This document shows, in pieces, positions 1 through 64,000 of a stretch of 64,000 nt of DNA. Origin of the DNA: Anaerolineae bacterium (GTDB lineage Bacteria > Chloroflexota > Anaerolineae > Promineifilales > Promineifilaceae). The position numbers and the translations under genes are program-made. The number at the start of each line of letters is the position of its first letter. Positions within the stretch are counted from its first letter, which is position 1. The stretch lies in contig JAHDWJ010000014.1 of the NCBI GenBank assembly GCA_023384415.1, positions 43,943-107,942 of the forward strand, in the 5' to 3' direction. The notes below the pieces were generated by a model, which saw nothing but the letters and a program-made list of their open reading frames with translations, did no database searches and had not been told where the DNA came from.

Positions 1-1
1 T

Positions 2-2512
2 CTGGTAGGACTGTTCTTGTTTGCAGCCGCGGCCTGGATCGGCCTGACTATTTTAGCTGTCCAGGTGGTCTCCTTTGCCCTGGTCGTCTCCTTTGCCCTG
101 CTGCTCCAATTGGGGTTTATCCTTCTGGGGGGACAGGCCGGACGGTTATTTGATGTGCGCCAACTGCGGCAATGTTTCCCCCTCATCGTCACCGGTTTTG
201 TCGTAGGGTTTATCGTTGGGGCTTTACTGGTGCCGTTGTTCGTGCAATGGTTTGGCAGTACGGCTGAGGCCAGCATTGGGTTGCTGCTCACTTCCCTCTT
301 CTGGCTGTTGCTGCTCCTGGTGACTAACCGGTCTTACTACGATGAACTGAGCCTGGGGCCAGAACGCGGCCGCGACAGCAGTCCCAAAACCATCACCCAA
401 CTCCTAAGAAACCGATTTGTCCTGTTCATCTTTCTCTACCAGATGTTAGCCATCGCCATCAACCAGTTGACTGAATTTATGTTGATGAGTCAGGTGGCCG
501 AACGGTACAGCAGCAGCGAAAGCACCGCCCAATTTTTTAGCCGGTTTACCGCCCTGGTCAACGGCACCGATCTGCTTTTTACCACCCTGTTGGCAACCCA
601 TCTGTTGAGCCGTTTTGGCCTAAACCGCGCCCTGTTAGCCAATCCGGCAGCGATGGCTTTGCTGCTATTGGCTTTGGGAGGGGTGTATCTATGGGGGGGT
701 GCGGCCGCGTTTCTCTTTTTCGCCCTGGCCGTCCTTATTCGGGTAGTGATGATCACCCTCAACGATGGCTTCACCCGCACCGCTACCAACATCAGCTACC
801 AGGCCCTACCCCCCCTGGAGCGCGTTCCCGTACAAACCAGTGCTGAAGGGATTGGCGGCCCTCTGGCCTTGGGGTTGACCGGCCTCTTTCTCCTTATTTT
901 TAGCCGGGTTCCCCTCTTTCATACGGGCCACCTTTTGGGTTTGGCTTTGCTTTTAGCCATCGCTTGGGGAGTAGTGGGTTGGTACATGTATCGGGATTAT
1001 GCCAATACCCTACGGCAATCGCTGCGCCGTCGTGTTTTTGATGATACCGAAATTTCCCTGGCTGACAGTGCCAGTATGGCCGTTATCGAGCGGCTGCTCA
1101 ACCGGGATCGCCTCTCTGATGTGCAGTTAGCCCTGGATGTACTGGCCCAGGCTGACCGCCCCGCTTATGAGCGATCTTTATTGCGCCTGCTCATCCATCA
1201 ACAGGCCAATATGCGCCTGGAAGCGGTAAAACGGCTAGAAAGCCGCCCCATCCCTGCCGCTCGCTCTCTGGTGGAAAGCCGCTGGCAAAATGATAGCTCC
1301 TTGATGGTTAAAGGGGGTGCGCTTCGGACTTTGTGTGCTTATGACGGGGAGCAGGGGTTGGATTGGGTAGCCCCATTGATGGAAGACCCCGCCATTGAAA
1401 TTCGTTTGGCAGCCATGGTCGGGATGCTCCGGTATGGTGGCATTGCTGGGGCGATGTTAGCCGGGGAACGGCTGATGACTTTGACCCACTCTCCCCTGGT
1501 GACGGATCGGATCATGGCCGCTCAAGTGATTGAAGGGGTGGGGCAGAATAATTTCTACCAACCCCTCTTGGCGTTGCTGGCTGATAAACGGGTGGATGTC
1601 CGGCTGGCGGCTTTGCTCGCGGCCGCGCACTGCCCTCATCCTCACCTCTTACCCCTGGTGGTAGATAATTTGCGCCAACCGGCGACCCGGTCTGCGGCCG
1701 CGGCCGCTCTCTCCGCCTATGGCGCCACCTTGCTCCCCTTTACTGATGCGGCCTTGAGCGGGCAAGAGCCATTGGAACAGCGGCAGCTAATCCGCCTGGT
1801 GCGGGCTTGTGGTCAGATTAAAGGGGAAGAGAGCATTGCTTTGCTCAAGCAGCACCTTCACTACCCAGATCGGGAGATACGGGGGCAAATCATGTTGTCT
1901 CTGATCCGCTGCGGCTATCGGGCGGTTGGCGAAGAAGTGGGAGGGATCATGGCGGCGATGCGGTCTGAGGTGGCTCATGCGGCTTATGCCCTGGCTGCCT
2001 GGCAAGATGTGGGAGAAGGGGAAGCAACCGCGCCGCTGCGCCGTGCCCTGCTCGAAGAGTGGCAGCAAGCACGACAGCATCTTTTTTATCTGTTGGCTTG
2101 CCTTTATGATAGCCAGGCGATGCTGCGGGCTGGGGAGCGGCTGGTGCGGGGGAATGAAGCAGAATGGGCGTTGGCCCTGGAACTGTTGGATGTGACTTTG
2201 ACGCCGGAACAGAAGGGGTATCTCTTTCCTTTGGCGCGGCCGCAGCTTAGGCCAGAACAGCGGCTGCAACAGTTGATGGGGCGTAATTCTCTGCCCCATT
2301 TATCCCAGGAAGAGCGGCTGCGTCAGCTTATCCTGGGAGGGGAAGAGGCTACCCCTCGTTTGTGGACCCAGGCGTGTGCGGTGTACGCGGCCGCGCAATT
2401 AAACCTGGCTTCTCTCGTCGAACCCATTGCCACCATCCACCACCTGGCTGATTCCCTACTCCTGGAAACAACCACCTGGGCTTTAAATCGTTTCGATAAT
2501 CACGATTCTTAA
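2..2512 (+). CDS. Polytopic membrane (MFS/nucleotide-transporter-like) domain fused to C-terminal HEAT-type repeats; 5' end probably outside the window
   Basis: ORF 17..2512 stays open in the same frame back to base 2. The first ~330 aa are hydrophobic helices. Residues ~360-830 carry repeated HEAT-like motifs (NMRLEAVKRL, EIRLAAMVGML, DVRLAALLAAA, EIRGQIMLSL). Confidence 0.6.
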   Translation: MVGLFLFAAAAWIGLTILAVQVVSFALVVSFALLLQLGFILLGGQAGRLFDVRQLRQCFPLIVTGFVVGFIVGALLVPLFVQWFGSTAEASIGLLLTSLFWLLLLLVTNRSYYDELSLGPERGRDSSPKTITQLLRNRFVLFIFLYQMLAIAINQLTEFMLMSQVAERYSSSESTAQFFSRFTALVNGTDLLFTTLLATHLLSRFGLNRALLANPAAMALLLLALGGVYLWGGAAAFLFFALAVLIRVVMITLNDGFTRTATNISYQALPPLERVPVQTSAEGIGGPLALGLTGLFLLIFSRVPLFHTGHLLGLALLLAIAWGVVGWYMYRDYANTLRQSLRRRVFDDTEISLADSASMAVIERLLNRDRLSDVQLALDVLAQADRPAYERSLLRLLIHQQANMRLEAVKRLESRPIPAARSLVESRWQNDSSLMVKGGALRTLCAYDGEQGLDWVAPLMEDPAIEIRLAAMVGMLRYGGIAGAMLAGERLMTLTHSPLVTDRIMAAQVIEGVGQNNFYQPLLALLADKRVDVRLAALLAAAHCPHPHLLPLVVDNLRQPATRSAAAAALSAYGATLLPFTDAALSGQEPLEQRQLIRLVRACGQIKGEESIALLKQHLHYPDREIRGQIMLSLIRCGYRAVGEEVGGIMAAMRSEVAHAAYALAAWQDVGEGEATAPLRRALLEEWQQARQHLFYLLACLYDSQAMLRAGERLVRGNEAEWALALELLDVTLTPEQKGYLFPLARPQLRPEQRLQQLMGRNSLPHLSQEERLRQLILGGEEATPRLWTQACAVYAAAQLNLASLVEPIATIHHLADSLLLETTTWALNRFDNHDS
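1694..1707. repeat. Overlapping double copy of the iterated palindrome GCGGCCGC (example of ~119 copies)
   Basis: GCGGCCGCGGCCGC read directly; it encodes AAAAA in the first ORF. Identical doubles occur at 13277-13290 and 46741-46754. Confidence 0.95.
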
Positions 2513-2517
2513 CCCCT

Positions 2518-5025
2518 TTATAAAAGGGCTAACTGCGCGGCCGCGATCATCTCGGCTGTCTCTTCTGCTTCAACCAGAGTAGGGGGAGCATTCTCCCATC
2601 TCTGGCTGACCTGCACCACCCCGGTTACCCGATTCGTTCCCCCCAGGCTGATGATCTCACGCGGCGTAATGGAACGGCGACCAATGATACTCTCTTTTAC
2701 CTTTATTTTGCGAGCCGATTCCGTCGCTGTCTTAAAAATAATCTCCTCTTTTTCATTGGCTATAGCAAAAGCCACCACCTCAGAAGCTCCCTTCACCAGC
2801 TTGAAATTTTGCACCCCCTGACCATGGCGCCCCTGCGTGGGATACTCCTCAAGGGGAGTTGCTTTAGCATACCCATTATCACTGATACTCCAGACGAAGC
2901 TGTCCGGTTGGGCCAGATCTAGCCCGATCACCCCATCTGTCTCGGCCTGGAGCTTAATCCCAGCCACCCCTCCCGCGGGCAGCCCCATCGGCCGGACTTC
3001 ATCTTCACGGAACCGTATCAATTGACCGGCGGCTGTGCCTAGCAGTACCTCATTCTCTCCCGTTGTTAATCGGGCCCAACCTAAAGCATCCCCATTCTCT
3101 ATCCGTATGACGGTGAACGGGGTAGTGGTGATGCCGGGTAAATCATCTAGCCGTACCCGCTTCACCACCCCACCCAGAGTGGCCAGAAACAGGTATCCTT
3201 CAGCAGTGGAGGGGAGAGTGAGCGCGGCCGCGACCAAATCCCGCTTACTTAACCCCGTCATATCGGCATAATGGGTACCTTGCCCCAACTCCGTTGCTAA
3301 GGGAAGCTGGTACACCGGTAAACTTACCCCCTGCCCATCCACCGTAAACAGATACAACACATCCTGGGTGCTGGCCTGGAGTAAAGCCAGAGGCAGCTCA
3401 TCTGGTTTAACCGGTACCTTCACCGGAGTGGGAGAGCTGGTGCGGGCGATTGTGCCCTTCTCCCCCACCATTACCCATACCTGCTCATCAGGCAATAAAT
3501 CGGCCTGAGTGATCACCTGGCTGGCCTCTTTATCTACAATTTGGGTGCGGCGCACGTCCCCATACTGCTTTTTGATCGCCAACAACTCTTCCTTGATCAC
3601 CGTCCGCATCTCAGCTGGGGTGGCTAGAATGCGTTGCAAATATTTAATCAGCCGCTGCTTCTCGTCATGCTCATCCTTCAATTTGCGTCGTTCCAGTCCC
3701 ACCAGGCGGCGCAGCGGCATATCCAGCACCGCTTTGGCCTGAAGTTCACTTAGCTTAAATTTCTTCTGCAAATTGGCCTGGGCCGTTTCGGTAGTTTGGG
3801 AGCGGCGAATGGTGTCAATGATGGCATCCAGGTTATCCAGGGCGATAAGCAGCCCTTCTAAAATATGGGCACGTTCCTGGGCTTTCTGTAAATCATAGGC
3901 CGACCGACGACGTACTATTTCCTGCCGATGCTCCAAATAAACGCGCAGGGCCTGTTTCAAATTTAGAACGCGCGGTTCTCCATTGACCAGAGCTAGCAGA
4001 TTAATGCTAAAGGTGGATTGCAGTGGGGTCAGTTGGAACAATTGGGCTAAAATGTCCTCTACTTTAGCCCCCCGTGCCGTCTCCAGGATAATCCGCATCC
4101 CGTTGCGGTCTGATTCATCTCGTAAATCGGTCAGCCCTTCAATCCGGTTGTCCCGGTGCAGATCGGCGATGCGTTCCAACATGTTGGCGATGTTGGTCTG
4201 GTAAGGCAGTTCCGTGATGACGATGCGGGATTTGTTGCGCTCAATTTGCTCCACATGAACTTTGGCCCGAACGGTAATCGCCCCTTTGCCGGTAGCGTAG
4301 GCGTTGGCGATGGCATCGGTTTCCCCCGTTTTGGTATCCCGGTAGCGGAAGATGAGGCCGCCGGTGGGAAAATCAGGCCCTTTGACGAACTGGAGCAAAT
4401 CGGCCACTGTGACATCATCCAGATTGTCCCAATGGTCAAGCAGGTGGGTAAGCGCGTCTATGATTTCGCCCAGGTTGTGGGGGGGAACGCTGGTAGCCAT
4501 ACCGACGGCGATCCCAGAGGCCCCGTTGACGAGCAGGTTAGGGATGGTGGCGGGTAAAACGGTTGGCTCTTTGAGGGAGTCATCAAAGTTGGGGCCGAAG
4601 TTGACGGTGTTTTTTTCAATGTCGTCAAGCAGGGCATGGCCCAGGTTAGACATACGAGCTTCGGTGTAACGCATGGCCGCGGCCGCGTCCCCGTCAATGG
4701 AGCCAAAGTTGCCCTGCCCTTCCACCAGCATGTAGCGCAAAGAAAAATCTTGAGCCATGCGCACCATGGCATCATAAACCGATTGGTCGCCATGGGGGTG
4801 GTATTTACCCAGCACTTCTCCAACGACACGGGCTGATTTGCGATACGGCTGGTTGGGGCGCAAGCCCATATCATACATGGCGTATAAAATGCGTCGCTGC
4901 ACCGGTTTCAGGCCATCTCGTGCATCGGGGAGGGCACGGGAGACGATAACGCTCATGGCATAGCTTAGATACGATTCGCGCATCTCGTGGTCAATATCAA
5001 TTGGGCGAATAAGTCCGACTTCCAT
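2518..5025 (-). CDS. gyrA: DNA gyrase subunit A
   Basis: [58 protein letters not shown] and the AAMRYTE active-site region, plus C-terminal beta-pinwheel repeats. ATG at 5025 chosen because the conserved N-terminus starts there; the 28 upstream ORF codons lie in a heptamer repeat block. Confidence 0.95.
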
Positions 5026-5036
5026 AGGGTGATCCA

Positions 5037-5078
5037 GTTTTAATTTCGAGTTTTGAGTTTCTGATTTTGAATTTGGGG
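5037..5078 (-). repeat. Heptamer tandem-repeat block (A-type, AAAnTCn) immediately 5' of the gyrA start
   Basis: Gene-sense reading: AAATTCA AAATCAG AAACTCA AAACTCG AAATTAA AACTGGA TCACCCT ATG. Confidence 0.8.
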
Positions 5079-5261
5079 TGGTAAGGTGAAAGGTTGGACG
5101 CGGCTGCAATGATAGAACATTTGTCCGATTATTTCAACCCAAATTTCACCGGTAATTTCCCCTCTTGCGGCCCACTACCCACAAAAAAGTAGGGTGCAGA
5201 CCCCTGCAACCCTACTTTGATACCTGTATACAGCCAAACAAGCAAATGGGCAAATGGGGAG

Positions 5262-5302
5262 TGGTGACTGGAGACTGGCCCACTGCCAACTGGTCACTAC
5301 CC
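5262..5302. repeat. Heptamer tandem-repeat block (D/E-type)
   Basis: GTGACTG GAGACTG GCCCACT GCCAACT GGTCACT, directly 3' of the Rieske gene stop. Confidence 0.7.
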
Positions 5303-5303
5303 C

Positions 5304-5627
5304 CTACTCATCCGGCGATTCCACCCAAATTTCATCCCCTTCAATCTTGACGGTGAAGGTGGGGACGGGTTTGACAGCGGGCATAGCCAACGCTTCCCCG
5401 GTACGAACGTCAAAAATGGCCCCATGACGGGGGCAGTGGATTTCACAATTACGGGCATCAAAAGTGCCATCTCCAAGCGGCCCATCATCATGGGTACACC
5501 GGTCAGCAACACAGTAAAGGGTGCCATTGACATTAAAAATGACAACCGTCTCATCGGCAAAATCATACCAGATGCGTTCCCCTGGGGGGACATCGGCCAG
5601 GTTGGCTACTTTAACAAACTTGGTCAT
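5304..5627 (-). CDS. Small Rieske [2Fe-2S] domain protein (NirD/ferredoxin-like)
   Basis: 107 aa. CTHDDGPL ... CPRHGAIF matches the CxH...CxxH Rieske motif. Confidence 0.8.
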   Translation of the reverse strand: MTKFVKVANLADVPPGERIWYDFADETVVIFNVNGTLYCVADRCTHDDGPLGDGTFDARNCEIHCPRHGAIFDVRTGEALAMPAVKPVPTFTVKIEGDEIWVESPDE

Positions 5628-5658
5628 TGTTTACTTCTCCGCCTTTTATTGTCTTCTG

Positions 5659-5751
5659 GTAACTACTAAACCTTCCGAAGGCTTCCCCACTGGGGATCAT
5701 TGGCAACGAAACCTGCGGAAGGTTATATCACCTGAGAGGGTTAGTAGTTAC
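5659..5751. repeat. Family-1 hairpin element, copy A (degenerate)
   Basis: Inner palindromes AAACCTTCCGAAGGCTT (5668-5684) and GAAACCTGCGGAAGGTTAT (5708-5726), 40 nt apart. An outer 11-bp inverted repeat is present: GTAACTACTAA (5659-5669) / TTAGTAGTTAC (5741-5751). Confidence 0.7.
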
Positions 5752-5760
5752 AGATTTCGG

Positions 5761-6156
5761 TTATTTTCGCATTAGCTCCGGCTCTGGCAGGCCATAAGCT
5801 CCGGCTTTTAATACCTTGAGGGAAAGTAGGGCACATTTCACCCGTGCCATACTCAGAGGAACCCCTAACAGGTCTAAGAGCCGCTCCTTAGGAAATTCCC
5901 GCACTTCGGTCAGGGTCATGCCTTTGATTTCCTCACTCAATAATGAGGCTGAGGCTTGACTGATAGCACAACCATCTCCCCCCCAGGCTACTTCCACGAC
6001 GCGCCCCTGCTCATCTAAACGGACATCCATGCGTATCACATCACCACAAAGGGGATTGTCCTCTTCGTAGGAAAATGTAGCTTTGGTTAAGGAACCATGA
6101 TTCAGAGGGTGTTGGAACAGATCAATGATTTGTTCCCGGTACATATCATCACTCAT
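5761..6156 (-). CDS. SufU/IscU-type Fe-S cluster assembly scaffold
   Basis: NPLCGDVIRMDV, GDGCAISQASASL and RVKCALL supply the three conserved Cys. A GGAGGTG Shine-Dalgarno lies just upstream of ATG 6156; the longer ORF N-terminus is probably not translated. Confidence 0.8.
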   Translation of the reverse strand: MSDDMYREQIIDLFQHPLNHGSLTKATFSYEEDNPLCGDVIRMDVRLDEQGRVVEVAWGGDGCAISQASASLLSEEIKGMTLTEVREFPKERLLDLLGVPLSMARVKCALLSLKVLKAGAYGLPEPELMRK

Positions 6157-6311
6157 AAGCACCTCCAACGGTGCTTTATTGTACCCTGAATAGGGGCAAC
6201 AGGGGCAATAAAAAAGGGGATTGGGAATTTTATATCCCAATCCCCCGGAGTATGGTCAGGCTGCAAAATCAGAACGGCTCAAAGTTTGTGGCTTGAACTA
6301 CTCAGGATTGT

Positions 6312-8228
6312 TTAACGCCCGCGGCCGCGGCCATTGCCATTGCCATTATTGCCATTGCCGTTGCCATTATTGCCGTTGCCATTGCCGTTACCATTACCAT
6401 TGCCATTGCCATTGCCGTTGCCGTTACCATTATTGCCATTGCCACCGCCTCCCCCGTTATTCGGGCAGGGGCCGAGGGTATCCCCATGGGCCAGATGAGC
6501 GGAGAGCGCGGCCGCACCTACAGTTATGGTGTGAGCATTATTGGGGTTGCCTGGCGGGATGTGACAAATGGTTACCATGCCCCCATTTCCTGGTGTCGGC
6601 ATAGGCGTCATTGTTGCCGGTACGGTGGGTGTCGCCGTAATGGTTGGGGTTACGGTGATCGGTGGGGTCACTGTGATGGGTGGTGTCACCGTAATGGTCG
6701 GGGTTGGCGTAATGGTGCTGGTGGGGGTAACTGTTGGTGTACCATTGACGCATGGGCCGAGAACATCCCCATGGGCAAGATGGGCACGGACTGCGGCCGC
6801 GCCTACAGTAATCGTATGGGCATTACCCGGGTTGCCAGGTGGGTAATGGCACAATGTCACCAAACCCCCACTGCCTGGTGTTACCGTAACCGTCACCGGG
6901 ATCGTCGGCGATGGGGTGGGGGTTGGTTCGCCCGGTGGATCTGCCAGGACAATAAGAATGAGCACCACCACATTACCCGCATCATCCGTGCAGGTGATGA
7001 GCAGTACCGGTGCGCCAACAGCCGGTGTCCCTTCCAGTAGAGTCAAATCATTCAGGTTGACAACTGTGCCATTTTCCAGGGTAATTTTCTCCTCATCAAT
7101 AGCCACGATGACCGAAGCTACAGTGACACAGGTGAGATCATCGGGCTGAAAAGCTGTCGGCCCACCCGTGAAAGTGTCTCCTAAAAAGGTACCCGGCGTT
7201 CGTTCGGGACTGATGAAATCAACCAAATAATAGCCGTCAGGAGAGATATGCCCTTCCAGATAAACGGTATCACCAGTATGGATCTTTCCAGCTACCTGGG
7301 TGTCACTGTGAGTAAAAAAGGTTTGTCCGGCCAGGTAATAGCTGTCGGGTTGGACGATGACTGTCCCCTCACCAGTAACCACGAAGGCTGGAGTTTGGGG
7401 AGCTTGCCCTGAATGGACAAGGCTCATCTTACCGGCTGAAATCGCTTGTTTGCCGGTTTGTCCGCTCAGCTCTACCAGCCCTTCAACCACGCTCACTCGT
7501 GTTTGGTTGGCGGCCGCAACCATCACCGCGAAAATAGTTCCCTTGGCCGTACTGATCCCATTGGGAGTTTCCACTTCATAGACTGAGTTAGCGGCCAAAA
7601 CGTGGGCTACATCGTGGCGGGTTTCTCCCGACCCTTGAGCTAAGCGCACCACTCGCTCTCCTTGCGTAACGGTCAGTTCTGTTACCCAAAGCTCCGTATT
7701 GGGGCCGAGGTAAACCAGAGAGCCATCGGGCAAGGCCAGCAAGGCTTTGCCATTGGCCCCGGTACGAATATGTTCACCGACCTGAATAGATGTTGCCTGG
7801 GAGATGGTAGCCCAATTGCCATCGCGCTGCAGCTCAACGACCCCAGTCAGCCGGTTGAGGACTGTACTGCTGGCGACCGTCTGGCCGCGGAAATAGGCTG
7901 CGGAGCCGATAGCGGTTACTACCAGACATAGAAAGAGGAAGGCGGCGGCAAAGGAAAAGCCAATCGCCGGTAGGGCCCAACGGGGGCGGGAAGTGAGGGC
8001 AGAATTGTTGTTCATATGTTGCTCCTTTTGCACCTGTTGTATTAGCTGCATACGCTGCTGTTGCTTGATTTGGGGGTTCCGGGCCGGATATTCCATCTGG
8101 CGCAACGATGCGGCTAAAGCCAACAATTCGGCTTCTTCGGGGGGCAGCCCCTGCTGACACGCAACCAGGGGTACCCCTGTTTCTAACTGTTCTAACTGTT
8201 CCTGGAGTAATTGTTCGGGCGGTTTCAT
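6312..8228 (-). CDS. Anti-sigma factor-like membrane protein with FecR-like domain, T/P-rich linkers, two Cys/His-rich 38-aa repeats and a poly(Gly-Asn) tail
   Basis: ATGA overlap with the upstream ECF sigma gene. One TM segment (ALPAIGFSFAAAFLFLCLVVTAIG) and a FecR-like stretch (GEHIRTGANGKALLALPDGSLVYLGPNTELWV). Repeats: CHYPPGNPGNAHTITVGAAAVRAHLAHGDVLGPC and CHIPPGNPNNAHTITVGAAALSAHLAHGDTLGPC. Confidence 0.7.
   Translation of the reverse strand: MKPPEQLLQEQLEQLETGVPLVACQQGLPPEEAELLALAASLRQMEYPARNPQIKQQQRMQLIQQVQKEQHMNNNSALTSRPRWALPAIGFSFAAAFLFLCLVVTAIGSAAYFRGQTVASSTVLNRLTGVVELQRDGNWATISQATSIQVGEHIRTGANGKALLALPDGSLVYLGPNTELWVTELTVTQGERVVRLAQGSGETRHDVAHVLAANSVYEVETPNGISTAKGTIFAVMVAAANQTRVSVVEGLVELSGQTGKQAISAGKMSLVHSGQAPQTPAFVVTGEGTVIVQPDSYYLAGQTFFTHSDTQVAGKIHTGDTVYLEGHISPDGYYLVDFISPERTPGTFLGDTFTGGPTAFQPDDLTCVTVASVIVAIDEEKITLENGTVVNLNDLTLLEGTPAVGAPVLLITCTDDAGNVVVLILIVLADPPGEPTPTPSPTIPVTVTVTPGSGGLVTLCHYPPGNPGNAHTITVGAAAVRAHLAHGDVLGPCVNGTPTVTPTSTITPTPTITVTPPITVTPPITVTPTITATPTVPATMTPMPTPGNGGMVTICHIPPGNPNNAHTITVGAAALSAHLAHGDTLGPCPNNGGGGGNGNNGNGNGNGNGNGNGNGNGNGNNGNGNGNNGNGNGRGRGR
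6330..6443. repeat. Hexanucleotide microsatellite (GCCATT/GCCGTT)x~19 encoding the (Asn-Gly)n C-terminal tail
   Basis: gccattgccattgccattattgccattgccgttgcc... read directly; translated on the minus strand it gives NGNGNG... Confidence 0.85.
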
Positions 8229-8833
8229 GGGCTAACCTCATGGGAAGGCAAAGGGGTAAATGGCGCTCGTCCATTAGCGATAGGTCTGTTTTGCAGCTGT
8301 ATACGCAGGGCGGACAGTCCCCGATGTTGTAAGGCTTTGACGGCAGCAACGGTTTTGTTGAGGGCTGCGGCCGCGTCCTTGAGGGATAGTCCCGCCAGAA
8401 AACGCAGTTCCACTACTTCTCGCTGGTCTGGGTCCAGACTGTCCATCGCTTGTTGCACCAGTTCAATGGTCAAATTTTTATGCACCGTTTCATCAGGATG
8501 ATCCGCCGGATCAGCCGCTTCGTTGGCTTGCTCAAGGGGTAAAGTGTGCCGGCTTTTATCTTGACGATAATTATCAATGATCAGGTTTTGGGCGATGCGA
8601 TAAAGCCAGGCGCGAAAAGGTAGATTGCGGTCTTGATAGCGAGGCAAATCTCGGATCATGCGCATAAACACCTCCCCGGTTAAATCTTCGGCCAGACCAT
8701 GATCCCGTACTCGAACCCAGACAAAGCGAAAAATCGCTTCCTGGTGGTTATCAAAAAGAAGCCCGGCGGCCGCAGGGTCTCCTTTTTGGGCTCTCTTAAT
8801 GATGGTAGTTTCGGGCAAACCAAACACAAGCAT
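8225..8833 (-). CDS. ECF-type RNA polymerase sigma-70 family factor
   Basis: 202 aa with region-2 (FRFVWVRVRDHGLAEDLTGEVFMRM, YRIAQNLIIDNYR) and region-4 (REVVELRFLAGLSLKDAAAALNKTVAAVKALQHRGLSALR) signatures. Its stop overlaps the anti-sigma start. Confidence 0.9.
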   Translation of the reverse strand: MLVFGLPETTIIKRAQKGDPAAAGLLFDNHQEAIFRFVWVRVRDHGLAEDLTGEVFMRMIRDLPRYQDRNLPFRAWLYRIAQNLIIDNYRQDKSRHTLPLEQANEAADPADHPDETVHKNLTIELVQQAMDSLDPDQREVVELRFLAGLSLKDAAAALNKTVAAVKALQHRGLSALRIQLQNRPIANGRAPFTPLPSHEVSP

Positions 8834-9197
8834 CCTTCTTGGTTCTGGCTGGTGGTTTTTCTATAAAGGTTAAACGGCAGAAGACGCAAAAGGATGCAAA
8901 TTAGGAGCTTAGTACCGTTTAGATTGCTGCGCCTTTACCGTTGACTGGGGGGTTCTCGACGACCACTGCCAGAGTAATTCACCCTTTTATCTTGTCCAAT
9001 CAATCAGCAAAATTCTACTGGCTATTGCCAAACGTGCGACCCTGCGTTATCCTTAGAAACGTATGAGTTACTTCAACGTGAGCAAATTCTCTATTTTCCA
9101 AGCGGCTGTGATGTCAGGGACGACGGTGCGTTCTATTAAACGCGCCTCGCTCACGGATTTTATGTAAAGTAACCAACCCATAAAACCCCCAAAATGA

Positions 9198-9230
9198 AAG
9201 CCGAGGTGCATCTGCATCTCGGCTTTTTTG
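9198..9230 (+). terminator. Intrinsic terminator-like hairpin, orphan, upstream of the ABC-F gene
   Basis: AGCCGAG (9199-9205), 12-nt loop, CTCGGCT (9218-9224), followed by TTTTTTG. No annotated + strand gene ends here. Confidence 0.6.
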
Positions 9231-9233
9231 TTT

Positions 9234-9290
9234 GGGGAACTCGTAGGAAATTAAGGGAACTTGTAGGAATAATGGTAACGGATGGTAATT
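9234..9290. repeat. Short tandem repeats (about 19-nt unit x2, then heptamers) in the ABC-F leader
   Basis: GGGGAACTCGTAGGAAATTAA / GGGAACTTGTAGGAATAA, then TGGTAAC GGATGGTAAT. Confidence 0.6.
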
Positions 9291-9366
9291 GTTTCTCATC
9301 GGTGTTTCTTCCTATCCAGGTTCCATATTATCCGTATTGTCAAGCTATTTTGGAAGGAGCAACGTA

Positions 9367-10998
9367 ATGGCAGAAATTATTCTTAATCTCGATAACATCA
9401 CTGTTAGCCTGGGCGGGCGGGCGATTTTTGCTGGCCTGGATTGGGAAATTCAAGACAAACAGCGTATAGGGCTGGTGGGACCTAATGGGGCGGGTAAGAG
9501 TACCTTGCTCAAATTGATCGCCCAGGAATTAGCCCAGGATAAAGGAGAGCTTTTTCGGGTGTCGGGGCTGACCTGGGCACGGCTAGAGCAGGAGCCGGTG
9601 CTAGACAATGATCATACGGTCTTACAAGAGGCGATGACGGCGCGGCCGCAAATCGCCACCCTGGAAGCGGAAATGGATGCCCTGGCTGCCAAAATGGGCG
9701 ATCCGGCCATTTATGAACACCCCCCCAGCCTGGAACGGGTAATGAAGCAGCATGAACGGTTGCTAGTAGCCTATGAACAGTTAGATGGGTCACGCTATAC
9801 CAGCCAGGTGAAGGACGCCCTATGCCGGGCCGGGTTTGATCAATCGTTGTGGGATAACCCGGTACGTCACCTGAGCGGCGGACAAAAAAAGCTGGTGCTT
9901 TTAGCCAAACTGATGGTACTGCGGCCGCGGCTGCTCCTGCTTGATGAACCGGATAACCACCTGGACATCCCAGCCAAACAAAACCTGGAGCGGCTCATCA
10001 ACAGCTACGATGGCTGCGTCATCCTCATCTCCCATGACCGTTATTTGCTGGATGGAGTGGCAACCCACATCGCTGAGTTAGAAAATGGCAAGTTGACCCT
10101 TTACCAGGGCAATTACACCGCCTACACTACCGAGCGGCAAATCCGTCGTTTGCGGCAGCAGCAATTATACGCCGCCCAACAGAAAGAGATTGCTCGCATT
10201 GAAGCGGCCATTGCCCGGTTTCAATTGTGGGCCTCAATGGTGGTTAACGAGCGACATATTCGCCAGGCCCGCAGCCGGCAAAAAATGTTAGAGCGAATGG
10301 ACAAAATCGAAAAGGTTAACGAATCCCGGCGGATGTCATTGGATTTGGCTGGATGGCGTGGCAGCAATAAGGTGGTTGAACTGGTGGATGTAGGGCACAT
10401 TTTGCCCAATGACCGGGTGCTATGGGATGGCTTGAACCATACCATCTGGCACGGAGAGCGAGTTGGGTTGGTTGGGCCAAACGGGGCGGGTAAATCTATG
10501 CTGCTGCGCCAGTTATTAGACCCGGAAGCGGTGGCTTTTGGGGAGATAAAAATTGGGCCTAGCTCCCAGATCGGCTATTACGCCCAGGAGCATGAGACGT
10601 TGAATTATGAGCGCACCCTCTTGGATGAGATTCGCCAGGCGGCCCCCTTGAGTGAAAATGCCGCCGTGGCCTTTTTACAGCGATTTTTGTTTAGTTATGA
10701 GCAGATTCGCGGCCGCATTGCCAATCTTAGCGGCGGTGAAAAGAGCCGGTTACAGTTGGCTAAACTGGTGCTAACCCGCCCCAACCTGCTCATCCTGGAC
10801 GAACCCACCAACAACCTGGACATCGCTTCTATAGAGGTATTAGAAGAGACACTTGAAGAGTTTGTCGGTACGGTTATCGTCATCTCCCATGACCGGTATT
10901 TCCTGGATAAGGCCGTTGACCGGATCATCGAACTCCGTGATGGCTGTCTACGCGAGTTTGCCGGCGGATACACAGATTACCTTGAGGCAATCACCTGA
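9367..10998 (+). CDS. ABC-F family ATPase (two ABC domains, no TM domain)
   Basis: Two Walker A sites (GPNGAGKST, GPNGAGKSM), two signatures (LSGGQKK, LSGGEKS) and a basic inter-domain linker. GGAAGGAG lies upstream of ATG 9367. Confidence 0.9.
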   Translation: MAEIILNLDNITVSLGGRAIFAGLDWEIQDKQRIGLVGPNGAGKSTLLKLIAQELAQDKGELFRVSGLTWARLEQEPVLDNDHTVLQEAMTARPQIATLEAEMDALAAKMGDPAIYEHPPSLERVMKQHERLLVAYEQLDGSRYTSQVKDALCRAGFDQSLWDNPVRHLSGGQKKLVLLAKLMVLRPRLLLLDEPDNHLDIPAKQNLERLINSYDGCVILISHDRYLLDGVATHIAELENGKLTLYQGNYTAYTTERQIRRLRQQQLYAAQQKEIARIEAAIARFQLWASMVVNERHIRQARSRQKMLERMDKIEKVNESRRMSLDLAGWRGSNKVVELVDVGHILPNDRVLWDGLNHTIWHGERVGLVGPNGAGKSMLLRQLLDPEAVAFGEIKIGPSSQIGYYAQEHETLNYERTLLDEIRQAAPLSENAAVAFLQRFLFSYEQIRGRIANLSGGEKSRLQLAKLVLTRPNLLILDEPTNNLDIASIEVLEETLEEFVGTVIVISHDRYFLDKAVDRIIELRDGCLREFAGGYTDYLEAIT

Positions 10999-11257
10999 GT
11001 TAAAGCTGCTTGGGCGTACATATCTGCCGGTGTTTCGGTTATAATATGGTTAAATTGTTCGTTCAATAACAAAATAGGTTTTGCTAATCGTGTGCCGCTG
11101 ACTGTTATACCCATCCAGGTTACAAGGTGACATTGAGAGTAGGGATTAGCGAGTGGCGAGTTTCTACTCTTTAGTTCCTACTCTCTCCACAAATGTCAGC
11201 TTATGCCTTTTAACGGTGTAACAGCGAGGTGCCTTATCACCCTTCAAGGAAAAGCGC

Positions 11258-13693
11258 ATGAGTAACCTGACCATTGGCCGGTACCAACTTAAGGAAGAGA
11301 TTGGACGCGGGGGCATGGCGGTTGTTTATCATGGGTATGATCCCCGCTTTAAGCGTGAGGTGGCGATTAAAGTAATGACCCTGGATTTTATGGGGGATAC
11401 GGTGCTGCGGGCACGGTTTGAGCGGGAAGCCCAAACGATTGCCGCCCTGGAGCATCCGGCCATTGTGCCGGTCTATGATTTTGGTGAGGAGCAAGGCCGC
11501 CCCTATCTGGTTATGCGGTTGATGAATGGGGGTACTTTGGCCGATCAACTCCGCAAAGGGCCTTTGTCTATTGCCGAGACGACTAAGATTTTGCAGCGTA
11601 TTGGGGCCGCTCTGGAACGTGCCCACCAGAAGGGCATTATTCACCGGGATCTGAAGCCCAGTAACATCATGTATGATGAGTATGGGGATGCCTTTCTGGG
11701 GGATTTTGGCATTGCCCGGCTGACGGAAACGGCGGTAACGCTCACGGGGGATTCGGTGGTGGGCACACCAGCTTATATGAGTCCAGAGCAGGTGAATGGG
11801 GATAAAGAGCTGGACGGCCGCAGCGATATTTATGCCCTGGGGGTTATCTGTTTTGAGATGTTGACCGGGCAGCGGCCGTTCCAGGCGGATACGGCAGCCC
11901 GGCTGATGATGAAACATCTGCTGGAGCCGATTCCCGATATTCGCCAATTCAAACCAGACCTTCCCCCAGGGGTGACGACGGTGATTGCCCGGACGATGGC
12001 TAAGACGCCGGATGAACGGTTTGCCACGGCCAGTGAATTGTCGGCGACGCTGATTCAGGTGATGCAGGGCGCGGCCGCACCCCCTCCCTTACCCCCTACG
12101 CTCCCCACTCCTTCTCCAGACAGCGCGGCCGCGACCGTTGTCGAACCTGCCCCTACACCCTCTTTAGCGGCGGCTACCGAAATTGCCCCCACGCCCCACC
12201 CCATTGTTCCCGATACGGAACTAATGGCCCCCACCCCACCCAGACCTGCCCAACCCCCATCACGACGCGGCCGCGCCTGGCTGTGGGGTGGGGTGGCTGC
12301 CGGTGTACTATTGATACTGCTGCTTGGGGGGGGGCTGCTGCTGCGATCTATGTTTAGCCGGGATGAAGTGAGCAATGGGGGGGCCATTGGGCTTCTCCCT
12401 GGTGAGCAAACAAGAGAAGCCGCCGGGTTGGGGCCAACCCATACCGCCACACCCCGCTCTACCAACACCCCCAGGCCCACATCTACCCCTGATCCACGCC
12501 CTGCTGCCGAACGGCACATGGAGCAATTTTATAACTACCTGGATCAAGGGGAACTCGAACTGGCTTTGGCCGAAGTTGACGCTGCTTTAAGCCTGCTAGA
12601 TGATGCCTGGTACCACCACGAGCGGGCCTTTGCCCTTTTTCTCTTGGGAGAGCTACAGTCAGCCCTCGCGGAAATCAACATCGCCCTGGCAGCCGAGCCT
12701 GAACAGGCTGATCATTATAATTTGCGTGGCATGATTCGCCGGAGTCTGGGGGATCATGCGGCGGCCGTGTCTGATCATCGTCGGGCGGTGCAGCTTCGCC
12801 CCGAAGAGGACTATTTTTACCATGAGATGGCTTCTACTTACCGGGAGATGGGTGATTTTGCGGCCGCCATCGCGGCCTGGGAAACTGCCCTTACTATGGC
12901 TCCGACGGTGGATTACTATTATGTGGATATTGCCTATACCTATGTCTGGATGGGTGATCCTGAAGCAGCCTTAACCACGATTGAACGAGGTTTAGACAAA
13001 TTCCCTGATCATCCTGACCTGGTTGATCTCCAAATTGAGATCAGGCTAGACTATTTACCAGATGCCGAGGCTGCCCTGGCGTTGATCAATCAGGCATTGC
13101 GCGTAGACCCAAATAACCCTTATCGCTATGGGCAACTAGGCCGGTTATATCTCCATAGGTTGAATGAACCAGAAACTGCTCTGGCTCATTTTGAGTATGC
13201 GTTGACGCTAGAAGGTGCACCGGCCTGGATTTATGGACATAAAGGGATTGCCCATAAATCGCTGGGTCAATATGAAGCGGCCGCGGCCGCTTTCAACCAG
13301 ATGATTGAGCTTGAACCGGAGTCAGGCTGGCCCTATGCGGAAATAGGGTGGCTGTTTTTAGATTCTTTGCAGCAGCCTGTCCAGGCATTGGCAGCGTTTG
13401 AGCAGGCTATTGCGGTTGAGCCAGGATTTGCTGATGCCTATTTGGGTCACGGCCGCGCCCTGCTGGCCTTAGATCATGATCCAGAGGAGATTATTGCCGC
13501 CTGGCAAAGCTGTCTGGAAATGAACCCTGGCCAATATTGGTGTTATTGGGATCTGGCCTGGCTATTTGCTGAATTAAATCAAGTAGATCAGGCCCTGGAT
13601 AATTTCCAACTGTTTCTGGACTATATTCCGACGAATGATTGTCTGGATTGCCAGCAAGAGGCTCAAACCTACATTCGTGATCATAGCCGTTAA
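11258..13693 (+). CDS. Ser/Thr protein kinase with Pro-rich linker, one TM segment and C-terminal TPR repeats
   Basis: Intact catalytic motifs: GRGGMAVVY, AIKV, HRDLKPSNIM, DFGIA, YMSPEQ. C-terminal half shows TPR-like A..Y/W..LG periodicity. Confidence 0.9.
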   Translation: MSNLTIGRYQLKEEIGRGGMAVVYHGYDPRFKREVAIKVMTLDFMGDTVLRARFEREAQTIAALEHPAIVPVYDFGEEQGRPYLVMRLMNGGTLADQLRKGPLSIAETTKILQRIGAALERAHQKGIIHRDLKPSNIMYDEYGDAFLGDFGIARLTETAVTLTGDSVVGTPAYMSPEQVNGDKELDGRSDIYALGVICFEMLTGQRPFQADTAARLMMKHLLEPIPDIRQFKPDLPPGVTTVIARTMAKTPDERFATASELSATLIQVMQGAAAPPPLPPTLPTPSPDSAAATVVEPAPTPSLAAATEIAPTPHPIVPDTELMAPTPPRPAQPPSRRGRAWLWGGVAAGVLLILLLGGGLLLRSMFSRDEVSNGGAIGLLPGEQTREAAGLGPTHTATPRSTNTPRPTSTPDPRPAAERHMEQFYNYLDQGELELALAEVDAALSLLDDAWYHHERAFALFLLGELQSALAEINIALAAEPEQADHYNLRGMIRRSLGDHAAAVSDHRRAVQLRPEEDYFYHEMASTYREMGDFAAAIAAWETALTMAPTVDYYYVDIAYTYVWMGDPEAALTTIERGLDKFPDHPDLVDLQIEIRLDYLPDAEAALALINQALRVDPNNPYRYGQLGRLYLHRLNEPETALAHFEYALTLEGAPAWIYGHKGIAHKSLGQYEAAAAAFNQMIELEPESGWPYAEIGWLFLDSLQQPVQALAAFEQAIAVEPGFADAYLGHGRALLALDHDPEEIIAAWQSCLEMNPGQYWCYWDLAWLFAELNQVDQALDNFQLFLDYIPTNDCLDCQQEAQTYIRDHSR

Positions 13694-13938
13694 GCGAATC
13701 TGGCCTTACTCTACAGGGCGACAAGGCGACAGGGTGAAAAATGCCAGAGTAAGCCCTGCGAGTGTACCTTTCGTTGCTGCGTTTTCCCCCTCCGTTTCTA
13801 CCACCAACTGTGTCACCTAAAACTGATGCGGCCGCGTAAACCCCTTACTATATCCTGTCAGGTCCGAGGCGATAAGGGCCTTGGTTCACCCATAGATCTA
13901 CGAAATGCGTATTAGCATAAATGTTCTAATGTGGTTAA

Positions 13939-14145
13939 AATAAAGACGGTTCAATAGAGGCTCTGACCGATGCGGCCGCTCAGCGTCGCTGCCACTTTAG
14001 TTGGGGTGAAGTCAGTTTTGTGGAGCTGCTGCTTTACACCATGCGCCATGTGCAGGGACATGCCGCGCAGCTAAACTTGTTTCTGGGGCAAAAGATGGAC
14101 GCATCCCCGGATTGGGTGGCACAAGCTAGAAACGGAGATAAATAG
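13939..14145 (+). pseudogene. DinB-family (DinB_2/DUF664-like) gene remnant; C-terminal ~68 codons only
   Basis: Frame 1 reads ...FSWGEVSFVELLLYTMRHVQGHAAQLNLFLGQKMDASPDWVAQARNGDK*. This is the typical C-terminal His-containing helix of DinB-like proteins. An in-frame stop lies at 13936-13938 and there is no plausible start or N-terminal domain. Confidence 0.45.
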
Positions 14146-14151
14146 ATCATT

Positions 14152-15393
14152 ATGCTAACGATCAACCTTGAGATAGCCCGTCGTTTCATCCTCGGTAAGC
14201 AGGGTTTGTGGCCGGGGCGACGCTGGCGCGGCCGCGACGGCACTGCCCCGGCCATGCGTACGATGGAATATTTGCAGCTTGACCCCCTGCAAATCATTGC
14301 TCGTAGCCACGACATCCAACTGCACAGCCGCGTTTTTGATTATACCCCTGGCCTATGGGAAGATGTGACCTACCAGGAACGTCAGTTCTTTGACTGGGGT
14401 GGTTGGTTGGCCGTCCGACCGATGGATGAACTGCCGCATTGGCGAGTCGTCATGCGCCGTGAACGTGATGAGGATACACGTATTCGTAAAATGGGGCAGG
14501 ACCACGCCGAAGCAGTTAGAGAAATGCGCGACATTTTGCGTGAGCGTGGCACAGTGAGCAACCGTGATTTTAAGATGTCCACCCGGCAGAGGACGGAAAG
14601 CTATCGCGGCCGCAAAGATAGCGCTCTGGCTTTGTATTATCTGTGGCGTATCGGCGAAGTGATGACCCACCACCGAGAGAAGTTTGAGCGTATCTATGCC
14701 CTTACCGAAACTGTCGCTCCGCCTCATCTCATTCGTGAAAGCGATGAGGCGGAGGCAGACCGTTTCTTGATTAAAAAGGAAATCAGCTTTTCTGGCCTTA
14801 CACGGGTACGACGTACCAGTGATTCCTTTCAGCGTGGGGTGCCGTTTAGCCAGACCGGACAAACGCCTGAGAAGTTGTTAGCAGATGGCGATCTCATTGA
14901 AGTGCAGGTTGAAGGCTGGAAAGGGGTGTATTACGCGCTTAACAGCGATGCTCACCTGCTGTATGAGTTGAGTGCCGGGCGTATACCGCAGGCATGGACT
15001 CCATTGGCCCATACGACGACGGAAGAAGTTCTTTTTCTTGCCCCGCTCGACCAAGTTAGTGCGCGCGGCCGCGCTAAAATTTTATTTGGCTTTGACTACG
15101 TGTGGGAAGTGTACAAACCAGAGTCAAAGCGCAAGTTTGGTTATTACACACTGCCTGTGTTGTGGGGGGACCGGCTCGTAGCACGATTTGATAGTAAACT
15201 GGATCGCACAACCAACACATTTGTCATCCTGGGTTTGTGGTTAGAAGATGAGGCATTGGGTAAAAATGAGGCTTTTGCGGCCGCGTTAGCCGCCGGCTTT
15301 ACACGTTTTGTCGCCTTTCTGGGCGCAAATAAGGTAGATGGAATGGCGATTCGTGAGCCACTACTGCGCCAGGTAATTGTACCTACTAATTGA
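14152..15393 (+). CDS. Winged-helix DNA glycosylase AlkZ/YcaQ-like (DUF1006/HTH_42) protein
   Basis: N-terminal ARRFILGKQGLW...LQLDPLQIIARSHDIQLHSRV and C-terminal FGYYTLPVLWGDRLVARFDSKLDR match the family pattern as I recall it. Confidence 0.75.
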   Translation: MLTINLEIARRFILGKQGLWPGRRWRGRDGTAPAMRTMEYLQLDPLQIIARSHDIQLHSRVFDYTPGLWEDVTYQERQFFDWGGWLAVRPMDELPHWRVVMRRERDEDTRIRKMGQDHAEAVREMRDILRERGTVSNRDFKMSTRQRTESYRGRKDSALALYYLWRIGEVMTHHREKFERIYALTETVAPPHLIRESDEAEADRFLIKKEISFSGLTRVRRTSDSFQRGVPFSQTGQTPEKLLADGDLIEVQVEGWKGVYYALNSDAHLLYELSAGRIPQAWTPLAHTTTEEVLFLAPLDQVSARGRAKILFGFDYVWEVYKPESKRKFGYYTLPVLWGDRLVARFDSKLDRTTNTFVILGLWLEDEALGKNEAFAAALAAGFTRFVAFLGANKVDGMAIREPLLRQVIVPTN

Positions 15394-15402
15394 GTAAGGT
15401 TT

Positions 15403-15705
15403 ATGACAGTAAAAAAATTGAAGACCTGTTCTAAAGGGCACAACTTTTATAAAAGCTCTGAGTGCCCAACTTGTCCGGTTTGCGCGGCGGCTGATAAACC
15501 GGAAAGTGGTTTTCTGGCACCCCTCAGTGCGCCGGCGCGCAGCGCTTTGGAACAGGCGAGCATTTCTACCCTGGCAGAGCTATCAGGCTACAGTGAGCGT
15601 GAAATTCTGAAACTACATGGTGTCGGGCCAAAATCATTGCCCATACTCCGACAGGCGTTACATGAAGCGGGCATGGCTTTTACCGAGCCAGTCAAAAAGA
15701 GATAG
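15403..15705 (+). CDS. Small Zn-ribbon plus helix-hairpin-helix (RpoA-CTD-like) protein
   Basis: CSKGHNFYKSSECPTCPVC, followed by LSAPARSALEQASISTLAELSGYSEREILKLHGVGPKSLPIL. Confidence 0.5.
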   Translation: MTVKKLKTCSKGHNFYKSSECPTCPVCAAADKPESGFLAPLSAPARSALEQASISTLAELSGYSEREILKLHGVGPKSLPILRQALHEAGMAFTEPVKKR

Positions 15706-15743
15706 CCATACGAACTGTCTTAAATATGTTCAAGGAGTCAAAA

Positions 15744-16175
15744 ATGGCCGAGATTAAAACAAAGGTGAACGAGGCGAGTGTCGAGGAATTTTTGCGTAAA
15801 GTCGAAGGCGAGCAGAAGCGCAAAGATTCCTTTGAGATCGTAAAGATAATGCAGCAGGTGACAAAGCTAGAGCCAAAAATGTGGGGACCGGCCATTATCG
15901 GCTTTGGCTCATATCATTACAAGTATGAAAGTGGGCGAGAAGGGGATATGCCGCAGATCGGATTCTCTCCCCGCAAACAAAACCTCACCCTCTATATTGG
16001 GGTAGGCGACAATTCTGACAACCCACTGCTCAAGAAACTTGGTAAATATACAACAGGTAAGGTTTGCCTGTATATTAAAAAACTGGCAGATGTGGACCGA
16101 AACGTTTTGCAGGAGCTGATCGCTGACTCGTTTCAAAGGCTCGTTGAGCCGGGTATACATTCAGCTACCTCATAA
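15744..16175 (+). CDS. DUF1801 (YdhG-like) domain protein
   Basis: MAEIKTKVNEASVEEFL..., KMWGPAIIGFGSYHYKYESGREGD, LTLYI: typical DUF1801 layout. AT-rich gene. Confidence 0.65.
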   Translation: MAEIKTKVNEASVEEFLRKVEGEQKRKDSFEIVKIMQQVTKLEPKMWGPAIIGFGSYHYKYESGREGDMPQIGFSPRKQNLTLYIGVGDNSDNPLLKKLGKYTTGKVCLYIKKLADVDRNVLQELIADSFQRLVEPGIHSATS

Positions 16176-16347
16176 ATGTCGCCCTGAGCAGATTGAGCAG
16201 CGGCGGCAAGGGTTTTTGGGCACAATCACGAACCGCCCAACACCGCGTACAGTTGACACCATTTTGCGGTGTGCTGTACCTGACGCCGGCCGTTAGCGAT
16301 TTGAAGACAGAATGCCTATCGGGTCTCGGCCCAACGGAGGAATGATG

Positions 16348-16698
16348 ATGTCTAAGCACCGTATTTTCACGACCCAATTTGCAGGGGTTTATCCGCTGTA
16401 TGTTCAAAAGGCCGAACGTAAAAATCGGACGCAAGAAGAAGTTGACCAAATCATTTGCTGGCTGACGGGCTATGACCAGACAGGATTACAGGAGCAAATC
16501 GAACAGCAAAACGATTTTGAAACCTTTTTTGCCCAAGCTCCAGCCCTACATCCGAATAGTTCGCTTATCAAGGGCGTCGTGTGCGGTATTCGTGTGGAAG
16601 AAATTGAAGATCCGCTGATGCAAAAAATACGCTATTTAGACAAGCTGATTGATGAGCTGGCTAAAGGAAAGACGATGACGAAGATTCTGCGGCAATAA
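16348..16698 (+). CDS. DUF2200 family protein
   Basis: [47 protein letters not shown] lies 7 nt upstream of ATG 16348. Confidence 0.65.
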
Positions 16699-16762
16699 CT
16701 GGCCACAACCGTTTTCCCCTGACACGGCTGAAAGTTCCGCCAAACTCAGCTACAATTCCCTC

Positions 16763-19747
16763 ATGTATGCCGAACTGGTGATCAATATTGAGGCGGGGTT
16801 GGAAAGCACGTTTCATTATCATGTGCCGGCTGATCTGCGGCCGCGTCTCCGCATTGGTCATCTGGTTGAGGTAGAGTTTGGCCGCCGATTGGCTCAGGGA
16901 GTGGTCATCGCTTTCAGTGAAACCGCCCCGGTTGAAGAGACCAAACCGATCATCGCCCTGGTGGATGAACAGCCGGCGGTGCAGCCGTACCAAATTCGCC
17001 TGGCCCAATGGCTGCACCAGCAATACCTGGCCCCCCTCAACGGCTGCCTGCGCCTCATGCTTCCCCCTGGCCTGACCCGCTGGGCCGATACCACCCTGGC
17101 CCTCAACCCCCGTTGGGATGGCACAGGTCGCCTGACGAAGATTCAGCAGGAGTTGATTGATTTACTCAGGGAAAAAGGGGATAGACGCGGCCGCCAACTC
17201 GATAAAGCATTGGGTAGAAAATCGAATTGGAAAGCGGCCGCAACTCAACTAGTCAACCGTGATATCCTCATCAAAGGGACTATCCTCGACCCGCCCCGCG
17301 TCAAACCCAAACAAATTCGTACCGTTGAACTCATCGCCGGGCCAAAACAGATTCGAGCGGCTGCGACCCAACTTGGCCGCCCCAGCAAACAGGCGGATGT
17401 ACTGGATTATCTGCTCACCAGCGACGATCCACTGCCCCGCCTGGGCACGGTGCTGGAAGCTACTGGGGCCACCGGCAAGCATGTTGAAGAACTGATAAAG
17501 GATGGGTTGGTGACGGTCGCGGCCGCAGATAGTATCATTCTACCCACAGGTATAGCCCATGATGCCCCACCTCAATGGCAGCCCATTCTGCAACAGCTTC
17601 CTTCCAGCCGTTCCCAATTGACTCCTGACCAGTGGCAGTTAATCCTTGACCATTTGCAACCACAACATCTGGTTGAACTGATCGATCAACCCGCTTCTCT
17701 TAGCCTGGCCATCCCGCCCAAAGCCGTCTTGTCCCATATTTTTACCCTGCGTCACGCTGCTTTGTACGAAGCGATACTAAACAGGCTGCGCGGCCGCGCC
17801 CAACCCATCTCCACCACCGAACTGTACGCCGAGACCGGGGCCACCCTCAGCCATCTCAAAAAACTCATTGCCCTTGACCTCATCCGGGTTAGCCAGGAAG
17901 AAATATGGCGTGACCCCCTGGCTGACCGGGATTTCACCCCTGCCGAGGCCCCTCTGCTTACCCACGACCAGGCCCGCATCTGGGGGCGGGTGAAGGTGGC
18001 GATGTTGATGGCGATGGGGGATGAGGAAGAGGAGAGTGGGCAGTTAGCCGTGAGCAGTGGGCAGTCAGGGGAACTCGAAACTCGAAACGCGAAACGCGAA
18101 ACTCACTCCTCAACCCTCACCCCTTTTCTCTTACATGGCGTTACTGGCAGTGGCAAAACAGAAATTTACATGCGGGCGATTGAGCTGGCGATTGAGTTTG
18201 GGCAGCAGGCGATTGTCCTGGTGCCGGAGATTGCCCTGACGCCGCAGACAGTGCGCCGCTTTGCCGCCCGGTTTCCGGGGCAGGTGGCTGTTTTGCACAG
18301 CCGCCTCAGTGATGGGGAGCGGTTTGACACCTGGCGGCGGGCGCGGGCCGGCCTGTTTGACATTATTGTGGGGGCGCGGAGTGCCTTATTCACCCCGCTG
18401 CCCAACCTGGGGGTCATTGTGATTGATGAAGAGCATGATCCCAGCTACAAACAAACACCACCTGTGCCCCCTCCCTACTACCACGCTCGTGACACCGCCA
18501 TCGCCTTGGGCGAAATCGCCGGGGCGACGGTCATCATGGGTAGTGCTACCCCAGACCTGGTGACTTACCATCGGGCGCGGGCGGAACGGTATCGGTTGTT
18601 GGAACTGCCCCGCCGGGTGATGGGGCATCGTCAGCGCATTGAGAGCCAGGCGGAGCGGCTCCATTTGCAAGCCAAATATGAACAGATGGGAGATGACCCG
18701 GATGATGCTCTGACCATTCCTCTCCCGCCGGTGCAGGTGGTAGATTTGCGCCAGGAACTCCGGGCCGGCAACCGCTCTATTTTTAGCCGGGCGTTACAAA
18801 CGGCGTTGGATGAGACATTAGCGCGAGGAGAGCAGGCGATTTTGTTCCTCAACCGGCGGGGGACGCACTCTTTTGTGATTTGCCGGGATTGTGGCCTGGT
18901 GCTGAAATGCCGCCACTGTGATATGCCCCTGACCTTCCATCGGCCGCAGCTGCTGTTGGTGTGCCATTATTGCGGCCGCCGCGAGCCTCAGCCCGATGAT
19001 TGCCCCCAATGTGGCTCTAAACGCATCCGGTACTTTGGCCTGGGCACAGAAGAGTTAGAGGAGCAGGTGCAGCAGCGGTGGCCGGATGCCCGGCTGGTAC
19101 GTTGGGATCGGGACACTACCGCCGGCCGGGACAGCCATGAGCAGCTTCTGGCCAGCTTTATCAACCAGGAAGCGGATATTTTGGTCGGGACACAGATGAT
19201 CGCTAAAGGGCTGGATTTGCCCCTGGTGACGCTGGTAGGGGTTATTTCGGCCGATGTGTCGCTAGGGCTGCCTGACTACCGGACCGGGGAGCGTACTTTC
19301 CAGATTTTAACCCAGGTATCTGGCCGGGCAGGGCGGGGGCTGCTGGGGGGGCGGGTGATTGTGCAGACCTATCAGCCGGAGCATTATGCTATTGTCGCGG
19401 CCGCGTCTCACGATTACACCCAATTTTATCTAGAAGAAATCCGCTTCCGCACCCAGCACAGCCTGCCCCCCTTCCGCCGCCTGGCCCGCCTCATCATCGC
19501 CGACCCGGTAGACCAACGGGCCAAACGGCAGGCCGATGAGTTGGCTCACGGGCTGCGCGTCCACATTCGGGACAAAGCCCTGGGCGGTACCGAAATCCTC
19601 GGCCCCACCCCCCCCTTTTTCAGCCGGATAGACGGCCGCTACCGCTGGCAAATCATCATCCGCTCCCCCGATCCCATCCGCCTGCTAGAAGATTTTCCCA
19701 TCCCCCATCCCTGGGTGGTAGATATTGATCCGGTCAGTACGCTATAG
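16763..19747 (+). CDS. priA: Primosomal protein N' (replication restart helicase PriA), unusually long at 994 aa
   Basis: Walker [20 protein letters not shown] box, Cys-rich zinc region [20 protein letters not shown]...[19 protein letters not shown], and [10 protein letters not shown]. Confidence 0.9.
18037..18124 (+). repeat. Composite heptamer repeat block (E + A + B' units) in frame inside priA
   Basis: GGGCAGTTAGCCGTGAGCAGTGGGCAGTCAGGGG AACTCGA AACTCGA AACGCGA AACGCGA AACTCAC TCCTCAA CCCTCAC. 20-nt identities to 60239-60258 and 27133-27152, and a 12-nt identity to 57182-57193 (reverse complement). Confidence 0.85.
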
Positions 19748-19799
19748 TTCGGGAACAGTGAGAAACTCGTGGGAACTGACCGCCAACAGAACTGATTTT

Positions 19800-20516
19800 A
19801 TGGCTCAATCACAAATTGAATGGACAGAATCTACCTGGAATCCGGTGACGGGCTGTACGAAGATTAGCCCAGGGTGCAAACATTGTTACGCTGAGCGGAT
19901 GGCGTTTCGTTTGCAGGCGATGGGGCAGCCGAATTATGCTAATGGGTTTACGGTGACGCTGCATGAACAGATGTTAACGCGGCCGCTCGAATGGAAAAAA
20001 CCGCAAACTATCTTTGTCAACTCCATGAGTGACCTTTTTCACCAAGTCGTTCCTCTGGAATTTATCCAAAGGGTGTTTGCCGTGATGAGGCTGGCCCACT
20101 GGCATCAGTTCCAGGTACTTACCAAGCGTTCGGAACGGCTATTAGAACTGAGTTCGCAGTTAGCCTGGATGGATCATATCTGGATGGGCGTTAGCGTGGA
20201 AAGCGAAAAATATAGTTTCCGTATTGACCATTTGCGCCAAACTGGCGCCGTGGTGAAGTTTTTGTCATTGGAGCCTTTGTTGGGGCCATTGCCCAATCTG
20301 GATTTGACTGGGATAAATTGGGTTATTGTTGGGGGAGAGTCTGGGCCAGGAGCGCGGCCGCTTAAACGAGAATGGGTTACAGATATTCGTGACCAGTGTC
20401 AGCAGGCCAGGGTGCCGTTTTTCTTTAAGCAGTGGGGTGGGGTGCGTAAAAAACAGCGCGGCCGCGAACTCGATGGCCGCACTTATGATGAAATGCCAGT
20501 GGGAGCAGCTGCATGA
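19800..20516 (+). CDS. DUF5131 (phage Gp37/Gp68 family) three-Cys-motif protein
   Basis: [35 protein letters not shown]..., VSVE, GGESG, FFFKQWG. Confidence 0.75.
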
Positions 20517-20527
20517 CCAAAAACAAA

Positions 20528-20551
20528 AGAGACCCCAATGGGCCTCTTTTT
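20528..20551 (+). terminator. Intrinsic terminator after the DUF5131 gene
   Basis: AGAGACCC / GGGCCTCT stem (one mismatch), 4-nt loop, then TTTTT. Confidence 0.6.
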
Positions 20552-20680
20552 ATAATAGTCTGAACTCTGGCGAAAATTGATTTCAGCAGTGGCAATAACC
20601 AATATACTAATACAGTAATAACCACTGGTCAGATCAAAAAACACCAGGCTCCAGTAATGGTTCAAGAACAGTCATACTGA

Positions 20681-21529
20681 TCAGACGGTCAGCATAATCC
20701 TGTTTTGGGATGGGTCTTGAATAAAAACCCCCTGCCCCTGGTCTTGAACCGGCCAGTTGTGGGTCTGGGCCCGTTGGATGATGGTGAGGAGCGCGGCCGC
20801 GTCCGGCAGGCGTAATTGGTACCAACGCAGCTGCGGCGCATCATCCGGGGGTGGGGGGGCCCCTTCTCCGGCCCAGGTATTTAACCCCACGTGATGGTGG
20901 TACCCGTTGTAAGAAACAAACGCTGCCGAACGCCCATAATAGGTAATCAAATCCATCCCCAAAATTTGCTGATAAAAGGCCACCGCCTGCTTGAGGTCGC
21001 TGACGTGCAGGTGAATATGCCCCATAATGGTGCCAGCGGCCAGACCTTGCCAGGGGGTTTGGTCATCCTGCACCAGAGCCAACAACTCAGGGATGTTAAG
21101 CTGGATGCTGGCCATCTCGATCTGGCCGTTACGCCGGGGCCACTCCGCTTCTGGGCGATCCCGGTAAATCTCAATGCCATGCCCGTCAGGGTCATTCAGA
21201 TAAATTGCTTCACTGACCAGATGATCGGCAAACCCCCCCAGAGGTGTTTCCGTTTCGATAAGATGGCGCAGGGTGCGCCCCAACTCGTGCCGGTTAGGGA
21301 CGAGAATGGCGAAATGGTACAGGCCAGTGACGCCCGACTGCGGCCGCGCCCCTGGCTGTTCCTGCAAAATGAGCATCTCTTCCTGGCCCACCCCCAAAAC
21401 GGCTGTTCTGCCTTCCTGGCGGTGTAAGGTCAGGCCAATGTTGTGCTGATAAAAATGCTGGGACCGCTCCAGGTCAGCCACAGTGAGGTAAACGGTGCCA
21501 ATGGTTCGAGACATAGGTGTATCCATCAA
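20681..21529 (-). CDS. Two-domain VOC/glyoxalase-family ring-cleaving dioxygenase-like protein
   Basis: Two VOC modules (YLTVADLERSQHFYQHNIGL...HFAI; IHLHVSDLKQAVAFYQQILGM...HHVGLN). The start could be 21529, 21526 or 21514. Confidence 0.75.
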   Translation of the reverse strand: MMDTPMSRTIGTVYLTVADLERSQHFYQHNIGLTLHRQEGRTAVLGVGQEEMLILQEQPGARPQSGVTGLYHFAILVPNRHELGRTLRHLIETETPLGGFADHLVSEAIYLNDPDGHGIEIYRDRPEAEWPRRNGQIEMASIQLNIPELLALVQDDQTPWQGLAAGTIMGHIHLHVSDLKQAVAFYQQILGMDLITYYGRSAAFVSYNGYHHHVGLNTWAGEGAPPPPDDAPQLRWYQLRLPDAAALLTIIQRAQTHNWPVQDQGQGVFIQDPSQNRIMLTV

Positions 21530-21676
21530 GAGGAGATTCAGTAGAGTTAAAGTTTGATTTTATCCGTAACGACTAACCGCAAAGCTACAAAGAACACAAA
21601 GCTGTTCAAGAAGTTCTTTGCGATCTTGGCGGTGAAACTCTTGTGCGCCTTAGTAGTTACTTTTATCTGCTGATTT

Positions 21677-21723
21677 CACGGATTAGCCCAGATTTTTCTT
21701 CCAGGCCAATCTGATTGATTGGC
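21677..21723. repeat. Family-2 element fragment (R1) plus a 7-bp palindrome
   Basis: CACGGATTAGCCCAGATTTTT, followed by GCCAATC tgatt GATTGGC (21705-21723). Confidence 0.5.
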
Positions 21724-21857
21724 AAAATTAATCTTTTGCCGTACTGACAACAACAAATTAAGAAGGGAACCAATTTTTCCAGAGAAGACCAGTATCCGTT
21801 TGTTTCTCAATCTGTTGTTGTCACTCTGAAAACGAGATTTATCAGTCGGCCAGCCAC

Positions 21858-21887
21858 GCCAATCCCCAAAATCTGCGTTAATCTGGG
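21858..21887. repeat. Family-2 element fragment (R2, inverted)
   Basis: The reverse complement reads CCCAGATTAACGCAGATTTTGGGGATTGGC. It matches the left half of R3 and R4. Confidence 0.55.
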
Positions 21888-21939
21888 CATGACTCTTTGG
21901 CAATGTTAGACCTATTGAATCTCTAGTCTCGCAGCAGTC

Positions 21940-22491
21940 TTAAGCCGCGACCAGTTCTTCTTCAGGTTGGGCCACTTTTTGCAGTTGCAAATCAATTTCA
22001 ATCGTGATTTTGTCACTGACCAGCCAGCCACCCGCTTCCAGGGCCACATTCCAGGTCAGCCCCCAATCTTTGCGGTTAATGGTCGTGGCGGCAGAGAAGG
22101 CGGCGACGGTGGCTCCCCAGGGATTTTTAACCGTACCCCCATATTCTACATCCAAAGCAACCTCTTTGGTAACGTCACGAATGGTCAAATCACCGATGAG
22201 GCGGCCGCTGTTGGCGTCATCCTGCTCTACTCGTTTGCTCTTGAACCGGATCACCGGGTATTTCTCCACATCAAAGAAATCTCCGGAGCGTAGATGACGA
22301 TCCCGCTGCTCTTCTTTGCTGTTGATGCTGGCGGCCTGAATGGTGATGTCAACGGTGGTATTGGTTGGGTTTTCTTCGTCATAATTGACAACCCCGGCCC
22401 AATCTTCAAAGCGGCCGCGTACTTTGGTGATCATCATGTGGCGAGCCGTAAACGTCAGTTGTGAATGGGAATAATCAATGTTCCAGGTCAT
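21940..22491 (-). CDS. YceI family polyisoprenoid-binding protein
   Basis: WNIDYSHSQLTFTARHMMITKVRGRF, and GDLTIRDVTKEVALDV. AAGGAG lies upstream of the ATG. Confidence 0.85.
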   Translation of the reverse strand: MTWNIDYSHSQLTFTARHMMITKVRGRFEDWAGVVNYDEENPTNTTVDITIQAASINSKEEQRDRHLRSGDFFDVEKYPVIRFKSKRVEQDDANSGRLIGDLTIRDVTKEVALDVEYGGTVKNPWGATVAAFSAATTINRKDWGLTWNVALEAGGWLVSDKITIEIDLQLQKVAQPEEELVAA

Positions 22492-22570
22492 GGTTGTTTT
22501 CTCCTTGAATTTAATTGGCTACTGTGTCATAGCTTCATTGCTATCTATTTGCACAAGCCTGAATTTGTAA

Positions 22571-22620
22571 GTGGACTTAAGTCCGTATATCTGCTATAAT
22601 ATTAGCGGACTTGAGTCCGT
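22571..22620. promoter_or_regulatory. Two 16-nt palindromic operator-like sites flanking a TATAAT box (yceI/tetR divergent region)
   Basis: GTGGACTTAAGTCCGT (22571-22586) and GCGGACTTGAGTCCGT (22605-22620), with TATAAT at 22595-22600. Confidence 0.6.
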
Positions 22621-22707
22621 TTGTCAAGCGATTGCCCAAATTGGCCGCGAAAGCTGTTAATCTCATTCATTTTGTGCTAACCTGGAGAGCGTAAATTAAA
22701 AACCCAT

Positions 22708-22774
22708 CCGCAGATTAAGCCAGATTTTGGGGAATCAGATAGAAGAAATCGGCCATAATCAACGAAATCTGCGG
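22708..22774. repeat. Family-2 hairpin element, copy R3 (67 bp)
   Basis: CCGCAGATT...AAATCTGCGG, a 9-bp terminal inverted repeat. 48/67 identity to R4 by hand alignment. Confidence 0.7.
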
Positions 22775-22786
22775 CTAGAATCAACG

Positions 22787-23425
22787 ATGGCCTGGACTGA
22801 TATGATTGAACTAAACTTACCCATCAACGAACACAAAGGAGAGCGAGCGGACGCGGCCGCGAACCGTCTGCTGCTCCTGGAGACGGCAGAACGCCTTTTT
22901 GCCCAATATGGGGTAGCCGCCGTTAATATGGCCGACATTGCCGAGGCGGCCGGGGTGGGCAAGGGGACGCTGTACCGCCGCTTCCCCAACAAAGCCACTC
23001 TCTGCCTGGCCCTTATGGATACGCAAATGCGGACGTTCCAGGATGAGATTCTGGCCCGCCTGCGGCAGATGCAGATGCAAAGAGTGCCTTACTTGCAACA
23101 GCTAGGCCATTTCTTAGAGGCATTTGTCCTCTTCGCCGATATTCATTTGCCTTTGCTGTGTGAAGTGCAGCGGGAAGGGTGGCTAGGGGATGAAGGAGTG
23201 GATCGCCCGTATATCTGGCGCTATTTGACGGTGAAAGGGCTACTGGACGCGGCCGCACGGCAGCAAGAAATCTCCCCTGATCTGGACACCGCCTACCTGG
23301 CCGAAGCGTTATTGGCCCCCTTGCACCCGGCCTTATTCCATTTCCAACGCAGCCAACGGGGATATGAGCTAGACCGCATCAGCACCGGCCTGCGTAGTCT
23401 GGTAGAGAGTTTGGGGAATAGTTGA
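22787..23425 (+). CDS. TetR/AcrR family transcriptional regulator
   Basis: The HTH LLETAERLFAQYGVAAVNMADIAEAAGVGKGTLYRRFPNK. ATG 22787 chosen; the upstream ORF codons fall inside repeat R3. Confidence 0.85.
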   Translation: MAWTDMIELNLPINEHKGERADAAANRLLLLETAERLFAQYGVAAVNMADIAEAAGVGKGTLYRRFPNKATLCLALMDTQMRTFQDEILARLRQMQMQRVPYLQQLGHFLEAFVLFADIHLPLLCEVQREGWLGDEGVDRPYIWRYLTVKGLLDAAARQQEISPDLDTAYLAEALLAPLHPALFHFQRSQRGYELDRISTGLRSLVESLGNS

Positions 23426-23428
23426 AAA

Positions 23429-24121
23429 TTAAGAGCGCAGCCGGCTGACGATATAATCATGGGCTTCGGCTGGGGAATCAGTTAGAAAAAAGAGGTCTAA
23501 ATCTTCAGGGGAGATTTTGCCCTCAGCCAGCATCGTTGACCGCACCCACGCTACCATCCCCCCCCAATAAGCCGTATCAAACAAAACAAGGGGGAAATTG
23601 CTCATTTTGCCCGTCTGAATGAGCGTCAACGTTTCAAAAAACTCATCTATGGTGCCAAACCCGCCAGGGAAAATAATCGAAGCCTGGGCATATTTCAACA
23701 ACATCACCTTACGCACAAAAAAATAGTGGAACTCAATCGCCAGATCAACATGGGGGTTAATATGCTGCTCAAACGGCAGTTCGATATTCAGGCCAATAGA
23801 TAACGCCCCCACCTGCCGCGCCCCTTCGTTGCCTGCCTGCATGATGCCGGGGCCACCCCCGGTAATGATGGCATAGCCTGATTGGCCTAAAAGCCGGGCT
23901 GTCTCTACCGTCTGTTGATATTGCCGATCTTCTGGCCTCGTCCGTGCCGAACCAAAAATAGTCACCGCCGGACCAACCTCCGCCAGTTCATCAAACCCTT
24001 GCACAAATTCACTCATCACCCGCAAAACTCGCCAGGGGTCGCTGCTGCGGAAAGGGGTTTTGGCCTGGGATGGGGCTTGTAAGATATGTTCGTCGTGGGT
24101 GTGGGAGCGGTGTAGTTTCAT
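23429..24121 (-). CDS. LOG family / TIGR00730 Rossmann-fold nucleotide-binding protein
   Basis: AIITGGGPGIMQAGNEGA and PGGFGTIDEFFETLTLIQTGK motifs. Confidence 0.85.
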   Translation of the reverse strand: MKLHRSHTHDEHILQAPSQAKTPFRSSDPWRVLRVMSEFVQGFDELAEVGPAVTIFGSARTRPEDRQYQQTVETARLLGQSGYAIITGGGPGIMQAGNEGARQVGALSIGLNIELPFEQHINPHVDLAIEFHYFFVRKVMLLKYAQASIIFPGGFGTIDEFFETLTLIQTGKMSNFPLVLFDTAYWGGMVAWVRSTMLAEGKISPEDLDLFFLTDSPAEAHDYIVSRLRS

Positions 24122-24123
24122 GG

Positions 24124-24160
24124 GAAATTGAGAGACTGGAGATTGGAGACTCAGGAGATC
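24124..24160. repeat. Heptamer repeat block (D-type) forming the LOG gene leader
   Basis: Plus strand GAGAGACTGGAGATTGGAGACTCAGGAGATC. Gene sense: GATCTCC TGAGTCTCC AATCTCC AGTCTCT CAATTTCCC ATG. Confidence 0.75.
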
Positions 24161-24180
24161 AAAACCAGGAAAAAATTTAT

Positions 24181-24247
24181 CTGCCGATTAACACAGATTT
24201 TAGGGATTAGCCTGAGAAAAATCGGCGTTAATCGGCGAAATCTACGG
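24181..24247. repeat. Family-2 hairpin element, copy R4 (67 bp)
   Basis: CTGCCGATTAACACAGATTTTAGGGATTAGCC...AATCGGCGAAATCTACGG. Same length as R3. Confidence 0.7.
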
Positions 24248-24323
24248 ATGAAAACCAGCTTTTGCTATACAGAGATTAGAGATTGGTGACCGGGCGGTTG
24301 GCAAACCCCTCATATCACATACC

Positions 24324-27059
24324 TTATTCATACCGTAAAACAATGAGTGGTTTTTCCTGGGCGGCCCCGTAGGCGGTGATGAGAGTGGCGGCCAGGGAGA
24401 TGATGACTGATAAGATGACCAGGCCAATCAGGGTGAGCAGGGGGAAGCTGCTTAAATTAGATGAGACGATCCCCAAAGCCAGAATCGCGGCCGCGCCAAT
24501 GCCCGTTCCTATCACCCCACCTAACAATCCTACCAGCCCATTTTCTAACAACAACAGGCGCAGCACATCGCGGGATTGTAGCCCAATCGCCTTCATAATC
24601 CCAATCTGACGACGGCGTTCCAGGGTAGCCAGGGAGACGGTATTGGCGATGATAACGGTGCTGGCAAACAGAGCCAACACGGCTACCACCAGGGGCAGAG
24701 CTGTCAACTGTCGGATGATCCGGGCGGTTAGCTCTTGCAGTTGGCTGATTTCCAGGACAAAAATCCCCCGCTCATTAGCAAACGCCCGACTCACCTCACT
24801 CACCCGCTCTTTGTCCACATCAGCAATGATGGGTGAGGAGATCGGCTCATAGCCAGGCGGAAGGCTGTTATCACTGATGATGGCCGGGCTTTCATTGCTG
24901 CCAAAGCTGAAGTTGACCGCCCCAGAGGTCAGCGACCGCGTCCACAACCCGGCCACCGTTAATTCCATTTCCGAGCCATCCGTATACTGCACCGTCAGCA
25001 CATCCCCCGGCTGCAAATCCAGCCACTCCACCACACTTGTTTTTTCCAGCAGCAGCTGCCGATTAGAGGCCGGGGTGATGTCTTGACCGGCAACAATATT
25101 GTAGGTTCGGTCAGTATCCGGGTGGCTGGCTAATTGCAGTTCAAGGGGATTGACCAGGCTTTGGATTTGGAACTCGTACAAGTCAAAGCGGCCTTGCCCG
25201 GTGTTGATTTCACTGTCTGGGGCGCGGCCGCTGCGACTAGAGGCGGCCGCGGCTTCCAGAGCGCGTTCACGGGCTTCAGCCGTTAGCCGGGTCATATCTC
25301 TGTCACCATTAATGGCTACAATCTGGCTCTCATACACCACATCCTGCTGAATCGAGTTAACTCCTTCTAACCCCTGTAATACCTCTTGCGCCCGTTCACT
25401 ATCGGCCAATGTTTGGGGCACGATGAGGACATTCCCCCCAATCGCCTGGGCAAAACTGACCTCAATGACGTTGATGACGCTTTGGGTGAGCAACAAAATG
25501 AGGCTGAGAGAAAACATGCCAATCACCAAAGCCAGCAAGGTGCTGGCGGTACGGCTGGCATGGGTGCCAATGGCTCGTTGGGCCAGCCGTATGGTGACGA
25601 AGCCAAATGAGGGTAAAACGCTCATAATGATGACGATGACCCAAAAGAAGAGTAGGGCTAACCCCAACACCACCAACGCCCCATAAGCGATACCAAACCC
25701 AACCCAGCCATTGCCGACGATGAGCGTAACCATCAGGCCAATGATGCCAGTCATAATCAAGACAACAAAAATGGAAATGAGGCGGCCGGCCTGGGGCAAA
25801 GCGGCGTCGGTGGGGTTCAGGACAACCTGCGGCCGCACCCGACCTGCAGCAATGGTGGGCAAAAAGCCAAAAACCAGGGTGACAACGGAGCCGGTGATCA
25901 GCCCCATCAAAATCGCTTCCGGGTAGAGGGTAAAGGCTAACTGCTGCGCTAACACCCGCTCCGCCACTGATTGCAGCCCGGAGACCATGCCCAACCCTAA
26001 CAGGATGCCTAAAATACTGCCAAACAACCCCATCAGGGCCGCTTCGATGAGGAACATGAGGGTAATTTGATTGGCCTGCACTCCCACCGTTTTTAAGACA
26101 CCGATTTCCAGGGTGCGCCGCCCAACGACGACGTTCATGGTGTTGGCGATGCCGATACCGCCGATGAGCAGGGAGACCAGCCCCATGGTCGTAATTAGCT
26201 TGGTCAGGTTTTCGCTGAGGCTTTCGTTTTGCTCCCGCAAATCGGCGGTAGTGGTGACTGGTATGCCGGTAAAAGTTTCACTGAATGATTCCCCTGCGGC
26301 CGCGCTGTCTGCACCCTCTGGCAGCTTAAAATAAACCGTATCGGCCTGCACATTGAGCCGTGCGGCCGCCATGTCATAACGCAAATAGACATACGGGAAC
26401 AGCACCGCATTCAGATCACGCAGGCTGGCCTCAGCCCCATCATCCACAATCCCCGTGACCACATACACATCTGGACCAACCAGCCGCAGCTCTGTGCCAA
26501 TCTCCGCCCCTAACAGCCGGGCCAGCCGTTCCGCAATGACAATATCATTCTCCCCTCGGAGCGTCGTCGCCAGGGTTCCCCCGGCCGGGGCCACAAAGGT
26601 AATTTCCGCATAATACGGATATTTCTCCGGCTCAATAAAAAAGGCCAGAATACTCTCCGGTTGGCTGTCATTTTGATTAAGCCGGATCCGATCCGTGTCA
26701 CTGTTACGTGAGGCAACTGTCATCTCATACCCATTCTCATCTGCCCAGGCGGCCATACGTTCCAGCCCTACCTGGCTAAAACTGGGTGAGATAAACATTG
26801 AGCTGCCCCGGTTAATCAATTCCGGGTCAAACTCCCCAACCCCCATAATTGCGGTTACCGGCACAGAAGCAGACAAGTCTCCCCGGTTATCTTGTTGCAG
26901 GTTTTGGGTCAGGCTGTCCCCAATCATCAGCCCCAGGGTGCGTAAAGAGACAATCGCCGCCACTCCGACAGCAATACAAAACAGGACAAAAATCGTCCGC
27001 TGCCGGTTGCGGTTCATATTCGCCATTGCCTGACGGAAAAAGAAAGGTAAATGTTTCAT
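24324..27059 (-). CDS. ABC transporter permease with two FtsX/MacB-type domains
   Basis: About 911 aa from MKHLPFFFRQAMANMNRNRQRT. There are two 4-TM FtsX-like modules separated by large extracytoplasmic regions. It lies downstream of a MacB/LolD-type ATPase gene. Confidence 0.85.
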   Translation of the reverse strand: MKHLPFFFRQAMANMNRNRQRTIFVLFCIAVGVAAIVSLRTLGLMIGDSLTQNLQQDNRGDLSASVPVTAIMGVGEFDPELINRGSSMFISPSFSQVGLERMAAWADENGYEMTVASRNSDTDRIRLNQNDSQPESILAFFIEPEKYPYYAEITFVAPAGGTLATTLRGENDIVIAERLARLLGAEIGTELRLVGPDVYVVTGIVDDGAEASLRDLNAVLFPYVYLRYDMAAARLNVQADTVYFKLPEGADSAAAGESFSETFTGIPVTTTADLREQNESLSENLTKLITTMGLVSLLIGGIGIANTMNVVVGRRTLEIGVLKTVGVQANQITLMFLIEAALMGLFGSILGILLGLGMVSGLQSVAERVLAQQLAFTLYPEAILMGLITGSVVTLVFGFLPTIAAGRVRPQVVLNPTDAALPQAGRLISIFVVLIMTGIIGLMVTLIVGNGWVGFGIAYGALVVLGLALLFFWVIVIIMSVLPSFGFVTIRLAQRAIGTHASRTASTLLALVIGMFSLSLILLLTQSVINVIEVSFAQAIGGNVLIVPQTLADSERAQEVLQGLEGVNSIQQDVVYESQIVAINGDRDMTRLTAEARERALEAAAASSRSGRAPDSEINTGQGRFDLYEFQIQSLVNPLELQLASHPDTDRTYNIVAGQDITPASNRQLLLEKTSVVEWLDLQPGDVLTVQYTDGSEMELTVAGLWTRSLTSGAVNFSFGSNESPAIISDNSLPPGYEPISSPIIADVDKERVSEVSRAFANERGIFVLEISQLQELTARIIRQLTALPLVVAVLALFASTVIIANTVSLATLERRRQIGIMKAIGLQSRDVLRLLLLENGLVGLLGGVIGTGIGAAAILALGIVSSNLSSFPLLTLIGLVILSVIISLAATLITAYGAAQEKPLIVLRYE

Positions 27060-27062
27060 AGT

Positions 27063-27165
27063 AGTTTCGAGTTTCGAGTGATCGTATTCATAATCGAGTG
27101 GGCGAGTGGGCGAGTAGGGGAGTGAGCGAGTCACTCACTCCTCAACCCTCACTCCTCATCCCTCA
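27063..27165. repeat. Composite 7/8-mer repeat block (B + C + A units) spanning the ATPase stop codon and the permease leader
   Basis: Gene sense: GAGGGATGAGGAGTGAGGGTTGAGGAGTGAGTGA CTCGCTCACTCCCCTACTCGCCCACTCGCCCACTCGA...CACTCGAAACTCGAAACTACT ATG. Confidence 0.85.
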
Positions 27166-27835
27166 CCAGTTTCCCATCCACCAGCGTCAACATCCGGTCG
27201 GCCTGGCTGGCGATATGGGGATCATGGGTGACCAGGATAACCGTAGTGCCAAAATCATCCCGCACCTGTCGTAAAGTTGACATAACCAGTTCGCTCGCCT
27301 CAGTATTGAGATTTCCCGTTGGTTCATCGGCCAGGAGAATAGGGGGATTGTTAGCCAGGGCGCGGGCGATAGCTACCCGCTGCTGCTGACCACCAGAAAG
27401 TTGGTTTGGCCGATGGCGTAACCTGTCCCCCATGCCAAAATGGGTGAGCAGTTCGGTGGCCCGTGCCTGGGGTTTGAACTGGGGACGGTGGGCAAACTCA
27501 ACCGGCAAGGCCACATTTTCCAGGGCGTTCAGGTTGGGGATGAGGTTAAAAAATTGGAAAACAAAGCCTAACTTTTCATTTCGAATAGTCGTTAAGTCTC
27601 GTTCGTTTAGAGTGCTGATTTCTGTGCCATCCAGGACAATGCTGCCTTCATCGGCCTTATCCAAACCGCCAATGAGGCCGAGCAGGGTACTTTTCCCCCC
27701 GCCAGACGGGCCAACAATGCCGACCATTTCCCCCCGATTGATGGTGAAGGTGACATTATCAACCGCGTGGACGGTTTGTTCGCCAAGTTTAAAGGTTTTA
27801 CGCAAATCGCGTACTTCAATGATGGGTGTAGACAT
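27149..27835 (-). CDS. ABC transporter ATP-binding protein (MacB/LolD-like)
   Basis: GPSGGGKST, LSGGQQQRVAIARAL, LLADEPTGNLD. AGGAG lies upstream of ATG 27835. Confidence 0.9.
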   Translation of the reverse strand: MSTPIIEVRDLRKTFKLGEQTVHAVDNVTFTINRGEMVGIVGPSGGGKSTLLGLIGGLDKADEGSIVLDGTEISTLNERDLTTIRNEKLGFVFQFFNLIPNLNALENVALPVEFAHRPQFKPQARATELLTHFGMGDRLRHRPNQLSGGQQQRVAIARALANNPPILLADEPTGNLNTEASELVMSTLRQVRDDFGTTVILVTHDPHIASQADRMLTLVDGKLVRDEE

Positions 27836-27912
27836 GAGGTACTCCTGTGTTTGGTGAGGACTGAGGATTGAATTCTCTGAAGTTCCTAACCTGGACAAGC
27901 CAGAAGAGATTT

Positions 27913-27969
27913 ATCCACAGATGTCACAGATTTTCAAGACATCGGTGGAAATCTATGTCATCTGTGGAT
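27913..27969. repeat. Short hairpin element R5 (family-2-related)
   Basis: 14-bp terminal inverted repeat ATCCACAGATGTCA / TGTCATCTGTGGAT (one mismatch), enclosing CAGATTTTCAAGACATCGGTGGAAATCTA. Confidence 0.6.
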
Positions 27970-28141
27970 CACTTCTTATTTTTTGTCCAAGAAGTTGACT
28001 TGTAAGGTACTGTCGTCCTGCTGAGGTCTTGGTTATGATAGCCAATTCATGCTGATGGATATGGGGCATGGTATGGGGGAATGTCAAGAAACCGATTGCT
28101 GTACGCAGAAATGGGGGCCAGGTTGCGGAAAGGGGGGACGG

Positions 28142-31063
28142 TTATTTGCGCCGTTTGCCCAGGTATTTGAGGATAACCAGGGTGATGTCATCAAATTGGG
28201 CGGTCTCGCCAACGTGGGTGCTGATGGCTTCGGTGATGGATTGCAGCATGGTAGAGGCGGATTTTTGATGACTTGCGGCCGCGACTATTTGCAGCCGGCT
28301 GATCCCAAACTCATTGTACGTTTCATCAATCGCTTCGGTGATACCATCGGTGTAAAAGATGAGGCTGTCTTGCGGCCGCAGCCGAATCTCATGCCGCTCT
28401 ATCTCAATTGGATCTACTACCCCCAGGGCTACCCCACTTCCTTTAAGCTGGCTAATGCGGCCATCGCCTCGTATGAGCAGAGGCGGATTGTGCCCTCCAT
28501 TAGCGTAAGTCAAGGTCTGATGGGCTGGATCCCATATGGCGTAAAACACCGTCACAAACAGGTCAGAGTAGGAATCATTGCAGATAATTTGGTTAGCGCG
28601 GAGCAATGTTTCTACCGGATCGGTGCGGCTAAAGGCAACTGCCCGGATAATAGTACGACACAGGGCCATAAACAGGGCCGCTCCAAACCCTTTATCTGCC
28701 ACATCAGCGATGACAATGCCCCACCGCCCTTCTTGTAAGGGCACAAAATCATAAAAGTCGCCGCTGACCTGCCGGGCGGGCTGCCAGTAACTAACTACAT
28801 CCAGGAAGGGGATGTCCGGGCTTTTTTCGGGCATGAGGCTGCTCTGAATGCGCCGGGCCACATCTAACTCCCGCTCCAGGCGGCTCCGTTCCGCCGATTC
28901 CCGGTATAGTTGGTCATTCATCACCGCCGTGGCGGCCTGGTGGGCGATGCCAGCCAAAATTTGCAGCCGCCGACCGGTAAGGGGGCGACCATTGGCGGTG
29001 GGGCCAATAAGCAAGGCCCCCACCAGATTGCTGCGGGCATGGAGCATGAAGGTCTCCGCCTGCTCACTGCCGATGATCTCACTTAACCATTTGGGCAGCC
29101 GGATGGTGTAATAAGCTGTGCCTGGGTTTAAGCTGTCCTCTTCATGGGGATGCACAGCGACAAATTCACCCCATTCAATTGCCTGGGCCTCGATGATGCC
29201 GCGCCCCATTTCGCTGAGGCCATAGCTGGGGCCGCAGTGGAACATCTCCGTTTCTTCGTCCCATATCAGGATGAGGCTGGATTGCACGCCTACGAGCATG
29301 GGGATGAAGCGGACGATGGTATCTAAAATTTCGTTGAGTTCGATCAAGCTGTTGACCGTTTCGGCGACGCGGAGCAGGGCGGTGTTTACCCATGCTTCCT
29401 CTTGTTGGGCCTGTTGTAATTGGTCGTTGGCGATGGTTTGGGCCGTCTGGCTGGCGATGTTTCGCAGCAGCTCTAGCTGACGGGGGGGCAGGCCAACCTG
29501 TTCTCGCCCTTCGTGGTCACGTGGGCAGGGTAGGGTGACGACAAGCTGGCCGAGGGTTTGATTTTTAGCGATCAGGGGAAAGAGGCTGGTCTCCTGATTG
29601 GCTGATTCGGTCGGCCAGGGGGGTGGTTTATGGGTCGTGAGTGGTTCCTGGCCGACGTGGGCCGCGTCCAGGGTAGGCCAATGGCCGATGGGGAAGGGGC
29701 CGGGCTGAGTATCTGGGGGTAAGCCAAACTGCGCGGCCGCGACATATTGTTCCATCTCCTCATCCCAAATCAGTACCAGACATTGGGCCACCCCCAGCAG
29801 CATGGGGGTGAGGCGGGCTACGGTCGCGGCCGCGTCATCTATGCTGTCGGTATGGCTTAACGCTTCCGCCATTTGCAGTTGGGCGGTAGTCAGCCATGCC
29901 TGCTCCCGCTGAACGCTGATCTGCCGGGCCCGATGGATGGCGGTAGCCACTCCGGCCGCCAGCACTTCGAGGACCATCTGATCTTGGGGGGTGAAGGCGT
30001 TGACATCCCGTGCTTGTACATCCAAAAGCCCCAGCAGCTCATTTTCAATCAACAGGGGAATGACCATCTCCGCATGGGTGCCGGCCAAGATTTCATCCAG
30101 TGAAGGATCGCCAGATATGCCGATATAACGCTCATCTCTGGTGGTGTTATTGCTAATGACTGTCTGCTGGCTGAGTAGAGCCAGGCCGATCAACCCTTGC
30201 CCAGGGTTGATCCGCATCTGGTTGGTTTTAACCTGGGGAGAACTGGAGGCCTTAAAAACGGCCTGATGGGTCTCTGGGTCAAGGGCGAGAATGGAGACCA
30301 GTTGAAAATCAAACTGCTCCCGGGTGAGGTGGACGACCTCGGCGAAAATCTCATCTAAATCCTGAATGGCGTTGACTTTTCGGGCGATTTCGCCTACTAA
30401 TTCCAGTTGAGCGGCTCGTTTACGTTCAGCGGCATAGAGGTAGGCGTTGGCGATAGCGGCCGCAGCCTGGTTGGCCAAAATCATGAGGCGGCGCATATCC
30501 TCTTCATTAAAGCGGTTAGGCTGGCTGCTTTGGGCAGCCATGATGCCGATGGCCCGCTCGTTGCTGACCAGGGGGATGAAGATGGCGGAGCGGGGGGGGG
30601 AATGGCTGATGTAACGCGGCCGCGCCGGTAAACTGTCTAGCTCTTTCTGAAAATCTCGGACCAGGAGGGGCTTGTTTTCCTGCCGCACCCAGCCCACCAC
30701 CCCCATATTTTCGCTCAGATCAAAGGTCTGGTGCTTTTGTGGCTCATCGTTGATTGTCCAGTAGACGATATGATACAGGTTGTCCTCAAACAGCCCAATC
30801 TGGAAGGTGCGGTTATCAATAACTGTCCCAACTTCGTGGGCGATTAGCTTCACCAATTCATCTAAATCAATTTGGGCGGCCACAATGGCCTGACCAGCCT
30901 GGCTTAATTTGCTGAGTTCATCAATTTGCTGCACTAGCAGGCGCCGGGAACGGGAGCGGCGCCATAAGATCGCGGCCGCTAACGATATAGCTGCTGCCAA
31001 AATGAGCCACCAAACAATTGAGGTATACTCGCTTGATTTCGGTTGGAAAATTTCCCACAGCAT
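28142..31063 (-). CDS. Membrane-anchored multi-GAF PP2C/SpoIIE-type Ser phosphatase (RsbU-like)
   Basis: N-terminal TM segment and several GAF-like modules. C-terminal SpoIIE motifs: PARQVSGDFYDF, GIVIADVADKGFGAALFMA, GGHNPPLL, DSLIFYTDGITEA. Confidence 0.85.
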   Translation of the reverse strand: MLWEIFQPKSSEYTSIVWWLILAAAISLAAAILWRRSRSRRLLVQQIDELSKLSQAGQAIVAAQIDLDELVKLIAHEVGTVIDNRTFQIGLFEDNLYHIVYWTINDEPQKHQTFDLSENMGVVGWVRQENKPLLVRDFQKELDSLPARPRYISHSPPRSAIFIPLVSNERAIGIMAAQSSQPNRFNEEDMRRLMILANQAAAAIANAYLYAAERKRAAQLELVGEIARKVNAIQDLDEIFAEVVHLTREQFDFQLVSILALDPETHQAVFKASSSPQVKTNQMRINPGQGLIGLALLSQQTVISNNTTRDERYIGISGDPSLDEILAGTHAEMVIPLLIENELLGLLDVQARDVNAFTPQDQMVLEVLAAGVATAIHRARQISVQREQAWLTTAQLQMAEALSHTDSIDDAAATVARLTPMLLGVAQCLVLIWDEEMEQYVAAAQFGLPPDTQPGPFPIGHWPTLDAAHVGQEPLTTHKPPPWPTESANQETSLFPLIAKNQTLGQLVVTLPCPRDHEGREQVGLPPRQLELLRNIASQTAQTIANDQLQQAQQEEAWVNTALLRVAETVNSLIELNEILDTIVRFIPMLVGVQSSLILIWDEETEMFHCGPSYGLSEMGRGIIEAQAIEWGEFVAVHPHEEDSLNPGTAYYTIRLPKWLSEIIGSEQAETFMLHARSNLVGALLIGPTANGRPLTGRRLQILAGIAHQAATAVMNDQLYRESAERSRLERELDVARRIQSSLMPEKSPDIPFLDVVSYWQPARQVSGDFYDFVPLQEGRWGIVIADVADKGFGAALFMALCRTIIRAVAFSRTDPVETLLRANQIICNDSYSDLFVTVFYAIWDPAHQTLTYANGGHNPPLLIRGDGRISQLKGSGVALGVVDPIEIERHEIRLRPQDSLIFYTDGITEAIDETYNEFGISRLQIVAAASHQKSASTMLQSITEAISTHVGETAQFDDITLVILKYLGKRRK

Positions 31064-31078
31064 GATTCGTTTGGACTC

Positions 31079-31444
31079 CTACTTTTCTTGCACCGAATCA
31101 CCTGTTTTCAGCAAATCTGTTTGGGCTTCGCGGCTGGTTGGATAAATCTGGAACACTTTATCAAAACCAACCATGCTGAAGATCTCTTTAAGCCGGTGGT
31201 TGAGACCGCAAAGCCACAAATTGCCCCCTTTTTCTCTGGCTTTACGCCATGCGCCAACCAGGCAGCGCAGTCCGGCACTGTTGACATAATCTACCCGGGA
31301 TAAATCAATAACCAACCGATTTTGTTGTTCCTGGATGAGTTGGGTTAGCTCATTTTCTAATAAAGGTGCCTGCTCTTGATCCAGGCGGCCGCTAATCTCT
31401 ACCAACCATAATGTCTCATCGAGGGTACTCAGTTTGATGCTCAT
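31079..31444 (-). CDS. STAS-domain anti-sigma-factor antagonist
   Basis: VIDLSRVDYVNSAGLRCLVGAW (conserved phospho-Ser context), and GLNHRLKEIFSMVGFDKVFQIY. Confidence 0.85.
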   Translation of the reverse strand: MSIKLSTLDETLWLVEISGRLDQEQAPLLENELTQLIQEQQNRLVIDLSRVDYVNSAGLRCLVGAWRKAREKGGNLWLCGLNHRLKEIFSMVGFDKVFQIYPTSREAQTDLLKTGDSVQEK

Positions 31445-31538
31445 GTGCTGCCTACTTTGGGTTACCGAAAGCGACGGAAAAATCGAGGAGGAATGATGGA
31501 ATAACTACTTTTCACCTTCTGGCGTTTGTTTTCCACGC

Positions 31539-31973
31539 TTAAAGTTTTTTAATCATAATGAGTTGATTCCCCTTTTCTTTGTCAAAAGCAAAAATCACCT
31601 CATCCATCAATTTTTTCATAAAGTGAAGTCCCAAACCCCCCACTTTAAGATCATCTAAATTATCCAGATTTTGTAACTCTTGGGTCGAAAGGGGTAAGGG
31701 TACTTGATCCGGATCAAAGGATTGGCCCTGGTCTGTGAAGATAATCGTGAAATTATGGGCATTTATCTGCCAGGTCACTTCTATAGGGCCGCTGTTTTCC
31801 TGGCCATAGGCATGTTCGATGATATTGGTACAGGCCTCATCACAGGCCAATTCAATGTGAAAAATGTCATCTTCATCTAACCGGGCCGCTTTAGCCCCTT
31901 CGGCGACAAATTCACATATAAGTCGAATCTGATCATAACGTCCTGGAACCTTCAGGCTTTTTTGTTGGCTCAT
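31539..31973 (-). CDS. Anti-sigma regulatory factor, HATPase_c Ser kinase (RsbW/SpoIIAB-like)
   Basis: ELACDEACTNIIEHAY (N-box) and GGLGLHFMKKLMDEV (G-box). Confidence 0.8.
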   Translation of the reverse strand: MSQQKSLKVPGRYDQIRLICEFVAEGAKAARLDEDDIFHIELACDEACTNIIEHAYGQENSGPIEVTWQINAHNFTIIFTDQGQSFDPDQVPLPLSTQELQNLDNLDDLKVGGLGLHFMKKLMDEVIFAFDKEKGNQLIMIKKL

Positions 31974-32035
31974 GGGTGTATTTGCATGGGGGTAAATGGT
32001 CTGTGGTGTTGGGGATTGTGCTGCGAATGTGGTTT

Positions 32036-32069
32036 AGAGTTGACAACTTTGTGAAAAGTTGTCAACTCT
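32036..32069. promoter_or_regulatory. Perfect 14-bp inverted repeat containing TTGACA on both strands
   Basis: AGAGTTGACAACTT tgtgaa AAGTTGTCAACTCT, between the STAS and kinase genes. Confidence 0.5.
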
Positions 32070-32176
32070 GAGCGGAACTTACTTTATAAGCGATTACTTA
32101 GCAGGAGTCATGAGGAGTTTGGTCACGAATCTCACAAATTGACTCGTGGTAATTTGTGACCAAAAATTCTGGCGGC

Positions 32177-32509
32177 TTAGAAATCACCAACTGCGGCCGT
32201 ATCATCCTCATAAATTTGGAACAAGGTATGCAGGCCGGCCAATTCCAGCACTTCCCGCACCCGGTCTGAGGGTTGGGAGAGATGGACATTGCCACCGCTT
32301 TTCTTGGCGGCACGCAGGGCCGTGACGATAGCCCGCAGCCCGGCACTGCTCATATAGTCAACCTGGGATAGGTTCAGGACCAGTTGGTGTCGATCCTGGT
32401 CAGCCAACTGTTTGAGGGTTTCGTCTAATTCTGGGGCATTGCTGCTGTCAATGCGGCCGCTTACCTCAATCAAATCCACACGTTTGAATGATTCAACTTT
32501 GATAGCCAC
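32177..32509 (-). CDS. STAS-domain anti-sigma-factor antagonist (second copy)
   Basis: VLNLSQVDYMSSAGLRAIVTAL. GTG at 32509 is preceded by AGGAGG with a 5-nt spacer; the longer ORF N-terminus is unlikely to be translated. Confidence 0.8.
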   Translation of the reverse strand: MAIKVESFKRVDLIEVSGRIDSSNAPELDETLKQLADQDRHQLVLNLSQVDYMSSAGLRAIVTALRAAKKSGGNVHLSQPSDRVREVLELAGLHTLFQIYEDDTAAVGDF

Positions 32510-32661
32510 GGGTTCCTCCTGTAAACTCAGTAACAAAAATCGGCCTTTTGGGGATTTAAGGGGGTGCCAGTTTGTGATGCGTGACCAGAGAAATCTCACG
32601 TATCACCTTTCGCGCATCACCATAACATGGGCATTATACCAATGACGGGACTTAGGGCAAC

Positions 32662-33819
32662 ATGTATGAAATAGCGGCCTTGACTGAATTGTTGAAAGAA
32701 GAAGCCCGCCGGTTGGGGTTTAACCGGGTGGGGGTAATCGCGGCCGCGCCCGGTCAGCGGCTGGTGGCCTATCTGGATTGGTTGCAGCGGCAATATCATG
32801 GGGAGATGGGGTACCTGGCCCGCCCAGATAGAATAGCCCGCCGACAAGACCCGGCCCTGATTTTGCCCGGCATCCAGAGCATCGTCTGTGTAGGGCTAGA
32901 TTATTATACGGTGACGCCACCCCCGGAAATAACGGCTGATCCGGCCCGCGGCCGCATCTCCAATTATGCCTGGCAGGTAGATTACCATGAGGTGATGACC
33001 CCCCGTCTGGAGCAGTTGAGTCGCTGGCTGCAAATGATGAGCGGCCGCAACGCGGTGCAATCACGGGCCTATGTGGACACCGGGGCGATTCTAGAGCGGG
33101 ATCACGGGGAGCAGGCTGGGCTGGGATTTACCGGTAAAAACACAATGCTCATTGATCCCCGTCGGGGGTCCTGGTTTTTCCTGGGGGAGCTGCTGACCAC
33201 CATCTCCCTACAACCAGATGAGCCGAAACGGATGCCGGGCTGCGGCCGCTGCACCCGCTGCCTGACTGCCTGCCCCACCGATGCTTTCCCGGCCCCCTAC
33301 CAGCTAGATGCCCGCCGCTGTATCTCTTATCTGACCATTGAGCTAAAAGGGTGGATTCCCCGGGACCTGCGGCCGCTCATGGGGAACTGGATTTATGGCT
33401 GTGATGTGTGCCAGGACGTGTGCCCGTTTAACCGGTTTGCCCCGGAGACGGTTGAGCCTGTTTTTAAGCCGCTGGGGTGGGACGCGGCCGCGCCGCCGCT
33501 GCTAGAGCTGTTGACCTTGGATGAGGCCAGGTTCCAGACCCGGTTTGCCCACAGCCCGATCCAACGGATCAAGCGCGGCCGCTTCCTGCGTAATGTGTGT
33601 GTGGCGGTGGGCAATTGGGGGGATGCGGCCGCTGTTCCTCACCTGGCCTCTCTGCTTGCCGACTCTGACCCGCTGGTGCGGGGCCATGCCGCCTGGGCCT
33701 TGGGGCAAATAGGGGGTGAGGTGGCGCGTGATCTGTTACAGGGGAGTGCGGCCGCGGAGAGTGATCCCCATGTCCAACAGGAAATCCACCTGGCGATTCA
33801 CCCCGCGAATCACCAATAA
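32662..33819 (+). CDS. queG: tRNA epoxyqueuosine(34) reductase with C-terminal HEAT repeats
   Basis: CGRCTRCLTACPTDAF and CDVCQDVCPFNRF ferredoxin-type clusters; N-terminal GFNRVGV...YLDW. Confidence 0.9.
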   Translation: MYEIAALTELLKEEARRLGFNRVGVIAAAPGQRLVAYLDWLQRQYHGEMGYLARPDRIARRQDPALILPGIQSIVCVGLDYYTVTPPPEITADPARGRISNYAWQVDYHEVMTPRLEQLSRWLQMMSGRNAVQSRAYVDTGAILERDHGEQAGLGFTGKNTMLIDPRRGSWFFLGELLTTISLQPDEPKRMPGCGRCTRCLTACPTDAFPAPYQLDARRCISYLTIELKGWIPRDLRPLMGNWIYGCDVCQDVCPFNRFAPETVEPVFKPLGWDAAAPPLLELLTLDEARFQTRFAHSPIQRIKRGRFLRNVCVAVGNWGDAAAVPHLASLLADSDPLVRGHAAWALGQIGGEVARDLLQGSAAAESDPHVQQEIHLAIHPANHQ

Positions 33820-33844
33820 CGTAAGCAATTATGCGTGACATTCT

Positions 33845-33937
33845 CAGTAAAACGTGTAACCTTCGGAAGGTTTGGTCCAAGAGCTTGTCCATCACAGAAA
33901 CCTTCCGAAGGTTCGCCCCAACTTATTGAGAAGATAC
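33845..33937 (+). repeat. Family-1 hairpin element, copy B (93 bp)
   Basis: About 90% identical (84/93 by hand) to the reverse complement of 59101-59193. Contains AACCTTCGGAAGGTT (33858) and AACCTTCCGAAGGTT (33899), 41 nt apart. Confidence 0.85.
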
Positions 33938-33951
33938 GGTTATGCCAACTA

Positions 33952-33986
33952 AAAAGGGGCTGGATCACCTTGATCCAGCCCCTTTT
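33952..33986. terminator. Bidirectional intrinsic terminator between convergent queG and the adhesin gene
   Basis: AAAAGGGGCTGGATCA cct TGATCCAGCCCCTTTT. Confidence 0.8.
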
Positions 33987-34118
33987 CTATTGCGTCACTA
34001 TCTTTTCCATAACCGTTGGTTTATTGGTTGCACTTGTCGAAACCAACCGCCTTAGACAAGAGCGGAATCCGTTAGTTGGGAACTATTGCGAGAATAGCAG
34101 CCTATCAACCCAAGACGG

Positions 34119-37100
34119 CTAAGGGATGATAAAGAACCCGTTGATCAGTTCACCAGCCAGCCCACTAACATTGTTGGTATTGGTTCCACCAATGAAATAA
34201 CGTGGGTTGATAAACGTGCCCGTTGTTGTTGCTCCAAGTTGGTTCGGGATAAAGATGCCAATATCATTACCCAAACCTGTTAACGTGGTACTACTGTGGG
34301 AGACGGTAAAGTTGCCAAAGGTACTAAAGTAGACATGTCCCTGACTATTTAGCCAGAACGCCACAATGTTTTCAGCCGCATTGTTTGCATCGAAGCCAAT
34401 ATCAGAACCATCTATGAACCATGAATAATATCCTGTCGTTGGATTGAAAAGAACAATATCCTCATCATTCGCGTCAATATTTTGAGTGGCTGAAGATGGC
34501 ACTCGCATATTGCCTACCGTTGAGATGAGAATGGTTCCAGTTGACTGAACAAAGAACCCGTCAATGTATTCCAGGCGGCCATTGGAAGTATCTCCTAGCC
34601 CATATTGGGAACCATCAAAGAACATACTGAAACTGCCACTTGTGTTGGTTCCCAGGCTGGTGGGGGTAAAGCGGACAATATCTTCAGGATTGTAAGTATT
34701 GCCGCCATGATTAAACAGGTTGGCGAAGGTCATCAAAATTGTGCCATCGGGCAGCAGTTGGAAATCCTGAAGATTTTGCCCTACGCCAACATCTGAGCCA
34801 TCAAAGAATAAGCTGTATCCCCCGTTGACAAAGAGAACAATATCTTCGTCATTAACCCCACCTAAAGGGACGCCGTTCGGGCCAGTGATGGTGTTGTTGT
34901 CATCATTCAGCGTCAGCAGCAGGCCGCTCAGGGTGCTGAACTCCAGATAATCGTAGGTGGCCCCGGTGTTAATAACGTTGAGTTGAACGGTGTGCTGCCC
35001 GGCAGTTAAATACATGCCTGTCACCAGGATATTGCTGTAATTGCCGGCCCCCCCGTTGGGGACAGCGTAAGGGCCATAGGTACCGATGCCATTGAGCAGC
35101 AGGCTAAATTGAGCGTTATTGGTGTTCGCGGCCGCGCGCACCGTCACATTATAAAAGCCAGGGGTCGCCACATTGATCCTATAGCGCAGCCATTCCCCAT
35201 TGGCCGTTGCCCCCACAAAAACCCCATTGCTGGTGCCGCCGCTGAACAGATCAACCGACTCCCAGAACCGGTAAGAAGAGGTGCCCTGATTGCCGGGGGT
35301 CGTATCATTGTACCCGGTTGCCTGGCCACCACAGGTGAAATTCTCAGCTTCTACCCGGCCGGGCACATTGTACGGGCCAAATGAACATTCATCATCAATG
35401 ATGTTCAGAACCGCCGTCGTTTGTACCCCAAGCTGCCCATTCACCGGGTTAGAAAGGGCGAGATTAACCGTTTTGAACGGGGGGCCAGCAATGGTGTTGT
35501 TGATGATAGGGATGGAGAAAGTGCCACTGTTTTGGCCGGCGGGGATAGTGAGCGTACCGCTGGTGGCAGTATAGTCTGCCCCAGCAATGGCTGTGCCATT
35601 GCTAGTAGCATAGTTGACCGAAACCGGCTGGCTAACCACCGACCCCAGGTCTACGGTAATAATCGCCTGGCCGTCATTTTCGAATACCACATAGCTGCTA
35701 TTGTTAAATTGGATAGTGGTACCAGATGTCGTTTGCACCTGGATATAATCAAAGTACGCGCCGCCATTCACAATTTCCAGGCGCAAAATACGCGGCCCCT
35801 GGCTGAAAACAACCCAGGGGACGGTAATATTTTGGAAACTGAATGTATTGCCGGTATTGGGGACTTGAATTGGGTTGGCCGTCACGGAGACCCCATCTAC
35901 CAAAAGTCGGAACGATGCCCCATTCACATCAGAAGCGGCCCGGACAATGACATCGTAAGGAGAAGAGACGGCCACATTGACATCATAATGCAGCCATTCC
36001 CCGGCCACTGTCCAGCCTAGATCAATCCCCCCCGTCTGGGCGTTGGCCCGCAAATCTACGCCAGGGGCATCTACGACCCGGTAAGGGGAATTCCCTTGAT
36101 TTACCTCATCAATATCAAAATGGGTCACCCCTCTGGCCCCACACATGAAGTTTTCCACTTCAATGCGCGTGGGGATGGCGTGAGGGCCATAAGCGCAATC
36201 ATCGTCAATAATCGTGACCGTCACCGGGTTATTGCCTACAATCGGGATGTTAGGCGGCTGCGGATTGGAGAGACGAACGCTGAAAAATTCCTCCCATTCA
36301 TGGAGATTGTCATTGGTGATGGGAACGGTGATGATGCGATTTGTCACTCCCGGCGAGAAAGTGACTACCCCTTGACTGTGGGTGTAATCCCCTGGGGCAA
36401 AAGCGGTGCCTGGCTCAGTCTGGTACTCTACTGTTACCTGGGTGCTGTAGCTTCGGCTCAACTGAACGTAAAGGAGGGCAGTGCCCTGGTTCTCATTAAC
36501 GATGTAATTGGTGGCCGTGAAGGTAATGGTGGGGGCCGTTTCATCATCAATGATGGTCACGGGGACAGGGTTTGTCCCACTGATAGTTGATCCCGGGGGG
36601 GTGGGGTTGCTCAGGACGATAGAGAAATTAGCATCGCCTTCGGCCAGGCTGTTATTACAAATCTGGATGGTGATGGTTTGTTCATTAACGCCTGAGGGGA
36701 AGTTCAAGGTGCCGCTTTGAGTGACATACCGTATACCCCCGCTGCAGCTGCTTCCCCCAGTGGCGGTGCCATTTTGGGTGGTAAAGGCCACGGACGCGGC
36801 CGCGTTATACATCCGATCCATTCGCACGACAACTTGCAAAGGACCCTGGTTTTCTTCCACCAGATAAACCGATTCCGCAAACGAAAAGGCCGGGGGAACA
36901 TCATCATCCAAGATAGTCAGGGTGGCATCGGGTCCCACATTAGAGATATTGGCATTGCTCAACCGTAAGATGACCGTTTCATCTGGCTCAATTTCCGTGT
37001 CCTGCAAAATGGTGATGGTGAACTGCCCATTGGTTTGCCCTTGGGGAATGGTCACCGTTGTATTGACCGGCTCATAATCTGCCCCGGCAGTGGCCGTCCC

Positions 37101-37448
37101 ATCTACACTAGAAACAGTCACCACGACATCCTGGTAAAATTCATATGATAAGGACAGGAATAATGTGACCGTACCCTGGGCTTCACTAACAGTGGGGCTG
37201 GCGTTGGTGAAAGAGATGGTGGGAGCTGGTCGTGGCGTAAAATGACCCCCAATAGGGCCAATCTCGGGCGGGGCCAGGGGTGCCCGTTCCACAAATCGTC
37301 TGAAGGTATCTTCAATTGTAGGCCACAGAAGGGACAAAATTAAAACTACGGCCATACCCACCAAAAGTAGGATGACGGCATACTCAATGAAGCCCTGGCC
37401 GGCCTGCCGGGTAAAGCGTCGTTTGGGGGAATGGTTGTGTTTGAACAC
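34119..37448 (-). CDS. Giant Flp-type-leader protein with several Calx-beta-like and CBM-like domains (adhesin-like)
   Basis: N-terminus RQAGQGFIEYAVILLLVGMAVVLIL fits the Flp G-x4-EY prepilin motif plus a hydrophobic helix. Repeated GTATAGADY...TV.IP.GQ..G.F.I.I modules are Calx-beta-like. Two EVENF/EAENFxCGG modules are CBM-like. GTG start with AAGGAAGG upstream. Confidence 0.7.
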   Translation of the reverse strand: MFKHNHSPKRRFTRQAGQGFIEYAVILLLVGMAVVLILSLLWPTIEDTFRRFVERAPLAPPEIGPIGGHFTPRPAPTISFTNASPTVSEAQGTVTLFLSLSYEFYQDVVVTVSSVDGTATAGADYEPVNTTVTIPQGQTNGQFTITILQDTEIEPDETVILRLSNANISNVGPDATLTILDDDVPPAFSFAESVYLVEENQGPLQVVVRMDRMYNAAASVAFTTQNGTATGGSSCSGGIRYVTQSGTLNFPSGVNEQTITIQICNNSLAEGDANFSIVLSNPTPPGSTISGTNPVPVTIIDDETAPTITFTATNYIVNENQGTALLYVQLSRSYSTQVTVEYQTEPGTAFAPGDYTHSQGVVTFSPGVTNRIITVPITNDNLHEWEEFFSVRLSNPQPPNIPIVGNNPVTVTIIDDDCAYGPHAIPTRIEVENFMCGARGVTHFDIDEVNQGNSPYRVVDAPGVDLRANAQTGGIDLGWTVAGEWLHYDVNVAVSSPYDVIVRAASDVNGASFRLLVDGVSVTANPIQVPNTGNTFSFQNITVPWVVFSQGPRILRLEIVNGGAYFDYIQVQTTSGTTIQFNNSSYVVFENDGQAIITVDLGSVVSQPVSVNYATSNGTAIAGADYTATSGTLTIPAGQNSGTFSIPIINNTIAGPPFKTVNLALSNPVNGQLGVQTTAVLNIIDDECSFGPYNVPGRVEAENFTCGGQATGYNDTTPGNQGTSSYRFWESVDLFSGGTSNGVFVGATANGEWLRYRINVATPGFYNVTVRAAANTNNAQFSLLLNGIGTYGPYAVPNGGAGNYSNILVTGMYLTAGQHTVQLNVINTGATYDYLEFSTLSGLLLTLNDDNNTITGPNGVPLGGVNDEDIVLFVNGGYSLFFDGSDVGVGQNLQDFQLLPDGTILMTFANLFNHGGNTYNPEDIVRFTPTSLGTNTSGSFSMFFDGSQYGLGDTSNGRLEYIDGFFVQSTGTILISTVGNMRVPSSATQNIDANDEDIVLFNPTTGYYSWFIDGSDIGFDANNAAENIVAFWLNSQGHVYFSTFGNFTVSHSSTTLTGLGNDIGIFIPNQLGATTTGTFINPRYFIGGTNTNNVSGLAGELINGFFIIP

Positions 37449-37505
37449 GGAGACCTTCCTTATGAGATAAATAATGAATATGAATAGAATTCAGGATTTC
37501 CCATC

Positions 37506-37538
37506 AACCCTGACAAGTCTCAGAGACCTGTCAGGGTT
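37506..37538. other. 10-bp stem hairpin between the TadG-like and adhesin genes
   Basis: AACCCTGACA (13-nt loop) TGTCAGGGTT. Confidence 0.4.
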
Positions 37539-37568
37539 TGTTTCCGATGATCTCTAATGAAATCTGTA

Positions 37569-39542
37569 TTATTTGATGAGATAGGGCAGCCCCGGCAGGC
37601 GGATTTGCCAGCCGTAGGTGTCATGATTCCCGGCCCAATAGTGGGCGATGAGCCGACCGCCATAAAACGGGGTACACCATTGGGGGGTCGTAGCCTGATT
37701 GACGCAGCGTGCTGGGTCCAAAGTGGGCACTTGAATACGGTATGCTGGCTCAATCCACCGATTTTCACACCCTTGGGGGTTGGTTGAACTTCCCGAAGTG
37801 TATGGAACACAGTTCCGCACTTCTCCAGGAGCCAGGTCAGGGTCTGCGGTGCGGGTATGGTTGACGGCAAAAGCCAGGTGCCAGTCAGTCAGACTGGTAT
37901 TGGTTGGATTTTGTGGGGTTGGGGGCACCGGGTCTCGCAGGGTGAATGCCAGGGTATCAAAGTAAAAAACAACCGGTGAGCGCGAACCAGCATCAGGATC
38001 AAACATGCTGATCAAAATTTGCGACCCGCCATATTCCGCGCCAACGTAGATCAGAGGGATATCTACGGCAAAGTTGGCGTTGGAGTTCATGGGCAAATTG
38101 CCCATACCAAACACCGTTACCCCTTTGGAGCTGTGAGAAGTGTTGCCACAGCGAACGACGTGAAGATTGCGGGCATTGGCCTTGCTGGGAACGCCAGCAG
38201 GAGGAAATTGGCCTGGGGCACCACAAGGAGCCAGAGGGTCATGTGAGCCGCTGGCATAATAAGGAGGCCCGGCCCAAATTTCAAACCCATTTTCGGAAGC
38301 CCCAGCAATGGCGGTGACATCCAGGTAGAGGAAGCGGGTATTGTTCTGATCTCGCATGATGCCGGTGTGAGACCCTAGATCAATCTCAAATGTGCCTGAG
38401 CCAGAGGTAACAGGTACCGTGGCGGGGCAGCCTGGTACATTGCGGTGATCATAGGCATCTTGTGCCCCGGGGGAAACCCAGCGCATGTCGGTGCAGTGGG
38501 CATTGTCAGCTCGACCTACATATTTAGCGAGGGTTACCGGTTCAATGATGCCAGTGATCCCGTTGATCTGGTAATAATATAAATCAAATGAGGTTTGGGT
38601 TGGGTGCCCACTGGCATAGTTGTTACTGGTGGGGTTGCCACAACTGCTGCCAAAATTTTGCCGTATTTCATCAATGCGAATGAACCAAAATGGGTTGGCG
38701 TCTTGACTTTCCCCGGTCTGAAAAATACAGGGTTGGAATCGGTAGCGGTCATCTCCCGGGCAGGCGGCCGCGCCGGTGGTACCGTCGGAGCGGGTGAAGG
38801 GGTGGGTAGCGCCATTTTCATCATTGGTATTGCCCAGGGACCAATTATAAGTATCAGGGTCAAACAGCTCTACCCGGATAATGCTGGTACCGGCAGTGGC
38901 TTCATAATTTGGCGGGATCATGATCCGGTAGCGGTAGGTGAAGAAGCTGTTGCTGTAATCCGGGTTGACATAATGGTTCGGCGGGCGGAAGGTACTGGTG
39001 GTGGGGGAGAATGGGTCCCCTAGACCGGTACGGCAGTTAGGCCCAAAGATTGCCTGATTAGATGTGCCCAGAGTACCCAGTTCAACGCGGCGGCTGGCAT
39101 AAATATCTACTAGAGGGAAATAAGCCGCTGTAGCTGATCGTTGAATGTTAAATTCGTTAAAGGTGAGCAGGCGCATGAAATAAAGCTCAACTGGCCAGGT
39201 TGCGGTTACGGTGAATTGGGTAGCCCCAATGGCATTGGCGCCAGGCATATATTGGGTGCCAGACATGACGACGCTGGCGGGAATGTTGTTGCTGTAGAGA
39301 AACTGTTCGGCTTTGGTAATGGCCCCGCTGAGGCCGAGTTGGGTTTCTATTTCGGTGACGCCAGCTAATGCGGCCGCGTCTACTGCGGCTGTCAACTGGG
39401 CACTCCGTACCCATACCATGCCTAAATCTATGGCCAGTCCGACAAAAGCCAGCAAGGCAACCATGACCACCGCAATGAGGACAATGCTTTGCCCAGCTTC
39501 CTTATGATTATTTGTTGGAGATGTCCTGTGTTGTCTCATCAT
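37569..39542 (-). CDS. TadG-like (Flp pilus assembly, PF13400-type N-terminus) large secreted protein
   Basis: GQSIVLIAVVMVALLAFVGLAIDLGMVWVRSAQLTAAVDAAALAG matches the TadG N-terminal pattern as I recall it. The remaining ~600 aa have no motif I recognise. Confidence 0.65.
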   Translation of the reverse strand: MMRQHRTSPTNNHKEAGQSIVLIAVVMVALLAFVGLAIDLGMVWVRSAQLTAAVDAAALAGVTEIETQLGLSGAITKAEQFLYSNNIPASVVMSGTQYMPGANAIGATQFTVTATWPVELYFMRLLTFNEFNIQRSATAAYFPLVDIYASRRVELGTLGTSNQAIFGPNCRTGLGDPFSPTTSTFRPPNHYVNPDYSNSFFTYRYRIMIPPNYEATAGTSIIRVELFDPDTYNWSLGNTNDENGATHPFTRSDGTTGAAACPGDDRYRFQPCIFQTGESQDANPFWFIRIDEIRQNFGSSCGNPTSNNYASGHPTQTSFDLYYYQINGITGIIEPVTLAKYVGRADNAHCTDMRWVSPGAQDAYDHRNVPGCPATVPVTSGSGTFEIDLGSHTGIMRDQNNTRFLYLDVTAIAGASENGFEIWAGPPYYASGSHDPLAPCGAPGQFPPAGVPSKANARNLHVVRCGNTSHSSKGVTVFGMGNLPMNSNANFAVDIPLIYVGAEYGGSQILISMFDPDAGSRSPVVFYFDTLAFTLRDPVPPTPQNPTNTSLTDWHLAFAVNHTRTADPDLAPGEVRNCVPYTSGSSTNPQGCENRWIEPAYRIQVPTLDPARCVNQATTPQWCTPFYGGRLIAHYWAGNHDTYGWQIRLPGLPYLIK

Positions 39543-39588
39543 GTTCTGTCCTACGTGATAAAGATTGAGGCAATCTTATCGTTTGTGC

Positions 39589-39628
39589 TGCGTGACGAGT
39601 GCTATATTCACGCAGCACTCGTCACGCA
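39589..39628. other. 15-bp perfect stem hairpin in the TadG-like gene leader
   Basis: TGCGTGACGAGTGCT (39589-39603), 10-nt loop, AGCACTCGTCACGCA (39614-39628). No T-tract on either strand. Confidence 0.6.
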
Positions 39629-39771
39629 ATCTATTATGGCTCCTTAGGAATTCAAAGGATTGATGCCAGATGTAAGGGACTGGCCTTCTACCTGCCCAGT
39701 CGAGGGCAACCACAAGGATATGCCCCTACATTTAGCCTTGTCCCACGAAACCCCAAAGACCCTGTATTAAT

Positions 39772-41106
39772 TTAGGGTGTAGACGTTGTTTGCCCACAAC
39801 TGGTGTCATAGCTCACAAATTGCACCAACAGCCAGCGGTTGGTTTCTCCAGACACAAATTGGTAGCCTAACAGCCGCACATTGGCAAATTGGGCTACGCG
39901 TACAAAAGGTTGATCAGAATTGCCAGGACCACCCCCTTGTAGTACGCCATGTTCCCGCCACATAATGACCCGCAAGGTGCGCCTCCGGTCAATATGTCCG
40001 GCGGCTTCGTCAGAAACGGCTGAACCATTGGCGTTACTATAAGCTACCCGGTCGCCAATGCTTAATTCGGTATCGGGCCAATTACCTACTTCATGGAAGC
40101 CCAGGTCAACAGGGGTACGCACCGTGCTGTTGCCGGGCCAGGTCATGCTGGCTCGCAAACGGGTGTGCCCCTGATTGCAGCCAGTACAGGTGGAATCCGT
40201 ATTCCATTGCAGCCAGGCATAATTAACGGCCGGTGAAACGTTTAGCCCTTCACCCAGGAACAAGAAAACATCCCCCTCGGTAGCCCCAGCCTGGAGCGGA
40301 TTGTTGGCGACATGCCCTTGCTGGACAAGCTGGGCATAAGTGGGCAAAACGGCAGGGTACCGTTGATTGACCGGGTGCCAGCCGGTGGCGATGGCGTAGG
40401 TTGCCGGGTCAACGGATCGGATCACATCATCTCGTAAGGCCAGGGGGAAGGCATCACACCCCGCCGTTTGGTTGTTGGAGACGACGGAAGTTACGCGAAA
40501 TACATGCAAGGCCCGCACGGTGAATACTCTTTCCAGGAACACATCTAACCCCAGAATAGATTCAATGTCATGGGCTGAATACATGGCGACAAATTCCAGG
40601 TTGTTAATATCTGGAGCCGGGTTGCTGGGGTTTTGGCAGGTGCCGGTGCCCCCCTGGACTAATTTGTTCATAACATCCTGGCGGAATTGTGGTGAAAAAA
40701 CATAGCTGTTGGTTTCGGTAAAAGCGACGGTTTGGGAAATGCCGTAGCTGTGTTCAACGGTGAAATTTTGGTCGTTGGGACCAAAATCTAGGGTAGGGCT
40801 GCCATTGGTCCCATTGAGGCAGCGTGCCCGGACGCGGCCGCGGACAGACCATAAATCCCATTGGTCAATCTCTAACTTGAGCGTTTGCGTCACCGTATTA
40901 AGAGCTACCGAGACCATACCGGCATTTTCTCCCCCATTGGCTCCAAAGCGGGCAGCCTCGCGGGTAGCCGTATTGACCTTATTCTGCGTTACCAGATACA
41001 GGCTTAATTCCACCAGCCCGGCAATGATGATCAGGGCTACCGGCAGAAAGATAGCGACTTCAACTAAACTTTGACCTTTTTGCTGCCACCTTGTTTTTGT
41101 TTGCAT
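39772..41106 (-). CDS. TadE-like pseudopilin-leader protein (444 aa)
   Basis: KGQSLVEVAIFLPVALIIIAGLVELSLYLVTQNKVNTATREAARFGANGG is a TadE-family N-terminus. Confidence 0.65.
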   Translation of the reverse strand: MQTKTRWQQKGQSLVEVAIFLPVALIIIAGLVELSLYLVTQNKVNTATREAARFGANGGENAGMVSVALNTVTQTLKLEIDQWDLWSVRGRVRARCLNGTNGSPTLDFGPNDQNFTVEHSYGISQTVAFTETNSYVFSPQFRQDVMNKLVQGGTGTCQNPSNPAPDINNLEFVAMYSAHDIESILGLDVFLERVFTVRALHVFRVTSVVSNNQTAGCDAFPLALRDDVIRSVDPATYAIATGWHPVNQRYPAVLPTYAQLVQQGHVANNPLQAGATEGDVFLFLGEGLNVSPAVNYAWLQWNTDSTCTGCNQGHTRLRASMTWPGNSTVRTPVDLGFHEVGNWPDTELSIGDRVAYSNANGSAVSDEAAGHIDRRRTLRVIMWREHGVLQGGGPGNSDQPFVRVAQFANVRLLGYQFVSGETNRWLLVQFVSYDTSCGQTTSTP

Positions 41107-41227
41107 GATTACGCTCCTACGAAAATCAGAACCGATGACGGATAATCCAGGACGGATGAATCACTTTCCACTGCCTGTTGTCTGTCATTTTCATCCCTCA
41201 AATTTGTCACTCTGCCTCAACTTTCCT

Positions 41228-41875
41228 TTAAGATGAAGTCAAAGGCATGATCTCACCACTGTTGGCATCCAGTCGAATGGTCAGTGATTGGCCTGTCTGG
41301 CTGCTAAACAGCGAAATAGTCCACTCCATGCGGCCGCTTTCGGTTACCGCACTTAAATTCATATTCAAGATCGAAACCCCTTGCGTCCGTAAAAATTGAT
41401 CCCCGCCCGCCTGCTCCAACAAAATTTGCACTGCTTCCGGGCTGTCAATCCGCCAGCCCGTGCTAGAAGCAGGCGTAAGTGGGTTAGGTGCCGGATTTTG
41501 GCTAATCAGTTGGGCAACATTTTCTAATACTTCGATGTTAGCGACACTGCTTTGTCCTGGGGAGTAAAAGATAAAGCTCCAAACAGTAGTCCCAGTTAAA
41601 ATATCGCTGCGAGTGACCCCTTGCGGCCAGGTTGCTTTGGCTTCTATTAATTGGGCATCACTTTGCCATTCACGGGCCACATTGGTGGCGGAAGTAAAGG
41701 CTAAAACGGCGGTGCCCCCCTGGAAAGCCAGGGTGGGGGCTACCGGCACCGTAACCGCCAGGGTAGGCGGGAGCTCCACGGTTGGTTTAGGCAGCCAGAG
41801 GATCGCGGCCGCGATCAGCACAATCGCCAGCAGCAATACCAAAATCGTTCCTAAAATCCATTCGGCTCGGCTCAT
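41228..41875 (-). CDS. N-terminally anchored hypothetical protein
   Basis: A single TM segment (ILGTILVLLLAIVLIAAAILWL). ATGA overlap with the upstream gene stop. Confidence 0.55.
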   Translation of the reverse strand: MSRAEWILGTILVLLLAIVLIAAAILWLPKPTVELPPTLAVTVPVAPTLAFQGGTAVLAFTSATNVAREWQSDAQLIEAKATWPQGVTRSDILTGTTVWSFIFYSPGQSSVANIEVLENVAQLISQNPAPNPLTPASSTGWRIDSPEAVQILLEQAGGDQFLRTQGVSILNMNLSAVTESGRMEWTISLFSSQTGQSLTIRLDANSGEIMPLTSS

Positions 41876-43260
41876 GATCGTCTTATAAACGGCAGGAATA
41901 CCCCTGGTTGGGGCAGTTCCCGCCGGCGATAATAAATCTGGATATCCCCATTAGCAGGATTTCGCAGCTCAAAAACCAATTGAAACCACTGCCCATCTGT
42001 GGTCAGGCGTGGATAAAGGGTACGGGTGTTAAAATCAGTTGCCCGGTCTAAATTCGATCCCCAACCACCGCAACTGTTGCTGCCCCATACCACTTCTAAA
42101 GAATGGTTAGGATCACCATCCAGCCCATGATAATAAACCGCCACACAAGTGCCATAACTAATCATGGACGGGATGATAAAAAATGGGTCTTGTGTATTAA
42201 CCCCTACCGGCGCACTGCCACTGATGGGATTACTGGGGTGAGATACCCAACTGGCGGCATTGGTGCAATTACTGCTGCAAGAGGTCACATACACCTCTTG
42301 CCAGACAGGTTCACCCGGCTGTGCCCCCCCATAGCGATAGCTGTAAGCCACAAACAAGGTATTCCCCTGAGCCACAATGTCAGGGCGGGCGGCTTCATCT
42401 ATAGATGGATCCGCAATGTTAATCGGATTGGCCGCGTTGTACTCCCAACTGGAAGTTGTATTCGTGCCTGTCACCGTGCCCCTGGCATAACGAATCCGGC
42501 TGAACTCATTATTGGGGGGTTCAATAATCGCTTCTTCCCAAACAACATGGAGTTTGCCGTCTGTGGTTATAGCCAGAGATGGGTTAAACGAATTGGGACC
42601 AGTAATGGCGACCGGGTTGGGATTGGTGCTCCAACTGCCGCCGCCGTTGGCGGATCGTTTGTGCAAGATATTAAGTTGGAATTGGGTGTCAGGAAAAACC
42701 TGGCTCCATACCACATCTAGCCGGTTGTTACTGCTGGCGACAATGCGCGGGGACACCATCGCGGCCGAAACAGCAGATGTTGCCTGGCTTAACGTCTGCG
42801 GGGCACTCCAACTACCAGATACATTATTGGCATAATACAGCCTGGTCAACTGCCCCAGGCCGGCATTTTCTAACCAGACAATGTGCACCCGATTGTTGGC
42901 ATCCACCGCCACATCAACCGCCGTACCATTGACCGTACTTCCCGGTACCACTCGGGTTGGTCCGTTCCAACTCACCCCGTCATTGGTTGAAATCCGCACA
43001 TACGGGGTGTAGAAAGAGCCAGTATGCTGCAAATAAACCACAGCCAGGGTTGAACCGTCGGCTGAATAAGCAATTGCAGGAGCAATGGCGCGGCCAGTAG
43101 TTGTGGAAAGATGGACCCCTGGGGGTGTTCCTTCCCAATCCCCTAGAGCTTCTGGGGCTGAGGCGGCTGGAGCAACCTGGATCAGGCTGACCATGCCCAG
43201 CAGTACCAGCAGCAGCACCGGGAGCAATATTGTTTGGCGGGAGATAGTTCGCTTTACCAT
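41872..43260 (-). CDS. Secreted BNR/sialidase-like beta-propeller protein
   Basis: Signal/anchor MVKRTISRQTILLPVLLLVLLGM. BNR-like motifs STNDGVSWNGP and SANGGGSWST. ATG 43260 chosen. Confidence 0.65.
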   Translation of the reverse strand: MVKRTISRQTILLPVLLLVLLGMVSLIQVAPAASAPEALGDWEGTPPGVHLSTTTGRAIAPAIAYSADGSTLAVVYLQHTGSFYTPYVRISTNDGVSWNGPTRVVPGSTVNGTAVDVAVDANNRVHIVWLENAGLGQLTRLYYANNVSGSWSAPQTLSQATSAVSAAMVSPRIVASSNNRLDVVWSQVFPDTQFQLNILHKRSANGGGSWSTNPNPVAITGPNSFNPSLAITTDGKLHVVWEEAIIEPPNNEFSRIRYARGTVTGTNTTSSWEYNAANPINIADPSIDEAARPDIVAQGNTLFVAYSYRYGGAQPGEPVWQEVYVTSCSSNCTNAASWVSHPSNPISGSAPVGVNTQDPFFIIPSMISYGTCVAVYYHGLDGDPNHSLEVVWGSNSCGGWGSNLDRATDFNTRTLYPRLTTDGQWFQLVFELRNPANGDIQIYYRRRELPQPGVFLPFIRRS

Positions 43261-43298
43261 TTTACCAATCCTAAAAATCCGTGTTCCCCAAGCTGTCT

Positions 43299-45440
43299 TT
43301 ATCGGAACGTATGCCCAGATGTTGGGGCCGGGCAACCACTCACACTTTCCATCATAAACATGTCTATATAGAAGTTGGGCGCGGTAATGCCGGGGCGAAC
43401 GGCGGCATAATAGACATTCCCATTGGCTGTATTCAGGGTAAAACAGGCATAAACAGTGTAAGTAACCCCTAACTCAGCATAATTAAAGAAGTAACTCCCG
43501 GTGACACTGCTGTCCGTTTGGGCCACCAGCGTTGGGGTGGGGACACCAGACGTTTGCACCAGGTAAACGGTAGCCCGGAATTGGGGCACCCAGTCGCTCC
43601 CGGTGAAGATACGCACAATCCCGGCGATGGTATTACTCCCTGATGGGGTGGGAGTGGGAGTAGGTGTTTCAAACGGGGGTGTCACGGGAACGACGAGATT
43701 ACCGGTAATGTTGTTAAACTCGTTGGCTTCAGTAACCTGCCGTATGGAATCAACCATACCCACCACGGTGTGAGTGGTGGCTATGCCAGGGAACCCACCC
43801 CCTATGGTCATGGTAATCGTTCGGCTGTCACCACCGGGAAGACCCCCAACGGCCACATAAGCAACACTATAGGTGATGGGCACTGTGTCCGACGTTACGC
43901 CCAAAGGATTGAAGTAGGTGTCCACATAAAACTGGCTGGAGATGTTAATGTTGCCGGTGTTGGTAATGACATAGCTAAAGGTCACCGGTTGGCCGCCATT
44001 AATTGGCGGGGTACTGATCAGGGTCGGGTAGCTCACAATGACCAGATCTGCCGGGTTGGGTGATGGTGTCGGTGTAGGTGAAATAATCGTTGGTTGGGCA
44101 CAAGGGACATCGAACCGTCTTTCGGCATACGCTCCATTGATAGCCTGAGCCGCAAAAGTATAGGGTGAATTGGCTTGAGTAAAGGCAGCCACGCTGACCA
44201 TAACTTCGGCAAAGCTGCCCCCATGTCCCTGGGCTATGGTGGTTATATTGATACTGTTACCAAACCGATCATAAACAGAGATGTTGATAGGGGATTGCGG
44301 CGGAGGGGTGATGGGCCAATTGCCCCCAAACAGCTCAATGACAGCATTGGGTGAGCCAGGGTTCCAACAGGTTGACGAAGCGTTGATATAGGGACCAATA
44401 GGTGTGGCGCTGGGGGTTGGGGTCAGGCTAGGGGTGGGGGTAGCCGTTGGTATAGCTGTATTGGTTGGCAAGGGGGTTGGGGTGGGGGTGCCAGGCAAAA
44501 CAAAGGTGTAACTATTGGTATTGTCTACCAGGTTTGTTACTAGCAGCAGCATGCCTGCTACTAAGTTGACGCCAGGCTCCAGGACAAATTCCCCATGCCC
44601 AGGGCAGGCCCAACCCGGCCCTTCATCTTCCAGGAAGGCTAAATCAAGTTCGACGTTGTTGACCCCATCTATCCAGTCTAAGCGAACGGTGATAGGCGGA
44701 GCCGCGCCTAAACCACCAGTCACGCCAATGAACCGATCCCCTGCTACTACTGGTCCCGTGAACTGAGTTCTACAAGTTGGGGTAGCTGTTATGGACGGGA
44801 TGGGGGTATTGGTTTCGGTGGGCCCGGGTGATGGGGTAGCTGTTTCTGTAGGTGTTGGGGTGAAGCTGGGAGTTGGTCCGGGTGTGGGCACGGCTGGCAC
44901 GGGCGGGGGAAGACCCTGCCCCTGGTTAGCACTTCCTTGCTGCCCAAACTGTTCGTTGTTGACGACGACTTGCCCCATAACGGGAATGTTTTCTACGATG
45001 CCAGATAGGATAGGGGTGACGATGGGCACGTTGTAGACGACGCGAACCACCAGGGGAAGTCCAGGCATGCCGGCATAATCTTCCTGGAAAAACCCCAGAG
45101 CATTGACGCCATAAACTTGAACGATATAGAAGTAATCATCTTCATAAGCAGCGTCGGCATTGAGAGGCAGCCCGGTTAGATTTTCTTCAGCCAGGGATTT
45201 GATGGAAAAGACACGAGGATCGGCACATGGGGGGGTGTTGTTAAGACAGGCCAGATTGGCTTCACCGGTGATGCCGTAACGAGCTGCGGCACGGGCGGCG
45301 TTTTGCACTGTAACCCAGGCCCATAAAATCCGGCTGGCTTCGATAATGAAGAAAATGATGAGCAGTAAGACGATGATGATGAGGGCAAACTCAACGATGG
45401 CCTGACCCTTGTTGTCCATTTTATGCTTGGTTCGGAACAT
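43299..45440 (-). CDS. TadE-like pseudopilin-leader protein with T/P-rich linkers and Ig-like (CARDB-like) C-terminal modules
   Basis: KGQAIVEFALIIIVLLLIIFFIIEASRILWAWVTVQNAARAAARYG fits the G-x4-EF TadE motif. The start could be 45440 or 45419. Confidence 0.65.
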   Translation of the reverse strand: MFRTKHKMDNKGQAIVEFALIIIVLLLIIFFIIEASRILWAWVTVQNAARAAARYGITGEANLACLNNTPPCADPRVFSIKSLAEENLTGLPLNADAAYEDDYFYIVQVYGVNALGFFQEDYAGMPGLPLVVRVVYNVPIVTPILSGIVENIPVMGQVVVNNEQFGQQGSANQGQGLPPPVPAVPTPGPTPSFTPTPTETATPSPGPTETNTPIPSITATPTCRTQFTGPVVAGDRFIGVTGGLGAAPPITVRLDWIDGVNNVELDLAFLEDEGPGWACPGHGEFVLEPGVNLVAGMLLLVTNLVDNTNSYTFVLPGTPTPTPLPTNTAIPTATPTPSLTPTPSATPIGPYINASSTCWNPGSPNAVIELFGGNWPITPPPQSPINISVYDRFGNSINITTIAQGHGGSFAEVMVSVAAFTQANSPYTFAAQAINGAYAERRFDVPCAQPTIISPTPTPSPNPADLVIVSYPTLISTPPINGGQPVTFSYVITNTGNINISSQFYVDTYFNPLGVTSDTVPITYSVAYVAVGGLPGGDSRTITMTIGGGFPGIATTHTVVGMVDSIRQVTEANEFNNITGNLVVPVTPPFETPTPTPTPSGSNTIAGIVRIFTGSDWVPQFRATVYLVQTSGVPTPTLVAQTDSSVTGSYFFNYAELGVTYTVYACFTLNTANGNVYYAAVRPGITAPNFYIDMFMMESVSGCPAPTSGHTFR

Positions 45441-45724
45441 GGTTGCTTCCCTGTTGGGAACAATTGGTATATTACCCAACTGCTCAATGAAAATGATAAA
45501 AAATTAATGGTTGTATGCCTCTGGTATTTTGGTCATGGTAACTGGTGTACCTGGTGGGCATTTGTTGGTTGTTTAAGTTAAGATTGTCGCGGCCGCAGCC
45601 CATTCGCCTGATCATACCTTTTTTTGGACAATCTGCGCTGTTGAGGGCATGCTGCTACTATCTCTACCCTTACCTTAGCAGATAGGTGCTAACTAACCGT
45701 TAATTGATCATTAATCACCAAACG

Positions 45725-45795
45725 GGTTAGGTAGGTAGATGGTACTAGTTAGGATGGGAGATTGAGAGATGGGGGATTGCTAACTGCTAACTGCC
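45725..45795. repeat. Heptamer repeat block (D + E' units) in the E1 gene leader
   Basis: GGTTAGG TAGGTAG ATGGTAC TAGTTAG GATGGGA GATTGAG AGATGGG GGATTGC TAACTGC TAACTGC, followed by AGGAGG and TTG 45811. Confidence 0.75.
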
Positions 45796-45810
45796 GACAG
45801 GAGGTTTTTC

Positions 45811-47874
45811 TTGAACACATTACACCCTGCTTTTGATTGGCTTCAGGTGGCCCGATTGATGTTGACATCACGGGTGATGGATGATTTGGAAGAGAATGAA
45901 CTGACCCCAAAAGGGCAGGTGATTTACCAATTTTGTGCCCGTGGACATGAGTTGGGTCAGGTGCTGCTCAGTCAGTTAATGGAGTATCCGTTTGATGGGG
46001 CATCGGTCTATTACCGGTCGCGGCCGTTTTTGTTAGGGGTAGGGTTGACAGTGGCAGAGTCGTTTGCTTCGGGCATGGGCAAGGCGGCGGGAGTGAGCCG
46101 CGGCCGCGATGTAGGTGTTGTCATTAATTTACCCCGGCGGGAGAAATGCACCGTACTGCCGATGGCTGGTGATGTAGGGGCACAATATACCCCGGCGGCC
46201 GGTTGGGCCCAGGCCATCCGCTACCGCCAGGAAGAGCTGGGGGAAACTCACCTGGCCGGGAGCATCGGCATCGTTTTTGGTGGAGATGGGGCGGTGGCTA
46301 CCAATGGGTTTTGGTCGGCCTTGAATATTGCTACGACGTTAGATTTGCCACTTCTCTTTGTGGTAGAAGATAACGGGTATGCTATCTCCGTGCCGGGGCC
46401 GGCCCAGACTCCCGGCAGTAACATCGCGGCTAACCTGGCCTCTTTTCGCCACCTCAAAATTTGGGATGGGGATGGCACCAATCCGGCGGAGACGGCGGAA
46501 TTGGTGAGCCAGGCGGTAGCTTATGTTCGCAGCGGTCAAGGAGCCGGGCTGCTGCGGCTGACCGTTCCCCGCCTGGCCGGACATTCCAGCGCGGATAATC
46601 AGGCATATAAATCTAAGGCCGAGATGGAAGCCGAATGGGCCCGCGACCCGCTCAAATCGCTGCATGATTATCTGGTGCCGGCCCTGTTGGATGAGGCCGG
46701 GTGGCAGGCGTTAAGGCAAGAAGTAGAGGTGGAAGTACGGGCGGCCGCGGCCGCAGCCTGGGCTTCTCCCGACCCAGAGGTGGAGGGTACAACCGATTTT
46801 GTCTTTGCGGACCCGGCGCGGCCGCAGCAAGTTGGCGGCCTGTTACCAGAAGGAATTACCCTGCCCCAGGGCACAACCCAACCCCAGGTCAGCGATCCGC
46901 GCCGGATCAACATGGTGGAAGCGGTACGCCGGACGTTAGATGTGGAGCTGCGAGTCAATAATCGCTGCCTGGTCTTTGGCGAAGATGTGGGGTTTAAGGG
47001 GGGGGTTCATGCGGCTACGATGGGGTTACAGACAGCCCATGGGCGCGGCCGCGTCTTTGATACCAGCCTCTCCGAAGAGGGAATCATTGGTCGGGCGGTG
47101 GGGTTAGCCCTGGCCGGCCTGACCCCGGTGCCGGAAATTCAGTTTCGCAAATATGCCGACCCGGCTACCGAGCAGTTAAACAACTGTGGCACCCTGCGCT
47201 GGCGGACCGTCAACCGGTTTGCGGCCCCCATCATTGTGCGGATGCCCGGCGGGTTTGGCCGTAAATTGGGCGACCCCTGGCACAGTGTCACCAGCGAATC
47301 TATTTATGCCCACGCTGTAGGCTGGCAAGTGGTATTCCCCTCGAATGCCGAAGATTTGGTCGGGCTGCTCCGTTTTGCCCTACGGGATAACAACCCGACT
47401 ATTTTCTTTGAACACCGGGCGTTGATGGATGCAGCCTGGGCACGACGACCATACCCCGGTGATGAGTATGTGGTCCCTTTTGGGCAGGCCCGGTTTATCA
47501 GCCAGGGGGATGAGTTGACGGTGGTGACCTGGGGGGCGATGGTGGAACGGTGTGACGCGGCCGCGCAGTCGTTAAAGCGCAGCATCGAAATTCTCGATCT
47601 CCGCACCATCATGCCCTGGGACAAAGCGGCCGTTCTGGACTCAGTACGGAAAACCAGCAAATGTCTCATTGTCCATGAAGATATTGCCGTAGCCGGTTTT
47701 GGAGCTGAAATTGCCGCCGTGATTGCCCAGGAAGCTTTTACCGATTTAGATGCCCCAGTGGAGCGGCTCGCTATGCCCTCAGTCCCTGTTCCCTACAGCA
47801 CCCGGTTGATGAATGCCGTTGTGCCCAGTGTAGAGCAAATTCAAGAACGGATGGAATGGCTGCTGAACTTTTGA
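45811..47874 (+). CDS. Fused alpha-beta E1 component of a TPP-dependent 2-oxoacid dehydrogenase
   Basis: TPP motif GDGAVATNGFWSALNIATTLDLPLLFVVEDNGYAIS in the N-terminal half. Transketolase-type pyrimidine-binding region (VFGEDVG..GGVH, FDTSLSEEGIIG) in the C-terminal half. TTG start with AGGAGG 6 nt upstream. Confidence 0.85.
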   Translation: MNTLHPAFDWLQVARLMLTSRVMDDLEENELTPKGQVIYQFCARGHELGQVLLSQLMEYPFDGASVYYRSRPFLLGVGLTVAESFASGMGKAAGVSRGRDVGVVINLPRREKCTVLPMAGDVGAQYTPAAGWAQAIRYRQEELGETHLAGSIGIVFGGDGAVATNGFWSALNIATTLDLPLLFVVEDNGYAISVPGPAQTPGSNIAANLASFRHLKIWDGDGTNPAETAELVSQAVAYVRSGQGAGLLRLTVPRLAGHSSADNQAYKSKAEMEAEWARDPLKSLHDYLVPALLDEAGWQALRQEVEVEVRAAAAAAWASPDPEVEGTTDFVFADPARPQQVGGLLPEGITLPQGTTQPQVSDPRRINMVEAVRRTLDVELRVNNRCLVFGEDVGFKGGVHAATMGLQTAHGRGRVFDTSLSEEGIIGRAVGLALAGLTPVPEIQFRKYADPATEQLNNCGTLRWRTVNRFAAPIIVRMPGGFGRKLGDPWHSVTSESIYAHAVGWQVVFPSNAEDLVGLLRFALRDNNPTIFFEHRALMDAAWARRPYPGDEYVVPFGQARFISQGDELTVVTWGAMVERCDAAAQSLKRSIEILDLRTIMPWDKAAVLDSVRKTSKCLIVHEDIAVAGFGAEIAAVIAQEAFTDLDAPVERLAMPSVPVPYSTRLMNAVVPSVEQIQERMEWLLNF

Positions 47875-47913
47875 GGCGAGAAGTGTGATACGGAGGATGC
47901 CTCTGGTCACGTA

Positions 47914-49539
<1,626 letters not shown>

Positions 49540-49552
49540 TCACTAAAGCTCC

Positions 49553-49603
49553 ATGCAAACAGAAAAGTGGGGCAGGTACTTGATGGTAGCCTGCCCCACT
49601 TTT
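49553..49603 (-). terminator. Intrinsic terminator after the Roadblock gene
   Basis: Minus strand: AAAAGTGGGGCAGG (13-nt loop) CCTGCCCCACTTTT CTGTTT. Confidence 0.8.
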
Positions 49604-49658
49604 GCGAGACTTACTATTTTTAGTTTATGTTAGGGCCATGAAGACCCTGGTATAGGGA

Positions 49659-50027
49659 TTAAAGCAGTCGTTCCAGGTCTTCGGTAGCACGTTTGGCATC
49701 CAGGAAAATAAGGCCCAATTTGGCACTGCTGCGAGCCAATACGGTTAATACGGCTTCTTCACCAATAGCCATGAGGACAATAATGCCATCAGAACCGCTG
49801 ATATATACCCGGTCCAGCGTCCCTCGTTTTAGCTCACTGGCAATACGATCCCCCAGGGACAGCATAGCAGCCGACATCGCCGAGATTCGGTCTTCATCTA
49901 CACCGGCGGGCAACGAGGAAGCCATAATCAACCCATCAACGCTTACGACTGCTGATGCTTCTATATCTGGCGTACCGGCCTGCAAATCTTTAAGCCGATC
50001 AACCATCATCTCAGTGCGCGATCTCAT
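49659..50027 (-). CDS. Roadblock/LC7 (MglB-like) domain protein
   Basis: 122 aa. IEASAVVSVDGLIMASSLP...DEDRISAMSAAMLSLG is the typical LC7 pattern. Confidence 0.7.
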   Translation of the reverse strand: MRSRTEMMVDRLKDLQAGTPDIEASAVVSVDGLIMASSLPAGVDEDRISAMSAAMLSLGDRIASELKRGTLDRVYISGSDGIIVLMAIGEEAVLTVLARSSAKLGLIFLDAKRATEDLERLL

Positions 50028-50159
50028 TCGCCATGCTCCTTACTGTGTGGTTTTCTGTCTTGAGGATTGTCACAACGCGACATTTATTTTGTGACGTTAT
50101 GTTAGGCTAAGACCGTTGCATATTACCATAAGGGGTACACCCTGTCAAACAAACGAAAG

Positions 50160-50281
50160 GGCTATTCTCCAGAGCGGTTTTCACTGTAAATGACAGAAAC
50201 CTTCCGAAGGTTTGATTCCCTGCCAATACCGGTCAGAAAACCTTCGGAAGGTTATGATGAATAAAGGCTATTCTCCAGAGC
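50160..50281. repeat. Family-1 hairpin element, copy C, with flanking 16-nt direct repeats
   Basis: GGCTATTCTCCAGAGC occurs at 50160-50175 and 50266-50281. The second copy includes the stop codon and last codons of the acyl-CoA synthetase gene. Between them: AAACCTTCCGAAGGTTT (50197) and AAAACCTTCGGAAGGTT (50237). Confidence 0.75.
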
Positions 50282-52058
50282 TACCCTCGCTGTACATGGC
50301 TTCGATCTCGTTGGCGTATTTTTGATGAATGATGCGCCGTTTGAGCTTGAGGGTTGGGGTGAGTTCACCCCCTTCGGTGGAGAAGTTGTTGGGCAGGATG
50401 GTGAATTTGCGCACATGCTCCACTTTGGCGAATAGGCTGTTGACTTTATCTACCGCTTTTTGGACTTCGGCGATGCAGCCGGGATGGGTATGGAGTTCGG
50501 TTACAGGGATGCCTAGCTGGTCGGCCAGTTTTGCGGCCGCGCCCTGTTCTAAAGTTACAAGAGCCGTCAGGAACCGCCGCTGTTCCCCGATGATAACTGC
50601 ATCAGCCAGGAGCGGTTGGTCGGTGAGGGCGGCTTCAATGTTCTTGGGAGCGATGTTTTTACCCCCAGAGGTGATAATGATCTCTTTCTTGCGCCCGGTA
50701 ATGCTCAAGAAGCCATCTTTATCTATTGAGCCGAGGTCTCCCGTGTACAGCCAGCCATCTATCAGGGTTTCCGCGGTTGCTTGTGGGTCTTTGTAATATC
50801 CCATCATCATGGTTGGCCCTTTGGCTAAGATTTCCCCATCATCGGCCAGCTTCAGCTCGACGGTGGGCCAGGTCAGGCCAACCGTGCCCACTTTGGTTTT
50901 ATTGGGCAGGTTGAAGGTGAGAACGCCACAGCTTTCGGAAAGGCCATACACCTCAAAGATGCGGACATCCAGGCTGCCAAAAAAATCTATAATCTCACGG
51001 GAGATGGGGGCAGCGCCGGTAACGGCGATTTTGGATTCGGCCAGACCGGTGCGATCTTTGACTTTGGAGAAGACGAGACGGTCAGCCAGTTTGTATTGTA
51101 GCGATAACAACCCTGAAGGAGATTTCCCCTGATTACGCAGGTTGGTGACCTGGCTGCCGACTCCTCTAGCCCAGGCGGCAATTTTGGCTTTGAGGCCGGT
51201 GGTCTGGGCCATATTGGTGGAGACAGCGGTGTGGAAACGCTCCCAAACGCGGGGAACGCCGAAGATAACGGTGGGGCGAACTTCGCGCACGTTATCAGCC
51301 ACTTTGAGGCCCGATTCGGCATAGTAGACCTGGTAGCCATTGACCGCGGCCGCGTGAATGGTGAACATTTGCTCGGCGATGTGGGAGAGGGGCAGGTAGG
51401 AAAGCTGCCGGTCTGTAGGTTGCAGGTCAAATAAATCTTTGGCGACGCGGGAGTTAGTGTACACGGCCCCATGGGAGAGCATAACTGCTTTGGGCGGCCC
51501 GGTGGTGCCAGAGGTGTAGATGAGGGTAGCCAGATCGTCGGCTTTGATGGCTTCCAGATTCTCATCGGCCTGACTTTCGGGTATGCTGTCTCCTTTGGCC
51601 AAGAATTCTTCCCAGGACATGGCCATTGGGTCATCAATTTTAGGGCCATTTTTCATCATCACTACATGCTTGAGATTGGGGCATTCGGCGCGGATGGCCT
51701 GAATTTTTTGCCACTGCCCTTCATCTTCCAGCAAAATGATGGGGGCTTCGGCGTGGTTGACGATATATTGGACTTCAGAGGGGGCGTTGCTGGTGTAAAT
51801 GCCAGCGGCCGACCCGCGGGCTAACATCCCGCCCAAGGCCATAATCGTCCATTCGGGGGTATTAAAACCGAGGATACACACTTTATCATTCGGTTTGAAT
51901 CCTAGAGCGATCAGGGCACGGCTGGTTTGCCGCACCTGGTTACAATAATCGCGCCAGCTTGTTGCTACCCATCGCTCATTTATTTTGACATGATAAGCGG
52001 GGTCTTGCGGCCGCATGCGGGCGTGGTCATGTAACTTCTTCAGTACTGTGTCCTCCAT
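50268..52058 (-). CDS. Long-chain acyl-CoA synthetase (AMP-forming)
   Basis: AMP-binding motif YTSGTTGPPKAVMLSH, plus TGDLGSIDKDGFLSITGRKKEII and GKNIAP. AAGGAG lies upstream of ATG 52058. Confidence 0.85.
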   Translation of the reverse strand: MEDTVLKKLHDHARMRPQDPAYHVKINERWVATSWRDYCNQVRQTSRALIALGFKPNDKVCILGFNTPEWTIMALGGMLARGSAAGIYTSNAPSEVQYIVNHAEAPIILLEDEGQWQKIQAIRAECPNLKHVVMMKNGPKIDDPMAMSWEEFLAKGDSIPESQADENLEAIKADDLATLIYTSGTTGPPKAVMLSHGAVYTNSRVAKDLFDLQPTDRQLSYLPLSHIAEQMFTIHAAAVNGYQVYYAESGLKVADNVREVRPTVIFGVPRVWERFHTAVSTNMAQTTGLKAKIAAWARGVGSQVTNLRNQGKSPSGLLSLQYKLADRLVFSKVKDRTGLAESKIAVTGAAPISREIIDFFGSLDVRIFEVYGLSESCGVLTFNLPNKTKVGTVGLTWPTVELKLADDGEILAKGPTMMMGYYKDPQATAETLIDGWLYTGDLGSIDKDGFLSITGRKKEIIITSGGKNIAPKNIEAALTDQPLLADAVIIGEQRRFLTALVTLEQGAAAKLADQLGIPVTELHTHPGCIAEVQKAVDKVNSLFAKVEHVRKFTILPNNFSTEGGELTPTLKLKRRIIHQKYANEIEAMYSEGSSGE

Positions 52059-52123
52059 TGCTCGACTCCTTATAACTATGATCCTGCACGATTTTCGGAA
52101 ATGGTTGTAAAACAGATTGGTTA

Positions 52124-52157
52124 AGAAATTCAACTTCTCCAGAGAAGTTGAATTTCT
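52124..52157 (-). terminator. 16-bp palindromic hairpin after the substrate-binding-protein gene (possible terminator)
   Basis: AGAAATTCAACTTCTC ca GAGAAGTTGAATTTCT. The T-rich tail is only weak. Confidence 0.4.
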
Positions 52158-52323
52158 AAAGGTCTAACTGTTTGCGTGTCATGCCTGAAGGGATAGGGCT
52201 ATGATATACGATAGGTGAGACACGCATCACCTGATGGTATGGGAGAGAATAAAGGAGTATCCCTGGTTGACTGACGAGATTATAACTGATTTTCTCTGGC
52301 TGTAAATATGCCGCACTGTGTCA

Positions 52324-54267
52324 TCAGGGTGATTCCAGGCGATCTAACTCATATAGGTTCCACAATTCTGAGGGTTGGGTGGTGTCGGGCTGGAAATGGC
52401 GTACTGATGGGTGGGTCACGGCCAGGCGCAGATAGTGGAAGAGAGGCAGGGAGGGGATGTCTTGGGCGAACAAGTGGAATGTTTCCTGGATCGCGGCCGC
52501 ATATGGGTCACTGCCCCAATATTGCTGCCGGGCCTGGGTGCAAGCCGTATCAAAAGCGGGGTTGCTCCAACCGGTCTGGTTATTTCCCTGCCAGTTGTTA
52601 TTTTCATCGGGAATGGCGGCGGTGGTATAAAAAACACAGGCGGGGGTCAAATCGGTAATCCAGGGGAAGATTGCCAAATCAAAGCGGCGGCCAAAAAGTG
52701 GCCCCTGAGGGGCAAACCATTCGGCGGGGGAGTGGGGGGTAAGTTGTACATCCAGGCCACACTTGGCCAGGTTGCTGACGAGAAGTTCGCCTAACCGCTG
52801 CTGGGTGGGATTGTTGCGGCTAATGCCCAGGGTAACGCGAAAGGTGCGGCCGCTGCGTGGATGTTGACGGAACCCGTCCCCGTTGTAATCACGATACCCT
52901 AACTCTTCTAAAATGGCGTTTGCGGCCGCGACATCATATGGCCATTGGGCTATATCATCCGGGATAAGGGGATGATCTGGGGGGACAAAGAGGTGGGATA
53001 CCTGCCCCAGCCCATACAGGATAACCTCGGCCATGGTTGTCCGGTCGGTACAGTGGGCGATGGCCTGGCGTATTTGGGATGATTCAAACCAGTCGGGCCG
53101 TTTGCTGGCATAATCGGCCGCGGAGTTGATACCAAAATCGAGATGTTCAAAGACCATTGAGGGGGTGAAATAGGGAATCAGGAGTTCGCGTGCGGCCGCG
53201 TCCTGGATTGTAGATGCCTGGGGCAAATCCAACCCGTCTTGTGTACCGATATGACATTCTCCGGCCAAAAGCAGGGCCAGAAGCTGATCACTGCTGCCCA
53301 CAAAACGAAAAGTCAATTGATCCAGACGGGGGAACCCTTCGTCCCGGCGATAATAATGTTCATTACGGATCAATTTGATCTGCTGGCCGGGTAACCATTC
53401 CGTAATGACAAACGGGCCGCTGCTGAGAGGTGTGCGCGTTGTTTCTGGGGCCAGGAGCAAGTCGGCGGCAGTCAGGCCGGCTAGTTGATGGGCCGGTAGG
53501 GGCATCCACACATTGGTAAAGTAAAGTGGGTCTAACCAGCCGGGCAGGCCACGCCATTCGACGGTGTGATCATTCAAAGCCAGATAGCTGGCCGTGTAGC
53601 TGATTTTGCGCTTATCCGCCGGTGTGTTTGGGTCGCGGGCGACCTTATAACTAAAGACAGAATCCTGAGCCGTTACTGGCTGTCCGTCTGACCAGACGAG
53701 AGGGCGGAAGGTGAATTGCACCTGCATCTGCAACAGGGGAACGGCCTCGCCGTTAAAAATAATTTCCTGACCGTTGGCGTGGCGCAGGCGGGTACCGGTC
53801 TGTACGGTAACAATCCGGTTCTGGCTGTCCACGGCTAAGGCTCCTGCACTGACAATCACCGGCACCAGCACGGCATCCCCATCAGCCAGGCTGGGTAATT
53901 TTTGTAATCCCTGGGGCTGGTAGCTGTACTGACGGCTGGTGAATGGGTTTTCGTAGATGGCGTGGAGAATGGCGGTTTGGCTGTGGGCGGCCGCGCCAAA
54001 AGGCGGGGCATCATACCAGTACAAACTTTGGGGTTCGGTGACGAGGCAGACGGTGAGCTGTTTGGGAGCGGGGGTCCCGCTTACGGCATCGGGTGAGGGG
54101 GTGATGGTGACGGGCACCGTCACCCGTTCAGTAACCAGGCGGGTGATTTCGGTAGGCGGCCGCGTTACCATGACGGTAACGATTTCGGTAGACAATTCTT
54201 GGGTACAGGCTGTTAACCCGGTGAGAAGCAGGAACAGCCAAAGAAAAGAGGAATGTTTTGCCAGCAT
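52324..54267 (-). CDS. ABC transporter substrate-binding lipoprotein (family 5, peptide/nickel type)
   Basis: Lipobox LLLTGLTAC. About 640 aa with a family-5 SBP-like layout. Confidence 0.75.
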   Translation of the reverse strand: MLAKHSSFLWLFLLLTGLTACTQELSTEIVTVMVTRPPTEITRLVTERVTVPVTITPSPDAVSGTPAPKQLTVCLVTEPQSLYWYDAPPFGAAAHSQTAILHAIYENPFTSRQYSYQPQGLQKLPSLADGDAVLVPVIVSAGALAVDSQNRIVTVQTGTRLRHANGQEIIFNGEAVPLLQMQVQFTFRPLVWSDGQPVTAQDSVFSYKVARDPNTPADKRKISYTASYLALNDHTVEWRGLPGWLDPLYFTNVWMPLPAHQLAGLTAADLLLAPETTRTPLSSGPFVITEWLPGQQIKLIRNEHYYRRDEGFPRLDQLTFRFVGSSDQLLALLLAGECHIGTQDGLDLPQASTIQDAAARELLIPYFTPSMVFEHLDFGINSAADYASKRPDWFESSQIRQAIAHCTDRTTMAEVILYGLGQVSHLFVPPDHPLIPDDIAQWPYDVAAANAILEELGYRDYNGDGFRQHPRSGRTFRVTLGISRNNPTQQRLGELLVSNLAKCGLDVQLTPHSPAEWFAPQGPLFGRRFDLAIFPWITDLTPACVFYTTAAIPDENNNWQGNNQTGWSNPAFDTACTQARQQYWGSDPYAAAIQETFHLFAQDIPSLPLFHYLRLAVTHPSVRHFQPDTTQPSELWNLYELDRLESP

Positions 54268-54396
54268 GGGGCCAATTGTAACCCCAATGCCCTATGATTT
54301 TCCATTGATTAAGGATGGTTCACTCAATCTCAGTAGATCCCAAATCCGGGGTTTATCCCCAGAGTTGGGGTAAGCAAAGCCGTAGGTGCGGTCTGC

Positions 54397-56799
54397 TCAT
54401 AACAACTGGGGCAAGAGTAAGAGGAAGAGGGTGATGAGCAGACAAAAAAGTCCCGTCGCCAGGAGAACCCATAATGGCATGATCGGGGGGATTTCGATTT
54501 CTCCGACTTTGATTTGGGTGTCGCCGTGACTCGCTTTGATCTGAACGCGGAACGGGATGGTTTGAGGTTTTCCCCACAGCGGCCGCGTACTGGTCCAAAT
54601 AGTCAGGGGTAAACTACCCTGTTGGCCAGGAGCCAGCCGCAGCCGCTCAGCTTGACCAGTGAATTGGAGCGGGGTTTCGTTGTCACTGGTGCGGGCTAAT
54701 AGGGCGAAGGTGGTTTCGATGTTGCCCAGGTTATGAATCTGAACGACGCAGGGCTGCTGCGGCCGCACCTGTTCCGGGGTTAATGTGGCTGTAAAAGAGA
54801 TATTCTCCTTAATCTGTACATAACCAGTGGCTACCGTAACAATATCTGGGGCCGTCTCTGGGGAAACACGAACGATAAAGGTGCGCTGCCCTGGCTCAAC
54901 GGCCCGTTCCAGGGTGTTTAGCAAATTGATTTGCAGCACATCTTGTTCCCCCGCCTCTAAAACGAGCCGGTTTTCGGGAATGCTCACCCAGGTTGGAGGC
55001 AGCCCTTCTACCTGGAGATAAAACCGCTCGGCCATTTGCCCCTGATTGGTGATTAGCACCTGGATAAACGATTCCTGCCCTGGGGTAATTTCTACCATAG
55101 TAGGGATAAGGGTGAGATTTACCAGCGGTACAGGCAGGGGAGAAACTGGTGTCATGGGTTCGATGAGAGGAAGGAGTGAGGGCGAAAAATCAGGAACAGA
55201 AGGCTCGCTTTCCGGCATCCATCCTTCGTCACCAGTTGTCACAAGAAGTGTAGAGGGGTGGCCGAAGAGGGGAGATTCACTTTCCGTTATCCGTCCTTCG
55301 TCACCTGTCCTCACAAGGAGTGAGGATGGAGGATCAAAAAGGGTAGACTCACGTTCGGTTATCTGTCCTTCGTCACCTGGCCTTATAAGGAGTGAGGATG
55401 GCGGACCGAAGTGGGAAGGCTCACTTTCCGTCATCGTTCCTTCGTCTTTCGTCGCCAACCCAAAAGCCAGGGGGAATACCGCCCGAAATCGCTCGGCAGC
55501 GGAAATGTCTTGCTCTTGTGATGGGGGTGGGGGTAAAGGCGGGATTGACAAGGGCTGTTGATTGGGGTCAATGGGCTGCCAGCGCAAGGTGAATCCCCCT
55601 AATTGGGCTGGTTCATTGGCGGCCCAGTGATAAGGTTGACGCGGCCGCAGTCGTTCTTGACTCATCCATACCCCATTGGTGCTGTCCAGGTCTAACAAAT
55701 GCCAGCCAGTGCCGAGCCACTCAATGCGAGCATGGTAGCGAGATACGCCCTGTTCGGGCAGCGGTAAATCATTTTTCTGGCTGCGGCCAATCGTCAATAT
55801 GGGCTTATCCAAAGAGATACGCTGTTCTGGGGATCCGGTGTGGCTAATGATCAATTCGGCTGGGGAAGGGGCAACAGGTGGGGCAGACATTTTATGGCTG
55901 GTCAGCCATTCTTGAACGGATTCGCCCCCTGTTGTATCTTTACTTTTACTGACCTCGCGCAAGGCGGCCAGGAGATGGCTGGCTGATTGTAAACGATGTC
56001 CTGGCTGTTTGGCTAACCCTTTTTGCAAAATAGCAGTTACTTTTGGGGAAAGCTGAGGGCGTAGGTTTGCAGGGGGTAGGGGAACTACCTGCTGATGGTG
56101 GTAGCGGGCTTCATCCAGAGAATGGGTGATGAAAGGGGGTTGCCCGGTGATGAGATGGTATAAATTGGCGGCCAGGTTATACAGGTCAGTAGCGGGTGAT
56201 GGGGTGAACCCATCGGTTTGTTCTGGGGCGGCATAGGGCCAGAGGGAGGGAAAAGGAGTGAGTAGATGCGGGTGGCGGCCGGCCAGCAAAGACCAGACAC
56301 CGCTGTCCAGAACGGTTAATTTCCAGGGGGTATCGTCGTTATCGGAGAGGGGGATGAGCCACAAGTTGACCGGGTGGATGGCCCCGTGAATTTCGTTTTG
56401 GTGGTGGAGGTAATCGAGCGCGGCCGCGGCCTGCTGTCCCAAGGTGAGTGTATCAGCCAGGGTGATATGGGAATGGCGTGAGGCCAGCCGTTGCAGCAGA
56501 ACCGCCAGGGAGAGGCCGTCATAGGCCGGGCGCACCCAGTAGCCGGTTTGTTGGTGCCAGCCATAGGCCAGGATGGGGGCCAGGTGAGGATGATGGAGAG
56601 TCGCGGCCGCATGCCCCCACTGCCGGAATCGTTTTTCGTCTGGAGACAGATGGGGATGGAGCAGCTTGATAATGACTGTCTGGTCGGAGAGTAGGTTGCG
56701 GCCGCGGAAAACCGCTGTCACCCCACCCTCACCCAACAATTCCTGTAGCTGGTACTCGCCCAACTGTTCTCCGCTCCAATCTAACCAATTCGTGCTCAT
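54397..56799 (-). CDS. Predicted pseudokinase (degenerate Ser/Thr kinase fold) with FHA domain, 24-aa tandem repeats, Ig-like modules and a C-terminal TM anchor
   Basis: The catalytic loop reads IHGAIHPVNL instead of HRDLKPxN (Asp->Ala, Lys->His). DSG replaces DFG. The VIIK lysine and AAPE are retained. FHA: LTIGRSQKNDLPLPEQGVSRYHARIEW...DLDSTNGVW. Confidence 0.75.
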   Translation of the reverse strand: MSTNWLDWSGEQLGEYQLQELLGEGGVTAVFRGRNLLSDQTVIIKLLHPHLSPDEKRFRQWGHAAATLHHPHLAPILAYGWHQQTGYWVRPAYDGLSLAVLLQRLASRHSHITLADTLTLGQQAAAALDYLHHQNEIHGAIHPVNLWLIPLSDNDDTPWKLTVLDSGVWSLLAGRHPHLLTPFPSLWPYAAPEQTDGFTPSPATDLYNLAANLYHLITGQPPFITHSLDEARYHHQQVVPLPPANLRPQLSPKVTAILQKGLAKQPGHRLQSASHLLAALREVSKSKDTTGGESVQEWLTSHKMSAPPVAPSPAELIISHTGSPEQRISLDKPILTIGRSQKNDLPLPEQGVSRYHARIEWLGTGWHLLDLDSTNGVWMSQERLRPRQPYHWAANEPAQLGGFTLRWQPIDPNQQPLSIPPLPPPPSQEQDISAAERFRAVFPLAFGLATKDEGTMTESEPSHFGPPSSLLIRPGDEGQITERESTLFDPPSSLLVRTGDEGRITESESPLFGHPSTLLVTTGDEGWMPESEPSVPDFSPSLLPLIEPMTPVSPLPVPLVNLTLIPTMVEITPGQESFIQVLITNQGQMAERFYLQVEGLPPTWVSIPENRLVLEAGEQDVLQINLLNTLERAVEPGQRTFIVRVSPETAPDIVTVATGYVQIKENISFTATLTPEQVRPQQPCVVQIHNLGNIETTFALLARTSDNETPLQFTGQAERLRLAPGQQGSLPLTIWTSTRPLWGKPQTIPFRVQIKASHGDTQIKVGEIEIPPIMPLWVLLATGLFCLLITLFLLLLPQLL
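55204..55456. repeat. 72-bp tandem repeat, about 3.3 copies, inside the pseudokinase gene
   Basis: Encodes ESEPSHFGPPSSLLIRPGDEGQIT / ERESTLFDPPSSLLVRTGDEGRIT / ESESPLFGHPSTLLVTTGDEGWMP / ESEPS... Confidence 0.85.
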
Positions 56800-57004
56800 G
56801 CGCTTTTGCCTTAAAGAGGTTTTGGCTCCTTATGAATTCAAGAGGTAAATACGGTGCCTCAATTTAGAAAGGCCCCGGCTCATTCGTAGTGAACCTTTTT
56901 GTTTACATCCATGGGCATATTAACCATACACCCATACTGTTTCAGTTTACGGGCAAATGGGGGGGAAGCAACGAGTTTTCGCGTAAATTTAACGACCCGT
57001 TTGC

Positions 57005-57056
57005 GGGGATTTAACTGGGGATTGGGGGGATTCAGAGATTCAGAGATTGGAGACTG
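57005..57056. repeat. Heptamer/octamer repeat block (D-type)
   Basis: GGGGATTTAACTGGGGATTGGGGGGATTCAGAGATTCAGAGATTGGAGACTG. Confidence 0.75.
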
Positions 57057-57161
57057 CAAGAACTACCCGACGCGGTGACAAAGCGAGGGGGCGATAGGGG
57101 GAAATAAAAGCGCAAATTGCGCTCTTTGGCAATATAAGGGGAGTGGGAGAGTGATATGGGT

Positions 57162-57194
57162 CAACTGCTTACTGCCCACTGCGGCTAACTGCCA
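57162..57194. repeat. Heptamer repeat block (E-type) overlapping the stop codon of the FHA-gpI gene
   Basis: CAACTGC TTACTGC CCACTGC GGCTAACTGCC. The reverse complement shares GGCAGTTAGCCG with 18039-18050. Confidence 0.75.
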
Positions 57195-58195
57195 AACGAC
57201 AGCACATAACTGGTATGGGCAGGTTTGTAGGTGTTGATCAGGTTTTCAATCAACTCCCGTTTCACCTGTTTTTCAGACAGGGGGATTTTGATGGCAAAGG
57301 TGAAATCATCCAGCTTTTCATCTCGATCATCAATCTCAGGTTGGACGCCGGTGTATATCTCTATGACACGGCTGACGGCCCATCGGGTGCCGCGTCGGGC
57401 ATATATCTGGGCCGCTTCACGGAGCATTTCCCGTTTTTTCTGATCATCCCAGGTGGAGTCAAAGGGAAGATTAAACCAGCTTTCTAGCCAGGGCATAAAT
57501 TCTGGGGGGGTGGTTTTGGGGTCGAGGAACAGGTCAAAATTGTCTACATTCCATTCGATGGGAGCCATGATGGCTTCTAACATGCCCAAGAGCCGTCCCA
57601 TGAAATCGTTTTGGTAGATGCCAGGCAAAAATTGTAAATACCGGTCGCTGTGTAAGGCCAGACCGGGTGGGGGGGTGGTGTGATCTGGGGGCTGCGGCCG
57701 CACTGGAGGTTGTGGGGGTAAGGATGCTGGCGGTTCATCGGCTGGGGGCTGCGCTTCCTGGGTTGGTTTGCGCGGCGGAGGTTTCCGGGCCGGTTCTGCT
57801 TTGGCGGGGGGTTCTTCTTTGCTGGCAGGTTTCGCGGCCGCGGGCGGTTCCACTTTGACTGGGGCCGGTTCAGGGGCGGCCACGACAATTTCCGTTTGCT
57901 GGTAAGTAAGCTTAAATGGCCCTATCTGTATGGTGGCTTGATCCGCTAAAGGGTAAGGCACATTAGCGGCCAGCCGTTCATTATTGAGCGTCGTTCCGTT
58001 GGCACTGCCCAAATCAATGAGGGTACAGCCCCGGTCGCTGCATTCGATTCGGGCATGTTGGCGGGAAATAAGCGGATCGGGAAGATGGATTTCGGTGCCT
58101 GCTTGCCGGCCAATCGTAGAGGTACCAGGGGGGATGATAAGGCTGCGTGTGCCTTCGGGTCCTTCAATGGTCAAACGAAAGATAAATTCAGCCAC
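57185..58195 (-). CDS. FHA domain fused to a phage-tail P2 gpI-like (TIGR02242-type) baseplate domain
   Basis: FHA: STIGRQAGTEIHLPDPLISRQHARIEC...DLGSANGTTLN. A Pro-rich linker follows. C-terminal YLQFLPGIYQNDFMGRLLGMLEAIMAPIEWNVDNFDLFLDPKTTPPEFMPWLESWFNLPFDSTWDDQKKREMLREAAQIYARRGTRWAV matches the tail-protein-I domain pattern from memory. GTG start with AGGAG upstream. Confidence 0.7.
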   Translation of the reverse strand: MAEFIFRLTIEGPEGTRSLIIPPGTSTIGRQAGTEIHLPDPLISRQHARIECSDRGCTLIDLGSANGTTLNNERLAANVPYPLADQATIQIGPFKLTYQQTEIVVAAPEPAPVKVEPPAAAKPASKEEPPAKAEPARKPPPRKPTQEAQPPADEPPASLPPQPPVRPQPPDHTTPPPGLALHSDRYLQFLPGIYQNDFMGRLLGMLEAIMAPIEWNVDNFDLFLDPKTTPPEFMPWLESWFNLPFDSTWDDQKKREMLREAAQIYARRGTRWAVSRVIEIYTGVQPEIDDRDEKLDDFTFAIKIPLSEKQVKRELIENLINTYKPAHTSYVLSFGS

Positions 58196-58210
58196 GGGTA
58201 TCTCCTGGAA

Positions 58211-58245
58211 GGATGAATTAAGAATGATGAATTATGAAGGATAAG
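58211..58245. repeat. Heptamer repeat block (GATGAAT type)
   Basis: GGATGAAT TAAGAAT GATGAAT TATGAAG GATAAG. Shares GATGAATTATGA with 60212-60223. Confidence 0.7.
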
Positions 58246-58301
58246 CCAGGGTGAATCTTATGTACAGACTTGCCCACTCGCAAATTCGCCAACATTGTAA
58301 C

Positions 58302-59093
58302 TCAAAATTCCCCTTTGCGTAAGGCTTGAATATACGGTTCATAGGCGATGGCTTGTTGGTCATTCTGGTTCAAGAGGCGGTAATAATCTTGGGCGATCTG
58401 AGCCTGCTGCTCGCGAGTATATTTGTGGTAAGGTTTGCCCTCTCGTTGGGCCTGTTTAAGCCCCTGGCTGCCCCCATATCGGTATGCTTCGTGTCCCAAT
58501 GTCCATTGAGCATGGAGGGCTTCGCCGATGTAGATAGAGCCAAGCTGCTCGTATTGATAGATGTGGGTGATTTCATGGACGAGTAAGGAAAGATCGCTGC
58601 GGCTACCTTCAGGCAGGTGAACGGTGTGCCAAAGAGCAAAAGCCCGCCCTTTGTTGGCCCGGAAAATGAAGCGCAAAACGCCCCCTTCGGCTACCCGAAT
58701 TTCTCCATAACGTAAAGCGGTTGGGCCTAAGATGGTCGCGGCCGCGTGCATTTCGGTCACGGTGAGAGGAGTAGTGGGTATGGCCAGGTGCATCACGAAT
58801 TGTACCAGTTCTGGCCCGCCGATGAGGTCAAACAGGTAACAGCCCAGGTGATGCAGGCCAAAAGTAACGCGGCCGCGCCAGGTACGTCCCCAGCCGGCTG
58901 GTTTCGGTTGGAACAGATCAGCCAATAAACGGCCCAGTCCGGTTACACCATAAACCAGCAGTCTGAGCAGGCGACCCAGCCGCACCGGTAAATCTCGCAC
59001 CAGGTTGATCGGCCACGCGGCCGCGTCTCGCAGCCGCTCTGCCAGCCACCCGGTCACCAACATTAAAACCAGGCCTATCTTAACCATAACCAC
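58302..59093 (-). CDS. DUF4157-like HExxH metallopeptidase-fold protein with hydrophobic N-terminus
   Basis: GRAFALWHTVHLPEGSRSDLSLLVHEITHIYQYEQLG resembles the DUF4157 core (...AFT.G..I.F....LLAHELTHVVQ). The start could be GTG 59093 or ATG 59087. Confidence 0.6.
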   Translation of the reverse strand: MVMVKIGLVLMLVTGWLAERLRDAAAWPINLVRDLPVRLGRLLRLLVYGVTGLGRLLADLFQPKPAGWGRTWRGRVTFGLHHLGCYLFDLIGGPELVQFVMHLAIPTTPLTVTEMHAAATILGPTALRYGEIRVAEGGVLRFIFRANKGRAFALWHTVHLPEGSRSDLSLLVHEITHIYQYEQLGSIYIGEALHAQWTLGHEAYRYGGSQGLKQAQREGKPYHKYTREQQAQIAQDYYRLLNQNDQQAIAYEPYIQALRKGEF

Positions 59094-59214
59094 CCTTACC
59101 GTATCTTCTCAATAAGTTGGGGCGAACCTTCGGAAGGTTTGGGAAATGGACAAGCTCTTGAGTCAAACCTTCCGAAGGGTACATGTTTTACTGTGATGTT
59201 ACCCCTTACCGTAT
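59093..59214. repeat. Family-1 hairpin element, copy D (59101-59193, inverted), with flanking 12-nt direct repeats
   Basis: CCCTTACCGTAT occurs at 59093-59104 and 59203-59214. The core is 84/93 identical to copy B in reverse complement. Confidence 0.8.
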
Positions 59215-59976
59215 ATTAAAGCAGCCTCGTGTTGAAGCGATTACCGTCCGCTGACTCTGGTTCATATAAGCCACCTGCCAATGGTAATCATTGGTCGTGT
59301 CCTGGTAAAAAGTTGAAACCGGCACCCGCCAGACCCATAAATTTTGCGCCGGAATAGAGAGAACATCATTATTTAGCCCTCCCAAACTGGTCAAATTGGT
59401 TGCCCCCCTGGGGCCAACCCGCACTTCTAGATAAAACCCATTGGCCGTATCTACTCGTTGCGTCCAGGTCCATTGGAACTCAATAGTGCTGCCTCGGTCA
59501 AAGGTGCTGATGTTGTTCTGGCAGTTAGTGTGATTAGCCAGGCGGGGGGCGGGAATGCCGGTTCCTGCTGTGGCAGTGGGGGATGGGGTATCGGTAGGCA
59601 GCAGGGTGGGCGATGGTTCACTCCCGGGAGTGGCCGTAATCGGGGCTTTGACCGTAGGTGTAGCTGTGGGTGGTAGTTCGGTGGGGGTAGAGGTGAATAT
59701 GGGCAGAGTGGCCGGGGCGGTCGTGGCTGTGTCCGTAGCCGGGATTGGCGAGGGGGTTGATGTTGTTTCGGCAGCCACCGTAAGTTCTGAGGTAATGTCG
59801 GCGACGGTTTCGGGGGTGAGGGATAGGGTAATGTCGCTGGTGGGAGGTTCACCAGTGCCCGTACTTTGGGTTTGGGGGTAGACCAGAAAAAAAGCGGCCG
59901 CAGCCAGAACAAGCAAACACAGGCATCCCAAAAACAAGATACCAATGATCACAAAAATAGAGCGTTTATCGTTCAT
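59206..59976 (-). CDS. Membrane-anchored T/P-rich protein with an unknown ~110-aa C-terminal domain
   Basis: TM segment IFVIIGILFLGCLCLLVLAAAAFFLV, then a Thr/Pro-rich spacer, then a Trp-rich C-terminal domain. Confidence 0.55.
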   Translation of the reverse strand: MNDKRSIFVIIGILFLGCLCLLVLAAAAFFLVYPQTQSTGTGEPPTSDITLSLTPETVADITSELTVAAETTSTPSPIPATDTATTAPATLPIFTSTPTELPPTATPTVKAPITATPGSEPSPTLLPTDTPSPTATAGTGIPAPRLANHTNCQNNISTFDRGSTIEFQWTWTQRVDTANGFYLEVRVGPRGATNLTSLGGLNNDVLSIPAQNLWVWRVPVSTFYQDTTNDYHWQVAYMNQSQRTVIASTRGCFNIR

Positions 59977-60204
59977 ACTATTACCCCCACGATTTGATTA
60001 TGGCACGTCTTTAGGGTTTTGCGGGGTTTTGTCTGATGGGGAATGCCTCTCTGTCACATTGTATGACCCCCACAAACGCCGCAAGAGCCATGGTGGCATT
60101 TTCCCACTTGTTAGCAGCCTGTATTTTTACGTAAAAACGCAGAGACGCAAATGTTGCCTGCCCTTTTCTCTGGTCAAACCTGCATAACCCGTTTAGAATC
60201 CGGT

Positions 60205-60303
60205 TATGAGGGATGAATTATGAGGGATGAAAGGGTGAGGGAACTCGAAACTCGAAACTAGAAACTAGAAACTCGGAACTAGAAACTAGAAACTCGGAAC
60301 TAA
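60205..60303 (+). repeat. Composite heptamer array (B units, then nine A units) in the muramidase gene leader
   Basis: TATGAGGGATGAATTATGAGGGATGAAAGGGTGAGG, then GAACTCG AAACTCG AAACTAG AAACTAG AAACTCG GAACTAG AAACTAG AAACTCG GAACTAA. AAGGAG and ATG 60319 follow. Confidence 0.9.
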
Positions 60304-60318
60304 ACAAGGAGTCATCTT

Positions 60319-61515
60319 ATGAGTGAGCGAACTGGTCAGACTATAGCCGTGCCGGTTTATATGCGGAGTGGTCCAGGGATTCAACACCCCGCGGCCGCGA
60401 CCCTACCCCCTGTTACCCCTTTCACTGTCTTAATGGAGATGGCTCCCTGGCTCCATATCCATTGTGACCTGGGCGAAGGGTATTTGCACCAAAATTTTGC
60501 CACTTTAGACCCCATTGAAGATTGGGCCGTCTCTTTTGCCCTGGAGATTGTCCGCACCGGCAAGGCACGTAACTTTCTCAACTTACGCTCCGGCCCTGGC
60601 ACCCACTTTGATCGCATTGTTGTCCTGGCTCCAGAGACACCGCTGGAGATTCAATCTCAAGAAGGGGTGTGGCTTAAAGTATCGGCTGAGGGGGTTGTGG
60701 GGTATGTTCACAGCGATTTTGTCGTCTTAGACCCACTGCCTACACCAACAATCCCGCCCGGCACCAACCCACCCCCACAGCTGCCCGTGGACATTCGCCC
60801 CGGAGAGGAGAATTTGCAGCCCCCAGCCCACGAGATGCTGACAGCCCCTGTTGGCAGTGATACCACAACCCGCAGCGTGGCCCGAATCTGGAACCGGTTT
60901 GGTGGTCTGTTTCAGGAGCTGTCACAGCAGCTGCGGATTGATCCTGGGGTGGCGGTGGCTGTTTTTCTCATCGAATCCGGGGGCGAAGGGTTTGGGTCTG
61001 ATGGCCGGTTGAAGATTCGTTTTGAGAACCATGTGTTCCGCAACTATTGGGGCAAACTCAATCCTGACCGGTTCGCCCAACATTTTCGCCATGATTCCCC
61101 CCGTACCTGGGAGAATCATTTCTGGCGGCCGCATCCCGATGGCGAATGGTTATCTTTTCATGGTAACCAGGCGAAAGAGTGGGAGGTATTTAACTTTGCC
61201 CGCACTCTGGACGACACGGCGGCCAAAATGTGTATTAGTATGGGGGGGCCACAAATTATGGGGTTCAATCATGCTACCACTGGCTTTGAGTCGGTGCATC
61301 AGATGTTTGATGCTTTTGCTCAGGGCAACCGGGGGCAGATTATCGGCTTTTTCCGCTTTGTGCAGGGGGGGACACCCAACTCCCAGCGGTTGGTGGCTCT
61401 GCAAACACTTGATTTTGAGAAATTCGCCAGCCTATACAACGGCCCCGGTCAGGCTGCCCGCTATGCCGGTCTGATCCAGGGGGCGTATGAGCGGTTCCGG
61501 CAGTTGAGGGGGTAA
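60319..61515 (+). CDS. Two SH3b-like domains plus N-acetylmuramidase (DUF3380-type) domain; endolysin-like
   Basis: Two SH3b-like modules: MRSGPGIQHP...GEGYLHQNF, and LNLRSGPGTHFDRIVVL...VWLKVSAEGVVGYVHSDFV. C-terminal AVFLIESGGEGF...IRFENHVF...FASLYNGPGQAARYAGLI. No signal peptide is evident. Confidence 0.7.
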   Translation: MSERTGQTIAVPVYMRSGPGIQHPAAATLPPVTPFTVLMEMAPWLHIHCDLGEGYLHQNFATLDPIEDWAVSFALEIVRTGKARNFLNLRSGPGTHFDRIVVLAPETPLEIQSQEGVWLKVSAEGVVGYVHSDFVVLDPLPTPTIPPGTNPPPQLPVDIRPGEENLQPPAHEMLTAPVGSDTTTRSVARIWNRFGGLFQELSQQLRIDPGVAVAVFLIESGGEGFGSDGRLKIRFENHVFRNYWGKLNPDRFAQHFRHDSPRTWENHFWRPHPDGEWLSFHGNQAKEWEVFNFARTLDDTAAKMCISMGGPQIMGFNHATTGFESVHQMFDAFAQGNRGQIIGFFRFVQGGTPNSQRLVALQTLDFEKFASLYNGPGQAARYAGLIQGAYERFRQLRG

Positions 61516-61594
61516 GGGAGACAGGGAGAACGGGAGGGTTGGAGACTCTTTACTCGCCTACTCGCCTACTCGCTCACTCGCTCACTCGCAAACT
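61509..61594 (+). repeat. Composite 7/8-mer repeat block bridging the muramidase stop and the rlmI-like start
   Basis: GGGTAAG GGAGACA GGGAGAA CGGGAGG GTTGGAG ACT, then TACTCGCC TACTCGCC TACTCGC TCACTCGC TCACTCGC AAACT ATG. Confidence 0.85.
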
Positions 61595-62791
61595 ATGATA
61601 AACGGCACATTGATTTTAGCAGCGGGCCGGGAGAAGTCGGTGTTGAATCGGCATCCCTGGCTGTTTTCGGGAGGGATTGCCCGTGTGGAAGGGCAGCCGG
61701 CGCCGGGAGATGTGGTGCGGGTGGTGGATACCCGCGGCCGCGCTCTGGCTTTGGCTTACTATAATCCCCATTCGCAAATACGCGGCCGCATCCTCACCTG
61801 GAACCCAGATGAACGGATTGATGACAGTTTCTGGTTGGAGCGTATCCGGCGGGCCATACGCGGCCGCGAACGGCTCAAGCTCACCCCGCACACCACCGCT
61901 TACCGCCTCATCAACGCTGAAGCGGATGGGCTGCCTGGCCTGGTGGTGGACCGGTACGGGGAGTTTCTGGTGCTGCAATCGGGCACGATGGGCATAGAGA
62001 AGCGCAAAGCCCAGTTGGTGCGATTGTTGGCCGATGAGTTAAACCCGGTAGGTGTGGTAGAACGCTCTGATATGGAGACGCGGCCACATGAGGGATTGTC
62101 ATCGCAAACGGGGTTACTTGCTGGCGAGTCCCCACCCCCGGAACTGCTTGTCAGCGAAAATGGACTGTCTTTTGGGGTTAATTTGCTCACCGGGCACAAA
62201 ACAGGGCTGTATCTTGACCAGCGGGAGAACCGGCAGCGTGTGTGCCAACCCCATTTTGTAGCCGGGCAGGCGGTGCTAAATGTTTTTGCTTACACAGGGG
62301 GATTTGCGGTGTATGCGGCCGCACACGAGGCCGGCCCCATCATCAACATAGATAGCTCCTTCGCCATGTTAGAGCAGGCAGAGCGTAATGTCGAACGGGC
62401 AGCCTCACGCCCGGATGATCAATATCTGGCCGGGGATGCGTTCCGCATTTTGCGTGATTACCGGGATGAAGGGCGGCAGTTCGATCTCATCATCCTCGAC
62501 CCGCCCAAATTTGCCCCCAGCAAAGGGGATGTGCCTAAAGCCAGCCGGGGGTACAAAGATATAAACTGGCTGGCTCTGCGCCTCCTACGGCCAGGTGGCC
62601 TGTTGGCTACCTTCTCTTGTTCCGGCCATATTGGGGCGGATCTGTTTCAGAAAATTGTGTTTGGCGCGGCGGTAGATGCCCGGCGTGAAGTGCAGATACT
62701 CTATCCCCTGGGGCAGCCCCCCGATCACCCCGTTTTACTCACCTTTCCCGAATCCGCTTATCTCAAAGGGCTGTTTTGCCGGGTCTGGTAG
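61595..62791 (+). CDS. rlmI: Class I SAM-dependent rRNA (m5C) methyltransferase with PUA-like N-terminus (RlmI family)
   Basis: HPWLFSGGI, VLNVFAYTGGFAVYAA (SAM motif I) and FDLIILDPPKFA (motif IV). Confidence 0.8.
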   Translation: MINGTLILAAGREKSVLNRHPWLFSGGIARVEGQPAPGDVVRVVDTRGRALALAYYNPHSQIRGRILTWNPDERIDDSFWLERIRRAIRGRERLKLTPHTTAYRLINAEADGLPGLVVDRYGEFLVLQSGTMGIEKRKAQLVRLLADELNPVGVVERSDMETRPHEGLSSQTGLLAGESPPPELLVSENGLSFGVNLLTGHKTGLYLDQRENRQRVCQPHFVAGQAVLNVFAYTGGFAVYAAAHEAGPIINIDSSFAMLEQAERNVERAASRPDDQYLAGDAFRILRDYRDEGRQFDLIILDPPKFAPSKGDVPKASRGYKDINWLALRLLRPGGLLATFSCSGHIGADLFQKIVFGAAVDARREVQILYPLGQPPDHPVLLTFPESAYLKGLFCRVW

Positions 62792-63842
62792 CTGTAACGG
62801 TCCAAATGATATTGCCTAAAAAGAGGAGAATCGCCACAGCATTTAACATTCCCCCCCACTGTCGCCCGGCAATCCAGACCGTCAGGTTGCCGACAACCCG
62901 CAGCAGCAGGGATAAATGGAGTAGGGCCAGGGGCAGATAGAATCGGCGTGAGAAATGCACCTGTAACCCGGTCAGGCTCGGCAAGATAATGGGGGCATGG
63001 CCGAAAATCATGCTGAATACGAACCCTACAAACAGGGCATGGAGCAGGGCATCGTACCATAGCCCGGCCATCACTCCCCCACCGATGGCGGCCAATCCCC
63101 CGGCCACAGCCAGCCAGAGGTAGCCCAAAAGCAGGCAAAGGGCAATGTAGCGGGTCAGCCCCTCTTTACGCACAGTGAAGCGGGCGATGTCGTAGTAGGC
63201 CAGCCATCCCGCCAGGGCGAATAGGCCTATACCGGTGAGGTGCATCGCGGCCGCGTAATGGATCCCCATTAGCCCTAACCCAACCGCCAACAGGAGCAAT
63301 ACCCCGCCAAATAGCTGATGCGCCAGCCGGTTCAACTTTCTGACCCGGCTGAGTTCTAACCGTTCTCCGGCGATGGTCAGGACCAGGAAGCAGCCCCACC
63401 AGAGGACAAGCTGATAAAAGGGGCGACCAAGCAGCCACAAGCCGTTGCCGACCAACCAGGTCACACCGCCCAACAGCAGAGTGAAGGTGAAGAGGGTGGT
63501 TTGCTGCCGTAAGATGGCCCCGTTGACCAGAAGAAACAGGGCAGCGGCCAGAGTAAAAAGCGCGGCCGCGAAGGTGCCATTTCCCCCCGCCAGTAAGACG
63601 GCGGCCGCAATACCGCTGAAAACAGGGGAGGCGAATCCCCAGCCTACTCGCAAAGCCACTGCCCGCTCAAGAGCGATTAGCGTCCCCAAAAAGCCCGAAA
63701 CCATCAGCGGCCCATGCAGCAGTGGCCCCAATAGCGGGGTCGCCAGTGATGTCCAGCCCAACCGCACCAAACCGACCCATAAGCCTGATAGTAAAGCCAG
63801 CAATATTATCGGCAGAATGAAGAAAGGCAGACGTGAGGGCAT
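62763..63842 (-). CDS. Polytopic membrane protein of unknown function
   Basis: About 10-12 predicted TM helices. Conserved-looking His motifs (LLHGPLMVSGFLG, LHALFVGFVFSMIFGHAPIILP). Its 3' end overlaps the convergent rlmI-like gene by 29 nt. Confidence 0.55.
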   Translation of the reverse strand: MPSRLPFFILPIILLALLSGLWVGLVRLGWTSLATPLLGPLLHGPLMVSGFLGTLIALERAVALRVGWGFASPVFSGIAAAVLLAGGNGTFAAALFTLAAALFLLVNGAILRQQTTLFTFTLLLGGVTWLVGNGLWLLGRPFYQLVLWWGCFLVLTIAGERLELSRVRKLNRLAHQLFGGVLLLLAVGLGLMGIHYAAAMHLTGIGLFALAGWLAYYDIARFTVRKEGLTRYIALCLLLGYLWLAVAGGLAAIGGGVMAGLWYDALLHALFVGFVFSMIFGHAPIILPSLTGLQVHFSRRFYLPLALLHLSLLLRVVGNLTVWIAGRQWGGMLNAVAILLFLGNIIWTVTATRPGKTAL

Positions 63843-63897
63843 AACGTGGATGGTGAAGGACCCCTGGCAAAATAGCTATCTAGTTACAGCCGGTTTT

Positions 63898-64000
63898 TTA
63901 TCCTGGCAGCATGAGCAGCAGCATGATGACGGGGCTGCGGGCCAGAATGCTGTGAGGCAGATGAGGGGGCATGTGGATCCAGGTGCCGGTCGCGGCCGCG
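63898..64000 (-). CDS. 3' end of a gene running off the window (cupin-like C-terminus?)
   Basis: The minus strand reads AAATGTWIHMPPHLPHSILARSPVIMLLLMLPG*. Only 34 codons are visible. Confidence 0.3.
   Translation of the reverse strand, partial: AAATGTWIHMPPHLPHSILARSPVIMLLLMLPG

What the first reader, a model, noticed from the sequence alone, without database searches (positions are those of the whole stretch)
34119..45440. Six-gene operon of outsized Flp/TadE/TadG-leader proteins without any Tad secretion machinery nearby
Four of six co-oriented, tightly spaced genes begin with class-III (Flp-type) prepilin-like leaders. These are GQGFIEYAV (34119-37448), GQSIVLIAV (TadG-like, 37569-39542), GQSLVEVAI (39772-41106) and GQAIVEFAL (43299-45440). 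Canonical Flp pilins are about 50-80 aa and TadE/F pseudopilins about 150-200 aa. Here the proteins are 1109, 657, 444 and about 713 aa, and they carry Calx-beta-like, CBM-like and Ig-like modules. A BNR propeller gene and a small anchored protein are interleaved with them. No tadA/cpaF ATPase, tadB/C, prepilin peptidase or secretin gene is present in the window. As inference, this could be a specialised pilus-tip or minor-pilin adhesin set that depends on a Tad system encoded elsewhere. Alternatively, the Flp-like leader may be reused as a general export or anchoring signal.
Basis: partly seen in the sequence, partly recalled or inferred. Interest (0 to 1): 0.6.

Follow-up and report, generated by a model that had tools for sequence, protein, structure and literature searches.

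The report
Detached Tad-pilus tip operon, giant Flp
This six-gene operon of a filamentous Chloroflexota bacterium most likely builds the sticky, sugar-binding tip of a Tad adhesion pilus whose motor genes lie elsewhere in the genome. Its oddest part is a normally tiny Flp pilin fused to a 1,050-residue adhesin arm, a new variant of a known design.

Summary
Four of six co-oriented minus-strand genes (45440 to 34119) begin with Flp/TadE/TadG-type prepilin leaders. Pfam confirms TadE twice and Tad/TadG once, and the 1109-aa protein carries a complete Flp module.

The window holds no Tad machinery, but the genome does, and it is scattered. There is one tadZ-tadA-tadB-tadC set, one A24 prepilin peptidase, two RcpC-like genes and three small Flp genes, all on other contigs. 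This operon holds the genome's only TadE/TadG genes, so it is the pilus's minor-pilin set, not a spare.

The cassette is conserved across about 19 sampled genera of one Anaerolineae-type family. In 14 genomes a large Flp-leader gene with swappable cargo (CBM6/35, vWA, F5/8-C, InlB repeats) sits directly downstream of the TadG-like gene. Natural Sec-secreted single-chain fusions join the TadG body, the TadE body and a Calx-beta/CBM unit end to end. This suggests the three heads form one assembly.

The best reading is a detached "Tip" cluster like Myxococcus KilLMN plus KilO, with the Flp adapter turned into a giant glycan-binding arm. It is a new variant of a known kind.

A genome-wide C-terminal ...LPxxx[R/K] tail is shared by the TadG-like protein, the propeller and about 40 secreted proteins. 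It remains unexplained.

The parts
43299..45440 (-). g1: modular TadE-type minor pilin (713 aa). It has the leader ..NKG|QAIVEF, a pilin module of about 190 aa, Pro/Thr-rich linkers, and Ig-like/CARDB modules.
   Evidence: PF07811 53.7 bits and CARDB 27.4 bits. An ortholog occupies the same position in G002 and in the Leptofilum-like genome.
41872..43260 (-). g2: Sec-signal protein (462 aa from MVKRT..; an alternative TTG start lies at 43335). It is a sialidase/BNR-like beta-propeller candidate and ends in the tail ..VFLPFIRRS.
   Evidence: Only sub-threshold BNR_2 and PDIAV_lipo matches. The signal peptide ..QVAPAASA|PE is read directly from the sequence. It is 34% identical (E 2e-66) to the gene at the same cassette position in L029.
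41228..41875 (-). g3: 215-aa bitopic membrane protein (N-terminal TM helix, no prepilin motif). Its start overlaps the g2 stop by 4 nt.
   Evidence: Sequence. No Pfam or NCBIfam match. It is 43% identical (E 3e-51) to the gene at the same cassette position in L029.
39772..41106 (-). g4: large TadE-type minor pilin (444 aa). It has the leader ..QKG|QSLVEV, a pilin module (aa 1 to about 210) and a second body domain (aa about 216-442).
   Evidence: PF07811 42.6 bits. The AF2 model has pLDDT 88, with a helix at 10-56 followed by a beta-sheet and a second domain. There are 128 homologs of about 400-450 aa in Anaerolineae-type bacteria. The body aligns to fusion protein P0132 residues 541-741.
37569..39542 (-). 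g5: TadG/CpaL-type minor pilin-like protein (657 aa). The leader is ..EAG|QSIVLI, with no Glu at +5. The pilin-like module spans aa 1 to about 150 and the beta-rich Cys-rich body spans aa about 150-653. It ends in the conserved tail GLPYLIK.
   Evidence: PF13400 33 bits. The AF2 model has pLDDT 86.9 and pTM 0.84, with a helix at 16-62 and a beta-rich body. There are more than 400 homologs, which sources name 'TadG-related'. G17/Q18 are invariant and the C-terminal GLPYL(V/I)(R/K) is conserved. The body aligns to P0132 residues 47-534 at 50% identity.
34119..37448 (-). g6: giant modular Flp-type pilin (1109 aa).
   Evidence: ORF and domains. Full-length orthologs of 47-60% identity occur only in the same genus and in metagenomes.
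37281..37448 (-). g6 carrier: 17-aa leader, G|QGFIEY and a complete Flp helix (aa 1 to about 56). It is followed by the conserved APLAPP linker.
   Evidence: 38-44% identical to the genome's 55-, 57- and 163-aa Flp proteins over their whole length. The same carrier heads large ORFs in at least 13 genera. About 65 of the best 150 cluster representatives world-wide are 200 aa or longer.
34935..37226 (-). g6 cargo: four Calx-beta domains and two CBM6/CBM35 modules (aa about 75-838).
   Evidence: Pfam Calx-beta E 8.5e-75 (4 stretches), CBM_35_2 E 3.7e-19 and CBM_6 E 1.8e-14. A Calx-beta+CBM unit aligns to the end of fusion P0132.
34122..34877 (-). g6 distal module (aa about 858-1109). It consists of four degenerate repeats (..EDIVxF..FDGSDxG..I.GF..) and ends in GFFIIP.
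   Evidence: No Pfam or PDB sequence match. The repeats were read by eye. The same module ends many other large proteins in the family and the modular Flp of G020.

Best explanation
The operon is the detached minor-pilin ('Tip') cassette of this organism's single Tad (type IVc) pilus.

Shown:
- g1 and g4 are TadE-type, g5 is TadG/CpaL-type and g6 is Flp-type.
- All four carry class-III prepilin leaders.
- They are the only TadE/TadG genes in the genome.
- The motor and platform (tadZABC), the only A24 prepilin peptidase, RcpC-like genes and the small Flp pilins lie on other contigs.
- The six-gene cassette is conserved, with g2 and g3 in fixed positions.

Inferred mechanism:
1. The peptidase cuts after the Gly of G|Qxx(V/I)E.
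2. g5 lacks Glu+5, as apex subunits such as GspK do. It caps a helix bundle with g1 and g4, and this bundle primes polymerisation of a small Flp by TadA/B/C.
3. g6 inserts through its complete Flp helix next to this complex, as the Flp adapter pilins KilK/KilO do in Myxococcus.
4. g6 thereby holds a flexible arm of about 1,050 residues at the pilus tip. The arm consists of Calx-beta spacers, two CBM6/35 lectin modules and a distal repeat module. It would bind polysaccharide on flocs, sheaths or other cells.

Natural single-chain proteins join the g5 body, the g4 body and a Calx-beta/CBM unit end to end. This suggests the three extracellular heads form one physical unit.

The secreted propeller g2 and the membrane protein g3 are conserved accessory parts of unknown role. 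A PilY1-like tip partner and an assembly factor are possibilities.
For: - Family membership: Pfam TadE in two proteins and Tad in one, all above cut-off.
- Folds: the AF2 models of g5 and g4 show a long N-terminal helix followed by a beta-sheet, as in pilins, plus extra bodies.
- Flp module: the g6 N-terminus aligns with the genome's small Flp pilins over their whole length.
- Genome inventory:
  - One T2SSE ATPase above cut-off, flanked by a receiver-ParA TadZ and two T2SSF genes on C14.
  - One A24 peptidase on C67.
  - RcpC-like genes on C127.
  - Small Flp genes on C26, C134 and C111.
  - TadE and Tad hits only in this operon.
- Conservation:
  - The same six genes lie between the same flanking genes in the same genus.
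  - The same six-gene order occurs in a Leptofilum-like genome whose sixth gene is a 480-aa Flp-leader CBM6/35 protein.
  - The TadG-like gene is present in 21 of 41 relatives.
  - A large Flp-leader ORF lies immediately downstream on the same strand in 14 of them.
- Cargo swapping on a conserved carrier of about 75 aa: F5/8-C+vWA, InlB repeats+F5/8-C, DUF1349, P-domain+F5/8-C+vWA and a GH115_C-like module.
- Rosetta stone: P0132 47-534 matches g5 147-653 (50% identity, E 1e-166). P0132 541-741 matches g4 216-442 (E 3e-32). P0132 740-1006 matches a g6 Calx-beta+CBM unit (E 1e-42). P0058, P0131, P0133 and P0160 have the same layout.
- Precedent:
  - Myxococcus Kil Tad pili use TadE/F/G-like heterotrimeric Tips encoded in clusters away from the core, with Flp adapter pilins. 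One of these, KilO, lies inside a tip cluster (PMC12075869).
  - CpaL/TadG is a tip subunit of about 600 aa (PMC13533445).
  - Chloroflexales carry tadEEG apart from tadZABC (PMC7332563).
Against: - No experiment, expression data or multimer model supports assembly.
- The g6 Flp module fails the Pfam Flp_Fap cut-off.
- No solved structure resembles the g5 or g4 bodies, so their function is unknown.
- The same head domains also occur as Sec-secreted single chains without any pilin module. The heads can therefore work without a pilus, and this weakens the inference that the pilin versions must sit on a filament.
- A 1,050-residue cargo on an Flp helix has no characterised precedent. Whether it can pass the machine and the cell envelope is untested.
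Confidence: 0.75

Rival explanations
1. Pilus-independent surface display, a 'bindosome-like' arrangement. The prepilin leaders serve only to insert and trim membrane-anchored subunits. These form a short stub or stay in the membrane and present the glycan-binding heads at the cell surface, as class-III-signal sugar-binding proteins do in Sulfolobus (own knowledge). No long filament carries them.
For: The heads also exist as Sec-secreted single chains, so they are functional without a filament. The g6 arm is long enough in principle to reach outward from the membrane. No data show the proteins on pili.
Against: These are the only TadE/TadG genes in a genome that keeps a full Tad core and small Flp pilins. 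In studied Tad systems such minor pilins are needed to start the filament (PMC12075869). The g6 carrier is a complete Flp, conserved right up to the linker. That degree of conservation is not needed for a mere anchor.
Confidence: 0.13
2. g6 is a body subunit, not a tip subunit. Modular Flp copolymerises with small Flp along the shaft and gives a bottle-brush, cellulosome-like glycan-binding fibre.
For: The carrier is a full Flp followed by a flexible Pro-rich linker. Raynaud et al. note that a body location of modular pilins cannot be excluded if the linker is flexible (PMC8179133).
Against: The gene is fixed directly downstream of the TadG-type gene in 14 genomes. Its cargo is fused to the TadG and TadE bodies in the single-chain relatives. 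Both point to a tip-complex partner. Steric crowding along the shaft is likely.
Confidence: 0.06
3. The Tad-like machine with this cassette acts as a type-II-secretion-like pseudopilus or docking platform. It would serve the roughly 40 secreted proteins that share the C-terminal ...LPxxx[R/K] tail, rather than act as an adhesion pilus.
For: The tail ends g5, g2, the single-chain fusions and about 40 Sec-signal proteins, including S8 and metalloprotease-type enzymes. This is about 8-fold above chance. CpaL's extreme C-terminus acts by beta-strand addition in tip complexes (PMC13533445).
Against: Nothing links the tail to the Tad genes beyond its shared presence on g5 and g2. A general envelope-sorting tag explains it more simply. 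Small Flp pilins and lectin cargo fit adhesion.
Confidence: 0.06

Closest known systems
Myxococcus xanthus Kil (Tad-like) pilus 'Tip' clusters: KilL/KilM/KilN plus the Flp adapter pilins KilK/KilO (Herrou et al. 2025, PMC12075869)
   Same: TadE-, TadF- and TadG-like minor pilins are encoded together, away from the motor genes. The large TadG-type subunit carries a variable distal domain. A Flp-type minor pilin gene can lie inside the tip cluster (KilO in tip3). Variable heads adapt the pilus to different targets.
   Different: - There is one cassette per genome here, not four.
- The Flp-type member is not a 59-aa helix but carries 300 to more than 1,000 residues of swappable lectin/adhesin cargo.
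- Both TadE-types are themselves enlarged.
- Two extra conserved non-pilin genes are present (a Sec propeller and a bitopic protein).
- The organism is a Chloroflexota bacterium, where no secretin was looked for and none is expected. There is no T3SS link and no predation context.
Caulobacter crescentus CpaJ/CpaK/CpaL tip complex (PMC12607857; PMC13533445)
   Same: There are two TadE-like pilins plus a TadG-like protein of about 600 aa at the apex. A conserved extreme C-terminus of the TadG-type protein is present here (GLPYL[V/I][R/K]), as expected if C-terminal beta-strand addition applies.
   Different: The genes are not in the pilus locus. The g5 body has no recognisable vWA or other known domain and no PDB neighbour. 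Caulobacter has no modular Flp.
Modular type IV pilins PilB and PilC of Streptococcus sanguinis (PMC8179133; PMC9934059)
   Same: A pilin module is joined by a short linker to a grafted adhesion module (vWA or lectin). The protein is thought to be displayed at the tip. The architectures are very diverse.
   Different: Those are T4a-type pilins with a globular pilin domain and the IPR012902 motif, and the published census used that motif only. Here the carrier is an Flp, the minimal all-helix T4c pilin, and the cargo reaches about 1,050 residues.
Split Tad genes of filamentous Chloroflexales (rcpC-tadZABC, tadEEG, flp; Gaisin et al. 2020, PMC7332563)
   Same: In the same phylum, the Tad genes are scattered, with a tadE-tadE-tadG group apart from the motor. 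The Tad pilus is the only type IV system present.
   Different: That paper only lists the genes. It does not describe enlarged TadE proteins, a modular Flp, propeller or anchor genes, or fusions.
Class-III-signal sugar-binding proteins ('bindosome') of Sulfolobus (own knowledge, not checked here)
   Same: Prepilin-type leaders sit on carbohydrate-binding surface proteins.
   Different: That system is archaeal and has its own assembly ATPase and membrane protein. Its substrates are transporter binding proteins, not TadE/TadG/Flp homologs.

Membership tests
TadE-like minor pilin (PF07811) | N-terminal TadE domain above the Pfam gathering score | tested here: met
   g1 scores 53.7 bits and g4 scores 42.6 bits against a cut-off of 22.9.
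TadE-like minor pilin (PF07811) | Prepilin cleavage motif G|xxxxE followed by a hydrophobic helix | tested here: met
   The motifs are G|QAIVEF in g1 and G|QSLVEV in g4. G11, Q12 and E16 are nearly invariant in 70 homologs. The AF2 helix spans residues 10-56.
TadE-like minor pilin (PF07811) | Usual size of about 150-200 aa (own knowledge of TadE/TadF) | tested here: not met
   The proteins are 713 and 444 aa. The extra length is added modules (CARDB/Ig-like; a second body domain).
TadG/CpaL-type minor pilin-like protein (PF13400) | N-terminal Tad domain above the gathering score, and a protein of about 550-650 aa | tested here: met
   g5 scores 33 bits against a cut-off of 22.3 and is 657 aa. 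CpaL is about 600 residues. Sources name homologs 'TadG-related'.
TadG/CpaL-type minor pilin-like protein (PF13400) | Pilin-like fold: a long N-terminal helix packed on a beta-sheet | tested here: met
   The AF2 model has pLDDT 86.9 and pTM 0.84. A helix at 16-62 is followed by strands at 96-141.
TadG/CpaL-type minor pilin-like protein (PF13400) | The extreme C-terminal beta-strand completes the tip complex (PMC13533445) | not testable with these tools
   The conserved tail GLPYL(V/I)(R/K) is present. No multimer prediction or model coordinates were available.
Flp/Fap pilin (PF04964) | Leader ending in Gly, G|xxxxEY motif and a hydrophobic helix that makes up the whole mature pilin | tested here: met
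   The motif is ..RQAG|QGFIEYAVILLLVGMAVVLILSLL. The N-terminus is 38-44% identical to the genome's 55-, 57- and 163-aa Flp proteins across their full length. G, E and Y are kept in all orthologs and carrier homologs seen.
Flp/Fap pilin (PF04964) | Pfam Flp_Fap match above the gathering score | tested here: not met
   The score is 12.3 bits against a cut-off of 32.2. The genome's own small Flp proteins also fall short, at 17.5-29.3 bits.
Flp/Fap pilin (PF04964) | Size of about 50-80 aa with no globular domain | tested here: not met
   The protein is 1109 aa, with about 1,050 aa of Calx-beta, CBM6/35 and repeat modules after the Flp helix.
Flp/Fap pilin (PF04964) | Cleaved by the prepilin peptidase and polymerised by TadA/B/C | not testable with these tools
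   The enzymes exist in the genome, but no biochemical data are available.
Tad 'Tip' gene cluster (Kil-type, PMC12075869) | TadE-, TadF- and TadG-like genes clustered apart from the motor genes | tested here: met
   The operon lies on C60 and tadZABC on C14.
Tad 'Tip' gene cluster (Kil-type, PMC12075869) | The three minor pilins form one heteromeric complex | tested here: inconclusive
   No multimer prediction was possible. The evidence is indirect: natural end-to-end fusions of the g5 body, the g4 body and g6-type cargo. g1 is not part of the fusions.
Tad 'Tip' gene cluster (Kil-type, PMC12075869) | Sequence homology to KilL/M/N Tip1-4 | not tested
   The paper reports that Tip1-4 are restricted to Myxococcota. 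No Kil sequences were compared here.
Modular type IV pilin (sensu Raynaud et al. 2021) | An N-terminal pilin module joined by a linker to a module not specific to pilus biology | tested here: met
   g6 has an Flp module, an APLAPP linker and Calx-beta/CBM modules. g1 has a TadE module, PT linkers and CARDB.
Modular type IV pilin (sensu Raynaud et al. 2021) | IPR012902-type (T4a/T2SS) class III signal | tested here: not met
   The leaders are of the Flp/TadE (T4c) type, with G|Qxx(V/I)E(Y/F/V), and the Pfam matches are TadE/Tad. InterPro itself was not run.

The most novel reading that the evidence does not exclude
The short C-terminal tail ...(Y/F)LP-x3-(R/K) may be a trans-acting docking strand. 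It ends the TadG-type protein (GLPYLIK), the cassette's propeller (VFLPFIRRS), the single-chain fusions and about 40 Sec-secreted proteins of this genome, proteases among them. By the same beta-strand-addition principle shown for PilY1/PilK and CpaL, it would load secreted enzymes and lectins onto pilin-like acceptors. The Tad tip, or a Tad pseudopilus, would then be a general display or secretion platform for a monoderm-like Chloroflexota cell.
Probability: 0.07. Interest if true: 0.85.

Novelty: new variant of a known kind. Interest (0 to 1): 0.5.

Why it matters
Flp pilins are the textbook minimal pilin, a single helix of about 50 residues with no head. This work finds a conserved family in which that helix carries up to about 1,000 residues of swappable lectin, vWA or Ig-type cargo. 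At least 13 genera carry it, and about 65 of the best 150 cluster representatives world-wide are large proteins. The gene is fixed next to the TadG-type gene. This extends the 'modular pilin' idea to type IVc pili. It also extends the 'interchangeable Tip' idea from predatory Myxococcota to filamentous Anaerolineae, which are abundant in activated sludge and sediments. Attachment of these bacteria to flocs and polysaccharides matters in practice.

The natural single-chain fusions give a ready-made, soluble form of the tip head for structural and glycan-binding work. The finding is also a useful annotation lesson. A pilin operon with no machinery nearby can be the sole minor-pilin set of a scattered system.

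Tried and rejected
- PDB by sequence for g5, g4 and the g6 distal module: no match at E<=1 apart from one chance hit.
- Pfam at E<=1 on the g6 distal 260 aa: nothing. BLAST self-comparison did not detect its repeats. They were read by eye.
- Promoter and terminator scans of 33800-46000: counts no higher than in shuffled sequence. They gave no evidence on transcript structure.
- Loci from other genomes were not available in the Python box. Synteny was therefore read from ORF lists and the gene tables of the look-up of encoding contigs.
Whether the g5 C-terminal strand pairs with its own pilin sheet could not be checked.
- Literature searches for Flp pilins fused to cargo and for a Chloroflexota C-terminal sorting signal found nothing relevant.
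- Rejected reading: a mobile island. G+C is unremarkable, and the cassette sits between the same housekeeping genes (E1 dehydrogenase, QueG) in the same-genus genome G002 and two public assemblies.
It is a genome-wide tail.

Full report
**What is there.** On the minus strand of the window, six ORFs run from 45440 down to 34119.
- g1, 43299-45440, 713 aa.
- g2, 41872-43260, 462 aa from MVKRT. It has a Sec-type signal ending ..APAASA|PE.
- g3, 41228-41875, 215 aa, with an N-terminal TM helix.
- g4, 39772-41106, 444 aa.
- g5, 37569-39542, 657 aa.
- g6, 34119-37448, 1109 aa.

The gaps between successive genes are 38, -4, 121, 229 and 120 nt. The flanking genes are an E1 dehydrogenase (divergent) and QueG (convergent). 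Pfam puts g1 and g4 in TadE (53.7 and 42.6 bits, cut-off 22.9) and g5 in Tad/TadG (33 bits, cut-off 22.3). It finds CARDB in g1, and four Calx-beta stretches plus two CBM6/CBM35 modules in g6. g2 has only sub-threshold BNR-like matches, and g3 has no match.

The leaders read ..KG|QAIVEF (g1)..KG|QSLVEV (g4)..AG|QSIVLI (g5, no Glu at +5) and ..AG|QGFIEY (g6). A TadG/CpaL-type protein of about 600 residues is normal. The enlarged proteins are the two TadE-types and the Flp-type.

**Is g6 really an Flp?** Its first 56 residues do not reach Pfam Flp_Fap (12.3 bits). The genome's own small Flp proteins also fall short (17.5-29.3 bits). A motif scan of all six frames of the 6.13-Mb genome found seven credible prepilin-type ORFs. 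Four are the operon proteins. The other three are Flp genes of 55 aa (C26), 57 aa (C134) and 163 aa (C111). g6 is 38-44% identical to these three over their entire length, including the helix-breaking Pro and the F.R motif near their ends. The g6 N-terminus is therefore a complete Flp. It is followed by a conserved APLAPP linker and about 1,050 residues of cargo.

**Where is the machinery?** It is not in the window but elsewhere in the genome, and it is scattered.
- One T2SSE ATPase above cut-off lies on C14. A receiver-ParA TadZ precedes it, two T2SSF genes follow, and a LuxR-type two-component pair lies upstream.
- One A24 peptidase with the bacterial N-terminal domain lies on C67.
- Two RcpC-like genes lie on C127.

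TadE and Tad family searches of the whole genome hit only this operon. The operon is thus the sole minor-pilin set of the organism's only type IV system. A split of tadZABC, tadEEG and flp has already been noted for Chloroflexales (PMC7332563).

**Conservation.**
- The same six genes sit between the same flanking genes in the same-genus genome G002 and two public assemblies. G001 keeps the same gene order with QueG on one side.
- A more distant Leptofilum-like genome (g5 43% identical) has the same order: TadE+CARDB 700 aa, a g2 homolog, a g3 homolog, TadE 438 aa, Tad 648 aa and then a 480-aa protein. That last protein starts ..ELG|QGFVEYALILILVGIAVV...APVAPP and carries CBM6/35. Its g2 and g3 homologs are 34% and 43% identical.
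- The TadG-related family has more than 400 members and the large TadE family has 128. Sources label them Anaerolineae, Promineifilaceae, Ardenticatenaceae or Ca. Leptofilum.
- Among 41 related genomes, g5 homologs occur in 21. These cover 19 sampled genera, and all but one genome belong to the same family.
- The g6 carrier gives its best hits in large ORFs (285-1123 aa) in at least 13 genera. Small Flp genes occur much more widely.
- Comparing coordinates, the large Flp-leader ORF lies directly downstream of the TadG-type gene on the same strand in 14 genomes. G006 has two of them in tandem.
- The cargo differs from genus to genus. It includes F5/8-C plus vWA, six InlB-type repeats plus F5/8-C, InlB repeats plus DUF1349, P-domain plus F5/8-C plus vWA, and a GH115_C-like module plus the same distal repeat module as g6.
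- A search of 1.84 billion cluster representatives with the 68-aa carrier gave 161 hits. About 65 of the best 150 are proteins of 200 aa or more with the match at their N-terminus.

**Rosetta-stone fusions.** Several metagenomic and genomic proteins (P0058, P0131, P0132, P0133, P0160) start with an ordinary Sec signal. They then contain, end to end, the g5 body, the g4 body and Calx-beta/CBM units. The alignments for P0132 are:
- residues 47-534 to g5 147-653 (50% identity, E 1e-166);
- residues 541-741 to g4 216-442 (E 3e-32);
- residues 740-1006 to a g6 Calx-beta+CBM unit (E 1e-42).

The junctions coincide with the natural C-termini of g5 and g4. Such body-only paralogs coexist with the pilin versions in several relatives, though not in this genome. 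The inference is that the extracellular heads of g5, g4 and g6 form one functional unit. That unit can be built either as one secreted chain or as three pilin-borne pieces.

**Structure.** AF2 with family alignments gave confident models. g5 has pLDDT 86.9 and pTM 0.84, with a helix at 16-62 and then a beta-rich body. g4 has pLDDT 88, with a helix at 10-56, a sheet and a second domain. The N-terminal parts look pilin-like. The bodies have no significant neighbour in the PDB by sequence or fold.

**Mechanism.** The closest worked-out system is the Myxococcus Kil Tad pilus. There, TadE/F/G-like KilL/M/N trimers encoded in separate 'tip' clusters cap the filament. They are needed to start it and expose a variable distal domain. 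Small Flp adapter pilins (KilK, and KilO inside tip3) couple them to the shaft (PMC12075869). CpaL/TadG acts as the apex subunit in Caulobacter.

By analogy, g1, g4 and g5 would be the priming/tip complex, with g5 (no Glu+5) at the apex. g6 would be the cluster's Flp-type member, turned into a carrier for a long Ca-stiffened arm ending in lectin modules. g2 and g3 are conserved accessories.

Membership, genome inventory, conservation, cargo swapping and the fusions are shown. Cleavage, assembly, tip location and glycan binding are inferred. I put 0.75 on the general reading. The rivals are a pilus-independent surface stub (0.13), a shaft ('bottle-brush') location of g6 (0.06) and a secretion/docking platform (0.06).

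**Side observation.** g2 ends in ..VFLPFIRRS. A genome scan found 31 ORFs of 150 aa or more ending in (V/I/L/M/F)(F/Y/W)LP-x2-4-(R/K). With a relaxed core the count is 44, against about 5 expected by chance. The relaxed set includes g5 (GLPYLIK, conserved in the family). The carriers have Sec signals. They include proteins with S8-protease motifs (HGTHV.GT, GTSMA.PHV.G) and metalloprotease motifs (HEYGHG, HELGHG). The single-chain fusions and the Leptofilum-like g2 homolog end in the same way. The tail is too short for a membrane anchor. It is a general C-terminal tag of secreted proteins here, not a cassette-specific signal. Its meaning is open.

**Novelty.**
- Already published are the Tip-cluster concept, the split Tad genes of Chloroflexota and modular T4a pilins.
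- Not found in the searchable literature are Flp pilins used as carriers for large swappable cargo, the fixed six-gene cassette with propeller and anchor, and the single-chain head fusions.
- Earlier notes of this scan describe the same kind of cassette in other genomes. I treated them as leads and reached the reading independently from this genome.

Verdict: a new variant of a known kind, of moderate interest.

Noticed in passing
window 41872-41900 (g2 C-terminus) and 37569-37595 (g5 C-terminus); genome-wide in G000: A C-terminal tail ...(Y/F)LP-x3-(R/K)(P) ends 31-44 ORFs of the genome, about 8-fold above chance. Carriers include g2, g5 and Sec-signal proteins with protease-type motifs, as well as Kelch, BNR-like and LVIVD-repeat proteins. 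It looks like an undescribed sorting or docking tag and is too short for a TM anchor.
   Followed up: partly
window 34122-34877 (g6 aa about 858-1109): A module of about 250 aa, made of four degenerate repeats (..EDIVxF..FDGSDxG..), has no Pfam or PDB match. It recurs at the C-terminus of many unrelated large proteins across the family, of two other ORFs of this genome (C5:5337-5873, C133:2-571) and of the modular Flp of G020.
   Followed up: partly
G000 contigs C20, C34, C54, C67, C111: A family of at least 9 paralogs of about 379 aa ends in ..QLPERFYLP(I/V/L)(L/V)GRP. Two copies are cut by contig ends, which suggests a multi-copy gene that breaks the assembly.
   Followed up: no
P0009 (745 aa; NCBI contig of 1.17 Mb): One public ortholog of g6 diverges into unrelated sequence after about residue 690 and stops at 745. 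This looks like a frameshift, either an assembly error or real truncation of the arm.
   Followed up: no
G000:C111:15161-15652 (L010): A third Flp gene encodes 163 aa: a canonical Flp (Flp_Fap 29.3 bits) plus a tail of about 100 aa of unknown nature. It is intermediate between the small Flp proteins and the giant one.
   Followed up: no
G000:C14:89471-96200 (L013 5471-12200): The Tad core is preceded by a LuxR-type response regulator and a histidine kinase. TadZ itself carries a receiver domain, so pilus assembly is probably under two-component control. A ComF-like gene follows tadC.
   Followed up: no
window 39589-39628 and 37491-37513: Hairpins lie in the 229-nt g4-g5 gap and the 120-nt g5-g6 gap. 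The second is listed as terminator-like, but such sites are no more frequent than in shuffled sequence. They may set the ratios of the subunits.
   Followed up: no
window 54397-61515: This stretch holds an FHA::P2-gpI-like baseplate domain protein, an eCIS-core-like protein, a kinase-FHA protein and an SH3-muramidase. It was already flagged by another note and has no evident link to the pilin operon.
   Followed up: no

What the first reader, a model, noticed from the sequence alone, without database searches (positions are those of the whole stretch)
54397..61515. Orphan contractile-injection-system-like parts: FHA::P2-gpI baseplate domain, DUF4157-like protein, pseudokinase-FHA and an endolysin-like muramidase
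Gene 57185-58195 fuses an FHA phosphothreonine-binding domain to a C-terminal domain that matches the phage-tail protein I / TIGR02242 pattern (LPGIYQ...DPKTTPPEFMPWLESWFNLPFD...RRGTRWA). The next gene upstream (58302-59093) has a DUF4157-like HExxH core. As far as I recall, current annotation associates that domain with extracellular contractile injection system (eCIS) loci. Downstream lies a second FHA protein whose kinase domain is predicted to be inactive. On the other side is a signal-less SH3b-muramidase resembling a phage endolysin. No sheath, tube, spike or other baseplate gene is present within the window. As inference, this may be a phospho-regulated adaptor/effector/release module for a CIS or tailocin encoded elsewhere, or a domesticated remnant with a new function.
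Basis: partly seen in the sequence, partly recalled or inferred. Interest (0 to 1): 0.6.

Follow-up and report, generated by a model that had tools for sequence, protein, structure and literature searches.

The report
Detached FHA-fused injection-system baseplate gene
These genes are the displaced tail end of a phage-tail-like injection machine encoded on another contig, including its missing baseplate wedge protein, which in Chloroflexota carries a phosphothreonine-binding (FHA) domain and is paired with a membrane kinase, so the machine may be controlled by phosphorylation.

Summary
Gene 57185-58195(-) is an FHA::Tail_P2_I fusion, and 54397-56799(-) is a tail-anchored pseudokinase with an FHA domain. 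Gene 58302-59093(-) is a weak DUF4157-like HExxH protein, and 60319-61515(+) is an SH3b-muramidase. The window holds no other contractile injection system (CIS) gene.

The fusion is not an orphan curiosity. Its gpI domain matches Streptomyces Cis12 (PDB 9GTP). Of 80 Chloroflexota loci, 57 have Baseplate_J (Cis11) upstream, 43 directly adjacent. A kinase-FHA-Ig-TM receptor gene usually follows.

This genome has a complete CIS cluster of that lineage on contig C70 that lacks cis12. A relative (G253) keeps the whole layout, including the window's four genes, on one contig. So the window block is the translocated 3' end of the C70 cluster, and it is under purifying selection. Only this clade's kinase has lost its catalytic Asp and its ectodomain.

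The muramidase is unrelated to the module.

Inferred mechanism: the FHA domain on the wedge couples baseplate docking or firing to a membrane kinase/pseudokinase pair. This would resemble the T6SS PpkA-Fha pathway and Streptomyces CisA.

I found no description of this in the searchable literature. It is a new variant of a known kind.

The parts
57185..58195 (-). FHA::Cis12 gene. It encodes a baseplate wedge protein of the P2 gpI / Cis12 type with an N-terminal FHA domain.
   Evidence: Pfam finds FHA plus Tail_P2_I. The profile hits S. coelicolor Cis12, PDB 9GTP chain E, at E 2.5e-22, and pyocin PA0619 at 1e-5. The AF2 model has pLDDT 84, and 9GTP is its top Foldseek hit. More than 342 homologue clusters share the same architecture.
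57887..58195 (-). FHA domain (res 1-103).
   Evidence: The pThr-binding residues G29 R30 S44 R45 H47 N66 are invariant in 39 homologues. Foldseek TM-scores to solved FHA domains are 0.85-0.92.
57650..57886 (-). Pro/Ala-rich disordered linker (res 104-182).
   Evidence: pLDDT is 46-66. Identity to the Ca. Trichofilum orthologue is lowest here, at 56%.
57188..57649 (-). gpI/Cis12 core domain (res 183-336).
   Evidence: It aligns to residues 22-182 of the 190-aa Cis12 of PDB 9GTP. It is 82% identical to the Ca. Trichofilum orthologue, with dN/dS about 0.05.
54397..56799 (-). Tail-anchored pseudokinase. Domain order is PK*, FHA, repeat array, 2x Ig-like (Cdom), then a C-terminal TM helix. It has no ectodomain.
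   Evidence: Domains are from Pfam. Motifs read HGAIHPVN and DSG, while 40+ CIS-linked homologues keep HRDxKPxN and D[FL]G. The Cdom AF2 model has pLDDT 92 and shows two Ig-like sandwiches plus a TM helix.
55199..55446 (-). 72-bp tandem repeat, 3.4 copies. It encodes ~24-aa units (DEGxITExE..F..PSSLLV..G) between the FHA domain and the Cdom.
   Evidence: Tandem Repeats Finder and the translation.
58302..59093 (-). DUF4157-like HExxH protein (HEITH at 58563-58577).
   Evidence: The Pfam eCIS_core hit is sub-threshold. The protein is 44% identical to res 241-508 of the eCIS_core protein at C128:72143-73672. Orthologues lie directly upstream of FHA::cis12 in 9 species; in five of these (L064, L065, L071, L075, L107) they sit between Baseplate_J and FHA::cis12.
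59206..59976 (-). Small membrane protein with an N-terminal TM helix, a Pro/Thr-rich linker and a ~100-aa C-terminal domain.
   Evidence: TM helix at res 7-25. The C-terminal domain is 44% identical to the C-terminal ectodomain of the kinase in the T7SS-like locus at C26:44939-45229, and it matches the kinases in L007-L010. The gene is conserved upstream of the DUF4157-like gene in L062, L063 and G253.

Best explanation
Genes 59976->54397 on the minus strand (small membrane protein, DUF4157-like protein, FHA::Cis12, pseudokinase-FHA-Ig-TM) are the displaced 3' end of the contractile injection system cluster on contig C70 (138033-154998). That cluster runs from an AAA+ ATPase to Baseplate_J and has no wedge partner (cis12) of its own.

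Shown:
- The gpI domain is a Cis12/P2-gpI wedge protein.
- In this CIS lineage, cis12 carries an N-terminal FHA domain. It is normally encoded directly after cis11 (Baseplate_J) and directly before a receptor-type Ser/Thr kinase with the layout PK-FHA-2xIg-TM-ectodomain.
- The window copy is the only gene of this family in the genome.
- A relative (G253) keeps the entire arrangement contiguous.
- The detached genes evolve under purifying selection.

Inferred:
- FHA::Cis12 assembles with two Cis11 copies into each of the six wedges, as in the S. coelicolor CIS and R2 pyocin.
- Its FHA domain, on an ~80-residue flexible linker at the baseplate rim, binds phosphothreonine on the membrane kinase/pseudokinase pair. 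The pair would be the pseudokinase in this window plus the active orthologue at C70:89454-92483.
- That binding would tether the cytoplasmic particle to the membrane, or license assembly or firing, in response to a signal sensed by the active kinase.
- The pseudokinase has lost its catalytic Asp and its ectodomain but keeps FHA, the Ig pair and the membrane anchor. It would act as a docking scaffold or substrate.
For: Identity of the protein:
- Pfam FHA plus Tail_P2_I.
- Profile hit to Cis12 of PDB 9GTP at E 2.5e-22, and to pyocin PA0619. 9GTP is the top Foldseek hit.
- In S. coelicolor the wedge is 2 Cis11 + 1 Cis12 (PMC12237407).

Synteny:
- 57 of 80 species-representative loci have Baseplate_J upstream on the same strand, 43 of them with a gap under 200 bp.
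- A kinase is the next feature downstream in 51 of 74 loci. Fifteen further loci show the same pattern.

Co-occurrence:
- 15 of 15 FHA-fused hits and 38 of 39 gpI-family hits have a gp19 tube, against 66 of 250 in the background.
- There is no association with the T7SS marker YukD (1 of 15).

This genome:
- Tail_P2_I occurs only at C60 (this window) and at C128.
- The C70 cluster is intact, is 38-63% identical (protein by protein) to clusters that carry FHA::cis12, and ends at Baseplate_J followed by an effector-like gene.

Ancestral layout:
- G253 has BaseJ (84% identical to C70), three effector-like genes, an active PK-FHA, an h256-like gene, the DUF4157-like gene, FHA::cis12 and the pseudokinase on one contig.
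- Ca. Trichofilum (G252) is split in the same way as this genome.

Selection: dN/dS is 0.09 for FHA::cis12, 0.11 for the DUF4157-like gene and 0.20 for the pseudokinase.

Covariation: Cis12 genes without FHA are followed by Ig-array proteins that have neither kinase nor FHA.
Against: - No physical evidence shows that the window protein enters the C70 baseplate, or that its FHA domain binds the kinases.
- The module proteins are more diverged from Ca. Trichofilum (61-74%) than most CIS structural proteins are (79-96%). This could reflect a loosened or changed role.
- dS is saturated, so the dN/dS values are rough.
- The genome is a 155-contig MAG, so linkage between contigs cannot be seen. A cis12 could in principle lie in unassembled sequence.
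- The adjacent kinase is dead in this clade, so phospho-signalling would have to come from a paralogue.
Confidence: 0.75

Rival explanations
1. The block is a domesticated module. After detachment, the FHA::gpI-pseudokinase pair took on a CIS-independent signalling or scaffold role. The C70 cluster is then either non-functional or uses another wedge protein.
For: The block sits among housekeeping genes on another contig. The kinase lost its catalytic Asp and its ectodomain only in this clade. The module proteins diverge faster than the CIS structural proteins.
Against: The gpI core is the best-conserved part (82% identity, dN/dS ~0.05), and every family-invariant residue is kept. The C70 cluster is intact yet lacks cis12. 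G253 keeps the same pseudokinase-containing module inside the CIS locus, so pseudokinase status predates or is independent of detachment.
Confidence: 0.12
2. The fusion serves the other eCIS, on contig C128, as an alternative wedge that swaps with its NHL::Tail_P2_I protein.
For: The DUF4157-like neighbour is a 44% paralogue of a C128 eCIS_core protein. Both proteins carry Tail_P2_I.
Against: C128 has its own gpI protein and a different baseplate, with two long Baseplate_J proteins. The window gpI domain is only ~33-36% identical to the C128 domain over short stretches. Across 57 CIS-embedded loci (43 directly adjacent), the partner is the ~660-aa C70-type Baseplate_J.
Confidence: 0.05
3. The fusion is a regulator of the T7SS-like (EssC/WXG100/YukD) system rather than of a CIS.
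For: In 9 of 80 species it lies directly upstream of BTAD-FHA-kinase-kinase-YukD::FHA-WXG100-EssC. The h256 C-terminal domain is a paralogue of the ectodomain of the kinase in the T7SS-like locus.
Against: In the three such genomes that could be searched, a CIS cluster lies 15-19 kb upstream on the same strand. There is no genome-level association with YukD (1 of 15, p = 0.84). The gpI fold is a baseplate part.
Confidence: 0.05

Closest known systems
Cis12 of the Streptomyces coelicolor cytoplasmic CIS (PDB 9GTP; Casu et al. 2025, PMC12237407)
   Same: Both have a short (~160-190 aa) P2-gpI-type wedge protein. Sequence and fold match (E 2.5e-22; top Foldseek hit). The clusters have the same make-up (AAA+ ATPase, Cis16 cap, sheath, two tubes, LysM tube initiator, spike, gp25, Cis11) and neither has a recognisable tail-fibre gene. 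In Streptomyces a membrane protein (CisA) is needed to bring the particle to the membrane.
   Different: The Streptomyces Cis12 has no FHA domain and its cluster has no kinase. Here an FHA domain and a long linker precede the Cis12 core, and the conserved neighbour is a receptor Ser/Thr kinase rather than CisA. In this genome the gene is also unlinked from its cluster.
Phage P2 gpI / Mu Gp48 / R2-pyocin PA0619 (Tri2)
   Same: The same Pfam family (Tail_P2_I, PF09684; weaker match to Phage_Mu_Gp48), the same size of core domain, and the same gene position after gpJ/Baseplate_J.
   Different: Those are plain wedge proteins of phage tails or tailocins that bind tail fibres. None carries a phosphopeptide-binding domain.
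T6SS threonine phosphorylation pathway (PpkA kinase, PppA phosphatase, Fha1/TagH)
   Same: A membrane Hanks-type kinase with an extracytoplasmic domain and an FHA protein are encoded with a contractile machine. In T6SS they control where and when the machine assembles (established knowledge; e.g. PMC5995506, PMC12607579).
   Different: In T6SS, Fha is a separate accessory protein and the wedge partner TssG has no FHA domain. Here the FHA domain is fused to the wedge protein itself, the kinase also carries FHA plus two Ig domains, no PppA-type phosphatase was looked for, and the host is a Chloroflexota bacterium with an eCIS-type cluster rather than a T6SS.
Afp12/Pvc12 of extracellular CIS (AFP, PVC, AlgoCIS)
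   Same: The same wedge position, and the same Tail_P2_I-related core.
   Different: Those are large proteins, with one Cis11 and one Cis12 per wedge and attached tail fibres. This one is minimal, like the pyocin and Streptomyces proteins.

Membership tests
Tail_P2_I / Cis12 baseplate wedge protein | Match to PF09684 above the gathering score | tested here: met
   64.8 bits against a cut-off of 20.6, E 1e-17; 67.2 bits in the genome search.
Tail_P2_I / Cis12 baseplate wedge protein | Sequence and fold similarity to a structurally solved wedge protein | tested here: met
   Cis12 of PDB 9GTP at E 2.5e-22, covering 161 of 190 residues; pyocin PA0619 at 1e-5. 9GTP is Foldseek rank 1 with target-normalised TM-score 0.60.
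Tail_P2_I / Cis12 baseplate wedge protein | Gene lies directly downstream of Baseplate_J (cis11/gpJ) in a tail or CIS cluster | tested here: inconclusive
   Not met in the window itself, where there is no Baseplate_J on the contig nearby. Met for orthologues: 57 of 80 loci, 43 of them with a gap under 200 bp. G253 keeps linkage to the orthologue of the C70 cluster.
Tail_P2_I / Cis12 baseplate wedge protein | Physical incorporation into the baseplate (2 Cis11 : 1 Cis12 per wedge) | not testable with these tools
   This needs particle purification with MS or cryoEM, or multimer modelling.
FHA domain (phosphothreonine reader) | Pfam match plus the conserved Gly-Arg, Ser-x-x-His and Asn pThr-contact residues | tested here: met
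   PF00498 at E 5.4e-18. G29 R30 S44 R45 H47 N66 are invariant in 39 homologues. TM-scores to solved FHA domains are 0.85-0.92. Actual phosphopeptide binding was not tested.
eCIS_core / DUF4157 (gene 58302-59093) | Match to PF13699 above the gathering score | tested here: not met
   20.8 bits against a cut-off of 22, E 4.4e-4.
eCIS_core / DUF4157 (gene 58302-59093) | HExxH motif and linkage to CIS loci | tested here: met
   HEITH at res 173-177. The protein is 44% identical to the C-terminal half of a true eCIS_core protein in the C128 eCIS locus. Orthologues lie between Baseplate_J and FHA::cis12 in 5 species.
Active Hanks-type Ser/Thr kinase (gene 54397-56799) | Catalytic HRD aspartate and DFG motif | tested here: not met
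   HGAIHPVN and DSG here, against HRDxKPxN and D[FL]G in more than 40 CIS-linked homologues. The Pfam score is 60 bits here against 155-164 for active relatives. The VAIK lysine and the G-loop are kept.
eCIS-type contractile injection system cluster (C70:138033-154998) | AAA+ ATPase, cap (Pvc16), sheath, tube, LysM tube initiator, spike, PAAR-like protein, gp25 and Baseplate_J all present and intact | tested here: met
   blastp and tblastn maps show all open frames intact. The gp19 tube domain scores 2e-36. The only missing core part is cis12.
T6SS threonine phosphorylation pathway | T6SS core genes with separate PpkA, PppA and Fha1 proteins; Fha1 phosphorylated by PpkA | not tested
   Used only as a functional analogy. 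The clusters here are eCIS-type and no phosphorylation data exist.
Phage endolysin / CIS-linked muramidase (gene 60319-61515) | Muramidase domain plus conserved linkage to the CIS or module genes | tested here: not met
   The domain is present (PF11860 at 1.4e-38). There is no homologue in any of 146 fetched loci or elsewhere in the genome.

The most novel reading that the evidence does not exclude
Chloroflexota have wired a cytoplasmic, Streptomyces-like contractile injection system directly to receptor Ser/Thr-kinase signalling. They did this by fusing a phosphothreonine reader to the baseplate wedge protein and pairing it with a membrane kinase/pseudokinase that carries its own FHA and Ig domains. 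This would be an independent invention of the T6SS threonine-phosphorylation switch. It would supply the membrane-docking and trigger device that is still unidentified for cytoplasmic CIS. In several lineages it is also physically joined to a T7SS-like EssC/WXG100 locus, which hints at co-regulated secretion.
Probability: 0.35. Interest if true: 0.8.

Novelty: new variant of a known kind. Interest (0 to 1): 0.62.

Why it matters
How cytoplasmic, fibre-less CIS such as the Streptomyces type find the membrane and decide when to fire is an open question. CisA is the only known factor, and its contact with the baseplate is unproven.

A wedge protein with a built-in phosphothreonine reader, conserved in more than 340 protein clusters and 80 species and always next to a receptor kinase, gives a concrete and testable hypothesis. 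It predicts a kinase-to-FHA handshake at the baseplate rim. It also points to a defined set of proteins to test: the FHA domain, kinase phosphosites, and the Ig pair.

There is also a practical point for annotation. CIS clusters that appear to lack cis12 may have it elsewhere in the genome. Genes labelled 'phage tail protein I' in Chloroflexota are CIS parts, not prophage remnants.

Tried and rejected
1. T7SS link. The first three context look-ups suggested that the fusion belongs to a T7SS-like locus. I rejected this as the primary association. YukD shows no co-occurrence, and CIS clusters were found 15-19 kb upstream in those genomes.

2. Muramidase as a release factor. It has no homologue in any related locus or elsewhere in the genome, so I dropped it from the system.

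3. Bin chimera. The module is ~70% identical to Ca. Trichofilum while the CIS is ~90% identical, which raised the possibility that the two contigs come from different organisms. Housekeeping flanks on both contigs are 81-100% identical, so both contigs belong to one lineage.

4. C70 gene 136501-137916 as a hidden cis12. It has no Pfam hit, looks effector-like, and carries the 'GNxxVQR' N-terminal motif.

5. Promoter and terminator scan of 54000-60500. The counts were not above shuffled controls.

6. Cdom fold search. It returned only generic Ig/ASH/MSP-like folds and nothing CIS-specific.

7. Literature. No paper in the held library links FHA or kinases to eCIS-type baseplates or to Chloroflexota CIS.

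Full report
**1. What is in the window.**

Six-frame ORFs and a Pfam scan give a co-oriented minus-strand block:
- 59976-59206: a 256-aa membrane protein with no Pfam match.
- 59093-58302: a 263-aa HExxH protein. Its eCIS_core/DUF4157 hit is 20.8 bits, just below the 22-bit cut-off.
- 58195-57185: a 336-aa FHA::Tail_P2_I protein (FHA at 5e-18, Tail_P2_I at 1e-17).
- 56799-54397: an 800-aa Pkinase + FHA protein.

Downstream are an SBP_bac_5 gene and an AMP-binding enzyme gene. Upstream on the plus strand are an SH3b-muramidase (60319-61515) and a PUA-methyltransferase. No other CIS gene lies in the window. The caveats are that the DUF4157 assignment is sub-threshold and that the muramidase is only a neighbour.

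**2. The genome does encode CIS, in fact two.**

The window is C60:43943-107942 of a 6.1-Mb, 155-contig MAG.

Contig C128 (~44.5-76 kb) carries an eCIS. It has two eCIS_core proteins, Pvc16, sheath, gp19 tube, a LysM tube protein, a spike, gp25, two long Baseplate_J proteins and its own NHL::Tail_P2_I protein.

Contig C70 (138033-154998) carries a second, different cluster. Its order is AAA+ ATPase, eCIS_core, Pvc16, sheath, tube, a conserved 118-aa protein, tube, a 1226-aa protein, LysM tube protein, spike, PAAR-like protein, gp25 and Baseplate_J667. An effector-like 471-aa gene follows, and then unrelated genes.

Tail_P2_I occurs only twice in the genome, in this window and in C128. The C70 cluster therefore lacks a cis12.

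**3. What the fusion is.**

A profile of 39 homologues hits the 190-aa Cis12 of the S. coelicolor CIS baseplate (PDB 9GTP, six copies) at E 2.5e-22. It also hits R2-pyocin PA0619 at 1e-5.

The AF2 model has pLDDT 84. It shows an FHA sandwich, an ~80-residue disordered Pro-rich linker and a helical/beta gpI core. Foldseek ranks 9GTP first and then dozens of FHA domains.

The paper behind 9GTP shows that each wedge is two Cis11 plus one Cis12, like the pyocin. It also shows that this cytoplasmic CIS has no tail fibres and needs the membrane protein CisA (PMC12237407).

The FHA pThr-contact residues are invariant across the family.

**4. Where the fusion normally lives.**

The family has more than 342 clusters, all with the same architecture, and essentially all from Chloroflexota.

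I sampled 250 genomes of the class and fetched the neighbourhoods. The fusion follows a ~660-aa Baseplate_J directly and precedes a kinase-FHA protein.

A scan of one genome per species gave 80 loci:

| Context | Loci |
|---|---|
| Baseplate_J upstream on the same strand | 57 |
| ...of which gap under 200 bp | 43 |
| ...of which 2-7 kb of inserted genes (in five the DUF4157-like gene) | 14 |
| T7SS-like context | 9 |
| Other (mostly cut by contig ends) | 14 |

A kinase is the next feature downstream in 51 of 74 loci.

At genome level, all 15 FHA-fused hits and 38 of 39 gpI-family hits have a gp19 tube, against 66 of 250 overall (p = 6e-10 and 9e-26). The T7SS marker YukD shows no association (1 of 15).

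The 'T7SS-adjacent' cases are really super-loci. In G251, G254 and G255 a C70-type CIS cluster lies 15-19 kb upstream on the same strand, separated by effector-like genes.

**5. The window block is the detached end of the C70 cluster.**

G253 holds the second-closest fusion (65% identity). Its contig reads, in order:
- tube ... spike, PAAR-like, gp25
- Baseplate_J (84% identical to C70)
- three effector-like genes, one 68% identical to the C70 471-aa gene
- an active PK-FHA receptor kinase
- a small gene
- an h256-like gene
- the DUF4157-like gene
- FHA::cis12
- the pseudokinase

That is exactly the C70 cluster followed by the window's four genes.

Ca. Trichofilum aggregatum (G252, 70% identity) is split like this genome. 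Its CIS lies on one contig (79-96% identical for most structural proteins, against C70). Its module lies on another contig with the same SBP_bac_5 / AMP-binding / CTP-synthase flank.

Housekeeping flanks on both contigs are 81-100% identical between the two genomes, so the split is not a binning artefact.

The own-genome orthologue of the active kinase lies at C70:89454-92483 (77% identity), about 46 kb from the cluster.

**6. Is the detached module alive?**

Against Ca. Trichofilum, dN/dS values are as follows:

| Gene or domain | dN/dS |
|---|---|
| FHA::cis12 (whole) | 0.09 |
| ...gpI core | 0.05 |
| ...FHA domain | 0.12 |
| DUF4157-like protein | 0.11 |
| Pseudokinase | 0.20 |
| CIS structural genes | 0.02-0.07 |

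dS is saturated, so these numbers are rough. All are nonetheless far below 1.

**7. The kinase partner.**

The canonical partner has this layout:
- kinase, res 1-290
- FHA, ~350-430
- two Ig-like domains, ~480-685
- one TM helix
- a 350-650-aa ectodomain

 Nearly all partners keep HRDxKPxN and D[FL]G.

Only this window, L062 and L063 read HG[AS]xHPxN and DSx. The window protein also ends right after the TM helix. It carries a 72-bp x 3.4 repeat that encodes Thr-containing 24-aa units. An earlier scan note on the same gene says the same.

Seven other species have a second kind of degenerate kinase (HQD...DFA) directly after FHA::cis12, followed by a canonical kinase. Kinase/pseudokinase pairs therefore arose more than once.

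Cis12 genes without FHA (L055, L057, L058) are followed by Ig-array proteins of the same type that have no kinase and no FHA. The Ig module is thus the constant partner, while FHA and kinase come and go together.

**8. Mechanism.**

Shown: the protein's identity, its position, its co-occurrence with CIS genes, its linkage history, and the selection acting on it.

Inferred: six FHA domains on flexible tethers at the baseplate rim read phosphothreonine on the membrane kinase/pseudokinase pair. The juxtamembrane Ig pair may contact the wedge. Together these would dock the particle to the membrane, or gate assembly or firing, in response to an outside signal.

This works like the T6SS PpkA-Fha pathway and like CisA. 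It is not a member of either.

**9. Novelty.**

Searches of the held literature found nothing on FHA-fused Cis12, on kinases in eCIS-type clusters, or on Chloroflexota CIS. Databases name the protein 'phage tail protein I'.

I rate it a new variant of a known kind. The parts are known, but the fusion and its conserved kinase partner are not described. Interest is moderate to high for CIS specialists. The window-specific feature, the translocation, is of minor interest in itself.

Noticed in passing
G000 contig C128:~44500-76000 (loci L003, L004): This is a second, different eCIS cluster in the same genome. It has two eCIS_core proteins, two long Baseplate_J proteins (1159 and 792 aa) and an NHL-repeat::Tail_P2_I protein (741 aa). 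A BTAD regulator gene lies directly upstream.
   Followed up: partly
L066, L067, L070, L072, L078, L084, L087, L090, L098; also L053/L054; own genome C26:35000-48500: A recurrent super-locus joins a CIS cluster to a T7SS-like set. The T7SS-like genes are BTAD, an FHA protein, two kinases, YukD::FHA, WXG100 and an EssC-like FtsK ATPase. FHA::cis12 sits at the junction. In this genome the T7SS-like set lies alone on C26.
   Followed up: partly
C70:136501-137916; G253 (L142) 22593-26637; L009 genes h378/h478/h1292; L007 M35_1059 and h1373: Effector-like proteins downstream of Baseplate_J share a short N-terminal motif (~res 35-85, 'LQ..GN..VQR'), but their C-terminal parts are unrelated. One C-terminal part is an Aspzincin_M35 domain. 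The motif may be a loading signal for CIS cargo.
   Followed up: no
C70:147960-148316; C128:65788-66153; many loci: A 118-121-aa protein encoded next to the tube genes (between the two tube genes in C70-type clusters) is 45-63% identical across the whole class. Its only Pfam hit is a faint zinc-ribbon match, and its function is unknown.
   Followed up: no
L076, L082, L089, L093, L111, L112, L131: This is a second type of degenerate kinase, with HQDxRPxV and DFA in place of HRD and DFG. It follows FHA::cis12 directly and is itself followed by a canonical kinase. Kinase/pseudokinase pairing has therefore arisen independently here.
   Followed up: partly
window 60242-60302: A 7-bp tandem repeat (AACTAGA x 8.7, also read as 21 bp x 2.9) lies in the divergent intergenic region just upstream of the muramidase gene. 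A 14-bp x 2 repeat lies at 60204-60231.
   Followed up: no
window 60319-61515: This is a muramidase with two SH3b domains, a PF11860 domain and no signal peptide. It has no paralogue in the genome and no homologue in any related locus. Its role is unknown: it could be a lone endolysin-like gene or a cell-wall remodelling enzyme.
   Followed up: partly
window 11258-12052: This is another Hanks-type kinase gene. It is 41% identical to the kinases of the T7SS-like locus. The genome holds dozens of such kinases.
   Followed up: no
G252:C50 18180-20181 and 21942-23343 (L145, L146): In Ca. Trichofilum aggregatum, the Baseplate_J gene and the effector-like gene are each split into two ORFs. These could be real frameshifts or long-read assembly errors. 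This is why the Pfam Baseplate_J search found nothing in that genome.
   Followed up: no
L071: One FHA::cis12 locus (50% identity) comes from a bin labelled Zixiibacteriota, while all the others come from Chloroflexota. This is probably a mis-binned contig.
   Followed up: no
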